Origin: a virus
Taxonomy: Duplodnaviria > Caudoviricetes
Strand: one strand, 5' to 3'
DNA: 64,000 nucleotides
Virus record (IMG/VR): IMGVR_UViG_3300025769_000099
Coordinates: 1,532-65,531 of that record
Shown here piece after piece: positions 1 through 64,000 of this stretch. Position 1 is the stretch's first letter. Every line of letters begins with the position of its first letter. Made by a program: the position numbers and the translations under genes. A model generated the notes under the pieces. It saw only the letters and a list, made by a program, of their open reading frames with translations, did not search any database and was not told where the DNA came from.

Positions 1-2
1 TA

Positions 3-3000
3 GGCAAAGATGGTAAACCAGATCCTATGGAAGTTGTAATAAACTTTATGGAAAGAATAGATGAAGTTGATTTAAATAACAATGGTCAAGCTGGTAATTT
101 ATTTTCTTATTGGTTTGGTCAAGAAACTAACAAAGTATTAGGCAAAGATATAAATTGGAAAAATACAAATGACGTAGTTACTTTTATAAAAGAAATGGCT
201 ACTAAAATTAAAAGTGGTGAGTTTACAAGACAAGATTTAGAAAAGTTTAGAAAAAGTGAAATAATTGAAAAATACAGTGTAGATAAAAAAGATATTGATA
301 AAGCAGCTAATTCAGAGTCGCAAGCTTTTGATCTTGTAGAGCAATTGTGGGATAAAGACACGTGGAATAATTTAACTGAAGAGCAAAAAATAGGTGTTGC
401 TCAAACAGCTGGTTTATATTTAGAAAACTATTTAAAGAAAAGAATAGGTAATATAGTTTCTACAGAAGAAGGACAAGATGAAAAAAGAGAAATAGAACTT
501 TTAGCTTTAGTAAATAAATTTACAGGGCTTGATACTAGAAAAGAAGATATAAAAGATTCTTTTGCTTATAAAAGAGGTTTGATAAATTTAATAGCTGGTA
601 AACCAGGTAAGAAAAGTGGGTTTGATCCATCAAAAAATGATTCAATGATGGCTTGGGTTAACACAGAGTTGGGTAACAGATTATTAGAGGTTGCTCAAGG
701 TTCTGGTAAGTTTGGTAGATTTGAAAAAGATATAGATGCTAAAAGTTCAGATGGAGCACCTGCTTTTCAAGTTGCTTCTACAGATTTAAGTCCAGATGCG
801 ATGCAGTTAACTTCAGAGGAGTTTAACAAAACTAGGCAAATACTAGAAATATCTGAGACTAATCCTATATACGACAAAACACTAAAAGTAAACACAGATG
901 CTTTTCTTAACCTAAAAGATACTAAAGGTAAAACTAAAGGTAAAACAGTTCAAGAGCTTCTTACTATCAATCCTAGAAGAGCTAGAACCGTTATGCAAGA
1001 GTTTGCTGCTAAAAATCTTAGAGCAGATGTTACAAGTATTATTGGTGCTCAAAAATCACAAAAGTTTAAAGACTTTATAAGAGATGAACAAAAGTTACAA
1101 ACTTTAATAAATTTAGTAGCTGTAAAACACAGATCAAGTTTTCCTTTCTTTAGCAACGCAGAAGGCACAATGAATGTTGAACAAGCTAAAGCTAACATAA
1201 GAAGTGATCAAGGTTCTTTTGTATCAGATGTAAAAGCTGGTAATACAATATGGACACCAATACAATTAGCAGACATGTCTAAGTCTGAAAAGGTAAACTT
1301 TATAAACGAGGTTGAAAAAGCTTTTGTAGATGGTTTAGTTACTAAAAAGTTTGCAAAAGATGGTACTGTAGAATACAACGGTAGAGAAACCGTACATAAA
1401 TCATTAAAAGATGCTTTAGCAAATGAACTAATGTTAGATGCTACTTTTACAGCAATGAAACTTTCACCTGACTTTAATACTAGGTTTGAAGGTAATTTAA
1501 GTATTATAGCAGAGAATATAAAAAGAGATCCAAATGTTGCTTTTTCTGAATCTTATACTAATGCTGTTTATGACGGCAGTGTTAAAAAACTAGCTGATGC
1601 AGTTATGAAAAAAGGGTACGACTCTGTTTATGATTATAAAGGTAATCTAAAAGATGACTATAAATCTTTTTCAGATGCAGCCGCTGAAATAGTAAAATCA
1701 GCCCACGAACTAGCTATAATACCTGATGGTAAAGTAGCCCAATTTATGACTGAGTTTAAACGAAGTGGAATATTTCCTAAAAGTTTAAAGAAAGCTTTTG
1801 AGCAGGCTTTAACTAGCAAAAGACCTTTAAAAGAAAGAATGAAGTACGCTATTCAAGCTGAAATTTTAGCTAAAGAACTAGGTGGTCAAGTTATAAAAGT
1901 AATGACACCTAATAATGATATAGTGTTACTAGGGTTTTTTAATAGAGCATTAGACCCAGCTTCTAAAAAAATAGCAAATGTCAAAGAAAGAAAAGATATT
2001 CAAGCTCAAAACAAAATAAGAAAACAAGAAGGAAAAGAGTTACTACCTTTACCTAAAATAATATATGAAGGTACTGGTGATTTTTATAAATTTCAAAACG
2101 GTTTAAAACAGGATTTAAAATCTATAACATCTGATATACCTTTAGATAAAAATGGTAAACCAATTATAGATCTTAGTAAAGTTAGATTAATGAACACTAA
2201 GATACCTAAAGGTTTATTTGCTAGAATAAATACATTGTTAAATAATCCTGAACTTAACGCTGAGCAAAAAAGAGAGATATATGAAAGAGATTTTTTACAA
2301 GAAGTAAAAGATGCTAACATAAATAACAAACTTTTATTTAAATATATAGTTAGAAAGCTTGTAGATAGTAAAATGAGTGATTTATCTAAATTACAATTAT
2401 TACAATTTCAAACATCTGCTGCTGAAGGTTTAAGAGCTTTAACAGGTTTAAAATATATAACATTTACAGACACACCTATAGGTACGTTAAAAGGTGAGCA
2501 TTTAGCTGATAACGCTGGTAGCATGATGGAAATAGCTAAATTATTATTTGAAAGTAAAAAGCTAACAGATCAAGAAATAAACAATAGAATAGATGAAATA
2601 GCTGAGTATCACGATCAATGGTTAGAAAATAGAGCTATACTAGATAAATTAGTTGATGCTTTTGATACTAATAATCCATTTAAAGATCTTAGAATATTAA
2701 CAACAAAACCAATAGGTAGATTAGGTAATATATTTGCTTTTGATTTAAGACCAGCAGAAACTTTAATAAAACAAAGGGAAAATGACATTAGAGTAAAACA
2801 AGAGATTAGTAAATCTAAAAAAGCTACAGGTATATTAGAAATGGCTAATAGTTTATCTGCACCTGCAAAAGGTATAAGTGTATTTGATTTTGACGATACA
2901 TTGGCAAAATCTAATAGTAAAGTAGGTGTTACTATGCCTGATGGCACAACTAGAAAAATTAATGCAACTGAGTTTGCTTTAGAATCTGCTGATTTAGAAG

Positions 3001-5510
3001 CGGCTGGTGCTAAGTTTGATTTTAGTGAGTTTAGCAAGGTTGTTGACGGTGAAAAAGGTCCGTTAGCTGATCTTGCTTTAAAAAGACAAAATAAATTTGG
3101 ATCTGGTGATATATTTGTTTTAACAGCTAGACCACAAGAAGCTGCATATGCTATACACGCGTTTTTAAAAGGCATAGGTCTAAACATACCTATAGATAAT
3201 ATAACTGGCTTAGAAGACGGTAGACCAGAGGCTAAAGCTGATTGGATAATAGATAAAGTAAATCAAGGTTACAATAACTTTTATTTTGCTGATGATGCTA
3301 TTAAAAACATAAAAGCAGTAAAAGATGCTTTAAAAGATGTTGATGTCAAAGGTAGAGTTGAACTAGCGTTTAGCAAGTCAGAATTAGAAATAAAAATAAA
3401 CGAAATAATAGAACACCAGAGTGGCGTAAACAAAGATGCTACATATTCTAAAATAGTAGCTGAAAGAAAAGGTATGAACAAAGATAAGTATACTATGTTT
3501 TTACCTCCATCTGCAGAAGATTTTGAAGGTTTGTTATACTACTTAGCTGGTAAAGGTGAACAAGGTAGTAAAGATTTAGCTTGGCTACAAGACAACTTAT
3601 TTAAACCTTACTTAAAAGCTGTTGACGCTATTAATATAGCTAAAACATCTATAGTAACTAACTTTAGAAACTTAAACAAACAATACAAAGGTATCGGTAA
3701 GAAGTTAACAACATTAATGCCAGATGGCAACTTAACTTATGATCAAGGTATTAGAATATACATATGGAATAAACAAGGTCAAGAAATACCTGGTATATCT
3801 AAAAGAGATTTAAATGGTGTTTTAAAAGAAATAAATAAAGATCCAAGGTTAAAAGAATACGCTGATCAAATACAAATAGTAGGTGGTAATATAGATGGTG
3901 TTTATGCTCCGGCTAAAGATGGTTGGCAAATAGGTAGTATATTAGGTGATCTTGATAATTTATCTAATAAGGTAGGTAGAAAGTCATTTTTAAAAGACTG
4001 GATAGCAACAAAAGATGCTGTTTTTACTCCTGATGTTTTAACTAAAATAGAAGCTATTTATGGTACTAGATACGTTGAAGCTTTAAAGGATATATTGTGG
4101 AGAATGGAAAATGGTACTAACAGACCTAGTGGTGCTAATAGAGCTACAAACAGTTGGTTAAATTGGATAAACAACTCTGTAGGTACTATAATGTTCTTTA
4201 ACAGAAGATCAGCATTGTTACAAGGTATATCGTTTATCAACTTTATAAACTGGAACGATAACAACATGTTAAAAGCAGGTTTAGCATATGCTAACCAACC
4301 TCAGTTCTGGAAAGACTTTGCTATGATATGGAATTCACCTAAACTAAAACAAAGACGTAGAGGTTTAAAAACAGATTTACAATGGCAAGAAATAGCTAAT
4401 GCTGCTAAAAACTCTAAAGACAAGTTTAATGCCGCTGTATCTTGGTTGTTACAAGTAGGTTTTACACCTACACAACTTATGGATAATTTTGCTATTGCAG
4501 CGGGTGGTGCTCCTTTTTATAGAAATAGAGTTAAGACTTATGTTAAAGAAGGTATGACATTAAAAGAAGCTGAAGCAAAAGCATTTGATGATTTTTCTGA
4601 AATAGCTGAAAAGACACAGCAATCAGGTGATCCGGCCTTAGTATCTTCAGAACAAGCTAGTCAACTAGGTCGTTTGGTATTAGCCTTTCAAAACGTTACA
4701 CAACAGATGACTAGGTTAATGAAGAAATCAGGTACAATGCTAGTTAAAAGGCAAAAGTACCCTGGTCAAACTCAGTTTCAAAGTGATATGACAAACGTTA
4801 GTAAAATAATATACTACGGAGCTATACAAAACTTTATATTTACGTTTTTACAAAATGCCATGTTTGGTTTACTACCAGGTTTCGAAGGTGATGAAGTCGA
4901 TGACTATGAAAAGCAAATGATGAAAGAAAGTGAAAAAAGAGCTAGACAAGCTAATAACATGGTAGATACTTTATTAAGAGGATCTGGTTTAAAAGGTGCT
5001 GTATTATCTACCTTAAAAAATGTTATTATGCAATATCAAAAGCAAGAAGAAAAAGGTTTTAGAGCTGATCATGCATATACTTTAATTGAGCTAGCTAATA
5101 TATCACCACCAATAGGTTCTAAAGCTAGAAAACTCTATGGTGCACATCAAACTAAAAAGTTTAATCCAGATCTTTTAAAAGATAGAGGATTTGAAGTTTC
5201 AGCTGATGGTAGATTAAATTTAGCGCCTGCTTATGAAATAATAGGTAACTTAGCATCTGCTACATTAAACTTACCTCTAGATAGAGTTGTAAATGAAATC
5301 GAGTCTCTTGTAGAAGCTACTGATAATAGAAATGCAGCTTGGCAAAGAATAGCTTTAGCATTAGGTTGGAGAACTTGGGATGTAGGTGCTAAAAATGAAG
5401 AAGAAGATTTAATAAAAATAATCACCAAAGAATACAAGAAAGAATTAAAAAAATTAGAAAAGAAAACTAAATCTAAAAAATCTGATGCAGATTTACTAGA
5501 CTTGCTTTAA
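3..5510 (+). CDS. Giant multidomain putative virion-internal/ejected protein, 5'-truncated; contains a HAD-like phosphatase domain and a sigma-region-2-like segment
   Basis: ORF 27..5510 (1827 aa) stays open upstream to the window edge. HAD motifs VFDFDDTL, VLTAR and FADD are present, as is the segment FDPSKNDSMMAWVN. The C-terminus is helical. Confidence 0.7.
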   Translation, partial: GKDGKPDPMEVVINFMERIDEVDLNNNGQAGNLFSYWFGQETNKVLGKDINWKNTNDVVTFIKEMATKIKSGEFTRQDLEKFRKSEIIEKYSVDKKDIDKAANSESQAFDLVEQLWDKDTWNNLTEEQKIGVAQTAGLYLENYLKKRIGNIVSTEEGQDEKREIELLALVNKFTGLDTRKEDIKDSFAYKRGLINLIAGKPGKKSGFDPSKNDSMMAWVNTELGNRLLEVAQGSGKFGRFEKDIDAKSSDGAPAFQVASTDLSPDAMQLTSEEFNKTRQILEISETNPIYDKTLKVNTDAFLNLKDTKGKTKGKTVQELLTINPRRARTVMQEFAAKNLRADVTSIIGAQKSQKFKDFIRDEQKLQTLINLVAVKHRSSFPFFSNAEGTMNVEQAKANIRSDQGSFVSDVKAGNTIWTPIQLADMSKSEKVNFINEVEKAFVDGLVTKKFAKDGTVEYNGRETVHKSLKDALANELMLDATFTAMKLSPDFNTRFEGNLSIIAENIKRDPNVAFSESYTNAVYDGSVKKLADAVMKKGYDSVYDYKGNLKDDYKSFSDAAAEIVKSAHELAIIPDGKVAQFMTEFKRSGIFPKSLKKAFEQALTSKRPLKERMKYAIQAEILAKELGGQVIKVMTPNNDIVLLGFFNRALDPASKKIANVKERKDIQAQNKIRKQEGKELLPLPKIIYEGTGDFYKFQNGLKQDLKSITSDIPLDKNGKPIIDLSKVRLMNTKIPKGLFARINTLLNNPELNAEQKREIYERDFLQEVKDANINNKLLFKYIVRKLVDSKMSDLSKLQLLQFQTSAAEGLRALTGLKYITFTDTPIGTLKGEHLADNAGSMMEIAKLLFESKKLTDQEINNRIDEIAEYHDQWLENRAILDKLVDAFDTNNPFKDLRILTTKPIGRLGNIFAFDLRPAETLIKQRENDIRVKQEISKSKKATGILEMANSLSAPAKGISVFDFDDTLAKSNSKVGVTMPDGTTRKINATEFALESADLEAAGAKFDFSEFSKVVDGEKGPLADLALKRQNKFGSGDIFVLTARPQEAAYAIHAFLKGIGLNIPIDNITGLEDGRPEAKADWIIDKVNQGYNNFYFADDAIKNIKAVKDALKDVDVKGRVELAFSKSELEIKINEIIEHQSGVNKDATYSKIVAERKGMNKDKYTMFLPPSAEDFEGLLYYLAGKGEQGSKDLAWLQDNLFKPYLKAVDAINIAKTSIVTNFRNLNKQYKGIGKKLTTLMPDGNLTYDQGIRIYIWNKQGQEIPGISKRDLNGVLKEINKDPRLKEYADQIQIVGGNIDGVYAPAKDGWQIGSILGDLDNLSNKVGRKSFLKDWIATKDAVFTPDVLTKIEAIYGTRYVEALKDILWRMENGTNRPSGANRATNSWLNWINNSVGTIMFFNRRSALLQGISFINFINWNDNNMLKAGLAYANQPQFWKDFAMIWNSPKLKQRRRGLKTDLQWQEIANAAKNSKDKFNAAVSWLLQVGFTPTQLMDNFAIAAGGAPFYRNRVKTYVKEGMTLKEAEAKAFDDFSEIAEKTQQSGDPALVSSEQASQLGRLVLAFQNVTQQMTRLMKKSGTMLVKRQKYPGQTQFQSDMTNVSKIIYYGAIQNFIFTFLQNAMFGLLPGFEGDEVDDYEKQMMKESEKRARQANNMVDTLLRGSGLKGAVLSTLKNVIMQYQKQEEKGFRADHAYTLIELANISPPIGSKARKLYGAHQTKKFNPDLLKDRGFEVSADGRLNLAPAYEIIGNLASATLNLPLDRVVNEIESLVEATDNRNAAWQRIALALGWRTWDVGAKNEEEDLIKIITKEYKKELKKLEKKTKSKKSDADLLDLL

Positions 5511-5553
5511 ATTAAGCGTTAAACAAGTAATGATATTAAGATAAACCCTCACT

Positions 5554-6774
5554 ATGAAAAAACTCGTTATATTACTATGTGTATTCATAGGCTCTACCGC
5601 CTTTGCACAAGAAAAGAAAAGCAACTTTTTTAAAGAAGTCTATAATGATTTCTTAAAATACGGTACAGTATATGTGGCCGGAGATGTTAACAACCCTCAA
5701 ACAGAAGTAAAAGAATACTTTGTTAGAACAGATCCTCAAGATTTTTATGGTATACCAGATGTTATAGACGAAACAACGTATCACCCTTACGATTATAGAT
5801 TTGGTTTTGGTATACGTAAACTAGCTAGATTTGGTTACGAAAGTAAACCAGGTAACTTTTGGACAGGTGATGCAGACATTGAAAAACAAACAGCTTTATC
5901 AGCACCAACATCAGCTGTTAAAGGTTTAGAGTATTTGTTGCATTGGGAAAAAGAAAGACAAAACGGTGATGAGTTTACTAATAAAAGATTATTCGTAAGA
6001 CATACTGGTAAATATCACATTGCTAAGTTTGAATCAAGAGAATCAGGTAATGTAGGTTTTGAATATACTTCTGGTGAAATAAGAGCTAGATTACCTATTG
6101 GTAAAAAATTAAGTATATCTGCGGGAGCTATATATAGAACACATCAACAACCTTACGGATATAATCCAATTGAAATATGGTTAAACGAAACTGAAATATA
6201 TACAGACCCTAACACAGGTGAAGAGTTTGAGTACCCAGCTAACCCTTGGTATTCGCTAGGTTTTTTATATGGTTATGACGATATATATTATTCGTCTAAC
6301 GACGAAAATGGTAACTCAACTTCTGATTGGTACTGGGTTGACGGTGATGGTAGTATAGTTGCTTATACAGATTTACAGTTTAGAGACGAAGTGTTTGGTG
6401 ATTTAATGAACAGATTTAATAATGAAGCTTGGGACGAATTAGAGCCATTTGCAGAAATTGCTCCTATTGTCGGAATTGATTTTTACCACTACAAGTCTAA
6501 TTTTTGGTTACATGCTTACGCTAACTATATATTGCCTTATCACAAGTATGTTAAAGGTAATGTAGATTTTAGTTACTTACACCGTAATAGTTGGGGTAAA
6601 GGTGGTCACAATAATCAACTTGACGGAGAGCAATGGGACGATTATCAAGCTGGTTTAATGTTTGGATGGAAAGTTAGTAAATCAATAGGTGTATTCATAG
6701 AAGGTGAATATACTAAGTTTTGGGATAGTAAAATATATAACAGTAGCGTTGGACTTAACTTTACATTTAGATAA
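5554..6774 (+). CDS. Putative outer-membrane beta-barrel protein
   Basis: Sec signal peptide MKKLVILLCVFIGSTAFA, aromatic-rich alternating strands, C-terminal beta-signal-like SVGLNFTFR. Confidence 0.6.
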   Translation: MKKLVILLCVFIGSTAFAQEKKSNFFKEVYNDFLKYGTVYVAGDVNNPQTEVKEYFVRTDPQDFYGIPDVIDETTYHPYDYRFGFGIRKLARFGYESKPGNFWTGDADIEKQTALSAPTSAVKGLEYLLHWEKERQNGDEFTNKRLFVRHTGKYHIAKFESRESGNVGFEYTSGEIRARLPIGKKLSISAGAIYRTHQQPYGYNPIEIWLNETEIYTDPNTGEEFEYPANPWYSLGFLYGYDDIYYSSNDENGNSTSDWYWVDGDGSIVAYTDLQFRDEVFGDLMNRFNNEAWDELEPFAEIAPIVGIDFYHYKSNFWLHAYANYILPYHKYVKGNVDFSYLHRNSWGKGGHNNQLDGEQWDDYQAGLMFGWKVSKSIGVFIEGEYTKFWDSKIYNSSVGLNFTFR

Positions 6775-7079
6775 TGAGCGAACTGTCGGAAAAATCAGAA
6801 GTAAAATTAGACATAAAAACACTAGTAGGTATAGTAATAGGTATTGTATCAATAGCAGGCATATGGTTTGATTTGACAGCTAAAATAAGTAACATAGATA
6901 CTTCGCTTGTTAGATTAGAGTACAATCAAACTTTAAACGATGAATTTAGAATAAAATGGCCTAGAGGTGAAATGGGTGCTTTACCAGATGATGCTAAGCA
7001 AGATCTAAGAATTGAATACCTACAGAAAGATGTAGAAAAACTTATGGCAACAATCGAAGAACTAAAAGCAAAAAAATAA
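6774..7079 (+). CDS. Single-TM membrane protein with coiled-coil C-terminus
   Basis: TM segment TLVGIVIGIVSIAGIWF followed by a heptad-rich tail; start overlaps the previous stop. Confidence 0.6.
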   Translation: MSELSEKSEVKLDIKTLVGIVIGIVSIAGIWFDLTAKISNIDTSLVRLEYNQTLNDEFRIKWPRGEMGALPDDAKQDLRIEYLQKDVEKLMATIEELKAKK

Positions 7080-7399
7080 TGGCAAAAGAATTAAACGAAA
7101 ATCACAAAATAGGTTTAGATATTGATGGAGATGGCAAACCAGATTTTGCAGTATCATTAAAAACTATAGGCGCATTAGTATTTGGTATAGTATCACTAGC
7201 TGGTGTTTGGTTTAGTTTAAAATCGGATATAGCTTTAGCTATGGAAATGCCTAAACCTGAAATATCAAAAATAGAGTTTGACATGAAAGATGAATTAATA
7301 CGTCAAACTATTATGGACACTCAAGAGGATGTTGAATCAATATTAGAGAAACTAGATAAACTAGACGAAAGAATATACGAGATACAAAAAAACCGATAA
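7079..7399 (+). CDS. Single-TM coiled-coil protein, paralog of the previous gene, with a DxDxDG motif
   Basis: GIVSLAGVWFSL resembles GIVSIAGIWFDL in the previous protein; DIDGDGKPD is present. Confidence 0.6.
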   Translation: MAKELNENHKIGLDIDGDGKPDFAVSLKTIGALVFGIVSLAGVWFSLKSDIALAMEMPKPEISKIEFDMKDELIRQTIMDTQEDVESILEKLDKLDERIYEIQKNR

Positions 7400-7400
7400 C

Positions 7401-7817
7401 ATGAGAAATTTAATTTTAATTTTAATTTTAATACCATTTATATCATACACTCAATCGGATGTTCCGGAAAAATACTGGTTAACTGATGATAATTTTGAAG
7501 ATGTAGTTTCTGGTAATTCTGCTTTTGGAGATGATGATGATCAAACTATTCTTATAGAGTTTTGGGCAGATTTTAATAAAGAAAATTGCTTTAACGAATG
7601 GGGAAAAGTAAAAGATGCTTTATACTATAGAGTAGATATTTCTAAAGCTCCAAATGCTAAAAAAGAATATAGAATACGTATGGCGCCAACTTTATTAATA
7701 TTTAAAGGTGGTGAGAAAGAAGCAACGTTTAAAGCTGGGTTAGACTTGTTGCTACCAACAAATCTTGATGAAATACAACAAACAATAAACGAAATTAACA
7801 CAGCAAGTAAATTTTAA
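7401..7817 (+). CDS. Secreted thioredoxin-fold protein lacking CxxC
   Basis: Signal peptide, then LTDDNFEDVV, ILIEFWADFNKENC, YRVDI and YRIRMAPTLLIFKGG, matching the Trx pattern. Confidence 0.65.
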   Translation: MRNLILILILIPFISYTQSDVPEKYWLTDDNFEDVVSGNSAFGDDDDQTILIEFWADFNKENCFNEWGKVKDALYYRVDISKAPNAKKEYRIRMAPTLLIFKGGEKEATFKAGLDLLLPTNLDEIQQTINEINTASKF

Positions 7818-7832
7818 TTAAAAAATAAAAAT

Positions 7833-7973
7833 ATGTGGAAATTAACTAAAGAGTACTGGAAAGACATGTGGAAATTACTATGGAGTAAAACTACAGTCGA
7901 TGATATTATTATAGCTAAAGCTGAAGAAATTAAAGCAAAAGCTAAAGCTGTGAAAGAAGCACTGAAGAAATGA
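7833..7973 (+). CDS. Small amphipathic protein (46 aa) upstream of the endolysin
   Basis: Read manually: MWKLTKEYWKDMWKLLWSKTTVDD...; the stop overlaps the endolysin ATG. Confidence 0.55.
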   Translation: MWKLTKEYWKDMWKLLWSKTTVDDIIIAKAEEIKAKAKAVKEALKK

Positions 7974-8437
7974 AAAAAATAAGCAAACACGTATCGTATA
8001 AAGAAGGTACATACAGTTTAACAGCTAATAGGCTTGGTTTGCCAAATGATCCCTCTGATGAGCATTTAGCTAACATGGAGTTAGTTGCAGAAAAAGTGTT
8101 TGAACCTCTTAGAGAGCACGTAGGACATCCTATAAAGATTAATTCGTTTTATCGTGGACCTCAACTCAATAAAGCTATAGGCGGAAGTTTAACATCACAA
8201 CATTGTAAAGGCCAAGCGATTGATATAGATGATTCATATGGTAATGCTACTAATGCTTATATGTATGAATGGATCAAAGAAAACTTAGATTTTGATCAGA
8301 TGATATGGGAGTTTGGTACGGATGAAAACCCAGACTGGGTGCATGTAAGTTTTGTAAACGAAGGTGAGAATAGAAACAGATGTTTAAAAGCTTATAGAAA
8401 AGAAGGTTCAAGAAAAACCTATTATAAATTAAACTAA
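7970..8437 (+). CDS. Peptidase M15A family endolysin
   Basis: INSFYR, SQHCKGQAID (SxHxxGxAxD) and WVHVS zinc-peptidase motifs. Confidence 0.85.
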   Translation: MKKISKHVSYKEGTYSLTANRLGLPNDPSDEHLANMELVAEKVFEPLREHVGHPIKINSFYRGPQLNKAIGGSLTSQHCKGQAIDIDDSYGNATNAYMYEWIKENLDFDQMIWEFGTDENPDWVHVSFVNEGENRNRCLKAYRKEGSRKTYYKLN

Positions 8438-8443
8438 ATAAAT

Positions 8444-8851
8444 ATGAAATTATGGAAAATTGCCCTTTTTGTTCTGGCTGCTACTGTAAGTAGTTGCGGA
8501 ACGTACAACGTTAAACCTAAAATACAAATCACGCATGTCTTAGCTGTCACAGAACAAGGTGATACACTGAGGTTACCTATTAATATGATTAAACCAAACG
8601 TTTATTACAACGTTATATCATATCCTAATAGATATTATGGCGGTTGGTATAATAGCTATTATCAACCAGGATACTATAATAATAGACCTATATACGCTCC
8701 AAGCAGCGGTAGCTCAAGCAGTGGTAACAACAACAACAATAATAATAATAATAATAATAACATTAACAAACCTACACAAGTAAATGCTCCGCGCCCAACA
8801 CCTAGTGTTAATCCGCCAGCTACACCTGTTAATCCTATAAAAAATAGATAA
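8444..8851 (+). CDS. Lipoprotein with Asn/Pro-rich tail (possible spanin-like lysis protein)
   Basis: Hydrophobic leader ending in lipobox VSSC; next to the endolysin. Confidence 0.55.
   Translation: MKLWKIALFVLAATVSSCGTYNVKPKIQITHVLAVTEQGDTLRLPINMIKPNVYYNVISYPNRYYGGWYNSYYQPGYYNNRPIYAPSSGSSSSGNNNNNNNNNNNNINKPTQVNAPRPTPSVNPPATPVNPIKNR
8726..8768 (+). repeat. (AAC)n(AAT)n trinucleotide repeat encoding poly-Asn
   Basis: aacaacaacaacaataataataataataataataac read directly. Confidence 0.9.
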
Positions 8852-8853
8852 TT

Positions 8854-9336
8854 ATGAGTTACATAAGTAAAATAATAGCTTCAGCTAGAGCAAAAAAACC
8901 TTCAGCCCTAAAACACACAACAGACGCAAAGGGAAATCCTAAAGGTAAAAGTCACCTTAGCAAACATAAAGCAGGACACTGGGGACCTGATGGTCACGGG
9001 GATAGATCTGCTAGTGGTATAATAGCTAAAGGGATAAACGCTGGTAAACAAATAGTTGAAGATGGGAAACAACTGGTTGAAGATGTAAAAGAAAAAGTTG
9101 ATGGTGCTCCTACTAAATTTACAAAAGAAGCTTTAGGAAAACTACCTTCAGGAATAGGTGGTAAGTTTGGTGCTATTGTTGATGAAAAGAAAAAAGAAGC
9201 TGGTTTACTTCAAAAAAGAGGTAAAAAGAAAAAAGGTAAAGGTTTAAAAAGCGCTTGCTGGAAAGGTTACGAAGCTATTGGTATGAAGAAAAAAGGCGGT
9301 AGAAAAGTGCCTAATTGCGTACCTAAAAAGAAATAA
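8854..9336 (+). CDS. Lys-rich hypothetical protein
   Basis: ORF with C-terminal CWKGYEAIGMKKKGGRKVPNCVP. Confidence 0.6.
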   Translation: MSYISKIIASARAKKPSALKHTTDAKGNPKGKSHLSKHKAGHWGPDGHGDRSASGIIAKGINAGKQIVEDGKQLVEDVKEKVDGAPTKFTKEALGKLPSGIGGKFGAIVDEKKKEAGLLQKRGKKKKGKGLKSACWKGYEAIGMKKKGGRKVPNCVPKKK

Positions 9337-9337
9337 T

Positions 9338-9697
9338 ATGACTTGGTTACAAAGACATTTACAGACTAGAGATGCTGGTTGCCCTACCTGTGGTGAATCA
9401 AAAGGTAGCTGCGATGAGTGTTCATCACCTTTAAATAAAAAGAAAAAACCTGATGTAAGAAAAACCACAAAAGGTAAAGGTCGTAACTTTCGTACAACAA
9501 AAGAAGGTGCTGGTATGACAGCTAAAGGTGTTAAAGCTTATAGAAAGAAAAACCCAGGTAGTAAATTAAAAACAGCGGTTACAGGTAAAGTTAAACCAGG
9601 AAGTAAAGCCGCTAAACGTAGAAAATCATTTTGTGCAAGATCTAAAGGTTGGACAGGTGAAAGAGGTAAAGCTGCTAGAAGAAGATGGAAATGTTAA
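9338..9697 (+). CDS. Highly basic hypothetical protein with N-terminal CxxC..CxxC
   Basis: ORF is K/R-rich; RRKSFCARS and RRRWKC. Confidence 0.6.
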   Translation: MTWLQRHLQTRDAGCPTCGESKGSCDECSSPLNKKKKPDVRKTTKGKGRNFRTTKEGAGMTAKGVKAYRKKNPGSKLKTAVTGKVKPGSKAAKRRKSFCARSKGWTGERGKAARRRWKC

Positions 9698-10227
9698 TAT
9701 CAGAAGAATACAAAAAGAAAATACAAGAAAAACATCAACAGCATAAAAAATGGGGAGGAGCTGTAATAGCTAAAGGACCTAGAATAGATTTTATAGCAAA
9801 GATAAGTAACTCTAAAAGTATTTTAGATTATGGATCTGGTAAAAATTCTTTTGAAAAAGAAATTAAATCTATGTATGATGTTGTACCATACTCAATACAT
9901 AATTATGAACCTGGTATAGAGGAATTTAGTGGTGATCCACCTTGCTGTGATATGACTATATGTATAGATGTTATGGAGCACGTGGAACCAGAGTGTGTAG
10001 ACACTGTGTTTAAACACATATTTAATAAAACAAATAAAATCGTTATGTTTAACATTAGTTGCGTTCCAGCAGGTGGTGCTTTTGCTAACGGTGATAATCT
10101 TCACTTAACTGTAAGACCACCTCTCTGGTGGCTAGATAAAGCTAGAAAACATGGCTTTGAAATAATAGAATCTATTAGTGGAATAAAGCATGTTGAATTT
10201 ATAGCTAAACCAGTTGGATCAGCATGA
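9685..10227 (+). CDS. Class I SAM-dependent methyltransferase
   Basis: ILDYGSGK (motif I) and CIDVMEHV. Confidence 0.8.
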   Translation: MEMLISEEYKKKIQEKHQQHKKWGGAVIAKGPRIDFIAKISNSKSILDYGSGKNSFEKEIKSMYDVVPYSIHNYEPGIEEFSGDPPCCDMTICIDVMEHVEPECVDTVFKHIFNKTNKIVMFNISCVPAGGAFANGDNLHLTVRPPLWWLDKARKHGFEIIESISGIKHVEFIAKPVGSA

Positions 10228-10281
10228 AGTTCTTTGATTTAAATAATAACGGAAAGTACGACTGGTGGGAATATATATTAC

Positions 10282-11115
10282 CTATCCTGATAATTTTTGT
10301 GATTGAGCTAGCCGCTGAGCTCGTGGCAGGATTTTTGATACCTTTGATTTTCTAGGAGCAGTCTTAGTTAACTTTTCACCTTTCATCCAATCATTATAAC
10401 TTATCTGATTATCTTTAAGATCACTAAGTATATGCCAATTAATATCTCCTCTTCTTTTTAAGAAATACATAAACTGTTGCTCTAACTCTGCATCATGAGC
10501 AGATCTAGTTAGTAAGTAAACTGGTAAATGCCAACTATGAGGTGCTGCATTGCTTTTAACACCACGTTTATCTTTACTTAAAACATTATCAACTTTTTTA
10601 GCAAAGAAATCAAAACCTATTAAGTTTAAGCTTTTATAGGTTTTTACTTTTTGCATAAACCAAAGTATAGTTAAAAACCCGGCGCTGGGTCTATATGACC
10701 TAGGATTTAACATATCTACATCAAACATATTCATTATATCAATTATTTCTTGATCTGTATACATCTGCGTATAAGGCATACCTATGGGTAAACGATCTTC
10801 TATTATCCAGTCGCTTAAACAGAAGTTTCCTCTACATCTGTTAAGTAATATCTTAACATCTTTAAATTTACCTCTTTCAAACCATTCACGTTTTGTATCG
10901 TAACATGGTGCTCTGAACTGACCTGTTACCCATATATCTACCTTAGTACCTATAGACTCTTCTTGGGCAGGTGTAGCTTGTATAGCTCTACCAAATCTAA
11001 CAACTATATCATAGCTGTTTATAGTGTCTTTAAGTTTATGATGCATTATTTCTACGGAATTACCGACAAATAATACTCTTTTATTTTTTACAAGCTCTTG
11101 TATGTCTTCAACCAT
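10282..11115 (-). CDS. GT29 (sialyltransferase)-like glycosyltransferase
   Basis: L-motif-like VLFVGNS..INSYDIVVRF..GTKVDI; S-motif-like PSAGFLTI..LIGFDFF; late H...E (HDAELE). Confidence 0.7.
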   Translation of the reverse strand: MVEDIQELVKNKRVLFVGNSVEIMHHKLKDTINSYDIVVRFGRAIQATPAQEESIGTKVDIWVTGQFRAPCYDTKREWFERGKFKDVKILLNRCRGNFCLSDWIIEDRLPIGMPYTQMYTDQEIIDIMNMFDVDMLNPRSYRPSAGFLTILWFMQKVKTYKSLNLIGFDFFAKKVDNVLSKDKRGVKSNAAPHSWHLPVYLLTRSAHDAELEQQFMYFLKRRGDINWHILSDLKDNQISYNDWMKGEKLTKTAPRKSKVSKILPRAQRLAQSQKLSG

Positions 11116-11744
11116 TCTTCTGATAATTCTGCATTTTTATATTCTTCAAACCATGGTCCTCCATTCGTGTAATGCAGAGCTCTTGCTTTCTTAGTATCGT
11201 AACCTTCGTGACCTACTAGACAATTATATCTTCTAGGTAAGTCTACTATTTGAGCATCGTTTATAAATTTAAATTCGTGTAATTGATCTGGTCTAGCGTT
11301 ATCTAAATATTCTTTACTTAATTTATTTTTAAAGAATTTGTTAGAAAAAACCATCAAAGAACTCCAGTTTTTCTTTGGATAAGTTTTATTAACAACGCCA
11401 TTCATTTTAATTTCACCGGCTTTGTAATCAGGGTGTTTTACAACACCTAAAGGTTCTTGGCCCATGTATCTACCAACTTCTCTAGGATCACATCTCCATA
11501 AGAAATCATTATCACAAAATAAAGCTTTACCCTCGTAATTACAAATTAACGGTACATAAAATCTTGTAAAAGAAAATTCTGTTGATTCACCTTCTACATC
11601 TTCTCTACCATAAAATCCTATTTCTTTTAATTTAGTCTTACATAGATAATCCACTTGACCATCAAAACCAGCATCTCTTATAGACTTAATGCATGTTTTT
11701 GTAGCTTCTGGAAATCTAGAGTCATGTCCTACAAATATTCTCAT
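11088..11744 (-). CDS. GT-A (GT8-like) glycosyltransferase
   Basis: IFVGHDSR, STEFSFTRF, DxD (FCDND), KNWSSLMVF, YNCLVG and LHYTNGGPW. Confidence 0.75.
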   Translation of the reverse strand: MRIFVGHDSRFPEATKTCIKSIRDAGFDGQVDYLCKTKLKEIGFYGREDVEGESTEFSFTRFYVPLICNYEGKALFCDNDFLWRCDPREVGRYMGQEPLGVVKHPDYKAGEIKMNGVVNKTYPKKNWSSLMVFSNKFFKNKLSKEYLDNARPDQLHEFKFINDAQIVDLPRRYNCLVGHEGYDTKKARALHYTNGGPWFEEYKNAELSEEWLKTYKSL

Positions 11745-11777
11745 AATGTTATTCTTTATTATATTATCACTTATTTT

Positions 11778-12122
11778 TTAAGATTTTGAACCTGATGTTC
11801 TTCTGTTTATATCATCATGGTTAAATTCAGCCCAGTATAATTCAAACGCAACACCATCTTCTAATCCTTCAAACTGATGGAATTTACCAGGTTTAACCAT
11901 AGTAAAATCACCAGCTTCAAGTATTGTTTCATCAACTAATCCCTGATCGTCTTGCCAAACCCTTATTATCATCTTACCAGACTCAACAAAAAATCCGTTC
12001 CATTTAAATTTATGTTCATGCTCTGAACATTTGAATCCTTTATTATATTCTATTCTGTGAAACTCTAGTACACCATTTTTGTGTACCATTTCGGTTTTAC
12101 CCCATACTTTTCCTGCTTTCAT
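11778..12122 (-). CDS. Cupin-domain protein (sugar isomerase-like)
   Basis: KVWG, SEHEH, FFVESG and VKPGKFHQF cupin motifs. Confidence 0.75.
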   Translation of the reverse strand: MKAGKVWGKTEMVHKNGVLEFHRIEYNKGFKCSEHEHKFKWNGFFVESGKMIIRVWQDDQGLVDETILEAGDFTMVKPGKFHQFEGLEDGVAFELYWAEFNHDDINRRTSGSKS

Positions 12123-12928
12123 TATTTTTGATTGTGTTTAAAATAAGGTCTTTTCCAAGTCTGTGAAGTCATTGGAAACCTTCTGTTAATAACTACCTTT
12201 TTTGTTTTTGTCACTGTTGGATTAAGATTCCACCATTTTTCCCTAACATTTTGTTTTATAGATGTTATCTTAAATTTATCTAAAGACTGTTCTTTTTTAT
12301 TTTTAAAATGAATACTACATAGTATTCTAGGGCCAACAGTATCTACTTTGTGAAACTGATATTGTGGTATGTATAGCAAATCACCAGCATCTAGTACAAA
12401 CTCATCTATAATTGTTTTAGGTTTATCTGGCGCAAACTCTTTATATATAGTCCATTTAACCTTACCTTCTTGATGAAACAAAAAGTTTTCTGTTTTATCA
12501 CAATGAGCAGGAAAGCTTTTTGATCCTTTACTTGGCGAAGCATATACGTTGCATTGACCATGACCAAAATATCTTTCAAACTCAAAACACATATCTACTA
12601 ATTTTTTACTAGAGTACTCAGCAAAAGGAATTACTATACTTTTACCTTTCCACCATAAATCTACTATCTTACTCTTTTTAAAGAAGGGTTGTTTTAGTGC
12701 TTTGTGTTTATCTAAACACCATCTGTCACCTTTGTCATCATAATCTAATATCTGTAAACCTTTGATGTGTGGATATTTATTTACGTGACTAGATAAATCT
12801 TCCCACGTGTAGAGATCTTTAAATTTATTTCTTCTAAGTATTAAATGTTTTTTACCCCAATACTTTGAAAAAAATAAACTTTTGCCTACTGGATCTAGTA
12901 TCTCTTCTAATGTTATTTGTTTTTTCAT
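12122..12928 (-). CDS. JmjC/Cupin_4 (YcfD/ROX-like) 2OG-Fe(II) oxygenase
   Basis: NVYASP, FPAHCD (HxD), QEGKVKW and GDLLYIP...FHKV. Confidence 0.8.
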   Translation of the reverse strand: MKKQITLEEILDPVGKSLFFSKYWGKKHLILRRNKFKDLYTWEDLSSHVNKYPHIKGLQILDYDDKGDRWCLDKHKALKQPFFKKSKIVDLWWKGKSIVIPFAEYSSKKLVDMCFEFERYFGHGQCNVYASPSKGSKSFPAHCDKTENFLFHQEGKVKWTIYKEFAPDKPKTIIDEFVLDAGDLLYIPQYQFHKVDTVGPRILCSIHFKNKKEQSLDKFKITSIKQNVREKWWNLNPTVTKTKKVVINRRFPMTSQTWKRPYFKHNQK

Positions 12929-12932
12929 ATTT

Positions 12933-14654
12933 TTATCCGTCGCAGCTTAAACAGTTTGGATCCATTGCTTGCTTAGCTATATCACCTCTAAGAACTGATT
13001 CAGTTCTCATATAATATAGAGTTTTAACACCTTTCTTCCACGCGTCTAGATGAACCTTGTTTATAAACTTAGGTTCTGCTTCTGAAGGAAATGCTAAATT
13101 TAAGCTAACAGATTGATCAACATACTGTTGTCTAATACCTGCTTGATTAATTAGTTCTAATTGATTTATTTCTTTGAAAGTTCTGAAGACTTCTTTGAGC
13201 GGTATATCGTGATCGCCCAATGTAATCTTCTCTAATGCTTTTACGCCCTGCACCGAGCCCCCGTCCTTTAAGATTTGGTCCCATATTTTTTTATTGTTTA
13301 AATTGTTTTCTTCTAATACTTTTTCAAGAGTTGGATTTTTACGTATGAACGTACCTTTTGCAGACTGGTCTGTGAATACATTAGCAGCCCAAGGCTCAAT
13401 TCCAGGACTAATATTCCCAGATAACTTACTATTACTAACAGTAGGAGCAATAGCTCTAAGATGAGTGTTCCTAAATCCTGTACCAACGCACCATAACGGT
13501 TCGTTAAACGCTTCAGCCAAAGCCATACTAGCTCTTTCCGATTCAATTTTAATTTGACTAAAAATTCTTCTTGTTTCATATTGTGATAATAAACCTTCAA
13601 AAGGTAATCCTTTTTGTTGTAAGTATGTATGCCATCCAACCACGCCTAAACCTAGTGCTCTACCTTTTTCAGCAGATCTTACTGAGTTTTCAAACCCTCT
13701 TCTATTTTTTGCTTTTTGTATAAACTCTTCTAATACACCATCTAAAAACCATATACTATCATATATTAAGTTACTGTTTTTCCACTCGTGATATTTAGCT
13801 AGGTTTAAACTAGATAAACAACAAATAAAACTATGATTTTCATCTGTATGTAATGTAATCTCAGAACATATGTTTGTCATATGAACTTTTAAAGCATTAT
13901 CCTTATAAGCTGAAGGGTTATTCTTATTAACATTACCTTTAAACATTATATAAGGTTCTCCTGTAGCTTTACGTTTTTGTAACAGCTTACCCCATTTACG
14001 CCTAGAAACCTTATCTCCATCTCTAAGCTTTCTCATAAACTTATCGCCAACTACAGCACATTGATGTAGGTTAAGTGATTGTCTATTCACATCTCCTTTA
14101 GGTTCTCTTATTTCTAACCAGTCTTCAAAATCAGCATGTTCAATATTTATATTAACAGAGGCAGCACCTCTTCTAACTGATCCTTGGTTTGTTGCTAGTA
14201 TTGTAGAGTCATATATTTTACAGAAAGGCACAACACCATCTGATGTTCCATTACCTGTTATATTTGCACCTGCTGGTCTAATTTGATTTATACCTATACC
14301 AACACCTCCACCGTGTTTAGCTAACAGCATCATCTCTAAATTCTTTTGACCTATGTCAATTATACTATCAGCAACATCAATACCAAAACAACTTATTGGA
14401 AAACCTTTATCAGTACCAGTGTTACTAAGCACAGGACTAGCAAGACAGAGCCAACCTTTCCAGATGTAATCAAAAAAGACTTCTTCCATTTCTTTTTTCT
14501 GTAATCTATTCGCAACTGTCTTAGCAACTCTTCTGTACGCTTGTCTTGGTGTTTCATCTTCTAATAAATATCCTCCTTGTATTGTTTTTTTATATACGTC
14601 GGACTCTGCCCAACTTGGGTAGTCTATACCCTTTTTCCATCTATTGCTCCACAT
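12933..14654 (-). CDS. nrdA: Ribonucleotide reductase class I alpha subunit (no ATP cone)
   Basis: ISCF, TNICSEI (NxCxE), AIAPT, KTLYY and C-terminal CLSC. Confidence 0.95.
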   Translation of the reverse strand: MWSNRWKKGIDYPSWAESDVYKKTIQGGYLLEDETPRQAYRRVAKTVANRLQKKEMEEVFFDYIWKGWLCLASPVLSNTGTDKGFPISCFGIDVADSIIDIGQKNLEMMLLAKHGGGVGIGINQIRPAGANITGNGTSDGVVPFCKIYDSTILATNQGSVRRGAASVNINIEHADFEDWLEIREPKGDVNRQSLNLHQCAVVGDKFMRKLRDGDKVSRRKWGKLLQKRKATGEPYIMFKGNVNKNNPSAYKDNALKVHMTNICSEITLHTDENHSFICCLSSLNLAKYHEWKNSNLIYDSIWFLDGVLEEFIQKAKNRRGFENSVRSAEKGRALGLGVVGWHTYLQQKGLPFEGLLSQYETRRIFSQIKIESERASMALAEAFNEPLWCVGTGFRNTHLRAIAPTVSNSKLSGNISPGIEPWAANVFTDQSAKGTFIRKNPTLEKVLEENNLNNKKIWDQILKDGGSVQGVKALEKITLGDHDIPLKEVFRTFKEINQLELINQAGIRQQYVDQSVSLNLAFPSEAEPKFINKVHLDAWKKGVKTLYYMRTESVLRGDIAKQAMDPNCLSCDG

Positions 14655-14655
14655 A

Positions 14656-14907
14656 TTATGTTATTAAGTGTTTTATCCATGCAATTAAACCATTAAGATT
14701 TAACGCTACTAAATTCCATTGTTTTCTTGATCCTGTCTGTACCATAACACAAATAAAACCTATTATATATAACCAAGGTTCTAATGTCCATTGTGCAGCT
14801 ACTAGAAAGCCAGCACCCATATATCCAATACGGGTTGCCATCCTTTCTAATACTGTTAACTGTCTTTTTCTTTCGACAAGAAACTTTTTAAATTTATAAC
14901 TTACCAT
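14656..14907 (-). CDS. Small multi-pass membrane protein between nrdB and nrdA
   Basis: Hydrophobic segments; fills the gap with overlapping start and stop. Confidence 0.55.
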   Translation of the reverse strand: MVSYKFKKFLVERKRQLTVLERMATRIGYMGAGFLVAAQWTLEPWLYIIGFICVMVQTGSRKQWNLVALNLNGLIAWIKHLIT

Positions 14908-15869
14908 ACGTCTTCAAAATCTTCTCCTTCATTTGCCTTACTATAGTCAGTTGACCTAATCGCGAAAAAATCAGTGTGGGTATGACCCCCAGTAAGATGA
15001 TAGAACCAATCCAAATTACCCGCTGCTTCTTCGTCATATGAGAAGTACGATCCGAGATCCACGTAACCAAGTTCTTGTAATTTTTCATTAGTTCTTTTTC
15101 TTATAAATTGTTTTAGGTCATAAGACTTTATACCATCTATATCACCCATTTCAAACATCTTTTCTATATACTTCTCTTCTAACTCAACCATTATCTTAGC
15201 TGCATCTACAATATCATCTCTACAGTCTTCTAATAAGCTTTTATCTTCCTCGCACATGTGTCTAAATAATTGACAACCCATACGGCTATGTAAAGACTCA
15301 TCTCTGACTGACCATTTCATTTGTTGGCCAATACCTTTAAGTAAATTACGTAGCTGAAAGCTATACAAAACGGCAAAAGCAGAGTATAAAGAAACTCCTT
15401 CTGCGAAAGCAGAAAAAACAGCCAATGACTTTGCGATACCTCTTTTATCGTTGCCATCATATGCAACGAGGTTATCAAAACGCTCAGCCGTAGCTGGTTC
15501 ATGAAGAAACGCTTCATAATCTTCTAATTTTAATGTTTCATTTAAATAGCTATAAGCTACAGCGTGTACAGTTTCCTGTGAGCCAAACATCATAGCCATT
15601 TGTTGTATCTCATGTTTAGGAAACCAAGATACAACCTTCTGAGTCCAGTAATCACTTACCGCACATTCAGTCTGAGCAAAACCTAGCAGGATATTTCCCA
15701 CTAGGTGTTTCTCTTTAACAGTTAAAGACTCATTCCAGTCCTTAACATCTCCACTCATAGGTATTTCGGTATGTAACCAAAATGCTTGAGCTTGTTTTAG
15801 CCAACCTTCTGTATAGTACTCAGGGTACTCAAAAGGTTTATATGCAATACGTTCATCGAATAGTCCCAT
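14901..15869 (-). CDS. nrdB: Ribonucleotide reductase class I beta subunit
   Basis: FWLHTEI, ETVHAVAY, AEGVSLYSAF and RDESLH. Confidence 0.95.
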   Translation of the reverse strand: MGLFDERIAYKPFEYPEYYTEGWLKQAQAFWLHTEIPMSGDVKDWNESLTVKEKHLVGNILLGFAQTECAVSDYWTQKVVSWFPKHEIQQMAMMFGSQETVHAVAYSYLNETLKLEDYEAFLHEPATAERFDNLVAYDGNDKRGIAKSLAVFSAFAEGVSLYSAFAVLYSFQLRNLLKGIGQQMKWSVRDESLHSRMGCQLFRHMCEEDKSLLEDCRDDIVDAAKIMVELEEKYIEKMFEMGDIDGIKSYDLKQFIRKRTNEKLQELGYVDLGSYFSYDEEAAGNLDWFYHLTGGHTHTDFFAIRSTDYSKANEGEDFEDVW

Positions 15870-15870
15870 A

Positions 15871-16011
15871 TTAATTATATAAAGTTAAACAAATATCAAA
15901 TATACCAACGTATAAAACGTGATCTATTTTATTCCCATCCGGATAACTTCTGTATCCAAATAATATTCCATTGAATAAGCCAAAGCTTAATTCCCAATTA
16001 TTTTCCTCCAT
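15871..16011 (-). CDS. Small hypothetical protein (46 aa)
   Basis: Read manually: MEENNWELSFGLFNGILFGYRSY...; fills the intergenic gap. Confidence 0.5.
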   Translation of the reverse strand: MEENNWELSFGLFNGILFGYRSYPDGNKIDHVLYVGIFDICLTLYN

Positions 16012-16456
16012 CTGATTTTTTTATTAGTTCTACAGTCATATCACATTCTTTTTGATTTTGAGGTTTGTAAAGGGTAAAAGGTCCTATTCTATCATTTGCC
16101 ATTAGCCTTTTAAATAATTTCCATCTCATTGGAAAAGACTCGTTAGCTCTACCTTTTGTTTCAATTATAAAACCTTTGCCTATAAAATCAGGCGTGTATT
16201 TTATATTTAAAATCTTTTTATTACCTCTATTTTTATAATCACCTTTACCATTGCCACATCTTTCATATGCTTCAAAAGGAAAGTCAAAACTCTCTACTAA
16301 CTCGAATGTTTGCCCCTCGTAAAGAGCTTTGATCTTAGCCTTTTTTAATGCCATATACATATAGCGCTCTAAACCTGACGCAAAAGTAATACCGTCGTAT
16401 GTTATTTTTCGCGATTGTACAGGACCTCTTTTTTTCTTCTTATAAAACTTCTTCAT
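15998..16456 (-). CDS. PD-(D/E)xK endonuclease (T7 endonuclease I-like resolvase)
   Basis: FASGLE and YTPDF...IIETKG. Confidence 0.75.
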   Translation of the reverse strand: MKKFYKKKKRGPVQSRKITYDGITFASGLERYMYMALKKAKIKALYEGQTFELVESFDFPFEAYERCGNGKGDYKNRGNKKILNIKYTPDFIGKGFIIETKGRANESFPMRWKLFKRLMANDRIGPFTLYKPQNQKECDMTVELIKKSDGGK

Positions 16457-16751
16457 CGTTTACTTGTATATCATAATGTAAACCGTCGTTTCCATTTTGT
16501 CCTATGATATTGATTCTATTAAGCATTGCCTCTTCTATCTCATCACCTAAACATCTTTTAGCTGATTCTAGATACAACAAAGCATCCATTAATTCTTCTT
16601 GTACGTCAACGATAAATCTATTAAGATCTTTCTTCTGGCCTTCAATTTCTTGCATCATCGTAGCTCCATATTTTTTTTGGCCAATTAAACTACGTTCGTC
16701 CATTTTAGCTAAAACAGATTGAACTATTTTATCTTTTGTTTTAATTTTCAT
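16440..16751 (-). CDS. Small all-alpha NTP-pyrophosphatase-like protein
   Basis: RSLIGQKKYG...QEELMDALLY pattern; next to MazG. Confidence 0.45.
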   Translation of the reverse strand: MKIKTKDKIVQSVLAKMDERSLIGQKKYGATMMQEIEGQKKDLNRFIVDVQEELMDALLYLESAKRCLGDEIEEAMLNRINIIGQNGNDGLHYDIQVNDEEVL

Positions 16752-17547
16752 CTTTTACAAATGTTCCGTTAATCATCTTGCCGGTTCTTTTACTTATGAC
16801 ATCATACGCTGTTGCTATACATGCCTCAATCTTAACACCTTCTAAATGTGCTAAGTTTGTAAGTACTACTACCATATCACCAATAGCGTCTATAACTTCT
16901 GGCTTATCGTTTTTTAATAAAGCTTTTGCAAGTTCTCCAGCTTCTTCTTGTAGTTTAACATATTGTGTGTGTGAATTACCCTGTTGGTATAATCCTCTTA
17001 CCAGTGCCCACTTTCTAATTTTATCAAATACATTTGATTTACTAGTAGCTTCCTCACTGTGTAACATTTCATGAACAACTGCGTGCTCATATTCAATAGG
17101 GTTTTTTTGAAAGTTTGACATAGCTTTGTTATATACATAGCTTCTGTCATTATTAAACATCGAGGTTTTAACGTTTTTCATTATCCAATTAACTAAGTCT
17201 AATGTTAATTTAAAATCCCCATGTTCTGTTTTCCATGTCATACCAATGTTATCCATTAGTTGTCCTTTAAGTTTATTGACTGGACAAGGAAAAGTCGTGG
17301 TTTGTTCGGTCACGTTTATCTTCATATTCTTATTTGGTTTAAGGTTTCTATAAGGTACTAGATCTACTCTGTACCCATACTCTCTCTGTCTTTCAAGCTC
17401 TAAACAAGATATATAATCTATATCATCTGATGTTTCTAATATCTCATATTCATCAGGACCATATCCTTGTTGTATTGTGACCCGGTTATTAAGATCACAG
17501 GTAACACCGATCTTTTTACCCGGTATATGATATAAATAATACGTCAT
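16741..17547 (-). CDS. mazG: MazG-like NTP pyrophosphohydrolase with an extra N-terminal (GIY-YIG-like) domain
   Basis: KLQEEAGEL..DAIGD and KRTGKMINGTFVK; N-terminus YYLYHIPGKKIGVT. Confidence 0.8.
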   Translation of the reverse strand: MTYYLYHIPGKKIGVTCDLNNRVTIQQGYGPDEYEILETSDDIDYISCLELERQREYGYRVDLVPYRNLKPNKNMKINVTEQTTTFPCPVNKLKGQLMDNIGMTWKTEHGDFKLTLDLVNWIMKNVKTSMFNNDRSYVYNKAMSNFQKNPIEYEHAVVHEMLHSEEATSKSNVFDKIRKWALVRGLYQQGNSHTQYVKLQEEAGELAKALLKNDKPEVIDAIGDMVVVLTNLAHLEGVKIEACIATAYDVISKRTGKMINGTFVKDEN

Positions 17548-18185
17548 AATTTATCGTTGTATAAATGCATGTTATGTGCATGATGATAATACCATCCGAC
17601 GTCAATAGACAGTCTCTCTGCAATCATTTGTTGTAATGATGAAAATTGATACTGATCGTTACAGAAACCGTACCAGATGTCATTAGAACGCATATACACA
17701 GACATACAAAGTTTGTTGTTAATTATTGTAAACTGTATTGCATATGTACAAGGAGTATCTTTACGATACTTTTCATATTCTTTACAGTCATATATACTAA
17801 TAGCAGCGTGTCTAGTATTAGGATTATCTCTTAGTTTAGCCACTACATAATCTATTTGATTATTACGTTGCCATTGATAACCGTAATTACTATTTACTTC
17901 TCTATCGCTATTAGCCATCTTTTCCCATATAGGTGGAACCTTACCGTATAACTCACCTAGTTTGTCTATACTAGGATCACCCGATAAGTACCATTGCCAT
18001 TCAGCTTCTGCATATTCATGAGACCATTTTCTATACTTGTTTTTAATATGATTGTCTAATGGATCTTCTATTGTGAAGCCTACATTAAACAAAGCTTTAG
18101 TATTATCAAAGTCTACACCTTCTACTCTTAACTCGTGTAGTATGCAGTTGAATGCTTCGTTAGCATTTAAAAATTTAGTTCGCAT
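17544..18185 (-). CDS. Thymidylate-synthase-fold enzyme with dCMP-type signature (dCMP hydroxymethylase/methylase-like)
   Basis: NYG, DTPCT and MRSNDIWYGFCND, with Asp at the ThyA Asn177 position. Start taken at MRTKF (the track gives 18245). Confidence 0.75.
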   Translation of the reverse strand: MRTKFLNANEAFNCILHELRVEGVDFDNTKALFNVGFTIEDPLDNHIKNKYRKWSHEYAEAEWQWYLSGDPSIDKLGELYGKVPPIWEKMANSDREVNSNYGYQWQRNNQIDYVVAKLRDNPNTRHAAISIYDCKEYEKYRKDTPCTYAIQFTIINNKLCMSVYMRSNDIWYGFCNDQYQFSSLQQMIAERLSIDVGWYYHHAHNMHLYNDKL

Positions 18186-18417
18186 ATTTTTTATAATAAT
18201 ATAATTGATATTCTGATATTTTTTGCCATATAACTCCAGGTCCAAAAGACTCAGGTGATGTACCTATTCTAACTCTGTTAGGCCAAACACCTTTTTCTAC
18301 ATCTACTAGCCATTTACTTTCACCCCATTTTTCTTGCCTAGGTGATATACATATATTGTTTCTATTACACCAAAGCATAGCTTCATTTTCTTCAGGAGTT
18401 CTTGTGTGTGAACCCAT
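18175..18417 (-). CDS. Hypothetical protein
   Basis: ORF; likely start at MGSHTRT. Confidence 0.5.
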   Translation of the reverse strand: MGSHTRTPEENEAMLWCNRNNICISPRQEKWGESKWLVDVEKGVWPNRVRIGTSPESFGPGVIWQKISEYQLYYYKKYAN

Positions 18418-18430
18418 TGTTATTCCTTTT

Positions 18431-20155
18431 TTACTCCCACGGTAATGCGCTGCCGCCATCTTCTTCGTCTATTACATTAACTTGTGGTACAAATGAACCT
18501 GATCTATGTTCCCATGTAAAAAACGATTCAGCACCGTTTTCACCTAGGTTTTGAAACTTACATTTTAATACTTTTACTTTAGTATTTTTAGCTTCATAAT
18601 CTCTATGTACTAATAAACCGTGGTAACTAGCATCATACCACTCACCACCACCTTTTATATTATACATCGTAGGTTCTTCTATTTTACCGTCTTGGCCTTT
18701 ATACATTTTAGTTGGATGTGCTACTATAAATGTTAAAACATCATACTTTTTACAAAAGGCTTCTATCTTTGCTAGATAGTCCATAGTATATCTGTTCACA
18801 TCATCTGAAACTGCATTTGTATCTCTAACCTTATTAAACGGATCAATAACTAAACATTTAATACCTTTACGTTTAACTAGCTCAGCACCTTTTTTCAATA
18901 CTGATTCTAGGCTATATTTATCCATGTCTATAAAATAATAGTTGTCATTTACATGATCTGAAACTTCTTTCCATTTACCATTACCTATATCGCTAGGAGA
19001 TGGCATATCACCCCATGTTTTACGCATGAGCTTATGTGCATGTAGGTATATGGGTGCATTTTCAGGACTAGCAAAAGCTGTCTTCCAACCATATTGTTTA
19101 TTATAACCTACTACCATCTGATCAACGAAGTCAGACTTTCCGCTACTAGGTATCCCAGTAACAGTGATAAACTGCCCAGTATAAGTACTAAAAACATCAT
19201 CAAAATTAGATAACCCAATTTGGAACCCAGGTTTGAAACCATTTTTAACAAAGTCTTTAAGTTCATTTTCTATATTTTTAAGAGTTGTTACATTTTCTAA
19301 AGGTACTGGTGTTGATGCGTGTATAGCAGAACGTAAAGCATCTTTACCGTGATTTAATAAATATTCGTTAGCATCTTTACAGTCTACAAAATCTATTAAA
19401 AAACAATTTTCTGCTCCTAACCTACGTATAAACTCTTGTTTAAGCATATTGCCAGGCTCGTCAGCATCTACAGCTAGAATTATCTTTTCTTTGTCTTCGA
19501 AATAATCTATACAGTTATCGAGATAATCTAAATTATTGTGGTTTAACGTAGCACCGTTTGGTACTGATATTACGTTAGGCACACCTGCCTCGTGTAGAGC
19601 TAGCACGTCCATTTCACCTTCAACTATAACACAGCTGTTATGACCTACAATACTATTAATATTATAAAATACTTTTTCAGCTCCTTTATATAGTTTAAAG
19701 TTTTTACGTCCATCTCTATATTTTACATTGATAAGTTGATTACCTACGTAATAGTTAAATTTTATTGTATTCTCAGTCTTACCTGTCTGTGGCATAAACT
19801 CAGGACCCTCACCGACATCTAAGTCAATAAGAGTCTTCTGAGATATACCTCGAGACTTAAACCAATCAACAACTTTACTACTCGGTACCGTAGGCTCTTG
19901 AGCTACGGGGCGAACATATTCACGATCGCTATTACCTTTACGTTGATACGTGTGTAGTTGAAAAGTTGAATCACAGTTGTGACAAGTACCGAGACCACGT
20001 TCCCAATCATAAGAAGCACATTTCTTCTTCTTATTCTCAGGTTTTCTTGTGTGTGAGCAAACAGGGCATGTGCCTTGTGTTTTCCCTACTTCAAGATTAT
20101 GTTGATTGAACTTGTCAATCTTAAACCCATTGATCTCTATTTCTTCTACTTGCAT
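18431..20155 (-). CDS. Bifunctional DNA primase-helicase (T7 gp4/Twinkle-like)
   Basis: Zn-binding CPVC..CHNC; TOPRIM IVEGEMD and DADEPG; Walker A GIPSSGKS; VIDP. Confidence 0.92.
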   Translation of the reverse strand: MQVEEIEINGFKIDKFNQHNLEVGKTQGTCPVCSHTRKPENKKKKCASYDWERGLGTCHNCDSTFQLHTYQRKGNSDREYVRPVAQEPTVPSSKVVDWFKSRGISQKTLIDLDVGEGPEFMPQTGKTENTIKFNYYVGNQLINVKYRDGRKNFKLYKGAEKVFYNINSIVGHNSCVIVEGEMDVLALHEAGVPNVISVPNGATLNHNNLDYLDNCIDYFEDKEKIILAVDADEPGNMLKQEFIRRLGAENCFLIDFVDCKDANEYLLNHGKDALRSAIHASTPVPLENVTTLKNIENELKDFVKNGFKPGFQIGLSNFDDVFSTYTGQFITVTGIPSSGKSDFVDQMVVGYNKQYGWKTAFASPENAPIYLHAHKLMRKTWGDMPSPSDIGNGKWKEVSDHVNDNYYFIDMDKYSLESVLKKGAELVKRKGIKCLVIDPFNKVRDTNAVSDDVNRYTMDYLAKIEAFCKKYDVLTFIVAHPTKMYKGQDGKIEEPTMYNIKGGGEWYDASYHGLLVHRDYEAKNTKVKVLKCKFQNLGENGAESFFTWEHRSGSFVPQVNVIDEEDGGSALPWE

Positions 20156-20164
20156 TTATTTAAT

Positions 20165-20251
20165 TTAATTACTGTCTCTACAATCTGGACATATGTCACA
20201 GAAGTCATATTCCTCCTGTGACACGTCTTGTCCACATATTTCACATTTCAT
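20165..20251 (-). CDS. Tiny zinc-finger protein (28 aa)
   Basis: Read manually: MKCEICGQDVSQEEYDFCDICPDCRDSN. Confidence 0.55.
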   Translation of the reverse strand: MKCEICGQDVSQEEYDFCDICPDCRDSN

Positions 20252-20252
20252 A

Positions 20253-20564
20253 TTAAAATGGTAGATCATCTGCAACAGCCGCAGACGGAGCTGGAGCTTG
20301 TTGTGGTTGATCATCTCTTGGTGCAACCGCGACATTGTCGCCGTTCGTCCATACCACCTTTACATTACCTAAGTAAGTCTTAGCAGTTTTAGCATCTCTT
20401 TCCTCTTTAGTCTGTTGCACAGACACAGGGCCTTGATTACCAAACTGATCTAACTCATCATTTAACGTGATGGTTATCGGTAAGTATTTACCTTTCTTAC
20501 CTACGATAATTTTATCTTTAGGTATAGCGTTAAGGTTAATACTTGTAGCTATTATACTTGCCAT
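20253..20564 (-). CDS. Putative single-stranded DNA-binding protein
   Basis: Acidic C-terminus ADDLPF; GKKGKYL and YLGN; replication context. Confidence 0.7.
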   Translation of the reverse strand: MASIIATSINLNAIPKDKIIVGKKGKYLPITITLNDELDQFGNQGPVSVQQTKEERDAKTAKTYLGNVKVVWTNGDNVAVAPRDDQPQQAPAPSAAVADDLPF

Positions 20565-20565
20565 A

Positions 20566-20784
20566 TTATACTGCTGTTTGGAATAAATTATTAAACATTG
20601 TTCTAAGCTCAGTAGTTCCTACTGTTGCTCCTGTAGCTTGTAATCTTCTTCTGAAGTTATCAGCTTTCTTACTATAAGAGTGTAAACCGTCTGTAGAGTT
20701 TTTATTTACATAAAACTCTGTTGTAGGAAAAGTCATTCCTGTCATTGTACATTCTTTTGTAGTAACTTTTTTTCTTCTTGCCAT
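20566..20784 (-). CDS. Hypothetical protein (degenerate zinc-ribbon-like)
   Basis: KECTMTGMTFPTTEFY...DGLHSY. Confidence 0.5.
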   Translation of the reverse strand: MARRKKVTTKECTMTGMTFPTTEFYVNKNSTDGLHSYSKKADNFRRRLQATGATVGTTELRTMFNNLFQTAV

Positions 20785-20794
20785 AATTATTATA

Positions 20795-21538
20795 TTAAAG
20801 TGTTTTACTTATGAAATATTGTTTAGGGTCGAAACCCTCGGATTGGTAGAACAGCTCATAAGCTTTTTCTGCTCTATCAACCTTGTCTTTACCTGAAGCA
20901 TAAAATTCAGGTGAACAATCAAATATACCTATTTGATGTGTTGTTTTATCTATTACTATAAATACCATGTCATAGCCAAATAATTTTCTGTATATGTAAG
21001 CTTGTGAATCGTAATTGTACTTAGAAGCTGACCATCTAAATTTTTGTATATCAGCCGTAGTTTTTAAATCAACTACTAGTTTTTCTGCATGATTTACTAT
21101 ATCAGCTTTACCTTTCCATACGAAATCATTTACCTTACCTACACCTGGTACTTCATAATCAATTTCAACATCATTACTAGTACCTCTTATTAAGTCTTTA
21201 CATACTTCATTACTTAACATTTTATCTGTCATTAACTCTATGCCATCTACCTCGTGTTGTAATAAACACAACTCACCGCCTGACATTTCTTTGTAAGCTT
21301 TAGTATTTCTACTTGATGATTCTATTATTTTGTATTTCTTGAGCTTATCTGGCTCGAGTATACAAGTGTGAAAATAACCACCTACAAGAAACGCAGAGCT
21401 TGGTTTACTAGGCTTACCAAACGCTAATGGGTTAGTAAGCAAAGTTCCTATATCTGAGTTGCTTAAGTATTGCCTTCCAAAGTCTCCATAATAATGCTTA
21501 TCATCTTCTAACTTTTTCAGGATTTCTTCTCTTTTCAT
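20795..21538 (-). CDS. PD-(D/E)xK exonuclease (RecE/DUF3799-like)
   Basis: LSNS, FHTCILEP, KGKADI, VDLKTT and YDSQAYIY. Confidence 0.8.
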   Translation of the reverse strand: MKREEILKKLEDDKHYYGDFGRQYLSNSDIGTLLTNPLAFGKPSKPSSAFLVGGYFHTCILEPDKLKKYKIIESSSRNTKAYKEMSGGELCLLQHEVDGIELMTDKMLSNEVCKDLIRGTSNDVEIDYEVPGVGKVNDFVWKGKADIVNHAEKLVVDLKTTADIQKFRWSASKYNYDSQAYIYRKLFGYDMVFIVIDKTTHQIGIFDCSPEFYASGKDKVDRAEKAYELFYQSEGFDPKQYFISKTL

Positions 21539-21539
21539 A

Positions 21540-22097
21540 CTATAGTGTTAATAATTCTTTCTCAATTAATTCATCGAGAGCATATTTATTTTTAATAGTT
21601 TCTACTTTACCACCTGCTTTTACATATTGAACCGCTTTTTCATAAGCTGGATCTGTTTTAGAGGTTAAAGTTGGTTTTTTAGGTACGAATTTACCTGTTG
21701 CTTTTTTTCCATGATCATTTGTTGCATCACTATCAGCAGTGTCATCAATTAAGAATAAATTACCAAGTGCATATTTCTTGGCATAAGAAGATGCTGAGCC
21801 AAACTGCTGGGGTACATTCATACCTTTTTGGTTTAAGTCTACACCGACTATAGCTGTTGCGTGTATAGCATCTTTACCATCACTTATTGTAGCGGTAGAT
21901 TCTAATACAGGCATTTCATATGCGTTGTTAAGTTGTTCGTTGATTGTAACCGTGATACCTAACTCTAATAGGAAAGGTTTGGTTGCTTCGAGAATGTCTT
22001 CGGCTGATCTGAAGTTGTATTTACCGAAGGAGTTAAATCTACTTTTTTTCGATTTAAACTTGGTCTGGACCGTTGCCAGTTTTTCATTAATAGTCAT
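21540..22097 (-). CDS. erf: ERF-family ssDNA annealing protein
   Basis: FNSFGKYNFRSAEDI and GSASSYAKKYALGNLFLIDD. Confidence 0.85.
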   Translation of the reverse strand: MTINEKLATVQTKFKSKKSRFNSFGKYNFRSAEDILEATKPFLLELGITVTINEQLNNAYEMPVLESTATISDGKDAIHATAIVGVDLNQKGMNVPQQFGSASSYAKKYALGNLFLIDDTADSDATNDHGKKATGKFVPKKPTLTSKTDPAYEKAVQYVKAGGKVETIKNKYALDELIEKELLTL

Positions 22098-22170
22098 ATA
22101 ATTTAATTTAAGTCTGTATATATATAATCACACATAAACACGTTGTTTTACAATAGTTCACTTGCGTAAA

Positions 22171-22938
22171 CTACAGATAATCAAGCACTTGCGAGTGATC
22201 TACATTATCAATTAATTTTGTTACAGCTTGCTTTTTTAACTGTGAAACTCTAACATAAGAGCTAGATCCTTCGATCTTTAATTCTGCTGCAATTTGTTTT
22301 GCTGAATACTTATCACAGTCTAGGCCATAGCTTAATCTAAGTACCTCATACTCTTTATTGTTTAAATACTTTCTCATTAAACCTTTTAAATATGTATTTA
22401 GTAATTGCATGTTGTATGGTTCAGATTTATCTGGTATTTGATAAGCAGAATCATCGTCTTGATTAGGTTTATCATCTATGCTTAAGAATATAGAATTAAA
22501 AAACATTGATACCATCTTTTTATCTTTACCAAAGTTTCTACGTATTTCATTAAGCTTATGCTCAGGTATTCTCATGTCACCACGATTAATATCTATTGCT
22601 CTACGTATTTGACCTTTTATTCTTTTTGAGAAAAAAGATTTTAGTGTTTTTTCTTGATCTTCTGATTCATCTAACATTGAATAGTCTAATCTGTCTACAG
22701 CTTTAGTCAAACCTGAATTACCTTCTTGTATTAAATCCATTATAGTCATTACACCACTAGCTTGTTGAGTAGTGGAAAATTTTCTTGATAGATTCTCAAC
22801 TAAAGGAGCAAAACAGATTATCATTTGCTCTCTGTTGTATATTGTAAAATCACCGTCTGTAACTTCAGGCAACTTACTTATTTTAAGCTCTATATCTTTT
22901 TTCCACCGGATATAGTTAGCTATGTTATAACTCTTCAT
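22171..22938 (-). CDS. Phage sigma-70-family factor
   Basis: Region 2 DLIQEGNSGLTKAVD; MRIP; region 4 VLRLSYGL...IAAEL...VRVSQLKKQA. Confidence 0.85.
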   Translation of the reverse strand: MKSYNIANYIRWKKDIELKISKLPEVTDGDFTIYNREQMIICFAPLVENLSRKFSTTQQASGVMTIMDLIQEGNSGLTKAVDRLDYSMLDESEDQEKTLKSFFSKRIKGQIRRAIDINRGDMRIPEHKLNEIRRNFGKDKKMVSMFFNSIFLSIDDKPNQDDDSAYQIPDKSEPYNMQLLNTYLKGLMRKYLNNKEYEVLRLSYGLDCDKYSAKQIAAELKIEGSSSYVRVSQLKKQAVTKLIDNVDHSQVLDYL

Positions 22939-23545
22939 TTAATATTTGTTTTTCTTTCTTTAATTGTTTATTTAAATTTCTGTAAATAGTTCTTGTAGAA
23001 CAATCAAGTAAACCCGCTACTCTACCCCATGTTATTTTCTTACCTATGTCATTTAAATCTAACATGCATTGGTATATAGCTTCTTCATCAACACTTGATG
23101 ATCTACCTATTAGTTGACCTACAATTTTTAATTTTCCACTCAAGTCTAACCCAGAGTACGGTTTAAATACTACTTTACGTAGCTTGTTATTAGGTGGATC
23201 TCCACCTTTATCAAAAACATCTTGTATCATGTCATTTAGTATTTTAGTTTTAATAAAGAAAGTTACAAAACCATTTTCTTTATCAGCTATAAATCTAAAC
23301 ACTGTGTATATTTGATCTTCAATGTCATTATCAATATTAAGATAATATAATACAAGCATATGCCACTTCAGCGATTTGTATGTAGTTATCTTAGCCTTAC
23401 TATTAAATAAGTGATAACATTGATACGTACCATCTTCGTAGTATTTATATTTATCGGTTTCAATAGTAGGTACATCTGTTATAGGATCTCTTCTATATAG
23501 AATACGTCTATCATTCAACCATTTTATATTTCTATCTTGTGACAT
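22925..23545 (-). CDS. Protein with C-terminal helix-turn-helix (regulator or replication initiator)
   Basis: KITWGRVAGLLDCSTRTIYRN. Confidence 0.65.
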   Translation of the reverse strand: MSQDRNIKWLNDRRILYRRDPITDVPTIETDKYKYYEDGTYQCYHLFNSKAKITTYKSLKWHMLVLYYLNIDNDIEDQIYTVFRFIADKENGFVTFFIKTKILNDMIQDVFDKGGDPPNNKLRKVVFKPYSGLDLSGKLKIVGQLIGRSSSVDEEAIYQCMLDLNDIGKKITWGRVAGLLDCSTRTIYRNLNKQLKKEKQILNEEL

Positions 23546-23589
23546 TTGCTTATTACTAATTATCTCTTAATACCTTGTGTCATAAAAAA
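23538..23589 (-). promoter_or_regulatory. 52-bp dyad element, copy 1 (TTTTTTATGACAC...AATGTCACA)
   Basis: Same length and conserved blocks as 30672..30723 but in opposite orientation; overlaps the HTH gene ATG. Confidence 0.6.
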
Positions 23590-23934
23590 TTAATCATTAA
23601 TTAATTTTATTTCTACATTATACCATTTACCCCATCTAATTTTTTTATCAACTAAAAAATCTATGGATTTATAGTATCTTCTATTCATTCTGTCTTGTAC
23701 AGTCCACACACCATCAAATTCAGTGCCTGTACCTGATACCATTACTTTTGCGCCAAACACAAAACCATCAAGTTCTAAATCTCTGCTTACAGCTAACCAC
23801 CTATGGTCACCTGGGCAACATTCTTGGATTATAGCACCTGATGCTGTAATAAAAGGCGTGTCATCAGTTTGTTCAGGCGTTGCATGGTATATTGTCGCAG
23901 TAACCATAATTGTCTTTAATAAATTTAATATCAT
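23590..23934 (-). CDS. 3D-domain (MltA-like/RlpA-like) protein
   Basis: VTATIYH, TPFITASG, LAVSRD, VQDRM and IDFL. Confidence 0.7.
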   Translation of the reverse strand: MILNLLKTIMVTATIYHATPEQTDDTPFITASGAIIQECCPGDHRWLAVSRDLELDGFVFGAKVMVSGTGTEFDGVWTVQDRMNRRYYKSIDFLVDKKIRWGKWYNVEIKLIND

Positions 23935-24394
23935 ATAGTTTTTCTTTGTTATGCGCTATGTTTTTCTTTTCGTGTACGTAGTACAACCAGTATGCGTGTA
24001 TAGCACTTTCACGCTTGTATTTATCAGGCATACATTGTGGAGGTTCTGAAAAACCTGTATGTAGTATACCGTCAGGATATTTAGCTAATGGTTCTTTACA
24101 TTTTGTAATTGTTAAATGTGTTTTACCATAGCGTTTAGTATATTCATCACCTAATGCTAGCATGTGATAATATAACCACAAATAATTACTAGCACTTTGT
24201 CTAGCCCACCTTGTAGATGGGTGATTGACATGAGCTTTTTTATAAGGTACCCATTCAGTTTCATAATCTAAACCATGACAATGATGTGCCGTACAAAGCA
24301 TCTGGGCTGATTCTAAAATCATCTTTACAACATGCTTATTGTATTGTAGCTTTGCAGCTTTTACCGGATCCTTATCTAAATAAAATATATTCAT
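23873..24394 (-). CDS. denV: Pyrimidine-dimer DNA glycosylase (DenV-like)
   Basis: MNIFYLD, KHVVKMILESAQML, HVNHPSTRW and EYTKRYGKTH. Confidence 0.75.
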   Translation of the reverse strand: MNIFYLDKDPVKAAKLQYNKHVVKMILESAQMLCTAHHCHGLDYETEWVPYKKAHVNHPSTRWARQSASNYLWLYYHMLALGDEYTKRYGKTHLTITKCKEPLAKYPDGILHTGFSEPPQCMPDKYKRESAIHAYWLYYVHEKKNIAHNKEKLYDIKFIKDNYGYCDNIPCNA

Positions 24395-24501
24395 TTATAT
24401 CTTTTGTTATTTAATCTATTATAATGTTTGTCTAATAAGAGGTTTGCTACCTCTTCTGATATTAAGTTGTCGTTGTATAATTGCCATATTAGTTTACTCA
24501 T
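24391..24501 (-). CDS. Small hypothetical protein (36 aa)
   Basis: MSKLIWQLYND...; coupled to the ligase stop. Confidence 0.45.
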   Translation of the reverse strand: MSKLIWQLYNDNLISEEVANLLLDKHYNRLNNKRYK

Positions 24502-25345
24502 AATTTCTGATTGCTTTGAATAACGGGTGTCTGTATGAACCCGCATTTGTACGTTGAAAGTAAGTAAAGGTAGCACGTTTGCCGATATAATCACCAATGT
24601 TATCGAGTATATTTGCTAGGTCTTTGTAGTTGTAGCCTTTGCCCGGAGGACAACCGAACTTGTTACCGTCATCATCTTGCATTAAGAATTTTCCGATAGT
24701 ACCTTCGCGCTTACCTTTACCTGTTTCATAACCTATGATAGTTGCTTCGGTGTCGCTGAAGTCTTTGAACTTCATAAGATCATAAGATCTGCCGTGCTTG
24801 TATAAGCCGTCAAGCCTGATGATTGAACCTTCGTAACCTTGATCTAGGTATTCTTGATGTAATGTTCTAGCGTAACCGTAGCTGTCAACTAGCTTAGCTG
24901 GAACGTATTTGACACAAGCACTGTATATATCAGATGCAACTAGTTGATGCATTCTGTGTTTGTATGTTTCATAATGACTGTCTTGTGAGAAGTAGTCGTA
25001 GCAATGAAACTGTATAAGGTGCTGAGCATTAATTCTGTCTTCATCAGTAGGTTTTTGTTTTCTTACTAATGATATAATTTTTTCGAAGTCGTGTTTTAGT
25101 TTATGATTATATAATTCGCCGTCGAGTACAACATCTGGTTGTGACTTGAAGAACGATTGTAGAGACATTTCTATGTGTCTTAGGTTCATAAACTGTTTAC
25201 CTGTACGTGAAAAGCATACAATATCTTTATTATCGTTTAGGTATATATTACAACGCACGCCGTCAAGCTTTGGTTGTATGTAGGTTGGTTGGTTAAAGTC
25301 ACAACGTTTTTCGTCGAACTTATGGGCTAACATTGGTTTTTTCAT
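24494..25345 (-). CDS. lig: ATP-dependent DNA ligase
   Basis: PMLAH, QPKLDGVRC (KxDG), LDGELY, EGSIIR and MKFK. Confidence 0.92.
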   Translation of the reverse strand: MKKPMLAHKFDEKRCDFNQPTYIQPKLDGVRCNIYLNDNKDIVCFSRTGKQFMNLRHIEMSLQSFFKSQPDVVLDGELYNHKLKHDFEKIISLVRKQKPTDEDRINAQHLIQFHCYDYFSQDSHYETYKHRMHQLVASDIYSACVKYVPAKLVDSYGYARTLHQEYLDQGYEGSIIRLDGLYKHGRSYDLMKFKDFSDTEATIIGYETGKGKREGTIGKFLMQDDDGNKFGCPPGKGYNYKDLANILDNIGDYIGKRATFTYFQRTNAGSYRHPLFKAIRNYE

Positions 25346-25632
25346 AATTTATCTAATCTATTTTGTATTATATCTAGTTTTCTTTTTATTATTGCAGCTT
25401 TATTGTATTGTTCTTTTTCTTCGTACATATTTAATAGTGTCATTAGCCTAGCTAACTCAGCGATGAGAAACTCTTCGTCTGATTCTTTGAAAGGCATTTG
25501 ACCACGTATTAAATCTTCTACAGATAAAGGTGTCATAGCATGTATCTCGTTCTTCATCTTGTAGAGAAGTTTATCGAGTACTAAATCTGCGATTGTATCT
25601 AACATATTATCATCTATATTATCCAACTGCAT
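25342..25632 (-). CDS. Hypothetical protein with UVR-like C-terminus
   Basis: EEKEQYNKAAIIKRKL. Confidence 0.55.
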   Translation of the reverse strand: MQLDNIDDNMLDTIADLVLDKLLYKMKNEIHAMTPLSVEDLIRGQMPFKESDEEFLIAELARLMTLLNMYEEKEQYNKAAIIKRKLDIIQNRLDKL

Positions 25633-25641
25633 TCGTATTTA
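25617..25641 (-). promoter_or_regulatory. Repeated early-promoter motif TAAATACGA-N8-GGATAATA
   Basis: One of 8 copies with identical spacing. Confidence 0.75.
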
Positions 25642-26086
25642 ATTTGTGATTAAAATCAGTGTACTCATACTCACCTTTATACTTTTGTATAACTTTAGAT
25701 ATAGGTAGTACAAATACATTTTTACTTGAGTATTGATCATAACAACTTATCCACACATCAGGTTTACCTGTCCATATAATGTAAGTGTAATGATGATCTA
25801 TACTTTCTACGCTAGGGTATAAGTATTGTGAGTTGTAATGAAAGTCTTTCACTAAGTGTGATGCTATTCTTGAGCCATCACCAAAGTTTGTAAAACCTTG
25901 ATCTTCTTGCATATGCTTAACCCAATTAGCAAGCTCTACAGCTCTATATTCAGGGTAACCATCATGATGTAAATACATATTTACATAGCTATCGTCACTG
26001 ACTACACTTGGGCTACAAGCGAAGCCTAGGTCATTATCTTCCGCAGCCGACCTATCAACTACCATTGTTACATTTCTTGTTGCCAT
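25619..26086 (-). CDS. Hypothetical early protein
   Basis: MATR...YLHHDGYPE, a motif common in phage early proteins. Confidence 0.65.
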   Translation of the reverse strand: MATRNVTMVVDRSAAEDNDLGFACSPSVVSDDSYVNMYLHHDGYPEYRAVELANWVKHMQEDQGFTNFGDGSRIASHLVKDFHYNSQYLYPSVESIDHHYTYIIWTGKPDVWISCYDQYSSKNVFVLPISKVIQKYKGEYEYTDFNHKLNTNAVG

Positions 26087-26376
26087 TAATCTAGTAATTT
26101 CATATAAGCTTTAGGATTTTCTGATCTAAACCAGTCCATGCCTTTGATTAATTCTTTTCTTAGTTTAGTTATGTATGGATCTTCTACATTTGAGTCGTTG
26201 TCAAACGTTACTTCTATAGTATAAGTAGCACCCATGATAAAATCATACATACTAGCTTCTGCTCCGGTTAACAGGCAAGTTTCACCACTAAATGGATTTG
26301 TTACCTCTTCTGGTGAGCTGTACCAGGCGCCTTTAAACCACTTTGGTTTAGACTGGTTCTTCAACGTATCCTTCAT
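26086..26376 (-). CDS. Hypothetical early protein
   Basis: ORF ending NPKAYMKLLD. Confidence 0.6.
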   Translation of the reverse strand: MKDTLKNQSKPKWFKGAWYSSPEEVTNPFSGETCLLTGAEASMYDFIMGATYTIEVTFDNDSNVEDPYITKLRKELIKGMDWFRSENPKAYMKLLD

Positions 26377-26806
26377 CTATTAGTATATCTTTAATTTCTT
26401 GTTCTGTTATTTCACAAATACCCTGGTATATCTCGCTAAACATATCTGAGTACCAGTACTCATCTATAAAATCATCTGCTACATATATAACAGAGTCTAC
26501 ACTACCCATGCTTCTTATTGCATCTTCTAATTCTGTAGCTAGATTACTGTCATAATAATGCACGTGTTCACCTACGCATATATTTCTATCGTCATACGTA
26601 GCAATGAATACTTCGTAACCATCTGCCGTTGATTCAGGATATACATAGTAGTCTGCTGACTGCGTATAGTCATTTGTAATTTCTACTTCGTAGTATTTTA
26701 ATACTGCCGCTTGTATAAACTCTTCATCTTGTAGCTTATCACCGTCGGTTGGTAAACCTCTTTTGATCATTTCGGCTTCAACTATTTCATCTGTTATATA
26801 CTTCAT
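26348..26806 (-). CDS. Acidic hypothetical protein
   Basis: D/E-rich ORF in the operon. Confidence 0.6.
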   Translation of the reverse strand: MKYITDEIVEAEMIKRGLPTDGDKLQDEEFIQAAVLKYYEVEITNDYTQSADYYVYPESTADGYEVFIATYDDRNICVGEHVHYYDSNLATELEDAIRSMGSVDSVIYVADDFIDEYWYSDMFSEIYQGICEITEQEIKDILIDEGYVEEPV

Positions 26807-27042
26807 GATTTGTCAATTATGTTTTCACCGTACATGAAACTCCAAGATTCTAGCTTATAACTAGTTATATCACCGTATGTTAATAAGTCTCTCATTTCAT
26901 CTATTGTTAGTTCTTGCCACATTAACTTTGACATCAACGTGTACTTTAGTCTTTTTGCAGAGTTGTACTTTCTAGCACTAGCTTGCAAGCTTGTTTTAAC
27001 GTCGGGCAATAGTTTGTCGTAGACGGATTTAATTTTACTCAT
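26803..27042 (-). CDS. Hypothetical early protein
   Basis: ORF just downstream of a promoter motif. Confidence 0.6.
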   Translation of the reverse strand: MSKIKSVYDKLLPDVKTSLQASARKYNSAKRLKYTLMSKLMWQELTIDEMRDLLTYGDITSYKLESWSFMYGENIIDKS

Positions 27043-27068
27043 ATTTATTATTTATTTAATTACGTATT

Positions 27069-27093
27069 TATTATCCTATTGTCATCGTATTTA
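27069..27093 (-). promoter_or_regulatory. Repeated early-promoter motif
   Basis: TAAATACGA-TGACAATA-GGATAATA. Confidence 0.75.
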
Positions 27094-27103
27094 TGATGTA
27101 TAT

Positions 27104-27179
27104 TGGTGCGCAGGGAGGATTCGAACCTCCGACCTCGAGTTTATGAGACTCGCGAGCTAACCATCTGCTCTACCGCGCA
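27104..27179 (-). tRNA. tRNA with CAT anticodon (elongator Met or Ile2)
   Basis: Cloverleaf TGCGCGG TA GAGC AGATGGTTA GCTC G CGAGT CTCATAA ACTCG AGGTC GGAGG TTCGAAT CCTCC CTGCGCA CCA; lacks the initiator three-GC anticodon stem. Confidence 0.9.
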
Positions 27180-27185
27180 ATAAGT

Positions 27186-27264
27186 TACCGGCTGTCACTA
27201 CAACTGGCTTTGTACAACTGATACCTCAAGGAAGCCGAGACGTCGATTTACTGTTAAGCCGGTA
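27186..27264 (-). ncRNA. Putative structured ncRNA
   Basis: Closing stem taccggct/agccggta and internal ggctt/aagcc; strand inferred from neighbours. Confidence 0.45.
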
Positions 27265-27272
27265 TTATATTA

Positions 27273-27360
27273 AGAGAGATGTGCCCACGAAGCGCTTCGT
27301 TTACGTAAACCCGCCGTTGTTTGTTGGACAAGTATATCTCTGCATATCTGCCATCTCTCT
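27273..27360 (-). ncRNA. Putative structured ncRNA
   Basis: Closing stem agagagatg/catctctct; internal palindromes acgaagcgcttcgt and gtttacgtaaac. Confidence 0.45.
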
Positions 27361-27365
27361 GTTAG

Positions 27366-27472
27366 TGGAAGTGGGCGGAGTCGAACCGCCGTTACTACAA
27401 TTTAGGGCCCGCGTCAGCGGTCTCTTTACGGCATTCGCCCACCTATTTTGTAGTGCTTACCTTATCACTCCC
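27366..27472 (-). ncRNA. tmRNA tRNA-like-domain mimic (mini-tmRNA, about 107 nt)
   Basis: Acceptor GGGAGTG/CACTTCC-A with G3.U70; unpaired D-loop ATAAGGTAAGC; long helix ACTACAA..TAGG/CCTA..TTGTAGT; T-arm GGCGG TTCGACT CCGCC. Confidence 0.7.
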
Positions 27473-27475
27473 TTT

Positions 27476-27553
27476 TCGAGGCACCAGTCGCGGACCGGTA
27501 CTAACTAGTATTATGCTTTATCCGCGCTTTTGACCAGTATGCCGCCGCCTCGA
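27476..27553 (-). ncRNA. Putative structured ncRNA
   Basis: Closing stem tcgaggc/gcctcga and internal cgcgga/tccgcg. Confidence 0.45.
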
Positions 27554-27640
27554 TTGCTAGCTATTCGCTTATGTGTGTGTAATACACTTCCGTATGTACC
27601 AGTGATCAAATCTTCGACGCCACATACACACCTAATTAAG

Positions 27641-27832
27641 TTACTCGTCTAGCTTATTTTCTTCGTATAATTTTACAGCTTCTCTAATATCTTCTATATT
27701 ATAATCTATTAGTATTCTGTATGCTTTTTTGTTTTCTTGGCCTATACCTGCCGCAGCCATTTCTTTATCCGCTTGCAGTGAAACCTTCATTTCTTCTTGC
27801 ATTTCAAACCATTTTTTTACTGAATCACTCAT
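27641..27832 (-). CDS. Hypothetical early protein
   Basis: ORF, coupled to the upstream gene. Confidence 0.55.
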   Translation of the reverse strand: MSDSVKKWFEMQEEMKVSLQADKEMAAAGIGQENKKAYRILIDYNIEDIREAVKLYEENKLDE

Positions 27833-28035
27833 GATTTTATGTATTTATTAGCGAGTTTACCGATAACGAGCTGCATCAAGTAACTATGAGCTTCGTTTAT
27901 ATCTAAGGGTGTAGAGCTTAGTAATGACTCAGCGTCGCTACCGGTTAATGTCCACTCGCATATTCTGTATATTTCTTTTACTGCTTCATGTGTAGCTTTG
28001 TCAGCTAACATATCAAATTCTTTAGTTTTACTCAT
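27829..28035 (-). CDS. Hypothetical early protein
   Basis: ORF. Confidence 0.55.
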   Translation of the reverse strand: MSKTKEFDMLADKATHEAVKEIYRICEWTLTGSDAESLLSSTPLDINEAHSYLMQLVIGKLANKYIKS

Positions 28036-28048
28036 AGTTTTATATTTA

Positions 28049-28258
28049 TTATCTTAGACATGTGCCATAACCTCTGCGAGCGCCTAGCTTTCTTACACGT
28101 TTCGCCTGTTCTTTCGGCATAATCTGAATGGTATTACCGGTTTTGTGGTAAGTGATAGCAATGCAACCATAAGGTTGAGTGGTGCTACATTCGACGCAAG
28201 AGGTATAACCTAGTGCTAGACGCTGTGGAGGTATTATATTTTTACATTTGCATTTCAT
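28049..28258 (-). CDS. DksA/TraR-type C4 zinc-finger protein
   Basis: CKCKNIIPPQRLALGYTSCVEC fits C..C..IP..RL.......C..C. Confidence 0.6.
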   Translation of the reverse strand: MKCKCKNIIPPQRLALGYTSCVECSTTQPYGCIAITYHKTGNTIQIMPKEQAKRVRKLGARRGYGTCLR

Positions 28259-28265
28259 ACAATTA

Positions 28266-28290
28266 TATTATCCAATTGTGTTCGTATTTA
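28266..28290 (-). promoter_or_regulatory. Repeated early-promoter motif
   Basis: TAAATACGA-ACACAATT-GGATAATA. Confidence 0.75.
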
Positions 28291-28696
28291 TATTGTGTAC
28301 ATAGTTTCTTAAATAAAATTCTAACATAAATTTAAGTCTTGCCATACCGCTATATATTTTAGCTCTTGATATAGTTGTATATTTTTTAGTTATAGTCTTG
28401 TCACCTTCTAAAAATACCCACCTTTTCTCACGTTTGTACGTAGGATTTAGTTGATAGTTAGATGAACAAGAGTTTTGGTTTCTAACATAGCCAGTTTTGA
28501 AGCAAGCTAACCTTAGTTTGTTGCTATTTGGCCATGTTTTTCTTGATGGTACAGGGAATTCGAACTCTCTTGTGCCATTTATTGCTTGTCTTTGTGTAGT
28601 TACTTCACGAATATTGTACTCGATCAGTAATGCTCTTGCGAAAGAGTCTTCTAACATTTGTTGTTCTTGTCTCCAAGTGTATTTAGGTTTACTCAT
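28268..28696 (-). CDS. Hypothetical early protein
   Basis: ORF. Confidence 0.6.
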   Translation of the reverse strand: MSKPKYTWRQEQQMLEDSFARALLIEYNIREVTTQRQAINGTREFEFPVPSRKTWPNSNKLRLACFKTGYVRNQNSCSSNYQLNPTYKREKRWVFLEGDKTITKKYTTISRAKIYSGMARLKFMLEFYLRNYVHNINTNTIG

Positions 28697-28712
28697 AGTT
28701 AATTATTTTTTT

Positions 28713-28913
28713 TTAAATGAAAGCTTTATGTGCATTATGTAGTGCATATTCTGCAACACCTTGCCTGAATTGCCACTCACGTTTGCGATAGTTGATGTCA
28801 TTGCACCACTTTTTCCACGCAATAGTACGTGTAGATTCACCGTATTTAGCTTCATACTCTTGCACTTGCTTGAGTTTTGCTGCTATTTTGTCTGCTGGAT
28901 AATCTTTATACAT
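28713..28913 (-). CDS. Hypothetical early protein
   Basis: Likely start at MYKDYPAD (the track extends to 29027). Confidence 0.5.
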   Translation of the reverse strand: MYKDYPADKIAAKLKQVQEYEAKYGESTRTIAWKKWCNDINYRKREWQFRQGVAEYALHNAHKAFI

Positions 28914-29097
28914 AAGTTTCATTGTTAATTTTAGTAAAAGCAGGGAAAGTTCTGTATTGTTTGTCTGCTTTGTCGTAATACTTAGTGTGAGGCCAAGCGT
29001 CAAGTACTTCTGTATCGCCATTTGCATACTTTAGTATAACATTTTGAGGCTTGCCGAGTGCATTGTAGTTAGTAAATTTAAGTTTATTCATATTCAT
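28906..29097 (-). CDS. Hypothetical early protein
   Basis: ORF directly after a promoter motif. Confidence 0.55.
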   Translation of the reverse strand: MNMNKLKFTNYNALGKPQNVILKYANGDTEVLDAWPHTKYYDKADKQYRTFPAFTKINNETYV

Positions 29098-29106
29098 TAT
29101 TTATAT

Positions 29107-29131
29107 TATTATCCAACTTTGTTCGTATTTA
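29107..29131 (-). promoter_or_regulatory. Repeated early-promoter motif
   Basis: TAAATACGA-ACAAAGTT-GGATAATA. Confidence 0.75.
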
Positions 29132-29228
29132 TGTTGTATTTTCTGTACCAAGCGTCTTCTATCATCATTATTTCTCGACGAGTTAACTTGATAATCTTCT
29201 TACTTGTATGTTTTCTAGAGCGTGCCAT
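29109..29228 (-). CDS. Small basic early protein (39 aa)
   Basis: Read manually: MARSRKHTSKKIIKLTRREI...NTNKVG. Confidence 0.45.
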   Translation of the reverse strand: MARSRKHTSKKIIKLTRREIMMIEDAWYRKYNINTNKVG

Positions 29229-29507
29229 AGTGTACATCAGTATATTCTTCAATAGTTATCCATTTTTCTAACTCATTAGAGTAAATCATATTATCTATTA
29301 CGTGCTCGTCACTGAATGACCACACTTTGTCGTGTTTAAATTTTCTCATAGTTTATTAGTTGATTTATAAAATTCTATTCTGTCAAGAACATCTTGTCTA
29401 GTTATTTTATTTTCCATTTGCTGACCGATATAGTAAGACATATCTATTTCTTTACCATTATCGCAAGTTAAAATCCACTGCATATTATTATTATTTATTA
29501 GTTATTA

Positions 29508-29702
29508 TTAGTTATATATTCCGAAGTTAGCATTAGAAGGATCTATCTCACCTGTCAGTAAACCTACTATCATGAATAGTATTCCTGAAACTGCCATTGG
29601 CATCAGTACTCCGAAAGCTAACACTTCAAATGCTAGTTCTACTACTGATTTACCTTTTACATAGTTGTACACTTTGTTCTGTACGAATTTAATTTTACTC
29701 AT
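29508..29702 (-). CDS. Small membrane protein
   Basis: Long hydrophobic segment; downstream of a promoter motif. Confidence 0.55.
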   Translation of the reverse strand: MSKIKFVQNKVYNYVKGKSVVELAFEVLAFGVLMPMAVSGILFMIVGLLTGEIDPSNANFGIYN

Positions 29703-29725
29703 AGTTATTTATTTATTTACATTAT

Positions 29726-29750
29726 TATTATCCAATAGTTGTCGTATTTA
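29726..29750 (-). promoter_or_regulatory. Repeated early-promoter motif
   Basis: TAAATACGA-CAACTATT-GGATAATA. Confidence 0.75.
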
Positions 29751-29760
29751 GTTTGTAAGT

Positions 29761-29880
29761 CTAGTGAAACTCGTTATAAATTGATAGAACTTTTCTTTGT
29801 TCTGACTTAGTTAGTTGAAATACATTTTTTTCTGGGAATAGTTGCTTAGCTATTCTAATTAAAGCTGATTGATTATACAT
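29761..29880 (-). CDS. Small early protein (39 aa)
   Basis: Read manually: MYNQSALIRIAKQLFPEKNVFQLTKSEQRKVL... Confidence 0.5.
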   Translation of the reverse strand: MYNQSALIRIAKQLFPEKNVFQLTKSEQRKVLSIYNEFH

Positions 29881-29899
29881 ATTATTAAGATTTTATTAG

Positions 29900-29940
29900 T
29901 TGACATGGTGAGAATCGAACTCACATTAACCATTATGTCA
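29900..29940 (-). ncRNA. tRNA minihelix-like element (acceptor stem plus T-arm, no anticodon arm)
   Basis: TGACAT AATGGTTAAT GTGAG TTCGATT CTCAC C ATGTCA A. Confidence 0.5.
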
Positions 29941-30019
29941 TTTGATAGACTCAACTTTGTTTTGAGTGGAGAGAATCGTCGACGCCCACTTGTGCTACTG
30001 CTGTAAGAGTTAAGTTAGA

Positions 30020-30253
30020 TTATACTAACTCTTTACCTCTTAGTGCTAATGGAATATTATTAGTAGCAGTGTAAGACTTGTACTTTAACCAACATGGTAA
30101 TTTAGATAGTGTGTCTTTCATAATTGAGAAAGCTTTGTCATGTGAGTACTTTATTGTGTCACCTTTTTTGTTAGTGAATGTTACAATAGTGTTAGTGTTA
30201 AGTAGAGATTTTCTTAGTACAAATCTTTTTGAAGTGATTGAGTTTGAAGTCAT
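30020..30253 (-). CDS. Hypothetical early protein
   Basis: ORF downstream of a promoter motif. Confidence 0.6.
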   Translation of the reverse strand: MTSNSITSKRFVLRKSLLNTNTIVTFTNKKGDTIKYSHDKAFSIMKDTLSKLPCWLKYKSYTATNNIPLALRGKELV

Positions 30254-30298
30254 AGTTTTAAATTTAAGTTATTAATTATTATTATTTAGTTACATTAT

Positions 30299-30323
30299 TA
30301 TTATCCAAATTACTTAGTATTTA
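30299..30323 (-). promoter_or_regulatory. Repeated early-promoter motif (variant)
   Basis: TAAATACTA-AGTAATTT-GGATAATA. Confidence 0.7.
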
Positions 30324-30464
30324 TTATGTGTATAAAAGTAGATAATTTGTTTAGTAGTTTAAAATTAGTTAGTAGTATTCCACACTGTCTCGCAACTTCT
30401 AAATTAGTTTGGAAATTAAATGTGTTTACTATTATCATATTATATTGTTTGTTACTTACATATA

Positions 30465-30489
30465 TATTATCCATTATGAGTAGTATTTA
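30465..30489 (-). promoter_or_regulatory. Repeated early-promoter motif (variant)
   Basis: TAAATACTA-CTCATAAT-GGATAATA. Confidence 0.7.
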
Positions 30490-30544
30490 TTATGTGAGTG
30501 AATTATAATATAGTAGTGTAGTGAAGAATCTGCTATACACATGG

Positions 30545-30569
30545 TAAACACGAAATCCTATGGATAATA
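30545..30569 (+). promoter_or_regulatory. Divergent copy of the early-promoter motif
   Basis: TAAACACGA-AATCCTAT-GGATAATA on the + strand. Confidence 0.6.
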
Positions 30570-30671
30570 AGGGTGAAGCAGGTGGGGCCCGGGTAAATAT
30601 ATTGATTTTTCTTTTTATTAATCTTGGTGAGGTAGTAGGGGCAACCCTACACCCCATTATATCTAGCAACT

Positions 30672-30723
30672 TTTTTTATGACACTAGCCTTTAATAGTAT
30701 ACTAGTAACTACCTAATGTCACA
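30672..30723 (+). promoter_or_regulatory. 52-bp dyad element, copy 2
   Basis: TTTTTTATGACAC TAGCCT TTAATAG TATAC TAGTAAC TACCT AATGTCACA. Confidence 0.6.
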
Positions 30724-30782
30724 CTCTGTAAATCTACTATATTACATGTAACTATTATATGTAAGAATAAACAACAACATCT

Positions 30783-31016
30783 ATGCCAAAGCAAAAACTA
30801 TCTAAACGCGCGGCTCTGGCTAAAAAGAAAAGAGATCTCGCATACGCAAATAGTCCTAGACGTAAAGCTATGAGAGCTGAAAACCAGAGATTAAGACGTG
30901 CTAGAAAGAAAGCAGGTAAAAGCTTAAAAGGCTTAGATTATGACCATAAAACCAAGAGGTTTACAACAGTAAAAAAGAACCGTGGAAACAGAGGGCACGG
31001 TACAAAGAAAGAATAA
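30783..31016 (+). CDS. Small basic protein, HNH-like
   Basis: KGLDYDHK...KKNRG; very K/R-rich. Confidence 0.55.
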   Translation: MPKQKLSKRAALAKKKRDLAYANSPRRKAMRAENQRLRRARKKAGKSLKGLDYDHKTKRFTTVKKNRGNRGHGTKKE

Positions 31017-31048
31017 CCACACCTCTGACAACCTAAAAAACCAAAATT

Positions 31049-31339
31049 ATGACGTTTTTTTACAAGACTCAATCGTGGAGTAGTCAACCACAGATCACCA
31101 AAGAAACCATTTCAATTTGGGAGCATTTAGCTGCTAAGAAAAACTGGAGAATAGTTCAGTTACCAAATGGTTATCATCAAACCGAATACCAAGACATCGA
31201 AGATAAAGATGTATGGCACGACGTTACTAGACGAGAAACAATTGAATCAGCTGAGGCTGCAATTGATGGATCAGTCGCACACTACACAAAAAAGTTAGAG
31301 TTCACAAAAGGACCTAAAGTAGTGAAAACATTTAAATAA
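31049..31339 (+). CDS. Hypothetical protein
   Basis: ORF upstream of groEL. Confidence 0.6.
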   Translation: MTFFYKTQSWSSQPQITKETISIWEHLAAKKNWRIVQLPNGYHQTEYQDIEDKDVWHDVTRRETIESAEAAIDGSVAHYTKKLEFTKGPKVVKTFK

Positions 31340-31363
31340 TATATTAACTAACAATTTAATTTA

Positions 31364-32935
31364 ATGGAATATAGTCAACCTAGTGAGATTGTAAAAGATC
31401 TCAACTTTGGCGTCGATGCTAAAGGTAAAATTATGAATGGTGTAGATAAACTAGCAAAAGCTGTTAAGTCTACACTAGGAGCTTCTGGTAAGTGTGTTAT
31501 ATATGAAGACACATTTGGTAGACCACTGGTTACAAAAGATGGTGTAACCGTTGCGGATAGCGTAGTCTTATACGACCCGGTGGAAAACATAGGTGCAACA
31601 CTTATTAAAGAGGCTTCTAAAAACACAGTGAAAGAAGCAGGTGACGGTACTACTACAGCTATCGTCCTTGCTGAATCACTATTAAAAACTGCAATAGAAC
31701 CTGAATACAAAGATATAAGTATAAGGGAAATAAAAAGTGGTATAAAATCAGGCTACGATAAAGTAGTGGATTACATAAAAAACAATACAACACCAGTAAC
31801 AGGTGATACATTAAGCCATGTTTCTGCAATAAGTTGTAATAATGACAAAGAATTAGGTGAGTTAATATCTAGTACCTATAATAAAGTGGGTAAAGATGGT
31901 GTTGTTTTACTAGAAGAAAGTGAAACAGATGTAACTTACGCTGATATTGTTGAAGGAGTGCAAATAGCATCAAAGCTTACATCTCCTCATTTTGTCACAA
32001 ATAAAGACAGACAGCTGTGTGAGCTTGAAAATCCGTATGTATTAATAATAGCATCGGAAATACCTAATATTAGAAAGATACAATCTATATTAGAACATAT
32101 TATAAAGACTAATAGAAGTTTACTTATTGTAGCTTCTGTAAGCACACAGGTAAAATCTGCACTATTAATGAACAAGGTTAAGGGTAATATTAAGGTAAAT
32201 ATTATTGACACACCTGGTTTTGGTGCAAATAAAAGAGATACAATAGAAGATTTAGCGCTTTTAACTGGTGCTAAAGTTATAGACGAAGAGTTAGGAGATG
32301 ATTTAGATCTGATCCGACCAGATTGTTTAGGTGAAGTAGTAAAATCTGTAACAGATAACAGAACTACAGTCCTGACAACTGGTTTGTTACAAGACGAGGT
32401 CTCTAATAGAGTTAAAGAAATCGAAAAAAAGATAACAGAAACCAAAGATCCTTTCTTTAAAAAGAAATATCAAGAAAGATTAGCTATGTTAAGCGGTTCT
32501 GTGGGTGTTATTAAAGTAGGTGCTAACTCAAAAATAGAATTAAAAGAAAAGAAAGACAGAGTTGAAGATGCAATTTACGCAGTTAAGGCTGCTTTGCAAG
32601 AAGGAATTGTTCCTGGAGGCGGAATAGCACTGTTAAATGCTTCAAATACTGTAAAACCAAAGAATTTTGGCGAAGAAATACTAATAAAAGCCATAAAATC
32701 ACCATTTTTAACCATAATGTCCAACGCAAGTATCGAAGAATACGATCTACCTACTAAAAAAGGTGATGGATATGACGTTACTAGCGGTAAAATAGTAAAT
32801 ATGGTAGATTCTGGTATTGTAGATCCTGCTCTCGTTACTAAAACAGCACTAAAAAACGCAGTTAGTGTTGCTACAACTATAATTTCTGCGGATTGTATAA
32901 TTTCAAACATAAGATTAGACAATGCGAGCAGTTAA
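31364..32935 (+). CDS. groEL: Chaperonin GroEL
   Basis: TKDGVTVA, AGDGTTTA, EGIVPGGG and GIVDPALVT. Confidence 0.95.
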   Translation: MEYSQPSEIVKDLNFGVDAKGKIMNGVDKLAKAVKSTLGASGKCVIYEDTFGRPLVTKDGVTVADSVVLYDPVENIGATLIKEASKNTVKEAGDGTTTAIVLAESLLKTAIEPEYKDISIREIKSGIKSGYDKVVDYIKNNTTPVTGDTLSHVSAISCNNDKELGELISSTYNKVGKDGVVLLEESETDVTYADIVEGVQIASKLTSPHFVTNKDRQLCELENPYVLIIASEIPNIRKIQSILEHIIKTNRSLLIVASVSTQVKSALLMNKVKGNIKVNIIDTPGFGANKRDTIEDLALLTGAKVIDEELGDDLDLIRPDCLGEVVKSVTDNRTTVLTTGLLQDEVSNRVKEIEKKITETKDPFFKKKYQERLAMLSGSVGVIKVGANSKIELKEKKDRVEDAIYAVKAALQEGIVPGGGIALLNASNTVKPKNFGEEILIKAIKSPFLTIMSNASIEEYDLPTKKGDGYDVTSGKIVNMVDSGIVDPALVTKTALKNAVSVATTIISADCIISNIRLDNASS

Positions 32936-33170
32936 TTATTATATAGTAGTAGAAAAAATCAAATCCGAGCCTAAAAAGGTTGCAGGTTTGTTGATAAAAG
33001 ACGAAGAAAGTAGATATTCTAAAGGAAAAGTCATCACAATAGGTAATTTAGTACAAGGAGTGTGTGATAATGATATAGTACACTATGATAAACATACAGG
33101 CCATGACATTAGCTGGCAAGATAATGATTATCAAGTGATCACTATAAAGGACGTAGTCTTGGTAGAATGA
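32922..33170 (+). CDS. groES: Co-chaperonin GroES
   Basis: YIVVEK..AGLLI..KGKVITIG..DIVHYDK; adjacent to groEL. Confidence 0.8.
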   Translation: MRAVNYYIVVEKIKSEPKKVAGLLIKDEESRYSKGKVITIGNLVQGVCDNDIVHYDKHTGHDISWQDNDYQVITIKDVVLVE

Positions 33171-33607
33171 AATTAACCCCATCTGATTTAAGAGATATTG
33201 GTTTATTTAAATATTACAGGCTCGTTCGAAAATGGGCCTGTAAAACTTATGGGCTAACCGATGCGGATCTAGAACTATTAATATACCTTGATTGTAAAGG
33301 TAGATTTACACGTAATGATTTCATCAATGGAACTTATACTTATTCATGGGATAAGAAACGTTGGGAAAGATTACGTGATAAAGGTTATATAGAGATATGG
33401 AGGCATCGTAACCGCACTTCAATTAAATTCAGCATTTTTAAGACATCATTTAAATGCTCCCAGTTAATAAGTAGGATATACCGCATACTTTTAGCGGAAG
33501 AAGATCTGCCTACATCAGAAAGAAATACATTTTATAATAACAAATCATATACTGATAAAGTTTATAACAAAGCTATAGATGATATGATAAAAGACAAAAA
33601 CAGATAA
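33167..33607 (+). CDS. Putative winged-helix DNA-binding protein
   Basis: YGLTDADLELLIYL...RLRDKGYIE, a MarR-like pattern. Confidence 0.5.
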   Translation: MKLTPSDLRDIGLFKYYRLVRKWACKTYGLTDADLELLIYLDCKGRFTRNDFINGTYTYSWDKKRWERLRDKGYIEIWRHRNRTSIKFSIFKTSFKCSQLISRIYRILLAEEDLPTSERNTFYNNKSYTDKVYNKAIDDMIKDKNR

Positions 33608-33609
33608 TT

Positions 33610-33876
33610 ATGGGATATGCAGGACCAAAAGCAGTTTCTAAGGTAAACATGATTTTAAAGGATAAAAAATGTAACCACGGGTTACTAGGTAATCCATTAA
33701 AGAAAAAAGTAAAACCTTCTAAAGCGGGTGCAGAAGCGATGATTGAAGCAAGAGAGGAAAACGTTAAACCTTCCAAACCCCAACCAACTCCTTCAGTTAG
33801 TGAATTTGTAGCTAACAGAAAAAAAGGCTTGTTACAGAAAAGAGGTTGTAAGAGCAAGTACGGTAAAAGAAAATAA
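33610..33876 (+). CDS. Basic hypothetical protein
   Basis: K-rich ORF; shares GLLQKRG with 8854..9336. Confidence 0.55.
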   Translation: MGYAGPKAVSKVNMILKDKKCNHGLLGNPLKKKVKPSKAGAEAMIEAREENVKPSKPQPTPSVSEFVANRKKGLLQKRGCKSKYGKRK

Positions 33877-33878
33877 TA

Positions 33879-34208
33879 ATGGGTTTTAAAATGTCGCGGC
33901 CTAGTTTTCATAATGAGGATCAGCAACCTGAAATCATTAAGAAAAACTTAGGTAAGGATATAATAGCAGAAGCTAATCAAGATGGTACTATATTCTTAGA
34001 TAAATCTGTTGATAAAAATAGCAAACTAGGCAAAGAAGCTATTAGTCATGAAAAAGTACACCTCGATCAAATGGAAAGAGGTGATCTTAGTTATGACGAT
34101 AGCTATGTTTACTGGAAAGGTAAAAAATATTCAAGAGCTAATATGAAAGAGGGAGCTAAAAACTTACCTTGGGAAAAAGAAGCTTACAAAAAAGAAAAAA
34201 AATCATGA
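33879..34208 (+). CDS. Small HExxH metallopeptidase-like protein
   Basis: ISHEKVHLDQ and LPWEKEAY. Confidence 0.6.
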   Translation: MGFKMSRPSFHNEDQQPEIIKKNLGKDIIAEANQDGTIFLDKSVDKNSKLGKEAISHEKVHLDQMERGDLSYDDSYVYWKGKKYSRANMKEGAKNLPWEKEAYKKEKKS

Positions 34209-35296
34209 TCTACAAAAAAATTAAAGCAGCTAAAAAATCTAATCTACTAAGAAAAACAAAAGATCCAGAAGATGGTGATATTGTTAATATAGACGGAGAT
34301 GCTCACACATATATTAAAGATAAATTAAGAGTAGAAGGTACCAGCAAACCTAGTATTGCAACCGCTATAAGTGGTGGAACACCAGGTGAAGAATGGGAAA
34401 ACACAATGAAAAATTATTATAAAGATGGTGCTTCTATAGCGGATCTTGTAACCGCAGGACATGGTTCAACAGAGGGTTTAACTAGTTTATTCGAGGGTTT
34501 AACACAAGGTTCTAATACACCTGGTAAAACAACAATTACTACAAGTGCAAATCCATTAACAGAAACGATTAAAAAAGATCCAACCCAAAGATATAATATG
34601 GGTGAAAGAGCCGCTGAAGATGCTAACTGGGCTAAAGGTAGAATGCGTAGAGGATTAAACAGAGAGGAAAGAAAAGGTATGAAAGATATTGTTAAAGGTT
34701 TAGACCCTAAACAAAGACAAGAGTTTAAAGACAATATGAAAAAGCAAAGAAATGTTGATCTTGATGGTGATAATAAAGTTTCTTTTATGGAAAAAATAAA
34801 AGGTACTTTTGGTGGTAATAGACAACAAAAGAAATTAAATGCTTTAAATCAAATTGATGGTGTAAAAGAAGAATTTGGTCTTAAAGATAAAACAATAAGA
34901 CAAGATATAGCTAAAGCTGCTCAAGGGGCTTATGATTTTGGCGATAGAGCTAATATGAGTGAAAGAGATAAAAAGATCGAAGCCGCTTCACAAAGTAAAT
35001 ATAGTTTTGGCTTAGATAATTTTGGTGATTTTAAACCAGGTAGCACAACAACAGGTAATATGAAAGCAACTGATGATATGGAAGTAGTTGATAAATCATC
35101 TTTAGGTACTAAAACTATTTTTGATTCAGAGAACGGTATGCAAACGGTAGACGCTTCAAATCCTTTTAGCGGTATGAATTTAAATCCAGACGATTATAAA
35201 ATAGAATTAGGAGATGCTTTTAAATTTCCTAAAAAAGGTTACAAGCCTAAAAACTCAGCAATTGCTAAAAAACTAAAACCCGGAGCTGGTTATTAA
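34205..35296 (+). CDS. Hypothetical protein, possibly virion-associated
   Basis: ORF; start taken at MIYKK, overlapping the previous stop. Confidence 0.55.
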   Translation: MIYKKIKAAKKSNLLRKTKDPEDGDIVNIDGDAHTYIKDKLRVEGTSKPSIATAISGGTPGEEWENTMKNYYKDGASIADLVTAGHGSTEGLTSLFEGLTQGSNTPGKTTITTSANPLTETIKKDPTQRYNMGERAAEDANWAKGRMRRGLNREERKGMKDIVKGLDPKQRQEFKDNMKKQRNVDLDGDNKVSFMEKIKGTFGGNRQQKKLNALNQIDGVKEEFGLKDKTIRQDIAKAAQGAYDFGDRANMSERDKKIEAASQSKYSFGLDNFGDFKPGSTTTGNMKATDDMEVVDKSSLGTKTIFDSENGMQTVDASNPFSGMNLNPDDYKIELGDAFKFPKKGYKPKNSAIAKKLKPGAGY

Positions 35297-35298
35297 TT

Positions 35299-35697
35299 AT
35301 GAGTAAGTTATTAGCGAAATTATTCGGCGGAGCCGGAGGCGGTGTAATAGAAAAACTATCAGGAGTTGCTGATAAGTTTATACAGACTAAAGAAGAAAAA
35401 GCTCAGTTTGAAAAAGAAATGACTGAGATAATGATAAAAGCTGAGGCTGAAATGCAGAAGAACGTTACGGAAAGATGGCAAGCAGATTTACAGCACGGAA
35501 ATTGGTTAACTAGATCAGTTAGGCCTTTAGTACTTATATTTTTAATTGTTTCTACAGTATTATTAGTTTTTATTGATAGTGGAGCAATTGGTTTTAATGT
35601 AGAACAAAAATGGACAGATCTTTTACAACTTGTATTAATCACCGTTATAGGTGCTTATTTTGGTGGTCGAAGTTTTGAAAAACTAAAAAAGAAATAA
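35299..35697 (+). CDS. Holin (3TM/GTA-type)
   Basis: WLTRSVRPL, two TM segments and GAYFGGRSFEK. Confidence 0.75.
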   Translation: MSKLLAKLFGGAGGGVIEKLSGVADKFIQTKEEKAQFEKEMTEIMIKAEAEMQKNVTERWQADLQHGNWLTRSVRPLVLIFLIVSTVLLVFIDSGAIGFNVEQKWTDLLQLVLITVIGAYFGGRSFEKLKKK

Positions 35698-35698
35698 C

Positions 35699-36049
35699 GT
35701 GCCAAAAATATCCAACATACAGCTAGATACTAATATAACTAATTCAGACAAATTACTTGGATCTGATGAAGCAGGAAACACTAAAAATTTTAAAGTAGAA
35801 CATCTTTCTGCTTTCTTTGCTAACAATGCTGGTAGTTTTAAGCATCACCAAAATAACGCCTCTGATACATGGACGATAACGCACAACTTAGATCTTACGG
35901 ATTATCTACCACAAATAAATGTAAAATTATCAGGTGGTGGAACTTATAACAACGTTCAGGCAATGGGCGTTGTTACTTATTTAAGTAAAGATCAATTAAA
36001 AATAGAATTTTCAACCGCAAATAGCGGTTACGCTTATTTAAAAGCATAA
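35699..36049 (+). CDS. Tail fibre-associated protein
   Basis: GTG start; ASDTWTITHNL motif typical of fibre domains. Confidence 0.55.
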   Translation: MPKISNIQLDTNITNSDKLLGSDEAGNTKNFKVEHLSAFFANNAGSFKHHQNNASDTWTITHNLDLTDYLPQINVKLSGGGTYNNVQAMGVVTYLSKDQLKIEFSTANSGYAYLKA

Positions 36050-36085
36050 CTTTAAACAACAACAACAAAAACTAAAAATTAAAAA

Positions 36086-37930
36086 ATGGCAATACCAGTT
36101 TTAAATCACATGGATTTTCAGCAAGCTTCTGAGATCCGAAATGTGCTACTCCATATAACGGGCGCAGGATCGGTTAGTGGGAACGTAGCAGGACAAATCA
36201 TTTACGACTCAGGCTCTGTAAAATTCAACAATGGATCAGGCTGGGTCACATTAAGTGCTTCATCAGGTACTATGAGTAACTTCATAATAAGTGATGGAAC
36301 AACAACACAAACAATAGCAGATGGTAATACGATAACTTTCACACCAGGAGAAGGTATCGATTTATCAGTTGCAGCAACAGACACGGTTAATATCTCTGCT
36401 GAAGACGCTACCTCATCAAACAAAGGTGTAGCTTCGTTTAGTACTGATAATTTCTCTGTAAGTTCTGGAGCTGTTACAATAAAAGATGGAGGTGTTGCTC
36501 TTGCTGAAATGGCAAACATTGCAGATGATAGAGTATTAGGTAATGTTTCAGGCAGTGCTGCTGCACCAAGCGCTTTAACAGCGGCAAACATTAGAACATT
36601 AATTAACGTAGCTGATGGTGCACAAGTAAACGTTGGCACAAACCTTTCACAAACAACAGCAGCAGCTCAACTTACAATCGCATCTTCAACTGGTGATAAT
36701 ATAATTGTTGCTGAAGCATCTTCTACTATCGCTGGTTTAATGAGTACTACTCATCATGATAAATTAGATGGTATTGAAGCAAACGCAACTGCAGATCAAA
36801 CAGCATCCGAAATTAAAACTTTAGTTGGAGAAGGAAATGGAAAATTTGTTCCAGCTGCTGGATCAAGTGGAGAGTTCTTAAAACATGATGGTACATTTGG
36901 TACTCCATCTTATACAAATAATACTGACATAAACGTTAACGTTGCAAACTTAACAGCTAGACTTCCTCAAATTACAGAAAGTGTTACAATTGGTGATGCA
37001 ACAGATGTTGTTGTAACCACATCAGGTAACTTAGTTGTAACTGGTGATTTAACTGTATCAGGTGATACTGTAACAGCAAATGTTGGAACATTAGATGTTG
37101 AAGATAAAAACATAACATTAAACAAAGCATCCGGTGATTCAAGTTCAACTGCTGACGGTGCTGGTCTTACTATTCAAGATGCGGTAGACGCTTCAACCGA
37201 TGCCTCAATATTGTGGAACGCTTCAGGTGATAAATTTGTATTTTCACATCCAGTAGATGTAACAGGTATACTTACAGCTACAGGTACTTCTGTATTTGCT
37301 AATCTTGATATATCAGGTGATGTAGATGTTGATGGTACTTTAGAAGCTGATGCAATAACAGTTAACGGTTCTACTCTACAAGTAGTTGTTGAAGATCACG
37401 TTGGTGCAATGCTTGATGGTACTGAAACATTTATTGATGTTAGCTATGATGCTACTAATAACAACTTAGATTTTGTAGTTCCAGTTAAAGATGAAGACAA
37501 TATGGCTTCTGATTCTGCAACTTTTTTAGCTACACAACAAAGTATTAAAGCTTATGTTGATGGTCAAGATTATAAAACAGCAGCATCAAAAACTGAAGTT
37601 CAAACTGGTAGTAACACAACTAAATTTGTAACTCCTGATACTTTAGGTGCTAAATCAGTACATTCTACAATCGATGTTTCTAATTCAGATTTTGTATCTA
37701 ATCTATATGCTGAAGTTGAGCATGGTTTAGGTACTGAAGATGTAATTGTTCAATTATTTGATTCTTCATCAAAAGAAACAGTATTAGCTGAAGTTGCTAG
37801 AACAGACAAAGCTGGAAGCGCATCAACAAGTAAAATAAAGATAGTATTTTCTTCTGCACCTTCTAGCGATATTGAAGTAATGATTACGTCAATAAAAGGT
37901 TCTACAGTAAAAACTGCAGTATACGCTTAA
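36086..37930 (+). CDS. Tail fibre protein
   Basis: G/S/T/A/D-rich; KLDGIEANATADQT, LDVEDKNITLN, ATQQSIKAYVD and VEHGLGTEDV. Confidence 0.75.
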   Translation: MAIPVLNHMDFQQASEIRNVLLHITGAGSVSGNVAGQIIYDSGSVKFNNGSGWVTLSASSGTMSNFIISDGTTTQTIADGNTITFTPGEGIDLSVAATDTVNISAEDATSSNKGVASFSTDNFSVSSGAVTIKDGGVALAEMANIADDRVLGNVSGSAAAPSALTAANIRTLINVADGAQVNVGTNLSQTTAAAQLTIASSTGDNIIVAEASSTIAGLMSTTHHDKLDGIEANATADQTASEIKTLVGEGNGKFVPAAGSSGEFLKHDGTFGTPSYTNNTDINVNVANLTARLPQITESVTIGDATDVVVTTSGNLVVTGDLTVSGDTVTANVGTLDVEDKNITLNKASGDSSSTADGAGLTIQDAVDASTDASILWNASGDKFVFSHPVDVTGILTATGTSVFANLDISGDVDVDGTLEADAITVNGSTLQVVVEDHVGAMLDGTETFIDVSYDATNNNLDFVVPVKDEDNMASDSATFLATQQSIKAYVDGQDYKTAASKTEVQTGSNTTKFVTPDTLGAKSVHSTIDVSNSDFVSNLYAEVEHGLGTEDVIVQLFDSSSKETVLAEVARTDKAGSASTSKIKIVFSSAPSSDIEVMITSIKGSTVKTAVYA

Positions 37931-37947
37931 TAATAACAATAAAATAC

Positions 37948-37969
37948 AGCGGTGCTTCACGGCGCCGCT
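37948..37969 (+). terminator. GC-rich hairpin (terminator or processing site)
   Basis: agcggtgc-ttcacg-gcgccgct after the fibre stop codon. Confidence 0.5.
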
Positions 37970-37992
37970 AGTATTAATTTAATATATATAAT

Positions 37993-38412
37993 ATGTCTAT
38001 AAAAGTTCTTAGCGAATTAAAGGTTGGTACAGTTAGAGAGGATATAGCTGCGGGTACTAAGAGTGGAAGCAATAATGAAATCCACAATATAGACTTTGCT
38101 GCAAGTCATGCTAATTATACTTTAGCAGCTGTTAATGCCGCTAATAATAGAATTACTTTTACTAATTTAGGGGCGAATGTTGTAGGTAAAAATGGATCTA
38201 TAATAATAACAAATCCCAGTTCAGTAGGTTCTTATACATGGCAAGGCGCTGGTGGTTTACCAGCCACAGCCTTTACACCAGGTGGACAGCAAATAAGTTT
38301 TGATACAACCGCTAGCAAAACGGCTATAATAACTTATTTTATTGTAGCTAGTAATAAAGTTTTAATTAATTACGCGGGAGCGTTTTCTGCGTACGAGCAA
38401 CCTGCACCTTAA
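37993..38412 (+). CDS. Tail fibre-associated beta-rich protein
   Basis: ORF composition and context. Confidence 0.5.
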   Translation: MSIKVLSELKVGTVREDIAAGTKSGSNNEIHNIDFAASHANYTLAAVNAANNRITFTNLGANVVGKNGSIIITNPSSVGSYTWQGAGGLPATAFTPGGQQISFDTTASKTAIITYFIVASNKVLINYAGAFSAYEQPAP

Positions 38413-38415
38413 ACT

Positions 38416-41058
38416 ATGAAGTGGTTATGGAATAGAATAGATTTTTGGGGCACGAGCACTGTTAAATCTACTTCAAAAATTACAACTAAGTCTACTAGTA
38501 CTAGTAAGTCAACCACGACTACATTTAGTACTAGCAAGTCTACTAGTACAGAATACAATACTACTACTAGTACACTAACGACTACTACTTTCAATACCAC
38601 AAAAGATACAACAACTACATTTGAAACTCAAAAAAGTACTAACACGGTATATAATACCCAAACAGCTACTAATACTGCTTTTGTAACTGCTTATAATACT
38701 AGCACAAGCACTACAACAACTTTTGCTACATCTAAATTAACTACAAAAGATACTGTTACAACGTATAGTACGGATAAAACAACAAGTACAGAATACAACA
38801 CATCCACTACTACGGCAACAACCACGGTTTATAATACTAGTAAAACAACGAGTACTGTATTTAACACTACAACTACAACTACAACTACATACTCAACAGC
38901 TTACAATACATCCACATCAACAAAAACACAATTTTCTACTAGTAAAACTACAAGTACCGCTTTTGTGACTACTTACAACACTAGTACAAGCACGTCAACC
39001 GCTTACAATACAAGTACTACAACTACCAAATCAACTACAACAACATTTGGAACTAGTAAGGCGACTAGTACTGTGTATATAACTAATAGACTTACAACTA
39101 CAACTTTTAACACTAGTACAACCACTATTTTTGTAACAGCTACTGTATATCAAACTACTAAAACAACTAATACAGTTTTTAACACATCTACAGTAACTAA
39201 ATACAATACATCAACTTCTACAACTGTTAGTACTAGTAAAGTAACGCTAACGCAGTATAATACATCTACAAACACTACAACTACTTTTGCCACAAGCAAG
39301 GTAACTAATACAGTATTTAATACATCTACATTAACTACTAAAAATACTACGACTGTATATACGACTTCTTATAATACTACTAGAGTAACAAACACTATAA
39401 CTATAACTCATTTTAATACTCAAACTACTACAGTATATAATACTAGCACAGCTACTACCACTACATATAATACATCTACAGCTACTTTTAAAAATACTAC
39501 AACAGTATTTAATACTAGTACTGTAACTAAACGTAGTACAACAACAGTCTATAACACTAGTACAACTAGAACAATAAACGATACGGCGAGAGATACTACA
39601 ACTACTTACAATACTGTGTATCAAACTTTCTTGCAAAACACTATTACAAATACAGCTACTATATATCAGACTAGTACTACAACAACGACAACATTTAATA
39701 CTAGTAAATCTACTTCAACTGTTTTTGTAACAAGTAGAGTTACTGATAAAGACACTAGCACAGCTTACAACACTAGTACGGTTACAGTTAAGAGTACAAA
39801 CAAAAGTACAAGTACAACTTATAATACTAGTACGTCTACATCTAAAAATACTACAACTACGTTTGCTACGAGTAAAAATACAACTACAACGTATAATACA
39901 AGTAAAACTACTAGCACCGTATTCAATACAAGTACGTCAACTAACACTATATATACTACAAGCTGGAACACTACTAAAACTACTAATACAGTATATAATA
40001 CTAGCACGACCACTACTACAACGTATAATACATCAACGTCAACTAGTAAAAACACGACAACAACGTTTGGAACTAGTAAGAACACTACTACTGCTTATAA
40101 CACTAGCACTACTACTGTTACTGAATATACAACAACTTTTGCAACGGGTAAAAACACTACCACTACTTTTGCAACTTCTAAAACAACGTCAACAGTGTTT
40201 AATACTAGTACAACTACTACTTACACCACGTCAACGGTTTATGCAACTAGTAAAAATACAACTACTACGTTTGCCACTAGCAAGAGTACAACTACTACGT
40301 TTTCTACGAGTAAAAACACTACTACTGTTTATAACACTGGTACAACTACTTATTTTAACACAAGTACCGTGACTAATAGGTTAACAAGTAGAATTACTAA
40401 TAAAAACACTAGTAGAGGAACAAGTAAAAACACGACAACTACGTTTTCTACCACATATGCTACGGCTTATCAAGCAGATTACACTACAACTTACTTAACC
40501 GTTTATTCTACAGCAGCAAGCACAACTAGTGCTTTAAGATCTAGTGCATCTAGCTTCTTCTTCTCTTGTAACGAGTTTTGTACTAGTACGTTTTATTTCA
40601 CAGGAGGTTCTTATCCTCCAACTGCTGGGACATCATTTGCTTATACAAACTCTGGTGGTACTAGTGCTTTAAGTGATGCTTGGTATGGTATTAGCAATAC
40701 TTTCGGAGGCGCACAACATCAAATGAGAACGTCTGGTGGCGCAGGTGGAGTTCAAGTTGTTAACGTGTGTTCTGGTGGTGGTGGTTTCTCTGATAGAAGA
40801 CACAAGAAAAACATAAAGTTAATAGGTAAATCTAAAAAAGGATTTAATATATATAGCTTTGAGTTTGGTGGTACTAAACTAGGTGATAAAGCTGCTAAAA
40901 AATGGCCTGGAAGATGGCAAGGTGTTATGGCTGATGAATTAGAATATTTAGATGATGGTACTGTTTACAGAATGATGCTAAGCGATAAAAAAGATGACTA
41001 CGTTAACTTTGTAGATTATGGTAGAATAGATGTTGAATTTAAAATATGTATGGCATGA
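38416..41058 (+). CDS. Thr-rich mucin-like repeat fibre protein with C-terminal peptidase S74 intramolecular chaperone
   Basis: About 690 aa of T/S/N/K/F/Y repeats (for example NTSKTTTTTF), a small Cys-containing head, then FSDRRHKKNI...IYSFEF...QGVMADEL...VDYGRI. Confidence 0.75.
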   Translation: MKWLWNRIDFWGTSTVKSTSKITTKSTSTSKSTTTTFSTSKSTSTEYNTTTSTLTTTTFNTTKDTTTTFETQKSTNTVYNTQTATNTAFVTAYNTSTSTTTTFATSKLTTKDTVTTYSTDKTTSTEYNTSTTTATTTVYNTSKTTSTVFNTTTTTTTTYSTAYNTSTSTKTQFSTSKTTSTAFVTTYNTSTSTSTAYNTSTTTTKSTTTTFGTSKATSTVYITNRLTTTTFNTSTTTIFVTATVYQTTKTTNTVFNTSTVTKYNTSTSTTVSTSKVTLTQYNTSTNTTTTFATSKVTNTVFNTSTLTTKNTTTVYTTSYNTTRVTNTITITHFNTQTTTVYNTSTATTTTYNTSTATFKNTTTVFNTSTVTKRSTTTVYNTSTTRTINDTARDTTTTYNTVYQTFLQNTITNTATIYQTSTTTTTTFNTSKSTSTVFVTSRVTDKDTSTAYNTSTVTVKSTNKSTSTTYNTSTSTSKNTTTTFATSKNTTTTYNTSKTTSTVFNTSTSTNTIYTTSWNTTKTTNTVYNTSTTTTTTYNTSTSTSKNTTTTFGTSKNTTTAYNTSTTTVTEYTTTFATGKNTTTTFATSKTTSTVFNTSTTTTYTTSTVYATSKNTTTTFATSKSTTTTFSTSKNTTTVYNTGTTTYFNTSTVTNRLTSRITNKNTSRGTSKNTTTTFSTTYATAYQADYTTTYLTVYSTAASTTSALRSSASSFFFSCNEFCTSTFYFTGGSYPPTAGTSFAYTNSGGTSALSDAWYGISNTFGGAQHQMRTSGGAGGVQVVNVCSGGGGFSDRRHKKNIKLIGKSKKGFNIYSFEFGGTKLGDKAAKKWPGRWQGVMADELEYLDDGTVYRMMLSDKKDDYVNFVDYGRIDVEFKICMA

Positions 41059-41609
41059 TAGATGAAAGTTTAATACAAGAGTTTGATGGAAACGAATTTG
41101 AAATAAATAAAATAACTAAAGCTATCGATGCTGATAATAGTGAGGTTGTTTCAGAGTTAAAATACAAATCAGACATAATACACAAGTATTATAATAAAGA
41201 AATAGAAGCTAAAATAAAAACTGGTAGTTGTGACACTTGTGGTCATGATGATCTACAAGCTGCATTTAATGGTGCAACATGGGGAGATATACTTGTTTTA
41301 GGTTTAGGTTTAGGTGTTGTGCCTGAATATATAATAGATAATAAAAGTCCTAGCAGCGTTGATGTTGTTGAGGACAACGCGCAAATAATAAGCAAAGTTA
41401 CTTGGTTAGATTCTGATATAAACGTTATAAATGGTAATGAATTTTCTTATACAACAGATAAGAAATACGATATAATAATATGCGATATATTTGCAGAACC
41501 TACAGATGTTACTGAAGATAACAAGGATACATTGTTAAGCAACTATAGTAGTAATTTAAAAGCTGGAGGTAGAATAATTATACCTGTAACAGAAGAAATA
41601 ATAAGTTAA
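41046..41609 (+). CDS. Spermidine-synthase-like class I methyltransferase
   Basis: DILVLGLGLG, VDVVE, KYDIIICD and LKAGG. Confidence 0.75.
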   Translation: MYGMIDESLIQEFDGNEFEINKITKAIDADNSEVVSELKYKSDIIHKYYNKEIEAKIKTGSCDTCGHDDLQAAFNGATWGDILVLGLGLGVVPEYIIDNKSPSSVDVVEDNAQIISKVTWLDSDINVINGNEFSYTTDKKYDIIICDIFAEPTDVTEDNKDTLLSNYSSNLKAGGRIIIPVTEEIIS

Positions 41610-41610
41610 T

Positions 41611-43740
41611 ATGCCAAATACTAGTAGGAACACGTCGAGAATAACTCAGACAAACACGATACAGAATACGTCTAGAAATACTTCTTCAAGTACTTCTACG
41701 GCATATTCTACTGTGTTCAATACTAAGTATACTACTTACTGGGGTACTTATTATACTACAAGTTGGCAAACTCAAAGAGGAACAACTCACTCAACCTCTA
41801 AAAGCACATCAACAACTTTTAACACAAGTAAGAGTACAACTACAACTTTTAATACAAGTAAAAGTACAACTACAACTTTTAACACAAGTAAGAACACAAC
41901 AGAGTCTCGTACTACTACTATTAGTACTAGTAAAAACACTACCACTACTTTTAATACTAGTAAAACTACGTTCACTACTTACAACACTAGTAATATAACT
42001 ACTAAAAATACAGTTACAGCGTATAATACCACTACAACAACTGTAACTTCGTTTAATACTACTAAGACAACAGAGACTACTTTTAATACCTCTTATAATA
42101 CAAGTAAGAATACAACTACGACTTATAGTACTAACAAAAATACTACGACTACATTTATTACATCTAGTATAACTAATAAGAATACAACAACAACTTTTAG
42201 TACAAGCAAGAATACAACTACGACTTTTGCAACAAGTAAAACGACGTTGACTACTTTTAATACAACTAAGACTACATTAACTACTTTTAATACAGCTTAT
42301 AACACGTCTACTAATACGACGACTACTTTTAATACCGCTTATACAACAACGTATAACACGAGTACTAACACTAATACTGTATACACTACTTATTGGAATA
42401 CTAGTAAAAATACTACAACTACATTTAGCACAAGTAAGAACACGACAACTACAATGATAACGATGAATAATACGTTAGCAACAGTTGCCATATATAGAAA
42501 CACGACCAGATCTACTAGTACTACAACTATAACAGCTTTTAACACTAGCACTACTACTGTATTTTCAACTAGTAAAGCTACTCTAACGCATTTTTCTACA
42601 GCTTATAATACAAGTACTACCAAGCTAACATTAAAGAATACTACGTATAGTACAAACAAAAACACTAATACGGCTTATAATACAAGTACTGTTAAAACTA
42701 TAGATACAGCTCGTGACACTAGTACTATTTATACAACTACATTTAATACTAGTACTATCACTAATACTATAACTATAACTCAGTATACAACTACTGTGTC
42801 GACAAACAAAAACACAACTACCACGTTTAATACTAGTAAATCAACCTCTACGGCTTACAATACTAGCACTACGACGACTACAGTTTACAATACGTCTACA
42901 ACTACAGTATATATTACTGATAGATCTACAGCTCATTCTACTAACAAAAATACAACTACTACGTTTAATACTAGTAAAAATACAGTTACAAGTAAAGCTA
43001 CTACGGTTAGTACTACAAAAGATACTTATACGATATTCAACACTAGTACAAATACTATAACAGCTTATAATACTCAAACTACCACAAACACTGTTTATAC
43101 AACAACGTATAATACTAGTACAAATACCACAACAGTATATAATACTACGACAACTACTAGTAAAGATACGACTACAGTGTATAATACAATGACAAATACT
43201 GTAACACAGTACAATACTAGTACAAATACACAGAGATCTACGGTAACAACGTTTAACACATCTCAGAATACAACAACTACTTACAATACTAGTACAGCTG
43301 TAAATACTACTACAACGTATAATACGTCAACAAATACAACTACTGTTTACAATACTACTACGACTACTAGTACTGAGTATACAACAACGTATAATACTAC
43401 TAAAAACACAACAACAGCTTATAATACTAGTACTACAACTAGCAAGAATACTCTTACTACTATTAGTACGAATAAAAACACTACGACTACATTTAATACT
43501 AGTAAGACTACTACGACGACATTTAATACAACTAAGCAAACTAATACTACTACCGCGTATAACACAAGTACTAATACTACTACTACGTATAACACGAGTA
43601 CTAGTACCACTACAACGTTTAATACGACCACTACTTATACAACTACTTATAATACAAGTACTAGCACAATAACATCATGGTATGCTGATGGTGGAAAGCA
43701 AGGTCAACTAGGTGAAAAACCTTTTAGTGACGGAAGGTAG
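41611..43740 (+). CDS. Second Thr-rich mucin-like repeat protein
   Basis: About 690 aa of (Y/F)NTS(T/K)(S/N)TTT repeats and a short unique C-terminus. Confidence 0.75.
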   Translation: MPNTSRNTSRITQTNTIQNTSRNTSSSTSTAYSTVFNTKYTTYWGTYYTTSWQTQRGTTHSTSKSTSTTFNTSKSTTTTFNTSKSTTTTFNTSKNTTESRTTTISTSKNTTTTFNTSKTTFTTYNTSNITTKNTVTAYNTTTTTVTSFNTTKTTETTFNTSYNTSKNTTTTYSTNKNTTTTFITSSITNKNTTTTFSTSKNTTTTFATSKTTLTTFNTTKTTLTTFNTAYNTSTNTTTTFNTAYTTTYNTSTNTNTVYTTYWNTSKNTTTTFSTSKNTTTTMITMNNTLATVAIYRNTTRSTSTTTITAFNTSTTTVFSTSKATLTHFSTAYNTSTTKLTLKNTTYSTNKNTNTAYNTSTVKTIDTARDTSTIYTTTFNTSTITNTITITQYTTTVSTNKNTTTTFNTSKSTSTAYNTSTTTTTVYNTSTTTVYITDRSTAHSTNKNTTTTFNTSKNTVTSKATTVSTTKDTYTIFNTSTNTITAYNTQTTTNTVYTTTYNTSTNTTTVYNTTTTTSKDTTTVYNTMTNTVTQYNTSTNTQRSTVTTFNTSQNTTTTYNTSTAVNTTTTYNTSTNTTTVYNTTTTTSTEYTTTYNTTKNTTTAYNTSTTTSKNTLTTISTNKNTTTTFNTSKTTTTTFNTTKQTNTTTAYNTSTNTTTTYNTSTSTTTTFNTTTTYTTTYNTSTSTITSWYADGGKQGQLGEKPFSDGR

Positions 43741-43791
43741 ATAACTGTAAAAGCGTGTAACTATTATAAATAACGAATAAAATTTAATTAT

Positions 43792-44688
43792 ATGGAAATG
43801 TTTAACAAAAAAGAGTTGGACAAAAGAATTGGTCCACTCAGGAAAAATGACTCACTGTATCAACTAGAACAAGTTGAAGGGTATGTCATTAGAAAATGCC
43901 AAGAAAAAGGCATAGAAACTAGTTATGATGTAATGGCTGAAGAAATGCCTTACTTTAAAACTATAGGTTACACAGAATATGCTGGTAACTTTTATTTACA
44001 ACCTTTAAACTTTAAAATGCGTAACGAGCAAATGTCTGATGCATGGCATCATAATACTAAAGACGTTGCAGATTATGCGTCTTGGTTAGTTAAAAATGTT
44101 GTAGATAAAAACTCTAACAAATACAAGCATAGAACAGAAGAAATTGATAAATATCCTGCTAAAGATTATTTAGTGGTTCTTCCAGGTTCTAACAAGCTAA
44201 GAGAAAACGTTTGTTTAAATAAATTAAAACATGTTGTTAATAAACATGGTAACAATGTTTTATTTAAACCACACCCTATAACAACACATCAGATTATAGG
44301 TGAATTAAAAGACTTCTTTGGTGAAGAAAATATACTACCAAAGAACGTAGATATGTACTACTACATGCAGAAAGCTAAAGGAGTGTATTCTACACAAATA
44401 AGTGAAAGCGCATTATATGCAGCTGTTTTAGGTAAAAAAATAGAACCTGTAGATGTATGGAACAATATACAAAGAGGTTCTTTTTATTGCGTAAATAGTT
44501 ATATATATTTTAATCAAGACAATATCAAAGAGTACGTGAACAGAACTTTTTCTAGTTATAAATCTGGTATCATAAATCCAGAGTTAGATAAAGACTGGAA
44601 AAAGAAAGTTGATGATTACATAGAATATATATGTGAAAAAAGAGAGAAGTATAAAGATTGGTATATAGCTGTACCAAAGAAAAAATAA
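43792..44688 (+). CDS. Capsule-synthesis (KpsC/KpsS-like) GT-B glycosyltransferase
   Basis: LVVLPG, VLFKPHP and YMQKAKGVYS..SESALYAAVLGKKI. Confidence 0.6.
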   Translation: MEMFNKKELDKRIGPLRKNDSLYQLEQVEGYVIRKCQEKGIETSYDVMAEEMPYFKTIGYTEYAGNFYLQPLNFKMRNEQMSDAWHHNTKDVADYASWLVKNVVDKNSNKYKHRTEEIDKYPAKDYLVVLPGSNKLRENVCLNKLKHVVNKHGNNVLFKPHPITTHQIIGELKDFFGEENILPKNVDMYYYMQKAKGVYSTQISESALYAAVLGKKIEPVDVWNNIQRGSFYCVNSYIYFNQDNIKEYVNRTFSSYKSGIINPELDKDWKKKVDDYIEYICEKREKYKDWYIAVPKKK

Positions 44689-44704
44689 AATTAAATTAAA
44701 TATT

Positions 44705-44959
44705 ATGGCTAAAAAAGCAAAGAAAATTACTAAAGATGAACTATCATTAATAAATGGTTTAGTTTCAAACATAAATCATTTACAAATGCAAGTTGGAAAT
44801 ATAGAGTTTCAAAAGAAACTTCTTATAGATCAAATAGTTCAAATACAAACAAAGATACAAGAAAACAATCTAGAGCTTAAAAAGAAATACGGAGATGTTC
44901 AAGTTAATGTTCAGGATGGTACTATAAAACCCGCAGTCCATGAAAAACTTAATTCGTAA
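44705..44959 (+). CDS. Coiled-coil hypothetical protein
   Basis: ORF ending KYGDVQVNVQDGTI. Confidence 0.6.
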   Translation: MAKKAKKITKDELSLINGLVSNINHLQMQVGNIEFQKKLLIDQIVQIQTKIQENNLELKKKYGDVQVNVQDGTIKPAVHEKLNS

Positions 44960-45161
44960 AATAAGCGTAGGTAGAGATTATAAAAACGAAGCAATGCATT
45001 ACTCCGTAGGCCAAGATGTTTACGGAGGACATGTCATTTCTGATATAATCGAAGAAGATGATAAGTATAAGATACTTATTAAGAAAGGTGATGAAATATT
45101 ACCATGGAAAGATTTTAATAAGAATATGGCTATAGCTGTTGAATATAATTTAGAATATTAG
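44940..45161 (+). CDS. Hypothetical protein
   Basis: ORF: LIRKISVGRDYKNEAMHYSVGQ. Confidence 0.6.
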   Translation: MKNLIRKISVGRDYKNEAMHYSVGQDVYGGHVISDIIEEDDKYKILIKKGDEILPWKDFNKNMAIAVEYNLEY

Positions 45162-45766
45162 TGAAAAGTGTTTTAAACTTTATAGTAAAACCTTTAAACA
45201 ACAATAGATATAATAATAAGAAAAAAGTAGGAGACAAAGAGTTAATACTTAATGCTGAAAACTTTTCTCATCAATATGTTAATAGACATGCTGAAGTTAT
45301 AGCTATACCTAGTGTTGGTGAAACTAATATACAGGTTGGTGATATTGTTATAGTACATCATAACGTATTTAGAAGGTGGAATGATATTAGAGGTAGGGAA
45401 AAAGATAGTAAATCATATTACAGAGATGATATGTATTTTGTATTTCCAGATCAAATATTTTTATACAAACATGATGGTGTTTGGAATGCTAATGACACTT
45501 TTTGTTTTGTTAAACCTATAGAGTCTTTATCTAATAGTATTTTTGATAATGAAAAAGAGCAACCTTTAGTTGGTATACTTAAATACGGAGATAAATATTT
45601 AAAACAAGCTGGTTTAAAATCTGGCGATTTAATAGGTTTTAAACCTAACACTGAATATGAGTTTGTTATAGACGATCAAAAGCTATATAGAATATTCAGC
45701 AATTCAATTACAATTAAATATGAATATAAAGGAAAGGAAAAAGAGTATAATCCAAGCTGGTTATGA
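45161..45766 (+). CDS. GroES-like tandem-domain protein
   Basis: FIVKP..AEVIAIP..IQVGDIVIVHH and FCFVKP..GLKSGDLIGF; GTG start. Confidence 0.5.
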   Translation: MKSVLNFIVKPLNNNRYNNKKKVGDKELILNAENFSHQYVNRHAEVIAIPSVGETNIQVGDIVIVHHNVFRRWNDIRGREKDSKSYYRDDMYFVFPDQIFLYKHDGVWNANDTFCFVKPIESLSNSIFDNEKEQPLVGILKYGDKYLKQAGLKSGDLIGFKPNTEYEFVIDDQKLYRIFSNSITIKYEYKGKEKEYNPSWL

Positions 45767-45995
45767 AGCAGTCAAAGAACTTGTTAAAGTCGCGAAAGAA
45801 CCGATTGTTGAAACTGATGATGACATCTCAGCAGATAGACTCAAGAACGCTGCCGCTACTAAAAAGCTCGCCATATTTGATGCATTCGAGATATTAAATC
45901 GTATAGAAGATGAGCAGAATATGCTTGATGGCAAAGTAAAAGAAGATACTAAACCTAAGGCGTTTAGTGGTTTTGCTGAAAAAAGATCTAAGTAA
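45720..45995 (+). CDS. Putative terminase small subunit
   Basis: Small helical ORF immediately upstream of terL. Confidence 0.45.
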   Translation: MNIKERKKSIIQAGYEAVKELVKVAKEPIVETDDDISADRLKNAAATKKLAIFDAFEILNRIEDEQNMLDGKVKEDTKPKAFSGFAEKRSK

Positions 45996-48187
45996 TGTAC
46001 GAACAAACATTATATGAGGTTATAGAGCCTATTAAAATAAATACTATAAAAAGGCTTAATAAAAAGAAAGCCTGGAAATACGGCTATAATAAAGAGCATG
46101 ATGTAGTTGTTATAAGTAAAGATGGTACAATAGGCGATGTGTATAGCATACAAAATTTAAAGATAGCTTTACCAAAGACACCAAAAAATACACATAAGTT
46201 TGATTCCAATAAGTGGGAAGTAACTGAGTATCCAAAAGAATTACAACGTGTAAACACTATATTTGATTGGAAAAACTTACCTAATGACTTTAAAAGTAAG
46301 TACATTGATTACATAGAGAGTGAGTTTAGTAAAAGAGATGATGGTTTTTGGTTTTATAACAGAGATAAAGCAACTTATATAACCGGCACTCATTACATGT
46401 ATTTACAATGGAGCAAGATTGATGTAGGTAAACCTGATTTTAGAGAAGCAAATAGATTATTTTATATATTCTGGGAAGCTTGCAAAGCTGATAAAAGATG
46501 TTATGGAATGTGTTATTTAAAAAACAGACGTTCTGGTTTTTCTTTTATGGCATCAGGAGAAGTTGTAAATCAAGCAACTTTAGCTAGTGATTCAAGATTT
46601 GGTATATTATCAAAGACTGGTCCAGATGCTAAAAAAATGTTTACAGACAAGGTAGTTCCAATATCAGTTAACTATCCGTTCTTTTTTAAACCGATTCAAG
46701 ATGGTATGGATCGACCTAAAACAGAGTTAGCGTATAGAGTACCTGCTAGCAAACTAACAAGAAGAAATATTACATCAGATAATAAAGAACAGTTAGAAGG
46801 ATTAGATACCACTATTGATTGGAAAAACACAGGTGATAACAGTTATGATGGTGAGAAACTTAAGTTATTAGTGCACGATGAGAGTGGTAAGTGGGAAAGA
46901 CCCAATAACATATTAAATAACTGGAGAGTTACGAAAACAACACTACGATTAGGTAGTAGAATTATCGGCAAGTGTATGATGGGGTCAACATCAAATGCTT
47001 TGGATAAAGGTGGTGATAACTTCAAGAAATTATATAAAAACTCTGATGTTACAAAAAGAAACCGCAATGGACAGACAAGCTCAGGACTCTATTCTTTGTT
47101 CGTACCTATGGAATGGAACTACGAAGGATTCATTGATTCTTATGGCTTACCTGTATTCGATACGCCAGAAAATGAAGTTGAAGGACCTCATGGAGACTTC
47201 ATAGATATAGGTGTTATAAATCATTGGCAAAACGAAGCTGATGGATTAAAAAATGATGGAGACGCTTTAAATGAATTTTATAGACAGTTTCCTCGTAATG
47301 AAGAGCATGCTTTCAGAGACGAAACAAAAAATAGTATATTTAATTTAGCAAAAATATACGAACAAATAGATTATAATGAAGAGTTTGCTTCTGATTATGT
47401 TTCAACTGGTAATTTCCAGTGGATCAACGGAATAAAAGATACAAGGGTAATGTTTTACCCAGATGCTAATGGTAGGTTCAAAGTATCATGGGTGCCAAAA
47501 CAAGAGTTACAAAATAATGTAATTATTAAAAATGGTGTAAAATACCCTGGTAATGAACACTTAGGTTGCTTTGGTTGTGATAGCTATGATATATCAGGAA
47601 CTGTTGATGGTAAAGGATCTAAAGGTGCTTTACACGGTTTAACAAAGTTCAGTATGGAAGATTGTCCACCAAACCAATTTTTCTTAGAGTATATAGCTAG
47701 ACCTCAGACTGCTGAGATTTTCTTTGAAGATGTTCTAATGGCTTTAATATTCTACGGGATGCCTATATTAGCAGAGAACAACAAACCTCGTCTATTGTAT
47801 TATATGAGAAGGCGTGGTTATAGAGGTTTTAGCATGAATAGACCTGATAAAACTTGGAATAAACTTTCTGTTGCAGAAAGAGAAATAGGTGGAATACCTA
47901 ACTCAAGTGAAGATATTAAACAAGCTCATGCAGCAGCTATTGAAATGTATATACAAGATCACGTTGGTGATAGAGGTAGTATGTATTTTACAGAAACCTT
48001 ACAAGACTGGTCTAAATTTGATATAAACAATAGAACAAAATTTGATGCCGCTATTAGTAGTGGTTTAGCTGTTATGGGTTGTAATAGACATTTATATACT
48101 CCAAACGCATTAAAAGAAAAAAAGAAACTAAATTTAAAGATTTCAAGGTATGAAAACAAAGGTACCTTATCTAAGTTAATAAAATAA
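45995..48187 (+). CDS. terL: Terminase large subunit
   Basis: LKNRRSGFS (Walker A variant), LVHDESGKW (Walker B) and GCDSYD (nuclease). Confidence 0.9.
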   Translation: MYEQTLYEVIEPIKINTIKRLNKKKAWKYGYNKEHDVVVISKDGTIGDVYSIQNLKIALPKTPKNTHKFDSNKWEVTEYPKELQRVNTIFDWKNLPNDFKSKYIDYIESEFSKRDDGFWFYNRDKATYITGTHYMYLQWSKIDVGKPDFREANRLFYIFWEACKADKRCYGMCYLKNRRSGFSFMASGEVVNQATLASDSRFGILSKTGPDAKKMFTDKVVPISVNYPFFFKPIQDGMDRPKTELAYRVPASKLTRRNITSDNKEQLEGLDTTIDWKNTGDNSYDGEKLKLLVHDESGKWERPNNILNNWRVTKTTLRLGSRIIGKCMMGSTSNALDKGGDNFKKLYKNSDVTKRNRNGQTSSGLYSLFVPMEWNYEGFIDSYGLPVFDTPENEVEGPHGDFIDIGVINHWQNEADGLKNDGDALNEFYRQFPRNEEHAFRDETKNSIFNLAKIYEQIDYNEEFASDYVSTGNFQWINGIKDTRVMFYPDANGRFKVSWVPKQELQNNVIIKNGVKYPGNEHLGCFGCDSYDISGTVDGKGSKGALHGLTKFSMEDCPPNQFFLEYIARPQTAEIFFEDVLMALIFYGMPILAENNKPRLLYYMRRRGYRGFSMNRPDKTWNKLSVAEREIGGIPNSSEDIKQAHAAAIEMYIQDHVGDRGSMYFTETLQDWSKFDINNRTKFDAAISSGLAVMGCNRHLYTPNALKEKKKLNLKISRYENKGTLSKLIK

Positions 48188-48191
48188 TAAT

Positions 48192-50600
48192 ATGGCCGAA
48201 TCAATAACAAAAGAATATTTTCCAAGTCAGGTTGCTCCCGATATAGAGAAGGTGAGTCAAGAATATGGCTTAAAGGTAGCTAAAGCTATTGAAAGCGAGT
48301 GGTTCGTTAGAGATGGAGTGACTTATAGATTTGCTAATAATCAGGATAGTTTTCATAAACTTAGGATGTATGCTAGGGGAGAGCAGTCTGTACAAAAATA
48401 TAAAGACGAATTATCTATTAATGGTGATATGTCTTATTTAAATTTAGACTGGAAGCCAGTGCCTATTATACCTAAGTTTGTTGATATAGTTGTAAATGGT
48501 ATTGCTGAAAGAGTTTATGATATAAAAGCTTATTCGCAAGATCCTTACGGCGTTGATAAACGTACTAAATACATGGAAAGTCTTTTAATAGACATGAATA
48601 ATTTAAAATTAAACGAAGAAGTTAAAGCTTTTTATGGTGAAGGTATATTACAAAACCCTGAAGAATTAGTACCAGAAAACAAAGAAGAATTAGAATTACA
48701 CATGCAGCTTACATATAAGCAAGCTGTAGAAATTGCTGAAGAGCAAGCTTTAAACGTATTACTTGATGGTAATAAGTATGAGTTAATAAGAAAAAGATTT
48801 TACTATGATTTAACTGTTCTAGGTATTGGAGCCGTTAAAACTGGTTTTAATACATCACAAGGTGTTACTATAGATTATGTAGATCCTGCTAATTTAGTTT
48901 GGTCTTTTACTCAAGACCCTTATTTTGACGATATATATTATGTAGGTGAGGTAAAAGTTATACCTATAAATGAATTAGTAAAACAGTTTCCTGATCTAGA
49001 TCAACAAGAGTTAGAGGAAATAGCTGGCCAAAGTTTTAGAAAAGCAGGTTATTACAACTCACATCATGATCATGATGAAATAGATAAAAATCAAGTACAA
49101 ATATTGTACTTTAATTATAAAACTTATTCAAAAGAAGTTTATAAAGTAAAAGACACAGCATCTGGAGCTACAAAAGTTATTGTTAAAGATGAATCATTTA
49201 ACCCTGTAGTTGATGCTGCTTTAGAACAAAGATTTGGTAAGTTAGAAAGACAAATAGAGGTTTTATATGAAGGAGCTCTTATATTAGGTAGTGATAAATT
49301 ACTTAAATGGGAGTTAGCTAAAAACATGATGAGACCTAAGAGTGACTTTACTAAAGTTAAAATGAACTATAATATAGTTGCTCCAAGAATGTATAAAGGT
49401 AAAATTGAATCGCTAGTGAGTAGATGTACTTCGTTTGCTGATATGATTCAAATAACACACCTTAAACTCCAACAAGTTCTTTCGCGAATGGTACCGGACG
49501 GCATATTTATGGATGCTGATGGCCTTGCAGAGATAGACCTTGGTAACGGCACGAACTACAACCCGCAAGAAGCATTAAACATGTTTTTCCAAACTGGTAG
49601 TATAATCGGTAGATCCTTAACTATGGATGGAGATCCAAACCCAGGAAAGGTGCCTATTCAAGAAATACAGAGTGGTAATGGCGGTGGCAAGCTACAAAGT
49701 TTAATACAGACATACAATTATTATCTGCAGATGATAAGAGACGTGACCGGATTAAATGAGGCAAGGGATGCTAGCACACCAGACGCGAAAGCTTTAGTTG
49801 GTATACAAAAAATAGCTGCTGCTAATAGTAATACAGCTACTAGGCATATACTAAAAGCTGGTTTATATTTAACAGCTGAAGTTTGTGAAGCTTTATCTTT
49901 AAGAGTATCTGATATTATAGAGTACTCACCAACAAAAGATGCTTTCATACAGTCAATAGGTGCACACAATGTTGCTACGTTAGAAGAAATGTCCAATTTA
50001 CACTTGTATGACTTTGGTATATTTTTAGAACTAGAGCCTGATGAAGAAGAAAAACAACTATTAGAAAACAATATACAAATGGCATTAACTCAACAAAGTA
50101 TAGAGTTAGAAGATGCTATTGATCTTAGAATGATTAAAAACATTAAGTTAGCTAATCAGTTATTAAAAATACGTAGAAAAAAGAAACAAGAAAGAGATCA
50201 AGAACTACAACAAAGAAATATAGAAGCTCAAGCTAAAGCCAATGGTGAAGCACAGCAAATGGCTTCTCAAGCTGAAGTTCAAAAACAACAAGCTATAATT
50301 CAAATGCAAACTCAGCTAGAACAAGTTAAGGCTAAAATAGCTGCCCAAAACTTAATACAAGAAACACAGCTTAAAAAAGAATTAATGGCTTATGAGTTTG
50401 AATTAAATCAAAAACTACAACAAAAACAAGATCAACTTGTAGAGCAAAAAGAAAATATAAAAGAAGATCGTAAAGATCAAAGAGTGAAGTTACAGGGAGA
50501 AGAGCGAAGAAAATCACAAGATGATGCTAAAAAGTTCGAGTCTTCAGGTAATGATATACTAGGTGGAGGCATTGATATGAGTGGCTTCGATCCTAGGTAA
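48192..50600 (+). CDS. Portal protein
   Basis: Follows terL; LDWKPVPIIPKFVDIVVNG, IRDVTGLNEARD and a Q-rich coiled C-terminus. Confidence 0.85.
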   Translation: MAESITKEYFPSQVAPDIEKVSQEYGLKVAKAIESEWFVRDGVTYRFANNQDSFHKLRMYARGEQSVQKYKDELSINGDMSYLNLDWKPVPIIPKFVDIVVNGIAERVYDIKAYSQDPYGVDKRTKYMESLLIDMNNLKLNEEVKAFYGEGILQNPEELVPENKEELELHMQLTYKQAVEIAEEQALNVLLDGNKYELIRKRFYYDLTVLGIGAVKTGFNTSQGVTIDYVDPANLVWSFTQDPYFDDIYYVGEVKVIPINELVKQFPDLDQQELEEIAGQSFRKAGYYNSHHDHDEIDKNQVQILYFNYKTYSKEVYKVKDTASGATKVIVKDESFNPVVDAALEQRFGKLERQIEVLYEGALILGSDKLLKWELAKNMMRPKSDFTKVKMNYNIVAPRMYKGKIESLVSRCTSFADMIQITHLKLQQVLSRMVPDGIFMDADGLAEIDLGNGTNYNPQEALNMFFQTGSIIGRSLTMDGDPNPGKVPIQEIQSGNGGGKLQSLIQTYNYYLQMIRDVTGLNEARDASTPDAKALVGIQKIAAANSNTATRHILKAGLYLTAEVCEALSLRVSDIIEYSPTKDAFIQSIGAHNVATLEEMSNLHLYDFGIFLELEPDEEEKQLLENNIQMALTQQSIELEDAIDLRMIKNIKLANQLLKIRRKKKQERDQELQQRNIEAQAKANGEAQQMASQAEVQKQQAIIQMQTQLEQVKAKIAAQNLIQETQLKKELMAYEFELNQKLQQKQDQLVEQKENIKEDRKDQRVKLQGEERRKSQDDAKKFESSGNDILGGGIDMSGFDPR

Positions 50601-50625
50601 TTGTTTAATTTTATAATATTATATT

Positions 50626-51903
50626 ATGTCAAAAAAAGAAGAAGTGGTTGAAGAAGTTCAATCCGTAAAACCAGTAGAGGCAGCTCCAAAAAAAGAAGAA
50701 GCTGCAATCACTGAAGGTGGTGATATGAAAATAAAGCCAAAAGCAAAAAGATTTGCTAACAAACCTAACGAACCGATTAAAGTAGATTTATCTAAACCGG
50801 TTGAAAAGGTTGAAGAAAGTGAAATAGCTAAAGTAGATTTAACTATTAAGGAAGAACCTAAAGAAGAACCTAAAGAAGAGCAGCCTAAAAAAGATGTTGT
50901 TATTGAAGAGGTAAAAGAAGAAGAAGTTACTCCTGAAGAAGAAACAGAGGTAAAAGATACACCTGTTCTTGAAGAGATAACAGATGAAGAAAAAGAGGAA
51001 ATAGTTGAAGCTAAAACAGAAGAATTAAAAGACGAGGTTGAGCAAGCTGTGCAAGAGTCACAGGAAAAATCTGAACCACTACCAGAAAACATACAAAAAG
51101 TTGTAGACTTTATGAATGAAACTGGTGGAAGTCTAGAAGAGTATGTTAGATTAAATCAAGACTATTCTAGTTATGATGAAAAACAACTACTAAAAGAATA
51201 CTATAAACAAACCAAACCACATCTTGATGATGAGGAAATTGGTTTCTTAATGGAAGATCAATTCGCTTTTGATGAAGAATCAGATAGTGAAAGAGATATT
51301 CGTAGAAAAAAACTGGCGTTAAAAGAGCAAGTTGCAAATGCCAAAACCCACCTGGACGGGTTAAAGTCCAAATACTATAAAGAAATCAAAGCTGGTGTTA
51401 AGTTAACACCGGAACAACAAAAAGCTGTTGAATTCTTTAATAGATATAACGATGAGCAAGACCAGAGTCAGAAAGTTCAAGATCATCAAGCATCTATATT
51501 TAAAAATGAAACTAGTAAAGTTTTTAATCCTAATTTCAAAGGTTTTGAATACAACGTTGGAGAAAAACGATACAGGTTTAATGTTAAAGATGCTAATAAA
51601 ATTAAGACCGAACAAAGTGACATCAGTAATTTCGTTAAAAGATTTTTAAATAAAAACAACGAAATGCAAGATGCTGCAGGTTACCACAAGTCTTTATTTA
51701 CAGCTATGAACCCAGACATAGTTGCTAACCATTTCTATGAGCAGGGCCGAGCAGATGCTATCAAGGATAGTATTGCTAAGGCGAAAAACGTGAGCATGGA
51801 CCCCAGACAAACACATAAAACTGTTGAAGCTGGTGGTATGAAGGTTAGAGCTATAACAGGCAACGACTCTAATGCGTTCAAAGTTAGATTTAACAAAAAA
51901 TAA
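50626..51903 (+). CDS. Putative scaffolding protein
   Basis: Very acidic N-terminal half; lies between portal and capsid genes. Confidence 0.6.
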   Translation: MSKKEEVVEEVQSVKPVEAAPKKEEAAITEGGDMKIKPKAKRFANKPNEPIKVDLSKPVEKVEESEIAKVDLTIKEEPKEEPKEEQPKKDVVIEEVKEEEVTPEEETEVKDTPVLEEITDEEKEEIVEAKTEELKDEVEQAVQESQEKSEPLPENIQKVVDFMNETGGSLEEYVRLNQDYSSYDEKQLLKEYYKQTKPHLDDEEIGFLMEDQFAFDEESDSERDIRRKKLALKEQVANAKTHLDGLKSKYYKEIKAGVKLTPEQQKAVEFFNRYNDEQDQSQKVQDHQASIFKNETSKVFNPNFKGFEYNVGEKRYRFNVKDANKIKTEQSDISNFVKRFLNKNNEMQDAAGYHKSLFTAMNPDIVANHFYEQGRADAIKDSIAKAKNVSMDPRQTHKTVEAGGMKVRAITGNDSNAFKVRFNKK

Positions 51904-51930
51904 AGTTTAACTAATTAAAAATTAAAAATT

Positions 51931-53442
51931 ATGCCTTTTTCAAGTTCAGGTTCTTACCAGAACCACTTAACTCCAAGACCGACTCAGTCGTTATTTTCAG
52001 ATAACTACTTGTCGTTCGACAGCGCCTCTGGCGGCGGTACATTTGCACAGCAATTTTTACCGGAAATTTATGAAAAAGAAGTAGAGAGATACGGTAAAAG
52101 AACTATCTCTGGCTTCTTACAGATGGTTGGTGCAGAAATGCCACTAGCTTCTGATCAAGTAATTTGGTCTGAGCAAGGTAGATTACACATTGCGTACTCT
52201 GCAGCATCTTACAACGATGGTGCTAACGCAGTGCAAATCGCCGCAGCCGCGAATAACACAATTACTTTACCTGCTTCTAACTTAATACAAAACCACGATA
52301 CTATTGTAGTTGCTTCAACTGACAATGCTAAAGTGTTAAAATGTTTAGTTGTATCAGGTGGTGGATCAACTACTATTACTGTTGCTCCATATACTCAAAG
52401 AAGATTATCTAATGTTGACGATGGTTCAGGTACTACTGGTGCTGTAAACTTCGCTAACGGTGATGACCTTAACATCTTTGTTTACGGAACTGAATATATC
52501 AAAGGATCTTCTGAAGATTCAAGATCTATTGACGCTTCTTTCACAAGATTTAGCAACAAACCAGCTATCTTAAGAGACAGATACCAAGTTAATGGTTCTG
52601 ACACTGCACAGATCGGTTGGGTTGAAGTTACATCTGAAAACGGAGCTTCTGGATACTTATGGTATTTAAAATCAGAGCACGAAGCAAGATTAAGATTTCA
52701 AGATTACCTAGAAATGGCTATGATTGAAGGTGAGCAAGTAGCAATGCCAAGTAACCACACATTCCAAGGGACATCTAACTTCGCGGTTGGTGGTACTCAA
52801 GGTTTATTCTCTGCTCTAGAAGCAAGAGGATTAGTTTGGACTGGTACTGACTTTGATATTGTTGACACCGGTGGTGTTACAGATCAAATCGCTGCTAACG
52901 CACACGTTGGTATGAATGAGTTTGATACTATTCTTCAAGAATTAGACAAGCAAGGTGCTATTGAAGAAAACATGATGTTCCTAGACAGATCTACTGCTTT
53001 AGAAATTGACAACATGTTAGCTTCACAAAATAACTACGGTGTTGGTGGTACTTCTTACGGAGTATTCAACAACTCTGAAGATATGGCGTTGAACCTAGGC
53101 TTCTCTGGTTTCAGAAGAGGTTCTTATGACTTCTACAAGTCTGACTGGAAATACTTAAATGACTCTGTAACAAGAGGACTTATTGGAGACATCGAAGGTG
53201 TTATCGTTCCTGCTGGAACTTCAACAGTTTACGACGAATCAATGGGTAAAAACATCCAAAGACCTTTCTTACACGTAAGATATAGAGCTTCTGAGGCTGA
53301 TGATAGAAAAATGAAATCTTGGATCACTGGATCTGTAGGTGGAAACTATACATCATCTGCTGATGAAATGGTTGTTAACTTCTTATCAGAAAGATGTTTA
53401 TGTGTACAAGCTGCGAATAACTTCGTATTGCTTAAAGCATAA
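51931..53442 (+). CDS. Major capsid protein
   Basis: QQFLPEIYEKEVERYG, DQVIWSEQGRLH, GFRRGSYDFYK and FLSERCL; followed by a strong terminator. Confidence 0.85.
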   Translation: MPFSSSGSYQNHLTPRPTQSLFSDNYLSFDSASGGGTFAQQFLPEIYEKEVERYGKRTISGFLQMVGAEMPLASDQVIWSEQGRLHIAYSAASYNDGANAVQIAAAANNTITLPASNLIQNHDTIVVASTDNAKVLKCLVVSGGGSTTITVAPYTQRRLSNVDDGSGTTGAVNFANGDDLNIFVYGTEYIKGSSEDSRSIDASFTRFSNKPAILRDRYQVNGSDTAQIGWVEVTSENGASGYLWYLKSEHEARLRFQDYLEMAMIEGEQVAMPSNHTFQGTSNFAVGGTQGLFSALEARGLVWTGTDFDIVDTGGVTDQIAANAHVGMNEFDTILQELDKQGAIEENMMFLDRSTALEIDNMLASQNNYGVGGTSYGVFNNSEDMALNLGFSGFRRGSYDFYKSDWKYLNDSVTRGLIGDIEGVIVPAGTSTVYDESMGKNIQRPFLHVRYRASEADDRKMKSWITGSVGGNYTSSADEMVVNFLSERCLCVQAANNFVLLKA

Positions 53443-53454
53443 CAATTATTACTT

Positions 53455-53491
53455 AAAAGCAAAGGGGCTTCGGCCCCTAGCTTTTATTTTT
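53455..53491 (+). terminator. Rho-independent terminator
   Basis: aggggc-ttcg-gcccct followed by a T-rich tract. Confidence 0.85.
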
Positions 53492-53516
53492 ACAAACTTT
53501 TTAATTATATTATATT

Positions 53517-54281
53517 ATGGAAAAACAAAACTTACCAACCGTGGAAAAAGGTTGGGAAATTAAAGACAGAGTTTATATGTTGACTGGAGACAATCAACCA
53601 CCTGTCATGACAATACAAAGTAAGCATACAAGAAGAAAACCTTTATTATGGTTTGATGAAGAACAAGGTTATAATAGAGAACTTAGATATGCTACAAATC
53701 AAAGATCGCCAATTAAAGATCTACAAAAAGGTTATTCAACTTTAGGTCACATATTTTTTAAAGAAGGTAGATTATCGGTACCAAAAAGCCAGCCAGCTTT
53801 ACAAAAATTGTTATCATTATATCACCCTAAAAAAGGTAAATTATATTTTGAATATACACCACAAGTGTATGCTGAAAATGAAGTTGATATGATCGAACTA
53901 GAAATTGAAGCTTTAAATTTAGCTAAAAAACTTGAAATAGATGAGTTAGAAGCTATATTAAGAGTTGAAAAAGGAAATAAAGTTAGCAAGTTATCTACTA
54001 AAGAACTTAAAAGAGATGCTTTAGTTTTTGCTAAAAATAATCCTGAAGCTTTTATAGATTTAGCTCAAGATGATAATGTTCATTTAAGAAACATTGGAAT
54101 CAAGGCTGTAGAAGCAAACATTATACAATTATCCCCTGATGGTAAACAATTCACATGGGGCAACGGTAGAAAACTATTTAAAGTACCATTTGAAGAAAAC
54201 CCATATTCAGCTTTAGCTGCTTGGTTTAAAACAGATGATGGTGTTGAAGTTTTAGGAGCTGTTGAGAAAAAAATGAAATAA
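53517..54281 (+). CDS. Conserved hypothetical protein of the structural module
   Basis: ORF after the major capsid gene; RELRYATNQRS. Confidence 0.6.
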   Translation: MEKQNLPTVEKGWEIKDRVYMLTGDNQPPVMTIQSKHTRRKPLLWFDEEQGYNRELRYATNQRSPIKDLQKGYSTLGHIFFKEGRLSVPKSQPALQKLLSLYHPKKGKLYFEYTPQVYAENEVDMIELEIEALNLAKKLEIDELEAILRVEKGNKVSKLSTKELKRDALVFAKNNPEAFIDLAQDDNVHLRNIGIKAVEANIIQLSPDGKQFTWGNGRKLFKVPFEENPYSALAAWFKTDDGVEVLGAVEKKMK

Positions 54282-54296
54282 TAATCACTTATAGAG

Positions 54297-54321
54297 GTAA
54301 CCATCTCTATGAGGTGGTTAC
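54297..54321 (+). terminator. Intergenic hairpin
   Basis: gtaaccatctc-tat-gaggtggttac. Confidence 0.5.
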
Positions 54322-54342
54322 TTACTATAAACAAAAACAATT

Positions 54343-55122
54343 ATGGCAGTTAATATAGATACAGTATATCAAAGAGTTTTAGCGATAGCTAATAAAGAAC
54401 AGAGAGGTTTTATAACTCCTCAAGAATTTAATCTATATGCTAACCAAGCTCAGATGGATATATTTGAGCAATATTTTTATGATTTAAACGCTTTAAATAG
54501 ATTACCTTCAAACGATTTTACATACTCGGATCAAGTAGATATAATAGAAGAAAAAATAGATATATTCGAAAGATACAGACAACCGGTTGTAATGTCAGGT
54601 GATGCTAGTGAAGGCGGTATGGGTACTATTCCCTCTTATTATAGACTAGGTGAAATTTACTACAAACACAAAGGTGGTTATGTAGAAGTTGAAAAAATTA
54701 GTCAAAACGAAATACATCATATACAAAACTCCCCTTTAACGGCGCCGTCGTTAACAAGACCTGTTTATGTTAGAACTAGTAGCGTTGTACCAGACGATGC
54801 TAGTGGTAACGCACAAACCGCAACAACTAACAATGAAATAGGTTTATCAAGATCAATACAAATTTATCCTATAAGTATAACTAGCAACGTAGTGTGTAAC
54901 TATATAGCTAGACCTATTACTGTAGAGTGGGCTTATACAACTGTTTTAGACGAAGCTTTATATAACGCAAACAATAGTCAAGATTTTGAATTACACCAAT
55001 CAGACGAGTCTGAACTGGTTATTAAAATATTAGAACTTGCTGGTATTGAAATTAAAGATCCACAAGTATATCAAGTTGCTGCTGCGGAAGAAGCACAAAA
55101 CATTCAACAAGAAAATAAATAA
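54343..55122 (+). CDS. Tail ring/adaptor structural protein
   Basis: VYQRVLAIANKEQRGFITPQEFN; position in the tail module. Confidence 0.6.
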   Translation: MAVNIDTVYQRVLAIANKEQRGFITPQEFNLYANQAQMDIFEQYFYDLNALNRLPSNDFTYSDQVDIIEEKIDIFERYRQPVVMSGDASEGGMGTIPSYYRLGEIYYKHKGGYVEVEKISQNEIHHIQNSPLTAPSLTRPVYVRTSSVVPDDASGNAQTATTNNEIGLSRSIQIYPISITSNVVCNYIARPITVEWAYTTVLDEALYNANNSQDFELHQSDESELVIKILELAGIEIKDPQVYQVAAAEEAQNIQQENK

Positions 55123-55124
55123 TT

Positions 55125-56261
55125 ATGCCACTATTCGAAGGAACACACGAACAATATTACGGAGCTCAAGAGTTTGCTACAACTTCTGCACAAGCAAGTG
55201 GTGGTGGTACTGCTGGACAATATGTTATAACATTTCCAGCAAATCAAACACTGCTTAATAGTTTAGCAACTATGCCAGAATCTGCTGGTGAGATTAGAGT
55301 AGATACTGTTGTAAGTGGTACAACAACTATTGGTGTTGACTTCACTTTTAATCCTACTACATATACAGTAACATTAGCCTCTCCTGTTGCAGTAGGATCT
55401 ATAGTTACAGTTAGAATAATAAATCCTCAATATGGTAATTATCAGTTTATATCACTACAAACTATTATAAACAACTTTATTATAAGTTATGTTGGTAGCA
55501 ACAAGATAATACCTAAGGTAAGAAAAGCAGATGTTGCATTTCATGCTCAAAGAGCAATACAAGAATTAAGCTATGATACTTTTAAGTCTAGTAAATCTAT
55601 GGAGGTAGAAGTTACACCTTCGTTAAGAGTAGCTTTACCACATGATTATGTTAATTACATAAAAGTTTGCTACATAGATGATGATGGTATTGAAAGAATA
55701 TTATATCCTGCTAGAAAAACAGGCAACCCAATATCATATGCTCAGGATGCTAACGGAGAATATTTATTTCAAGCTGATAGTAGCTTGTTATATTTAAGTG
55801 ATTCTACACAATGGACTAGATACCAAGGCGCGAATGAAGATGAATCCGGATTAAACGATCCTAAAAGAAGTGATGACGATTTTGAATCTGTTCAAGGTAG
55901 AAGATTTGGTTTAGAACCAGAACATGCTCAATTTAATGGAATATTTTACATAGATGAACATAGAGGTTATATAAACCTAAGTAGTTCAATGAGTGGTAAG
56001 ATACTTGTCCTTAAATATATTAGTGATGGTTTGGGAACTGATGATGAAATGATAGTACATAAATTTGCTGAAGAAGCTATGTATAAATCAATAGCATACG
56101 CAATAGCTAGTACACATACTAGTGTTTCGCCTAATTATATACCTTTATTAAAAAGAGAAAGATTTGTTGCTATAAGAAATGCTAAAATAAGATTATCAAA
56201 CTTAAAAATAGAAGAGCTTGCTCAAGTGATGAGAGGTAAATCTAAAGTAATTAAACACTAA
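55125..56261 (+). CDS. Tail/adaptor structural protein
   Basis: LPHDYVNY and LKYISDGL; position in the tail module. Confidence 0.6.
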   Translation: MPLFEGTHEQYYGAQEFATTSAQASGGGTAGQYVITFPANQTLLNSLATMPESAGEIRVDTVVSGTTTIGVDFTFNPTTYTVTLASPVAVGSIVTVRIINPQYGNYQFISLQTIINNFIISYVGSNKIIPKVRKADVAFHAQRAIQELSYDTFKSSKSMEVEVTPSLRVALPHDYVNYIKVCYIDDDGIERILYPARKTGNPISYAQDANGEYLFQADSSLLYLSDSTQWTRYQGANEDESGLNDPKRSDDDFESVQGRRFGLEPEHAQFNGIFYIDEHRGYINLSSSMSGKILVLKYISDGLGTDDEMIVHKFAEEAMYKSIAYAIASTHTSVSPNYIPLLKRERFVAIRNAKIRLSNLKIEELAQVMRGKSKVIKH

Positions 56262-56266
56262 TACAT

Positions 56267-59200
56267 ATGCCAGATATTAAACATTACTTCCGTTCAGGTA
56301 AAATGAATAAAGACCTGGACGAGAGATTAGTACCTAATGGAGAGTATAGAGACGCTCTTAATATTGAGATGTCTACATCTGATGGTGATGATGTAGGTAC
56401 TGTTCAAAATGTTAGAGGAACTACACAGGTATTAGGTAAAGTTTACGATTCAAATAAAAAAACTATAACTAGCAATTGGGGTACTGATAGCTTTGGTTTA
56501 ACTAATGCAATTTGTGTTGGTACCAAGTTAAACAACGAGAACGATAGAATATATTGGTTTATAAAAGCTGATGAGGCTGATTGTATTGCTGAGTACGATG
56601 ATAATACCGGTGTAATATCACCAGTATTAGTAGATGCAAATAATATACTTGGATTTGAAACAAACACGTATATAACAGGTATAAACGTGTTAGATGGTAT
56701 GTTAATGTGGACAGATGGTGAAAAAGAACCTAAAAAAATAGATATAGAGATATTTAAGTCTGGTTGTGGCTCAAACTTTACAACACATACTAAGTATACT
56801 GGCCAAAAAATTCTTCCTGAAAATTTATCAGCAGCTTCTAGTTTTACAGAACAACATATAACTGTAGCTAAAAAAGCCCCAATGGGTAAACCAACGCTAA
56901 CAATGAGCTCCTCCACAAGAGGTGGTAACGGTACTGGTTCATCTTCAGTTAATGTAAGTAATGCAGTTAATACAACGTTTACAGATTCAGAAGGTGTTGC
57001 AAAGGCAGCTGGAACTTCTATACCTTTAACATTTTCACCGCTACCTAACTGGATAGTAGGTGATATAATAACTTGTACGGCCATATATGAAGATCTAGGC
57101 CAACAAGAAACATTTGAAATAAAACTATTAATAAACGCTATAAGCGCTAATAATACATTTACATGTATAATACAAAGTATTCCTGTAGAAATACCTTATG
57201 TTCCTTTACAATGGGAAGCTATATTAAGTGAAGAAGGTGTTTTATTTGAAAAGAAATTTGTAAGCTTTGCTTACAGATGGAAATATTATTCTGGTGAATA
57301 TTCTACATTTTCACCTTTTAGTGAATTAGCATTTTTACCCGACACTTTTGAATACTTATCTACCAACGGTTATAATGATGGTATGATAAACAATTTAAGA
57401 CAATTAACAATAAACATAACAGAATCAAGACCTGTTGATGTAGAAGAGGTTGAAATACTATATAAAGAGTCAAACAATAACAATGTATACGTTGTAGATA
57501 CACTTAAGTATGCTTCTGATGGCACTTTTCCTACCGACTATAAGTTAGAGTCAGAAATAATAAGTAAGACTGTAGAAACTAATCAAATGATTAGACCTTG
57601 GGACAACGTGCCAAGAAAAGCACTTGCTCAAGAAGTTACAGCTAATAGACTTATATACGCTAACTACTTACAAAACTACGACATACCTGATTTCAATAAA
57701 CCTGATGTTAGCATGAATATCTCACAAACTGCTATTACGACGGTTAAAGAACCTCAGTTATCTATAAAATCACTTAGAACGTATCAAGCAGGTGTCGTTT
57801 ATATAGACCAATATAATAGACAATCACCTGTATTTACTAGCTCAAACGCTTCAAAACAAACTAGTAAAGATTATGCAAAAACAGTAAATGCAATAAACGT
57901 TACTTTAAATAATCAGCCACCAGACTGGGCAACACATTTTAAATACTACGTAAAAGAAACTTCTAACGAGTACTATAATTTAGCTATGGATAGATATTAT
58001 CTAGCTGAAGATGGTAATGTATGGTTAAGCTTTCCATCATCTGAAAGAAACAAAGTTGATGAAGAAACTTATTTAATATTAAAGAAAAAGCATGATTCTG
58101 ATGATTTTGTAACAACAAAGTCTAGATATAAGATATTAGATATATCAAATGACGCTCCTGATTTTCTAAAGTTAAAAGAAAGAGCCATAGCAACTGGTGA
58201 TGTAATAGCTAGATCATCTAGTATACCGCAAATTGGTAGTATATCATTTGAGTTTTTAGGACCAGATCCAGTTTCTAACCCTAGTTTTGGTGAGGGATTT
58301 TCATCTGATGCTGTAATTCAAATAGCTGTAGGTGGTGTTAAAACAGATAAATATAAAGTACTTAGTGGTGGTCCAACTGGTGATCAAGATGGTGGTGTTG
58401 CTAATAAAAAACATATATACAAAATAACATTAGAAGAACCTATTAAAACAGGTGACACCATGGTTAGTAGTTTATCATCTGGAGATGCTTTTGAAGTAAC
58501 GCTTTTTGAAGAAAAGTTTGAAAGAAAAGCTGAGTTTTATGGTAGATTTTTTGTTAAAATAAATAGAGATGGTAATTTTGACACTAACATTATAGCTAGC
58601 TTTCCGGAAGAAAACGAAGAGTACGGTATATCGGATGCTAGAACTATATTTCAAAACTGTCCAAACACCGGTCCTGGTGATTCAACATCTGAAGCATCAT
58701 GGTTTGATACACGAGCTAGACACAATAAAGTAAGTCAAGCTAATAATGGTCACCCTAAGTTAGGATCTCATGATATGACAGTTGTTTTTGCAGGTGGACC
58801 TAAAAGTGGTGAGAAAAACTTTGGTGCAAGTCATGGTGTTCCTAATGATTTTTTAGGATCATTACAGCAACATGGTACTTTATTTAGGTTTAAAGGTAGT
58901 TCAGCTAACGCACTAGGTGAAATATATAAAGTAACAAACTGCGAAGTAGTTTATAAATATAGGAGAAACGGTAGAAAAAAATTATTCTCAAGTAAACAGA
59001 GAAGATACAAGATAACTTTTGAGCATCATAAAAATGGTACTCCATATGAAGATCCTTTTACTTTTCCTTCATCTGGTAACGCTTCTAACTATGCTGATGA
59101 AATACAGATATTACAAAATGTAATAACAACAGACGTTGAAGTTTTAACATCTGATAACCCGGCTATATGGGAGACAGAGCCTAAAGAAGCTGTTGAGTTA

Positions 59201-62200
59201 GATCTTTACTACGAAACTGGTTTATCAAGACCAATATCTGAACATGGCAGTACACACGCATTAGATTTTAAAAACTGCTACTCGTTTGGTAACGGTGTAG
59301 AGTCTGATAGAATAAATGATGATTATAATGCTCCTAGAATGGGTAAAGGAGTTAAAGTGTCAGCTGTTTTAGACGAGCCATATAAAGAAGAAAGAAGAAA
59401 AAATGGTTTAATATACTCAGGTATATTTAATTCAACAAGCGGTGTTAATAAACTTAATCAGTTTATACAAGGTGAAGCTATAACTAAAGATTTAAATCCA
59501 CACTACGGAGGTATACAAAAGCTACACGCTAGAAATACAGATTTAATAGTTTTATGCGAAGACAAGTGTTTAAAAGTTTTAGCAAATAAAGATGCAATAT
59601 TTGAAGCAAGTGGTAACCCACAATTAACAGCTACTAATAGAGTTTTAGGTCAAGCTGTTCCTTTCATAGGCGAGTATGGTATATCAAAAAACCCAGAATC
59701 TTTTGCTTCTTATGCTTATAGATGTTATTTTACAGATAAATCAAGAGGTGTTGTTATTAGATTATCAAGAGATGGTTTAACTGCAATATCAGAGCATGGT
59801 ATGAGAGACTTTTTTAAAGACACTTTACCAAGTTCAACATTGATATTAGGTAGTTACGATGGTAGCAAAGGTTTATACAATTTAACTTTAGACGGACAAA
59901 CAGTTGCTTTTGACGAAAAAGTAAAAGGATTTCCTAGTTTTAAATCATTTATACCAGAAGGTGCAATATCTTTAAATAACAAGTACTACTCTTTCAAAAA
60001 TGGTGAAATGTTTGTACATGACAATGCTGTTAGAAATAATTTCTATGGAGTACAGTATGAATCGTCTGTTACATTTTTAATAAATGAAATGCCAGAAACT
60101 ATTAAAGGTTTCAAAACATTAAATTATGGTGGATCTCCATCAAGAGTTTACACAAATAACTATGGTAATTCTACATCTACAAACACTAAAGGTTGGTACT
60201 GTGATTATATAAACACAGATACTCAACAAGGTTTTATAAAAGAGTTCAAGAAAAAAGAAGGTAGGTTCTATAATCATATTAAGGGCGAAGCTACAACATT
60301 AGAAAACTTAGATTCAAAAGAATTTAACGTTCAAGGTATAGGTCAGTTAACAACTATATCTGGTGACACAGCTCTTAGTGATAGAACAGTTACAGTAAGT
60401 TTAACAGGTATAGCTAACTCAACAAACCCAGGTTCTACATTTGATGTCGAAGTTGGTAGTGAAATACATAGCACTAACTCTAGTGTAACTGTTTTAATAA
60501 CACCAGATACTGGATCTACATTAACAGCTGGAGATTTAAGTGTTGCTGGAAGCGCTACCGGTGCTTATGTTGATAGTGTTAGTTTTGCTCAGAGTGGTTT
60601 AAACGTTATAGCAACAATAAACTTCACAGATGGTGTTAACATGCCATCTAGTAATTTAAATATTTCATTAGCCGTAACAGGTGATGGTGTTTTAAATAAA
60701 TACAAATTACAAAACTTAGTTCTAGTAGATCAAAGTGATGGTAATATAGCTACTGCTGTAACTTACAACGGTAGTGGTAATAATGAAACAGCAAACCCAA
60801 GTGGTAATCAATTAGGTTATAAAGCTGAATATGGAACACAGAATGCGGTTGCTGTTGTTAAGTTTAACTTAAATAATGCTTATAACTTTAAAAAACCACC
60901 TGGTTTTAAAATAACAGTTGAAGATAATGATCCTGAAAGTTATTATGTAGTAACTCATCAAGATAAAGATTCTACTGCTGCTGATATAACAATAGGTGTA
61001 GCTCCTACAACATCTTCTAACGCAAAATCTACAGCACAAGCATCTGACTCGACTTTAGAGCTTGAAGCTGCTAATGTTAATATAGTTGCAGGTATGACAC
61101 TTTCAGCTGCATCACACCCAAGCGGTTGGAGTGTTCAATCAGGAACTACAGTTTCTAGTGTAAATGGAGTAAATATAACACTAAACCAAGATATATCAAC
61201 ATCAAGTGCAGATACACCAGCTAACCACGAAATTACTTTTACAGGACCAACACCAACTTTAGAAGATGTAGATCAAAGATGGTTTACTGTTCAGTATAAG
61301 TTTCCAGCACAAGACACAAACAAAAATGAAATAGTGTTTAACGCTGAATCAGTTTTAGAAAACGATCCTGATCAAAACAAGATAACAGGCTACAATGTTG
61401 TAGGTGGTAATAATGTAGGTAGATTTGCTACTACTAAACAGGTCAAAATATTTGGTGCTGTAGGTGCAGATTTTAGAGTTAAGAACTTTACAACATCAAC
61501 AGCTAGCACACCGGCTGGTAGCACAACTATATTAAATTTAACAGCTACAAACAATGATATAAGACCAGGTATGCTTATAACAGGTACTGGCGTAAGTGGA
61601 ACTGTTACAGTTGTTAGTATAAATGGTACGCAAATTACAATGTCTAACAATCAAGGAATAAACTCCACAACATTAACTTTTTCACAATGGTGGAATGGTA
61701 CTACGTTTGTAAGTTCTCAAACTGACTTAGAAATACCATCAATAGGTTTTTATAGTGTTAACATACCTTTCTTTGAAACCTCTGTAAGTAGCAGGTATTA
61801 TTTATTAATAGAAGCAATAAGTCCAACAGCTTTGTTACCTATAACTCCATCAAGTTCTGGAGATCCTGTTTTACAAGGAAACGTATACAACTCTTCTAAT
61901 GTTGTACAAAATCCATTTTATATAAATCAACTTTCAAATGTAGATTTAACACTTGGTATGGCAACAACTAGTGATTTTACTATAACATCTAGTAGCGCTA
62001 CAAAAACATATACAGCTTTATCCTACCCTGTAGAAACATCAGATTTTGCTGAGTTTGATTTAACTTTAACAGCAACAGCTACTAATAACATAACTAAACT
62101 AAGAGATCCAGAAGTAGATGATTGGTCAAACTTTGTGTCTACAACTGATGATATAGATTTATTTGCGAATGATTTCGAATTAGATTATCAAACACCTATA

Positions 62201-62740
62201 ATAAACATAGTTAATACTAGTAGTCCAAAAACAATAAGTATAACAGGTAAAATGTTTGTTAGTAAGTATGGTAGTGATGATTTAACATCTAACTTAAACA
62301 TAAATAGTTTCGCTTCGGTTTCAGGTGGTTCTAGTTCTGGTGGATCAAGATTATACACACCTACAGTTACTGGAGCAGGTGGTGGATTAATACTTGGTCA
62401 ACACAGAGCAACATATAATGATGGTAATGGAAATAGTGGAACAGCAGCTAAAAACGTATTAATCGGAACAGCAAGTGGAACTAACTTAACTAGTGGCACT
62501 GGTGTTATGTATGGTAACTTCTACGGTAACTCATTTAATGAGATAACATTGACTATATCAGCTGATTCAAGTTCAGCCTTCCATCAATCAACAAATTTAA
62601 CTGTAACTAAAACAAGTATAGTAGGTGTTGCACCGTCACAAGATTTACATTATAGTTGGACAGCTCAACTAGATGAAGAAATTGATTCTGCATCTGATAT
62701 GACGTTCAACATACATGTAGCACTTGCTTCAGAACCTTAA
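56267..62740 (+). CDS. Large tail stabilization/muzzle-like protein with beta-rich C-terminal extension
   Basis: KMNKDLDERLVPNGEYRDALN, SFGNGVESDRI and YGISKNPESFA. Confidence 0.7.
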   Translation: MPDIKHYFRSGKMNKDLDERLVPNGEYRDALNIEMSTSDGDDVGTVQNVRGTTQVLGKVYDSNKKTITSNWGTDSFGLTNAICVGTKLNNENDRIYWFIKADEADCIAEYDDNTGVISPVLVDANNILGFETNTYITGINVLDGMLMWTDGEKEPKKIDIEIFKSGCGSNFTTHTKYTGQKILPENLSAASSFTEQHITVAKKAPMGKPTLTMSSSTRGGNGTGSSSVNVSNAVNTTFTDSEGVAKAAGTSIPLTFSPLPNWIVGDIITCTAIYEDLGQQETFEIKLLINAISANNTFTCIIQSIPVEIPYVPLQWEAILSEEGVLFEKKFVSFAYRWKYYSGEYSTFSPFSELAFLPDTFEYLSTNGYNDGMINNLRQLTINITESRPVDVEEVEILYKESNNNNVYVVDTLKYASDGTFPTDYKLESEIISKTVETNQMIRPWDNVPRKALAQEVTANRLIYANYLQNYDIPDFNKPDVSMNISQTAITTVKEPQLSIKSLRTYQAGVVYIDQYNRQSPVFTSSNASKQTSKDYAKTVNAINVTLNNQPPDWATHFKYYVKETSNEYYNLAMDRYYLAEDGNVWLSFPSSERNKVDEETYLILKKKHDSDDFVTTKSRYKILDISNDAPDFLKLKERAIATGDVIARSSSIPQIGSISFEFLGPDPVSNPSFGEGFSSDAVIQIAVGGVKTDKYKVLSGGPTGDQDGGVANKKHIYKITLEEPIKTGDTMVSSLSSGDAFEVTLFEEKFERKAEFYGRFFVKINRDGNFDTNIIASFPEENEEYGISDARTIFQNCPNTGPGDSTSEASWFDTRARHNKVSQANNGHPKLGSHDMTVVFAGGPKSGEKNFGASHGVPNDFLGSLQQHGTLFRFKGSSANALGEIYKVTNCEVVYKYRRNGRKKLFSSKQRRYKITFEHHKNGTPYEDPFTFPSSGNASNYADEIQILQNVITTDVEVLTSDNPAIWETEPKEAVELDLYYETGLSRPISEHGSTHALDFKNCYSFGNGVESDRINDDYNAPRMGKGVKVSAVLDEPYKEERRKNGLIYSGIFNSTSGVNKLNQFIQGEAITKDLNPHYGGIQKLHARNTDLIVLCEDKCLKVLANKDAIFEASGNPQLTATNRVLGQAVPFIGEYGISKNPESFASYAYRCYFTDKSRGVVIRLSRDGLTAISEHGMRDFFKDTLPSSTLILGSYDGSKGLYNLTLDGQTVAFDEKVKGFPSFKSFIPEGAISLNNKYYSFKNGEMFVHDNAVRNNFYGVQYESSVTFLINEMPETIKGFKTLNYGGSPSRVYTNNYGNSTSTNTKGWYCDYINTDTQQGFIKEFKKKEGRFYNHIKGEATTLENLDSKEFNVQGIGQLTTISGDTALSDRTVTVSLTGIANSTNPGSTFDVEVGSEIHSTNSSVTVLITPDTGSTLTAGDLSVAGSATGAYVDSVSFAQSGLNVIATINFTDGVNMPSSNLNISLAVTGDGVLNKYKLQNLVLVDQSDGNIATAVTYNGSGNNETANPSGNQLGYKAEYGTQNAVAVVKFNLNNAYNFKKPPGFKITVEDNDPESYYVVTHQDKDSTAADITIGVAPTTSSNAKSTAQASDSTLELEAANVNIVAGMTLSAASHPSGWSVQSGTTVSSVNGVNITLNQDISTSSADTPANHEITFTGPTPTLEDVDQRWFTVQYKFPAQDTNKNEIVFNAESVLENDPDQNKITGYNVVGGNNVGRFATTKQVKIFGAVGADFRVKNFTTSTASTPAGSTTILNLTATNNDIRPGMLITGTGVSGTVTVVSINGTQITMSNNQGINSTTLTFSQWWNGTTFVSSQTDLEIPSIGFYSVNIPFFETSVSSRYYLLIEAISPTALLPITPSSSGDPVLQGNVYNSSNVVQNPFYINQLSNVDLTLGMATTSDFTITSSSATKTYTALSYPVETSDFAEFDLTLTATATNNITKLRDPEVDDWSNFVSTTDDIDLFANDFELDYQTPIINIVNTSSPKTISITGKMFVSKYGSDDLTSNLNINSFASVSGGSSSGGSRLYTPTVTGAGGGLILGQHRATYNDGNGNSGTAAKNVLIGTASGTNLTSGTGVMYGNFYGNSFNEITLTISADSSSAFHQSTNLTVTKTSIVGVAPSQDLHYSWTAQLDEEIDSASDMTFNIHVALASEP

Positions 62741-62750
62741 TAGATAAAAC

Positions 62751-63068
62751 ATGCCAAATATAACAATGACATTTCCGCACATACAAGATTCAGTACAAAT
62801 TGGTGATACAGCTTATTATCAAAACACTGGTGGTACTATAGTACAAATGGGTTTAATAACAGCTGTTACTAACACTAGTGTAAGTTGCGATATAGGTGGT
62901 TTAGTTACTAGACCTACTAGTAGTGATTTTATACTATTTAGTAAAGATAGTAGAGGTAATACTTCTTCTATAAGAGGTTATTATGCTGAGGTTAAAATGA
63001 AAAACGATGCAACTACAGCTTGTGAACTGTATGATGTTGGTAGTGAAGTGTTTGAATCGAGCAAATAA
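62751..63068 (+). CDS. Small tail-associated protein
   Basis: RGYYAEVKMKND; context. Confidence 0.55.
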   Translation: MPNITMTFPHIQDSVQIGDTAYYQNTGGTIVQMGLITAVTNTSVSCDIGGLVTRPTSSDFILFSKDSRGNTSSIRGYYAEVKMKNDATTACELYDVGSEVFESSK

Positions 63069-63102
63069 CGTGTAATAATATTAATAAGATAAATATAACA
63101 AT

Positions 63103-63705
63103 ATGGCATTAGGAGCAGGTGTAATAAGCGCTGGAGTTCAAGGTTTAGCAGGTATCGCTGGTGGTATAATCGGTGGTGGTAAGCGAAGACGTGAACAAAG
63201 AGCTGCACAACAAGAAATGGCAAGAGCCAAAGCTAGAATGATGAACCTAGATACATCAAACTTAGCTGCTAATATGGAAAATCCATACGAAGACTTAACA
63301 GTTAATACTCAGGCTGCTGACTTTGCAGCTCAACAGAACCAAGCTTCTTTAGCTAACACAATGTCTGGCTTGCAAGGCGCTGCTGGTGGATCTGGTATTG
63401 CTGCTTTAGCACAGTCAATGGCTAACGCAAGTGCTCAACAAAACCAAGCTGCATCTGCTAGTATAGCTCAACAAGAAAGTGCTAATGCTAAAATGGCTGC
63501 ACAAGGAGCAATGCAAGTACAACAAGCAGATATAGCCGGTGCAACAGCTGCTAGAGGATTAGAATATCAAAAAACTGGTGGACTAATGAGTATGGCACAA
63601 AACAGATTAGGTGCTGCAAACGCTGCTAGATCAGCAGCTACACAAAGTATAATGGGTGGTATCGGCGCTTTAGGTACAGCAGCTGATTTAGAAATGAATA
63701 AATAA
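63103..63705 (+). CDS. Putative internal virion/ejection protein
   Basis: G/A/Q-rich with Gly-rich hydrophobic ends. Confidence 0.55.
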   Translation: MALGAGVISAGVQGLAGIAGGIIGGGKRRREQRAAQQEMARAKARMMNLDTSNLAANMENPYEDLTVNTQAADFAAQQNQASLANTMSGLQGAAGGSGIAALAQSMANASAQQNQAASASIAQQESANAKMAAQGAMQVQQADIAGATAARGLEYQKTGGLMSMAQNRLGAANAARSAATQSIMGGIGALGTAADLEMNK

Positions 63706-63713
63706 TAATTAAA

Positions 63714-64000
63714 ATGGCAACAACAAAAAATCCAAGTTATTTTTCAAACTTAAAAACACCCGCGGCTAATATGGCTTACGGTACAGGTATTAACGTATTT
63801 AATGCTGTATCAAAAGGCGCTTCATCCGCTGGAAAAATAACTAAATCAGGCCCAACGCAAGCAGAGTTGGAACAACAGAGAAATGAAGAAATAGTAGCTA
63901 GAAACTTAGAAACTGCTCCTCAAATAGACTTTTCAATGTTTCCAGATCTACCACAGTCAATGAGAGAGAAAATAATGGATTTGGTAAAAAATAAAGGTGC
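63714..64000 (+). CDS. Hypothetical protein, 3'-truncated
   Basis: ATG at 63714 (MATTKNPSYF...) and open to the window end. Confidence 0.55.
   Translation, partial: MATTKNPSYFSNLKTPAANMAYGTGINVFNAVSKGASSAGKITKSGPTQAELEQQRNEEIVARNLETAPQIDFSMFPDLPQSMREKIMDLVKNKG

Follow-up and report, generated by a model that had tools for sequence, protein, structure and literature searches.

A short-tailed thymidylate synthase homologue with a dCMP-type aspartate, and the probable presence of 5-hydroxymethylcytosine in the DNA of a Caudoviricetes phage

The locus and its genes

The window, by which we mean the whole 64,000-nt stretch of DNA analysed, from an uncultured marine phage, carries a thymidylate synthase (TS)-family gene within a run of closely packed genes on the minus strand (Table 1). 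The span 16440-18185, singled out in an earlier note, comprises three overlapping genes: a 103-aa ORF, a 268-aa ORF encoding a MazG fusion, and the TS-like ORF. The mechanical ORF of the last (17544..18245, minus strand) extends to a TTG at 18245. Translation probably starts at the ATG at 18185, as most close relatives are 213 aa long and align from the same residue, and the upstream ORF ends in overlap with this codon. A scan of the 65.5-kb record found a single TS-family gene and no ThyX, and the phage collection yielded no megablast match to the locus.

The order primase-helicase, orf94, TS, MazG, orf103, DUF1064, nrdB, nrdA is conserved, and an 83-aa ORF separates the genes for the two ribonucleotide reductase subunits. 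In 79 of 80 loci the MazG gene comes after the TS gene, and in the window its start overlaps the TS stop (ATGA) in operon-like packing.

Table 1. Positions of the features discussed in the text
Feature	Positions	Strand	Basis or remark
Primase-helicase, upstream boundary of the slot	18431..20155	-	PHROG 239 at 5.2e-82
94-aa ORF (orf94), between primase-helicase and TS gene	18175..18459	-	ORF call
TS-family gene, putative dCMP hydroxymethylase	17544..18185	-	213 aa from ATG 18185; PF00303
D143-T-P-C146, catalytic Cys and Asp at Cys-3	17748..17759	-	Coordinates computed from residue numbers
Motif MRSNDIWYGFCND; last codon (17655-17657) is Asp177, the base-specificity residue	17655..17693	-	Translation, alignment
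268-aa fusion: conserved N-terminal part and C-terminal MazG/PRA-PH domain (~aa 170-254)	16741..17547	-	PF01503, PF03819
103-aa conserved helical protein (orf103), invariant KYG and QEELMDA..Y	16440..16751	-	Alignment
DUF1064/Holliday-junction-resolvase-like gene, closing the overlapping array	15998..16456	-	PF06356 2.5e-08; PHROG 190 1.1e-12
Ribonucleotide reductase, large (12933-14654; PHROG 84, 7.9e-146) and small (14901-15869; PHROG 86, 1.2e-67) subunits	12933..15869	-	
GT29-like (10282-11115), GT8-like (11088-11744), cupin (11778-12122) and JmjC_2 oxygenase (12122-12928) genes	10282..12928	-	Cluster

The C-terminal domain of the 268-aa protein matches PF01503 (2.7e-07, 31.3 bits, cut-off 21.3) and PF03819 (5.6e-05, 23.8 bits, cut-off 22), families that are both matched by 25 of 25 orthologues, as well as the PDB profile 1vmg (5.8e-08). 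Its model gave VIA Z-scores of 9.9, 9.6 and 9.1 to 1yvw, 2yxh and 1vmg over residues 169-268 (8-10 to PRA-PH/MazG chains over residues 167-254), in a comparison where the MazG domain accounted for the Foldseek and VIA rows and the N-terminal 165 residues were barely sampled. The folds of the MazG-like pyrophosphohydrolase of cyanophage S-2L (7ODY) and of mammalian DCTPP1 also match this domain (Foldseek probability 1.00, TM to target 0.6-0.7, VIA Z 8.6), although identity is 17-20% and the fusion is longer by about 165 residues at its N terminus. The S-2L enzyme reportedly feeds a dNMP into a base-replacement pathway, and dCTP is the preferred substrate of DCTPP1. The fusion is a candidate dCTPase. 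The MazG-like neighbour of the earlier note is borne out by profiles and fold, with the qualification that a TS-less relative, ElemoF, also carries a PRA-PH gene, so that the pairing of TS with PRA-PH is not exclusive. When searched against the T4 genome, the fusion protein had no match, a result with no bearing either way on homology to gp56. The N-terminal part is weakly T5orf172/GIY-YIG-like, with T5orf172/MUG113 matches in 3 of 25 orthologues and a modelled order of strand-strand-helix-strand-helix.

The second neighbour, described in that note as an all-alpha pyrophosphatase-like gene, is indeed helical in its AlphaFold model (mean pLDDT 61.7), but no likeness to a pyrophosphatase was found: the 103-aa protein matched no Pfam family at 0.01 or better and no PDB entry below E 0.1.

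Residues and relatives of the TS-family protein

PF00303 matched the protein at E 6.6e-26 (91.5 bits, cut-off 24.3; 95.6 bits in the genome scan). Its closest solved relatives are the MilA CMP hydroxymethylase (3.3e-21) and the T4 dCMP hydroxymethylase (2.3e-17), thymidylate synthases scoring weaker at 6e-15 or worse, and it falls far below every ThyA equivalog cut-off in NCBIfam, the best giving 80.9 bits against a cut-off of 327. The TS-family residues checked, namely the catalytic Cys, R-S-x-D, H-x-Y and the equivalents of Glu58 and Tyr94, were all matched; in a 13-sequence alignment C146, R166, S167, D169, H207, Y209, Y101 and W65 are invariant and E62 nearly so.

The peptide MRSNDIWYGFCND, on which the earlier note was built, does lie inside the TS-family ORF. 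Its final Asp aligns with Asp179 of T4 gp42 and Asn177 of E. coli ThyA, and the motifs given there for reference, RSCDVFLGLPFN in E. coli ThyA and RSNDVVFGFRND in T4 gp42, hold in the 13-sequence alignment. The specificity column divides these sequences by known or annotated substrate: Asp occurs in T4 gp42, XP12 and seven phage homologues, the query among them, whereas E. coli ThyA, SPO1 gp29, ViI and phiW-14 have Asn. Asp177 is no chance variant, because it is kept in 80 of 80 orthologous IMG/VR loci and in all 119 of the nearest 50%-identity cluster representatives of at least 195 aa (150 were listed, 31 of them shorter and excluded). Among characterized enzymes, D179N lowers the kcat of T4 dCMP hydroxymethylase (dCH) ~3600-fold, according to PMC6400193, and the TS mutants N177D and N229D, as cited in PMC8670742, methylate dCMP.

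Hydroxymethylase criteria were taken from PMC6400193 as an Asp at position Cys-3, an S-x-Y motif and the absence of the TS C-terminal tail. The Cys-3 position is Asp in the query and in 127 of the 132 aligned rows, as against Leu in E. coli ThyA and Asn in XP12; D145N at this position is given in the same source as abolishing T4 dCH activity. The query's S99-N-Y101 falls within NSNYG, as in T4 (S94-x-Y96 there), the corresponding Ser/Thr-x-Tyr column holding Ser in 86 of the 132 rows and Gly in 41. Only 4 residues follow H-x-Y in the query, compared with 28 in T4, 55 in E. coli and 61 in XP12, and the query thus lacks the TS C-terminal tail; a tail of 4 residues is common to 73 of 80 orthologues. 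Of the two Arg residues (R123/R124 in T4) through which the partner subunit binds the phosphate, the query keeps R125, while the second member (R127 in E. coli) is His, a position occupied by Gln in SPO1, ViI and two other homologues.

The features of canonical ThyA (Asn177, Leu143, the C-terminal lid and an equivalog score) are missing from the query, which has Asp at both positions and no lid. It shares Asp177 with the XP12-type dCMP methyltransferase but has no lid and an acidic Cys-3 residue; we drew up this list of XP12-type features ourselves by comparing XP12 with T4, and it has no published definition behind it. Nor does the query have the MilA-type Ala in R-A-x-D or Lys at the first phosphate Arg, since Ser167 and Arg125 align where MilA has Ala176 and Lys133, the residues that give MilA its CMP preference by the criterion of PMC6400193. 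At the aligned positions that tell dCMP enzymes from those acting on CMP, the query has dCMP-type residues.

A phylogeny, as the earlier note had proposed, grouped the query with pyrimidine hydroxymethylases and away from E. coli ThyA and the XP12 enzyme. In the 132-row tree a branch with 99% SH-aLRT support splits these two from the other 130 rows, which take in T4 gp42, three dUMP hydroxymethylases and the query; the methyltransferase side holds just these two references, and their joining was flagged as a meeting of long branches. The query belongs to a clade of 22 rows (99%), most of which are proteins with a short tail. Within it lies the closest homologue in the phage collection, WAX06796 of Bacteroides phage BF486P2 (44.7% identity), which is annotated as a deoxycytidylate 5-hydroxymethyltransferase and shares the CND motif and a short tail (17 aa), but its phage and genome context are different, and BF486P2 additionally encodes another TS homologue with the Asp as well as a dut gene. 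No paper naming this phage came up in a literature search, and a search by title and abstract for 5hmC or dCMP hydroxymethylase in flavobacterial phages found nothing on this lineage.

T4 gp42 (PDB 1B49/1B5D/6A9A) belongs to the same fold family and is only 26% identical, yet it shares with the query the catalytic Cys, the specificity Asp, the Asp at Cys-3, NSNYG, RSND, H-x-Y and the absent lid; it differs in its longer stretch past H-x-Y (28 residues against 4) and in the query's His for the second phosphate Arg. The homologues of Enterococcus phage VPE25 (35% identical) and Lactobacillus phage ATCCB (35-37% identity for the two) also have Asp at the specificity position, but they have longer C-terminal extensions (59-75 aa) and fall in another clade. 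Both have a T4-type beta-glucosyltransferase gene nearby, directly 3' in ATCCB and beyond one dUTPase gene in VPE25, which also has its own polymerase. VPE25 DNA is described in PMC4999554 as withstanding bisulfite conversion. The XP12 TS homologue, a dCMP methyltransferase acting on dCMP before replication in a phage whose genome is 5mC (PMC7653180), has the same specificity Asp; it differs from the query in keeping the TS C-terminal tail, in its Asn at Cys-3, in grouping with E. coli ThyA and in adjoining DHFR and dCMP deaminase genes.

Restriction sites and neighbouring functions

C-containing 4-bp palindromes are not avoided in the window (observed/expected: GATC 191/192, CCGG 40/36, GGCC 33/30, GCGC 39/38) and are purged in two relatives without a TS gene, MW202828 (GATC 0/126, CCGG 0/21) and ElemoF (CATG 0/124, GATC 36/146, GGCC 0/22), a contrast drawn with these two relatives only, which come from other habitats and hosts. 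Table S1 of Flodman et al. 2020 (PMC7653180) lists 5hmC DNA (T4gt) as resisting MboI/DpnII, MspI/HpaII, HaeIII, HhaI and NlaIII and as cut completely by EcoRV, an enzyme that cuts glucosylated T4 DNA very partially only. The EcoRV site GATATC is absent from the window (0 observed, 16 expected). There is also mild depletion of CATG (137/184) and TGCA (181/213), even though 5hmC protects DNA against NlaIII.

The genome revealed no dNMP kinase. A Walker-A scan gave nothing convincing, its strings lying in the primase-helicase, in a 375-aa late-region ORF without a family match and at three chance-looking sites. T4 needs gp1 for hm-dCMP. PHROGs and Pfam recognised no DNA polymerase, dCMP deaminase or DHFR either, and host replisome and host kinases would therefore have to accept any modified nucleotide. 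Set against T4, the phage genome shows no recognisable gp1-like kinase, gp56 homologue by sequence, T4-type alpha- or beta-glucosyltransferase or DNA polymerase.

The nearby glycosyltransferases (GTs) of the earlier note correspond to two GT-like genes 6-8 kb away, which are best treated as leads. By language-model features their proteins match viral clusters at scores of 0.96 and 0.99, and GT29 or GT8 domains are present in a minority or in part of the proteins of those clusters; the GT29 Pfam match (E 0.015) is below its cut-off, and the GT8-like protein has no PDB sequence match. The same cluster gave PF08007 (1.8e-15) and PF07883 (1.8e-07), and among solved structures the JmjC protein is closest to MINA53/NO66, which are ribosomal-protein hydroxylases. 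The two TS-less relatives are without the GT8-like and JmjC genes. Sister phages keep the GT pair, cupin and JmjC genes at ~60-65% identity, and in these phages the TS slot, again preceded by orf94, holds a 277-aa enzyme on a canonical TS scaffold that also carries the Asp (for example L108:3466-4299). This enzyme resembles the XP12 type, not the window's enzyme, and is predicted to be a dCMP methyltransferase.

Proposed route, alternatives and reach

We consider it likely that the TS-family gene encodes a homologue of T4 gp42, a folate-dependent dCMP C5-hydroxymethylase whose product replaces C in the phage DNA. Cytosine in that DNA is probably replaced by 5hmC, an established form of protection against restriction. 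The central idea of the earlier note, that an Asp-bearing TS homologue points to a dCMP substrate and a cytosine-modified genome, draws support from the residues, the tree, the site pattern and an association reported by MetaGPA; its choice of 5hmC or 5mC narrows, for the phage of the window, to 5hmC on the signature residues, the missing lid and the tree. Of the domains in MetaGPA, TS was the one most strongly associated with contigs selected enzymatically for modified cytosine; Asp177 was the mark of the modified contigs, and TS domains co-occurred with PRA-PH (PF01503) (PMC8670742). The likeness extends to the domain pair (PF00303 with Asp177 and PF01503) and to the habitat type, a coastal virome; the evidence there is statistical and names no lineage, and the route characterised in that study is one by a carbamoyltransferase, a gene not seen in the window.

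In the proposed route, Cys146 would attack C6 of dCMP while Asp177 reads and protonates N3 of the cytosine, and methylene-tetrahydrofolate would serve as the one-carbon donor. With no TS C-terminal lid present, and with a water molecule held by Asp143 and Ser99-x-Tyr101, the exocyclic methylene intermediate would be hydrated and not reduced, giving 5-hydroxymethyl-dCMP and tetrahydrofolate. The former, once phosphorylated, would be built into phage DNA and, to the extent that it replaces C, would shield most C-containing restriction sites. The translationally coupled MazG/PRA-PH pyrophosphatase most plausibly converts dCTP to dCMP, which would both supply the substrate and deplete the canonical nucleotide, beside the phage's own ribonucleotide reductase.

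Several other readings of the same genes deserve weighing. It is unlikely that the 5hmC made in this way is then glycosylated or otherwise hypermodified in the final DNA by way of the GT8-like and GT29-like genes. The two lie side by side with the scores given above, and the GT8-like and JmjC genes are absent from the two TS-less relatives; phage GT-A enzymes, including family-8-like ones, are reported in a preprint (10.1101/2023.12.21.572611) to extend glycans on 5hmC, and GT-A genes to occur near ThyS genes in IMG/VR contigs. The GT identities are, however, language-model leads and a sub-threshold Pfam match, and the ribosomal-protein hydroxylases related to the JmjC protein suit a protein-directed cluster. 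Retention of the cluster in sister phages with the methyltransferase-type enzyme also counts against hypermodification, because that enzyme would leave no hydroxyl to glycosylate, and the GATATC purge, taken with the behaviour of EcoRV, fits plain 5hmC somewhat better than glycosylated 5hmC. A dCMP methyltransferase like that of XP12, which would leave 5mC in the DNA, is decidedly unlikely: Asp177 would suit such an enzyme equally, as the methylating TS mutants illustrate, and the sister phages hold a TS-scaffold Asp enzyme in the very same slot, but the query has Asp at Cys-3, lacks the whole lid that seals the site for hydride transfer, groups with the hydroxymethylases and has no DHFR gene detectable by PHROGs or Pfam.

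We regard ordinary nucleotide supply by a dUMP-directed TS or dUMP hydroxymethylase, with the Asp of no consequence, as very improbable. Public sources do name the protein 'thymidylate synthase', and a genome with 67% A+T in which no second TS and no ThyX occur would profit from a source of dTMP. Yet Asn is found in each of the four aligned dUMP enzymes and Asp in every dCMP enzyme, the equivalog score is far too low, and the effect of D179N on T4 dCH argues for a residue of consequence. Action on the ribonucleotide CMP, for a purpose other than DNA modification, appears extremely improbable even with MilA as the top-scoring solved relative; the Ala176/Lys133 of MilA are Ser/Arg in the query, as in dCMP and dUMP enzymes, and the context is an operon for phage replication and dNTP supply.

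A dCMP hydroxymethylase in the window and a TS-scaffold Asp enzyme in the sister phages would make the slot between orf94 and the MazG gene of this widespread marine lineage a site where cytosine modification is a swappable cassette. In its boldest form both routes would converge on one hypermodified base, with JmjC/cupin proteins oxidising 5mC where needed, two GT-A-like transferases glycosylating 5hmC, and host replisome and host kinases handling the modified nucleotide; we think this quite unlikely.

That Asp177 TS homologues mark cytosine-modified phage DNA is already in print (PMC8670742). Should our preferred reading, dCMP hydroxymethylation, be true, an abundant marine phage group replaces cytosine with 5hmC, or with 5mC in sister phages. 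Such DNA would resist many restriction enzymes and some library chemistries, and the phages may consequently be miscounted; there would be a bearing on marine phage-host arms races, in which modification-dependent nucleases would target these phages. The minimal lid-less hydroxymethylase and its methyltransferase-type counterpart in the same slot would form a natural pair for comparing hydration with hydride transfer. Near-identical DNA occurs in metagenome runs of at least eight studies, in the form of assembled contigs and Illumina reads, data that do not register base modification, and there are 397 related IMG/VR stretches.

Identity of the TS-family enzyme

The earlier note had held that a ThyA-like gene in the window carries the Asp that confers specificity for dCMP, and that residue was found where it had been placed, in the motif MRSNDIWYGFCND, once the product was aligned with reference enzymes. 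The span proposed there also includes two further genes, of 268 and 103 amino acids (see the table of features). For the TS-family gene we take the ATG at 18185 as the most likely true start, with a product of 213 aa, since most of the 120 best relatives have this length, spanning 91% of the longer open reading frame, and since the stop codon of the 94-aa ORF upstream overlaps it.

Coordinates of the features discussed (positions in the window unless another locus is named)
Feature	Position	Strand	Remark
TS-family ORF	17544..18245	-	contains MRSNDIWYGFCND
Motif MRSNDIWYGFCND	17655-17693	-	translation
MazG fusion, 268-aa ORF	16741-17547	-	start overlaps TS stop in ATGA; MazG/PRA-PH domain in C-terminal part, Pfam matches above cut-offs
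MazG fusion, highly conserved N-terminal part (residues 1-165)	16741-17250 (as reported)	-	invariant Y..YHIPGKKIGVT..L..RV
103-aa ORF (orf103)	16440-16751	-	comes after 268-aa ORF
277-aa slot protein of sister phages	L108:3466-4299; L119:3-653	+	also in 16 other IMG/VR loci; equivalent of window 17544-18185
GT29-like, GT8-like, cupin and JmjC_2 oxygenase genes	10282-12928	-	four-gene cluster
GT-like pair	10282-11115; 11088-11744		
TS homologue, Agathobaculum phage AB434P2	L017:3838-4500		
TS homologues, Bacteroides phage BF486P2	L002:5168-5929; 8001-8681		
Thioredoxin gene	7401-7817		
Sigma-factor-like gene	22171-22938		
GroEL/GroES genes, first stretch	31364-33170	+	
GroEL/GroES genes, second stretch	45161-45766	+	
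Three ORFs	38416-43740	+	880, 187, 709 aa
First giant ORF	27-5510, with G000:C1:1-1531 of the parent record	+	>2300 aa; runs off record start
Second giant ORF	56267-62740	+	2157 aa

The query belongs to PF00303 and misses all NCBIfam ThyA equivalog cut-offs by a wide margin. Its solved relatives are headed by the CMP hydroxymethylase MilA (3.3e-21) and T4 dCMP hydroxymethylase (2.3e-17), followed by thymidylate synthases (6.4e-15 and weaker). We aligned it with genes taken from named records (T4 gp42, SPO1 gp29, ViI, phiW-14, XP12 and E. coli thyA) and with the best phage hits, from BF486P2 (two genes), VPE25, ATCCB, an Agathobaculum phage and an uncultured siphovirus. Across these 13 sequences C146, R166, S167, D169, H207, Y209 and Y101 are invariant. 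The specificity column divides them: Asp stands there in the query, in T4 gp42 and XP12 and in each of the six other phage homologues, whereas E. coli ThyA and the three dUMP hydroxymethylases have Asn.

Three features of hydroxymethylation are described by Park et al. (2019; PMC6400193): an acidic residue (Asp or Glu) at the third position ahead of the Cys, where TS has Leu and where D145N is dead; Ser or Thr two residues before a conserved Tyr; and absence of the TS C-terminal tail. The query has all three (D143-T-P-C146, NSNYG, and four residues after H-x-Y). T4 gp42 shares an identical NSNYG, whereas E. coli ThyA has Leu at Cys-3, P-V-Y and 55 residues after H-x-Y, and in XP12 Cys-3 is Asn and 61 residues follow H-x-Y. 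The MilA substitutions A176S and K133R, quoted in the same paper as switching preference from CMP to dCMP, correspond to Ser and Arg in the query when it is aligned with MilA.

When 1.84 billion cluster representatives were scanned in full with HMMER, 8048 proteins reached E 0.001 or better; among the best 150, all 119 proteins of at least 195 aa carry Asp at the specificity column. These 119 and the 13 named rows were placed in a tree (IQ-TREE 'quick', LG+G4, SH-aLRT only). A 99% branch separates E. coli ThyA and XP12 from the other 130 rows, a split in which the methyltransferase side comprises two rows only, flagged as long branches meeting, and in which the branch of T4 gp42 is long as well. 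The 130-row side holds the query, T4 gp42, VPE25 with ATCCB, and a nested Asn-bearing clade (SPO1, ViI, phiW-14), so that the phylogeny called for in the earlier note puts the query among the pyrimidine hydroxymethylases. Its own clade of 22 rows (99%) consists mostly of short-tailed proteins, BF486P2 included.

Two of the reference phages merit separate mention. The AB434P2 gene is annotated as a deoxyuridylate hydroxymethyltransferase, yet Asp occupies both its specificity position and its Cys-3 position; the base named in the annotation may therefore be wrong. BF486P2, a cultured gut phage, carries two Asp-bearing homologues about 2 kb apart with dut between them; both are annotated as dCMP hydroxymethyltransferase, and one of them, the first, has diverged strongly (end-branch length 2.5).

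Taken computationally, these data favour an Asp-bearing enzyme acting on dCMP and a modified-cytosine genome, as had been proposed, and narrow the proposal: we consider it fairly probable that the query is a dCMP hydroxymethylase and that the whole chain runs through to 5hmC in the phage DNA. The principle is already published, and the present phage is a further uncultured example. MetaGPA, in which phage DNA with modified cytosine was selected from sewage and from a coastal sample, reported the TS domain as the Pfam domain most strongly associated, position 177 being Asn where contigs were unmodified and Asp where they were modified; domains of PRA-PH, dCMP deaminase and carbamoyltransferase occurred together with TS, and DNA ligase was a further core member (PMC8670742). 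Of this set the window has the Asp-type TS, PRA-PH and ligase. In VPE25, whose DNA is described as bisulfite-resistant (PMC4999554), a 35% identical homologue, also with Asp, is separated by a dUTPase gene from a nearby gene for beta-glucosyltransferase. To this the exchange of enzymes and the restriction-site contrast described below are modest additions.

Gene order and exchange of the enzyme

Among 397 related IMG/VR stretches, the best 80 (71-99% identity) all keep RSND[ILV]WYGFCND, and in 73 the protein ends four residues after H-x-Y. The conserved order is erf, exonuclease, orf103b, primase-helicase, (orf94), TS, MazG fusion, orf103, DUF1064, nrdB, orf83, nrdA, with MazG present in 79/80 loci and orf103 in 76/80; as the 80 loci form one lineage, this conservation speaks for selection on the genes and not for independent linkage.

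MazG-like and pyrophosphatase-like neighbours had been proposed, and only the former was borne out. The MazG/PRA-PH assignment of the 268-aa protein is joined by a profile match to 1vmg (5.8e-08) and by its AlphaFold model (mean pLDDT 74), in which residues 167-254 give VIA Z 8-10 against PRA-PH and MazG chains; Foldseek neighbours include the cyanophage S-2L MazG-like enzyme and the mammalian dCTPase DCTPP1. Its N-terminal part is modelled in the order strand-strand-helix-strand-helix, and 3 of 25 orthologues gave weak matches to T5orf172 or MUG113, of the GIY-YIG clan. The 103-aa ORF is helical, and orthologue alignment, PDB profile search and a structure model tied no family to it. Since an elemo phage has a stand-alone PRA-PH gene and no TS gene, MazG-like genes alone are not diagnostic.

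Eighty loci were fetched around relatives of the GT8-like gene to test the claim of nearby glycosyltransferases. A TS-family ORF was seen in 28 and in none of the other 52, of which those of at least 11 kb stop short of the slot. Ten of the 28 carry the window's type, and 18 a protein of 277 aa or similar in the identical position between orf94 and the MazG fusion; several loci are near-duplicates, so these counts are not independent. The 277-aa protein shares 42% identity with E. coli ThyA and 28% with the enzyme of the window, and has Leu at Cys-3 (LPPCH), GPVYGKQWR, a TS-like C-terminal tail, and LGLPYD where ThyA has LGLPFN; its best 120 database relatives all have Asp, LPPCH and the tail. 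By the criteria applied to the query, we predict an XP12-like dCMP methyltransferase. In a primase-helicase tree of 69 rows (61 hydroxymethylase-type, including the query, and eight of the second type), the eight fall on one side of one 99% branch, so a single exchange suffices. Because both slot types carry Asp (28/28, with Asn in 0/28), the whole lineage is, on sequence grounds, committed to a dCMP-directed enzyme. Retention of the MazG fusion with both fits a role upstream of either reaction, supplying dCMP.

Possible glycosylation, and restriction sites

The suggestion that nearby glycosyltransferases further glycosylate the modified cytosine has precedent in a preprint, which describes phage GT-A enzymes, family-8-like ones included, that assemble glycans on the 5hmC of DNA, as well as GT-A genes close to ThyS genes in IMG/VR (10.1101/2023.12.21.572611). 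Neither Pfam nor PHROGs gave a significant GT family for the GT-like pair, the sole Pfam match being GT29 at E 0.015; a protein-atlas feature search (scores 0.96 and 0.99) offered, as leads, viral clusters with GT29 in 16-73% of members (top three) or GT8 in 12-14%. The GT8-like and JmjC genes are absent from both TS-less relatives, two distant genomes that cannot separate linkage from ancestry. The entire four-gene cluster is, however, retained in the methyltransferase-type sisters; we rate any glycosylation of the modified base by the GT-like pair as unlikely to be required. The pair adjoins the cupin and JmjC_2 oxygenase genes, and the solved relatives of the latter's product are the ribosomal-protein hydroxylases MINA53 and NO66; for the cluster, a role in protein hydroxylation and glycosylation is as plausible as one on DNA.

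Palindromes were counted against Markov expectation in the window and in the two TS-less relatives, MW202828 (42 kb fetched) and elemoF (50 kb fetched).

Observed/expected palindrome counts
Site	Window	MW202828	elemoF
GATC	191/192	0/126	36/146
CCGG	40/36	0/21	0/10
GGCC	33/30	not purged	0/22
GCGC	39/38	not purged	13/20
CGCG	25/22	not purged	0/11
CATG	137/184	161/192	0/124
GATATC	0/16	15/16	2/22

Pools of partial loci, hand-picked to avoid near-copies (6/10 hydroxymethylase-type and 9/18 methyltransferase-type), resemble the window, with, respectively, GATC at 277/265 and 363/405, CCGG at 29/33 and 107/105, and GATATC at 0/29 and 4/47. According to Flodman et al. (2020; PMC7653180), 5hmC DNA (T4gt) was resistant to 186 of the 227 Type II enzymes, MboI/DpnII, MspI/HpaII, HaeIII, HhaI and NlaIII among them, while EcoRV cut it completely and glucosylated T4 DNA 'very partially'. 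The window's pattern is that expected of a 5hmC genome, which is suggestive only, as hosts and restriction systems differ, the controls are only two, and the window itself shows a mild depletion of CATG and TGCA.

Genome, host and accessory genes

The parent IMG/VR record (65,531 bases, of which the window is bases 1532-65531) is rated complete by CheckV, and the 1.5 kb beyond the window only continues the first giant ORF. G+C is about 33%, and the genes are a tailed phage's, encoding terminase, portal and structural proteins, an endolysin and a holin, GroEL/GroES, ribonucleotide reductase, a primase-helicase, Erf, an exonuclease and a ligase. By large terminase, the closest phage-collection records belong to an uncultured podovirus from spring water (62% identity), to Flavobacterium 'elemo' phages (44%), and to Cellulophaga, Tenacibaculum and Maribacter phages; on this basis the host is probably a member of Flavobacteriia.

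The replication genes recognised encode a primase-helicase, Erf, an exonuclease, a ligase and a resolvase-like DUF1064 protein. Genes for a dNMP kinase, a DNA polymerase, DHFR, dCMP deaminase and ThyX were sought across the genome, and none was recognised. An annotated polymerase is likewise missing from the elemo relative, so replication in this lineage seems to depend on the replisome of the host.

Sigma-factor-like and thioredoxin genes are also present. GroEL and GroES genes, with a second GroES-annotated PHROG beside the terminase, are shared with the elemo relatives. Around the three ORFs at 38416-43740 the GC skew is strongly negative (-0.26, -0.28), unlike at the remaining + strand genes; apart from a weak methyltransferase match (E 7e-4) in the 187-aa ORF, neither Pfam nor PHROGs assigned them a family, and they may be an acquired module. 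The first giant ORF has no family, and the second matches a virion structural protein.
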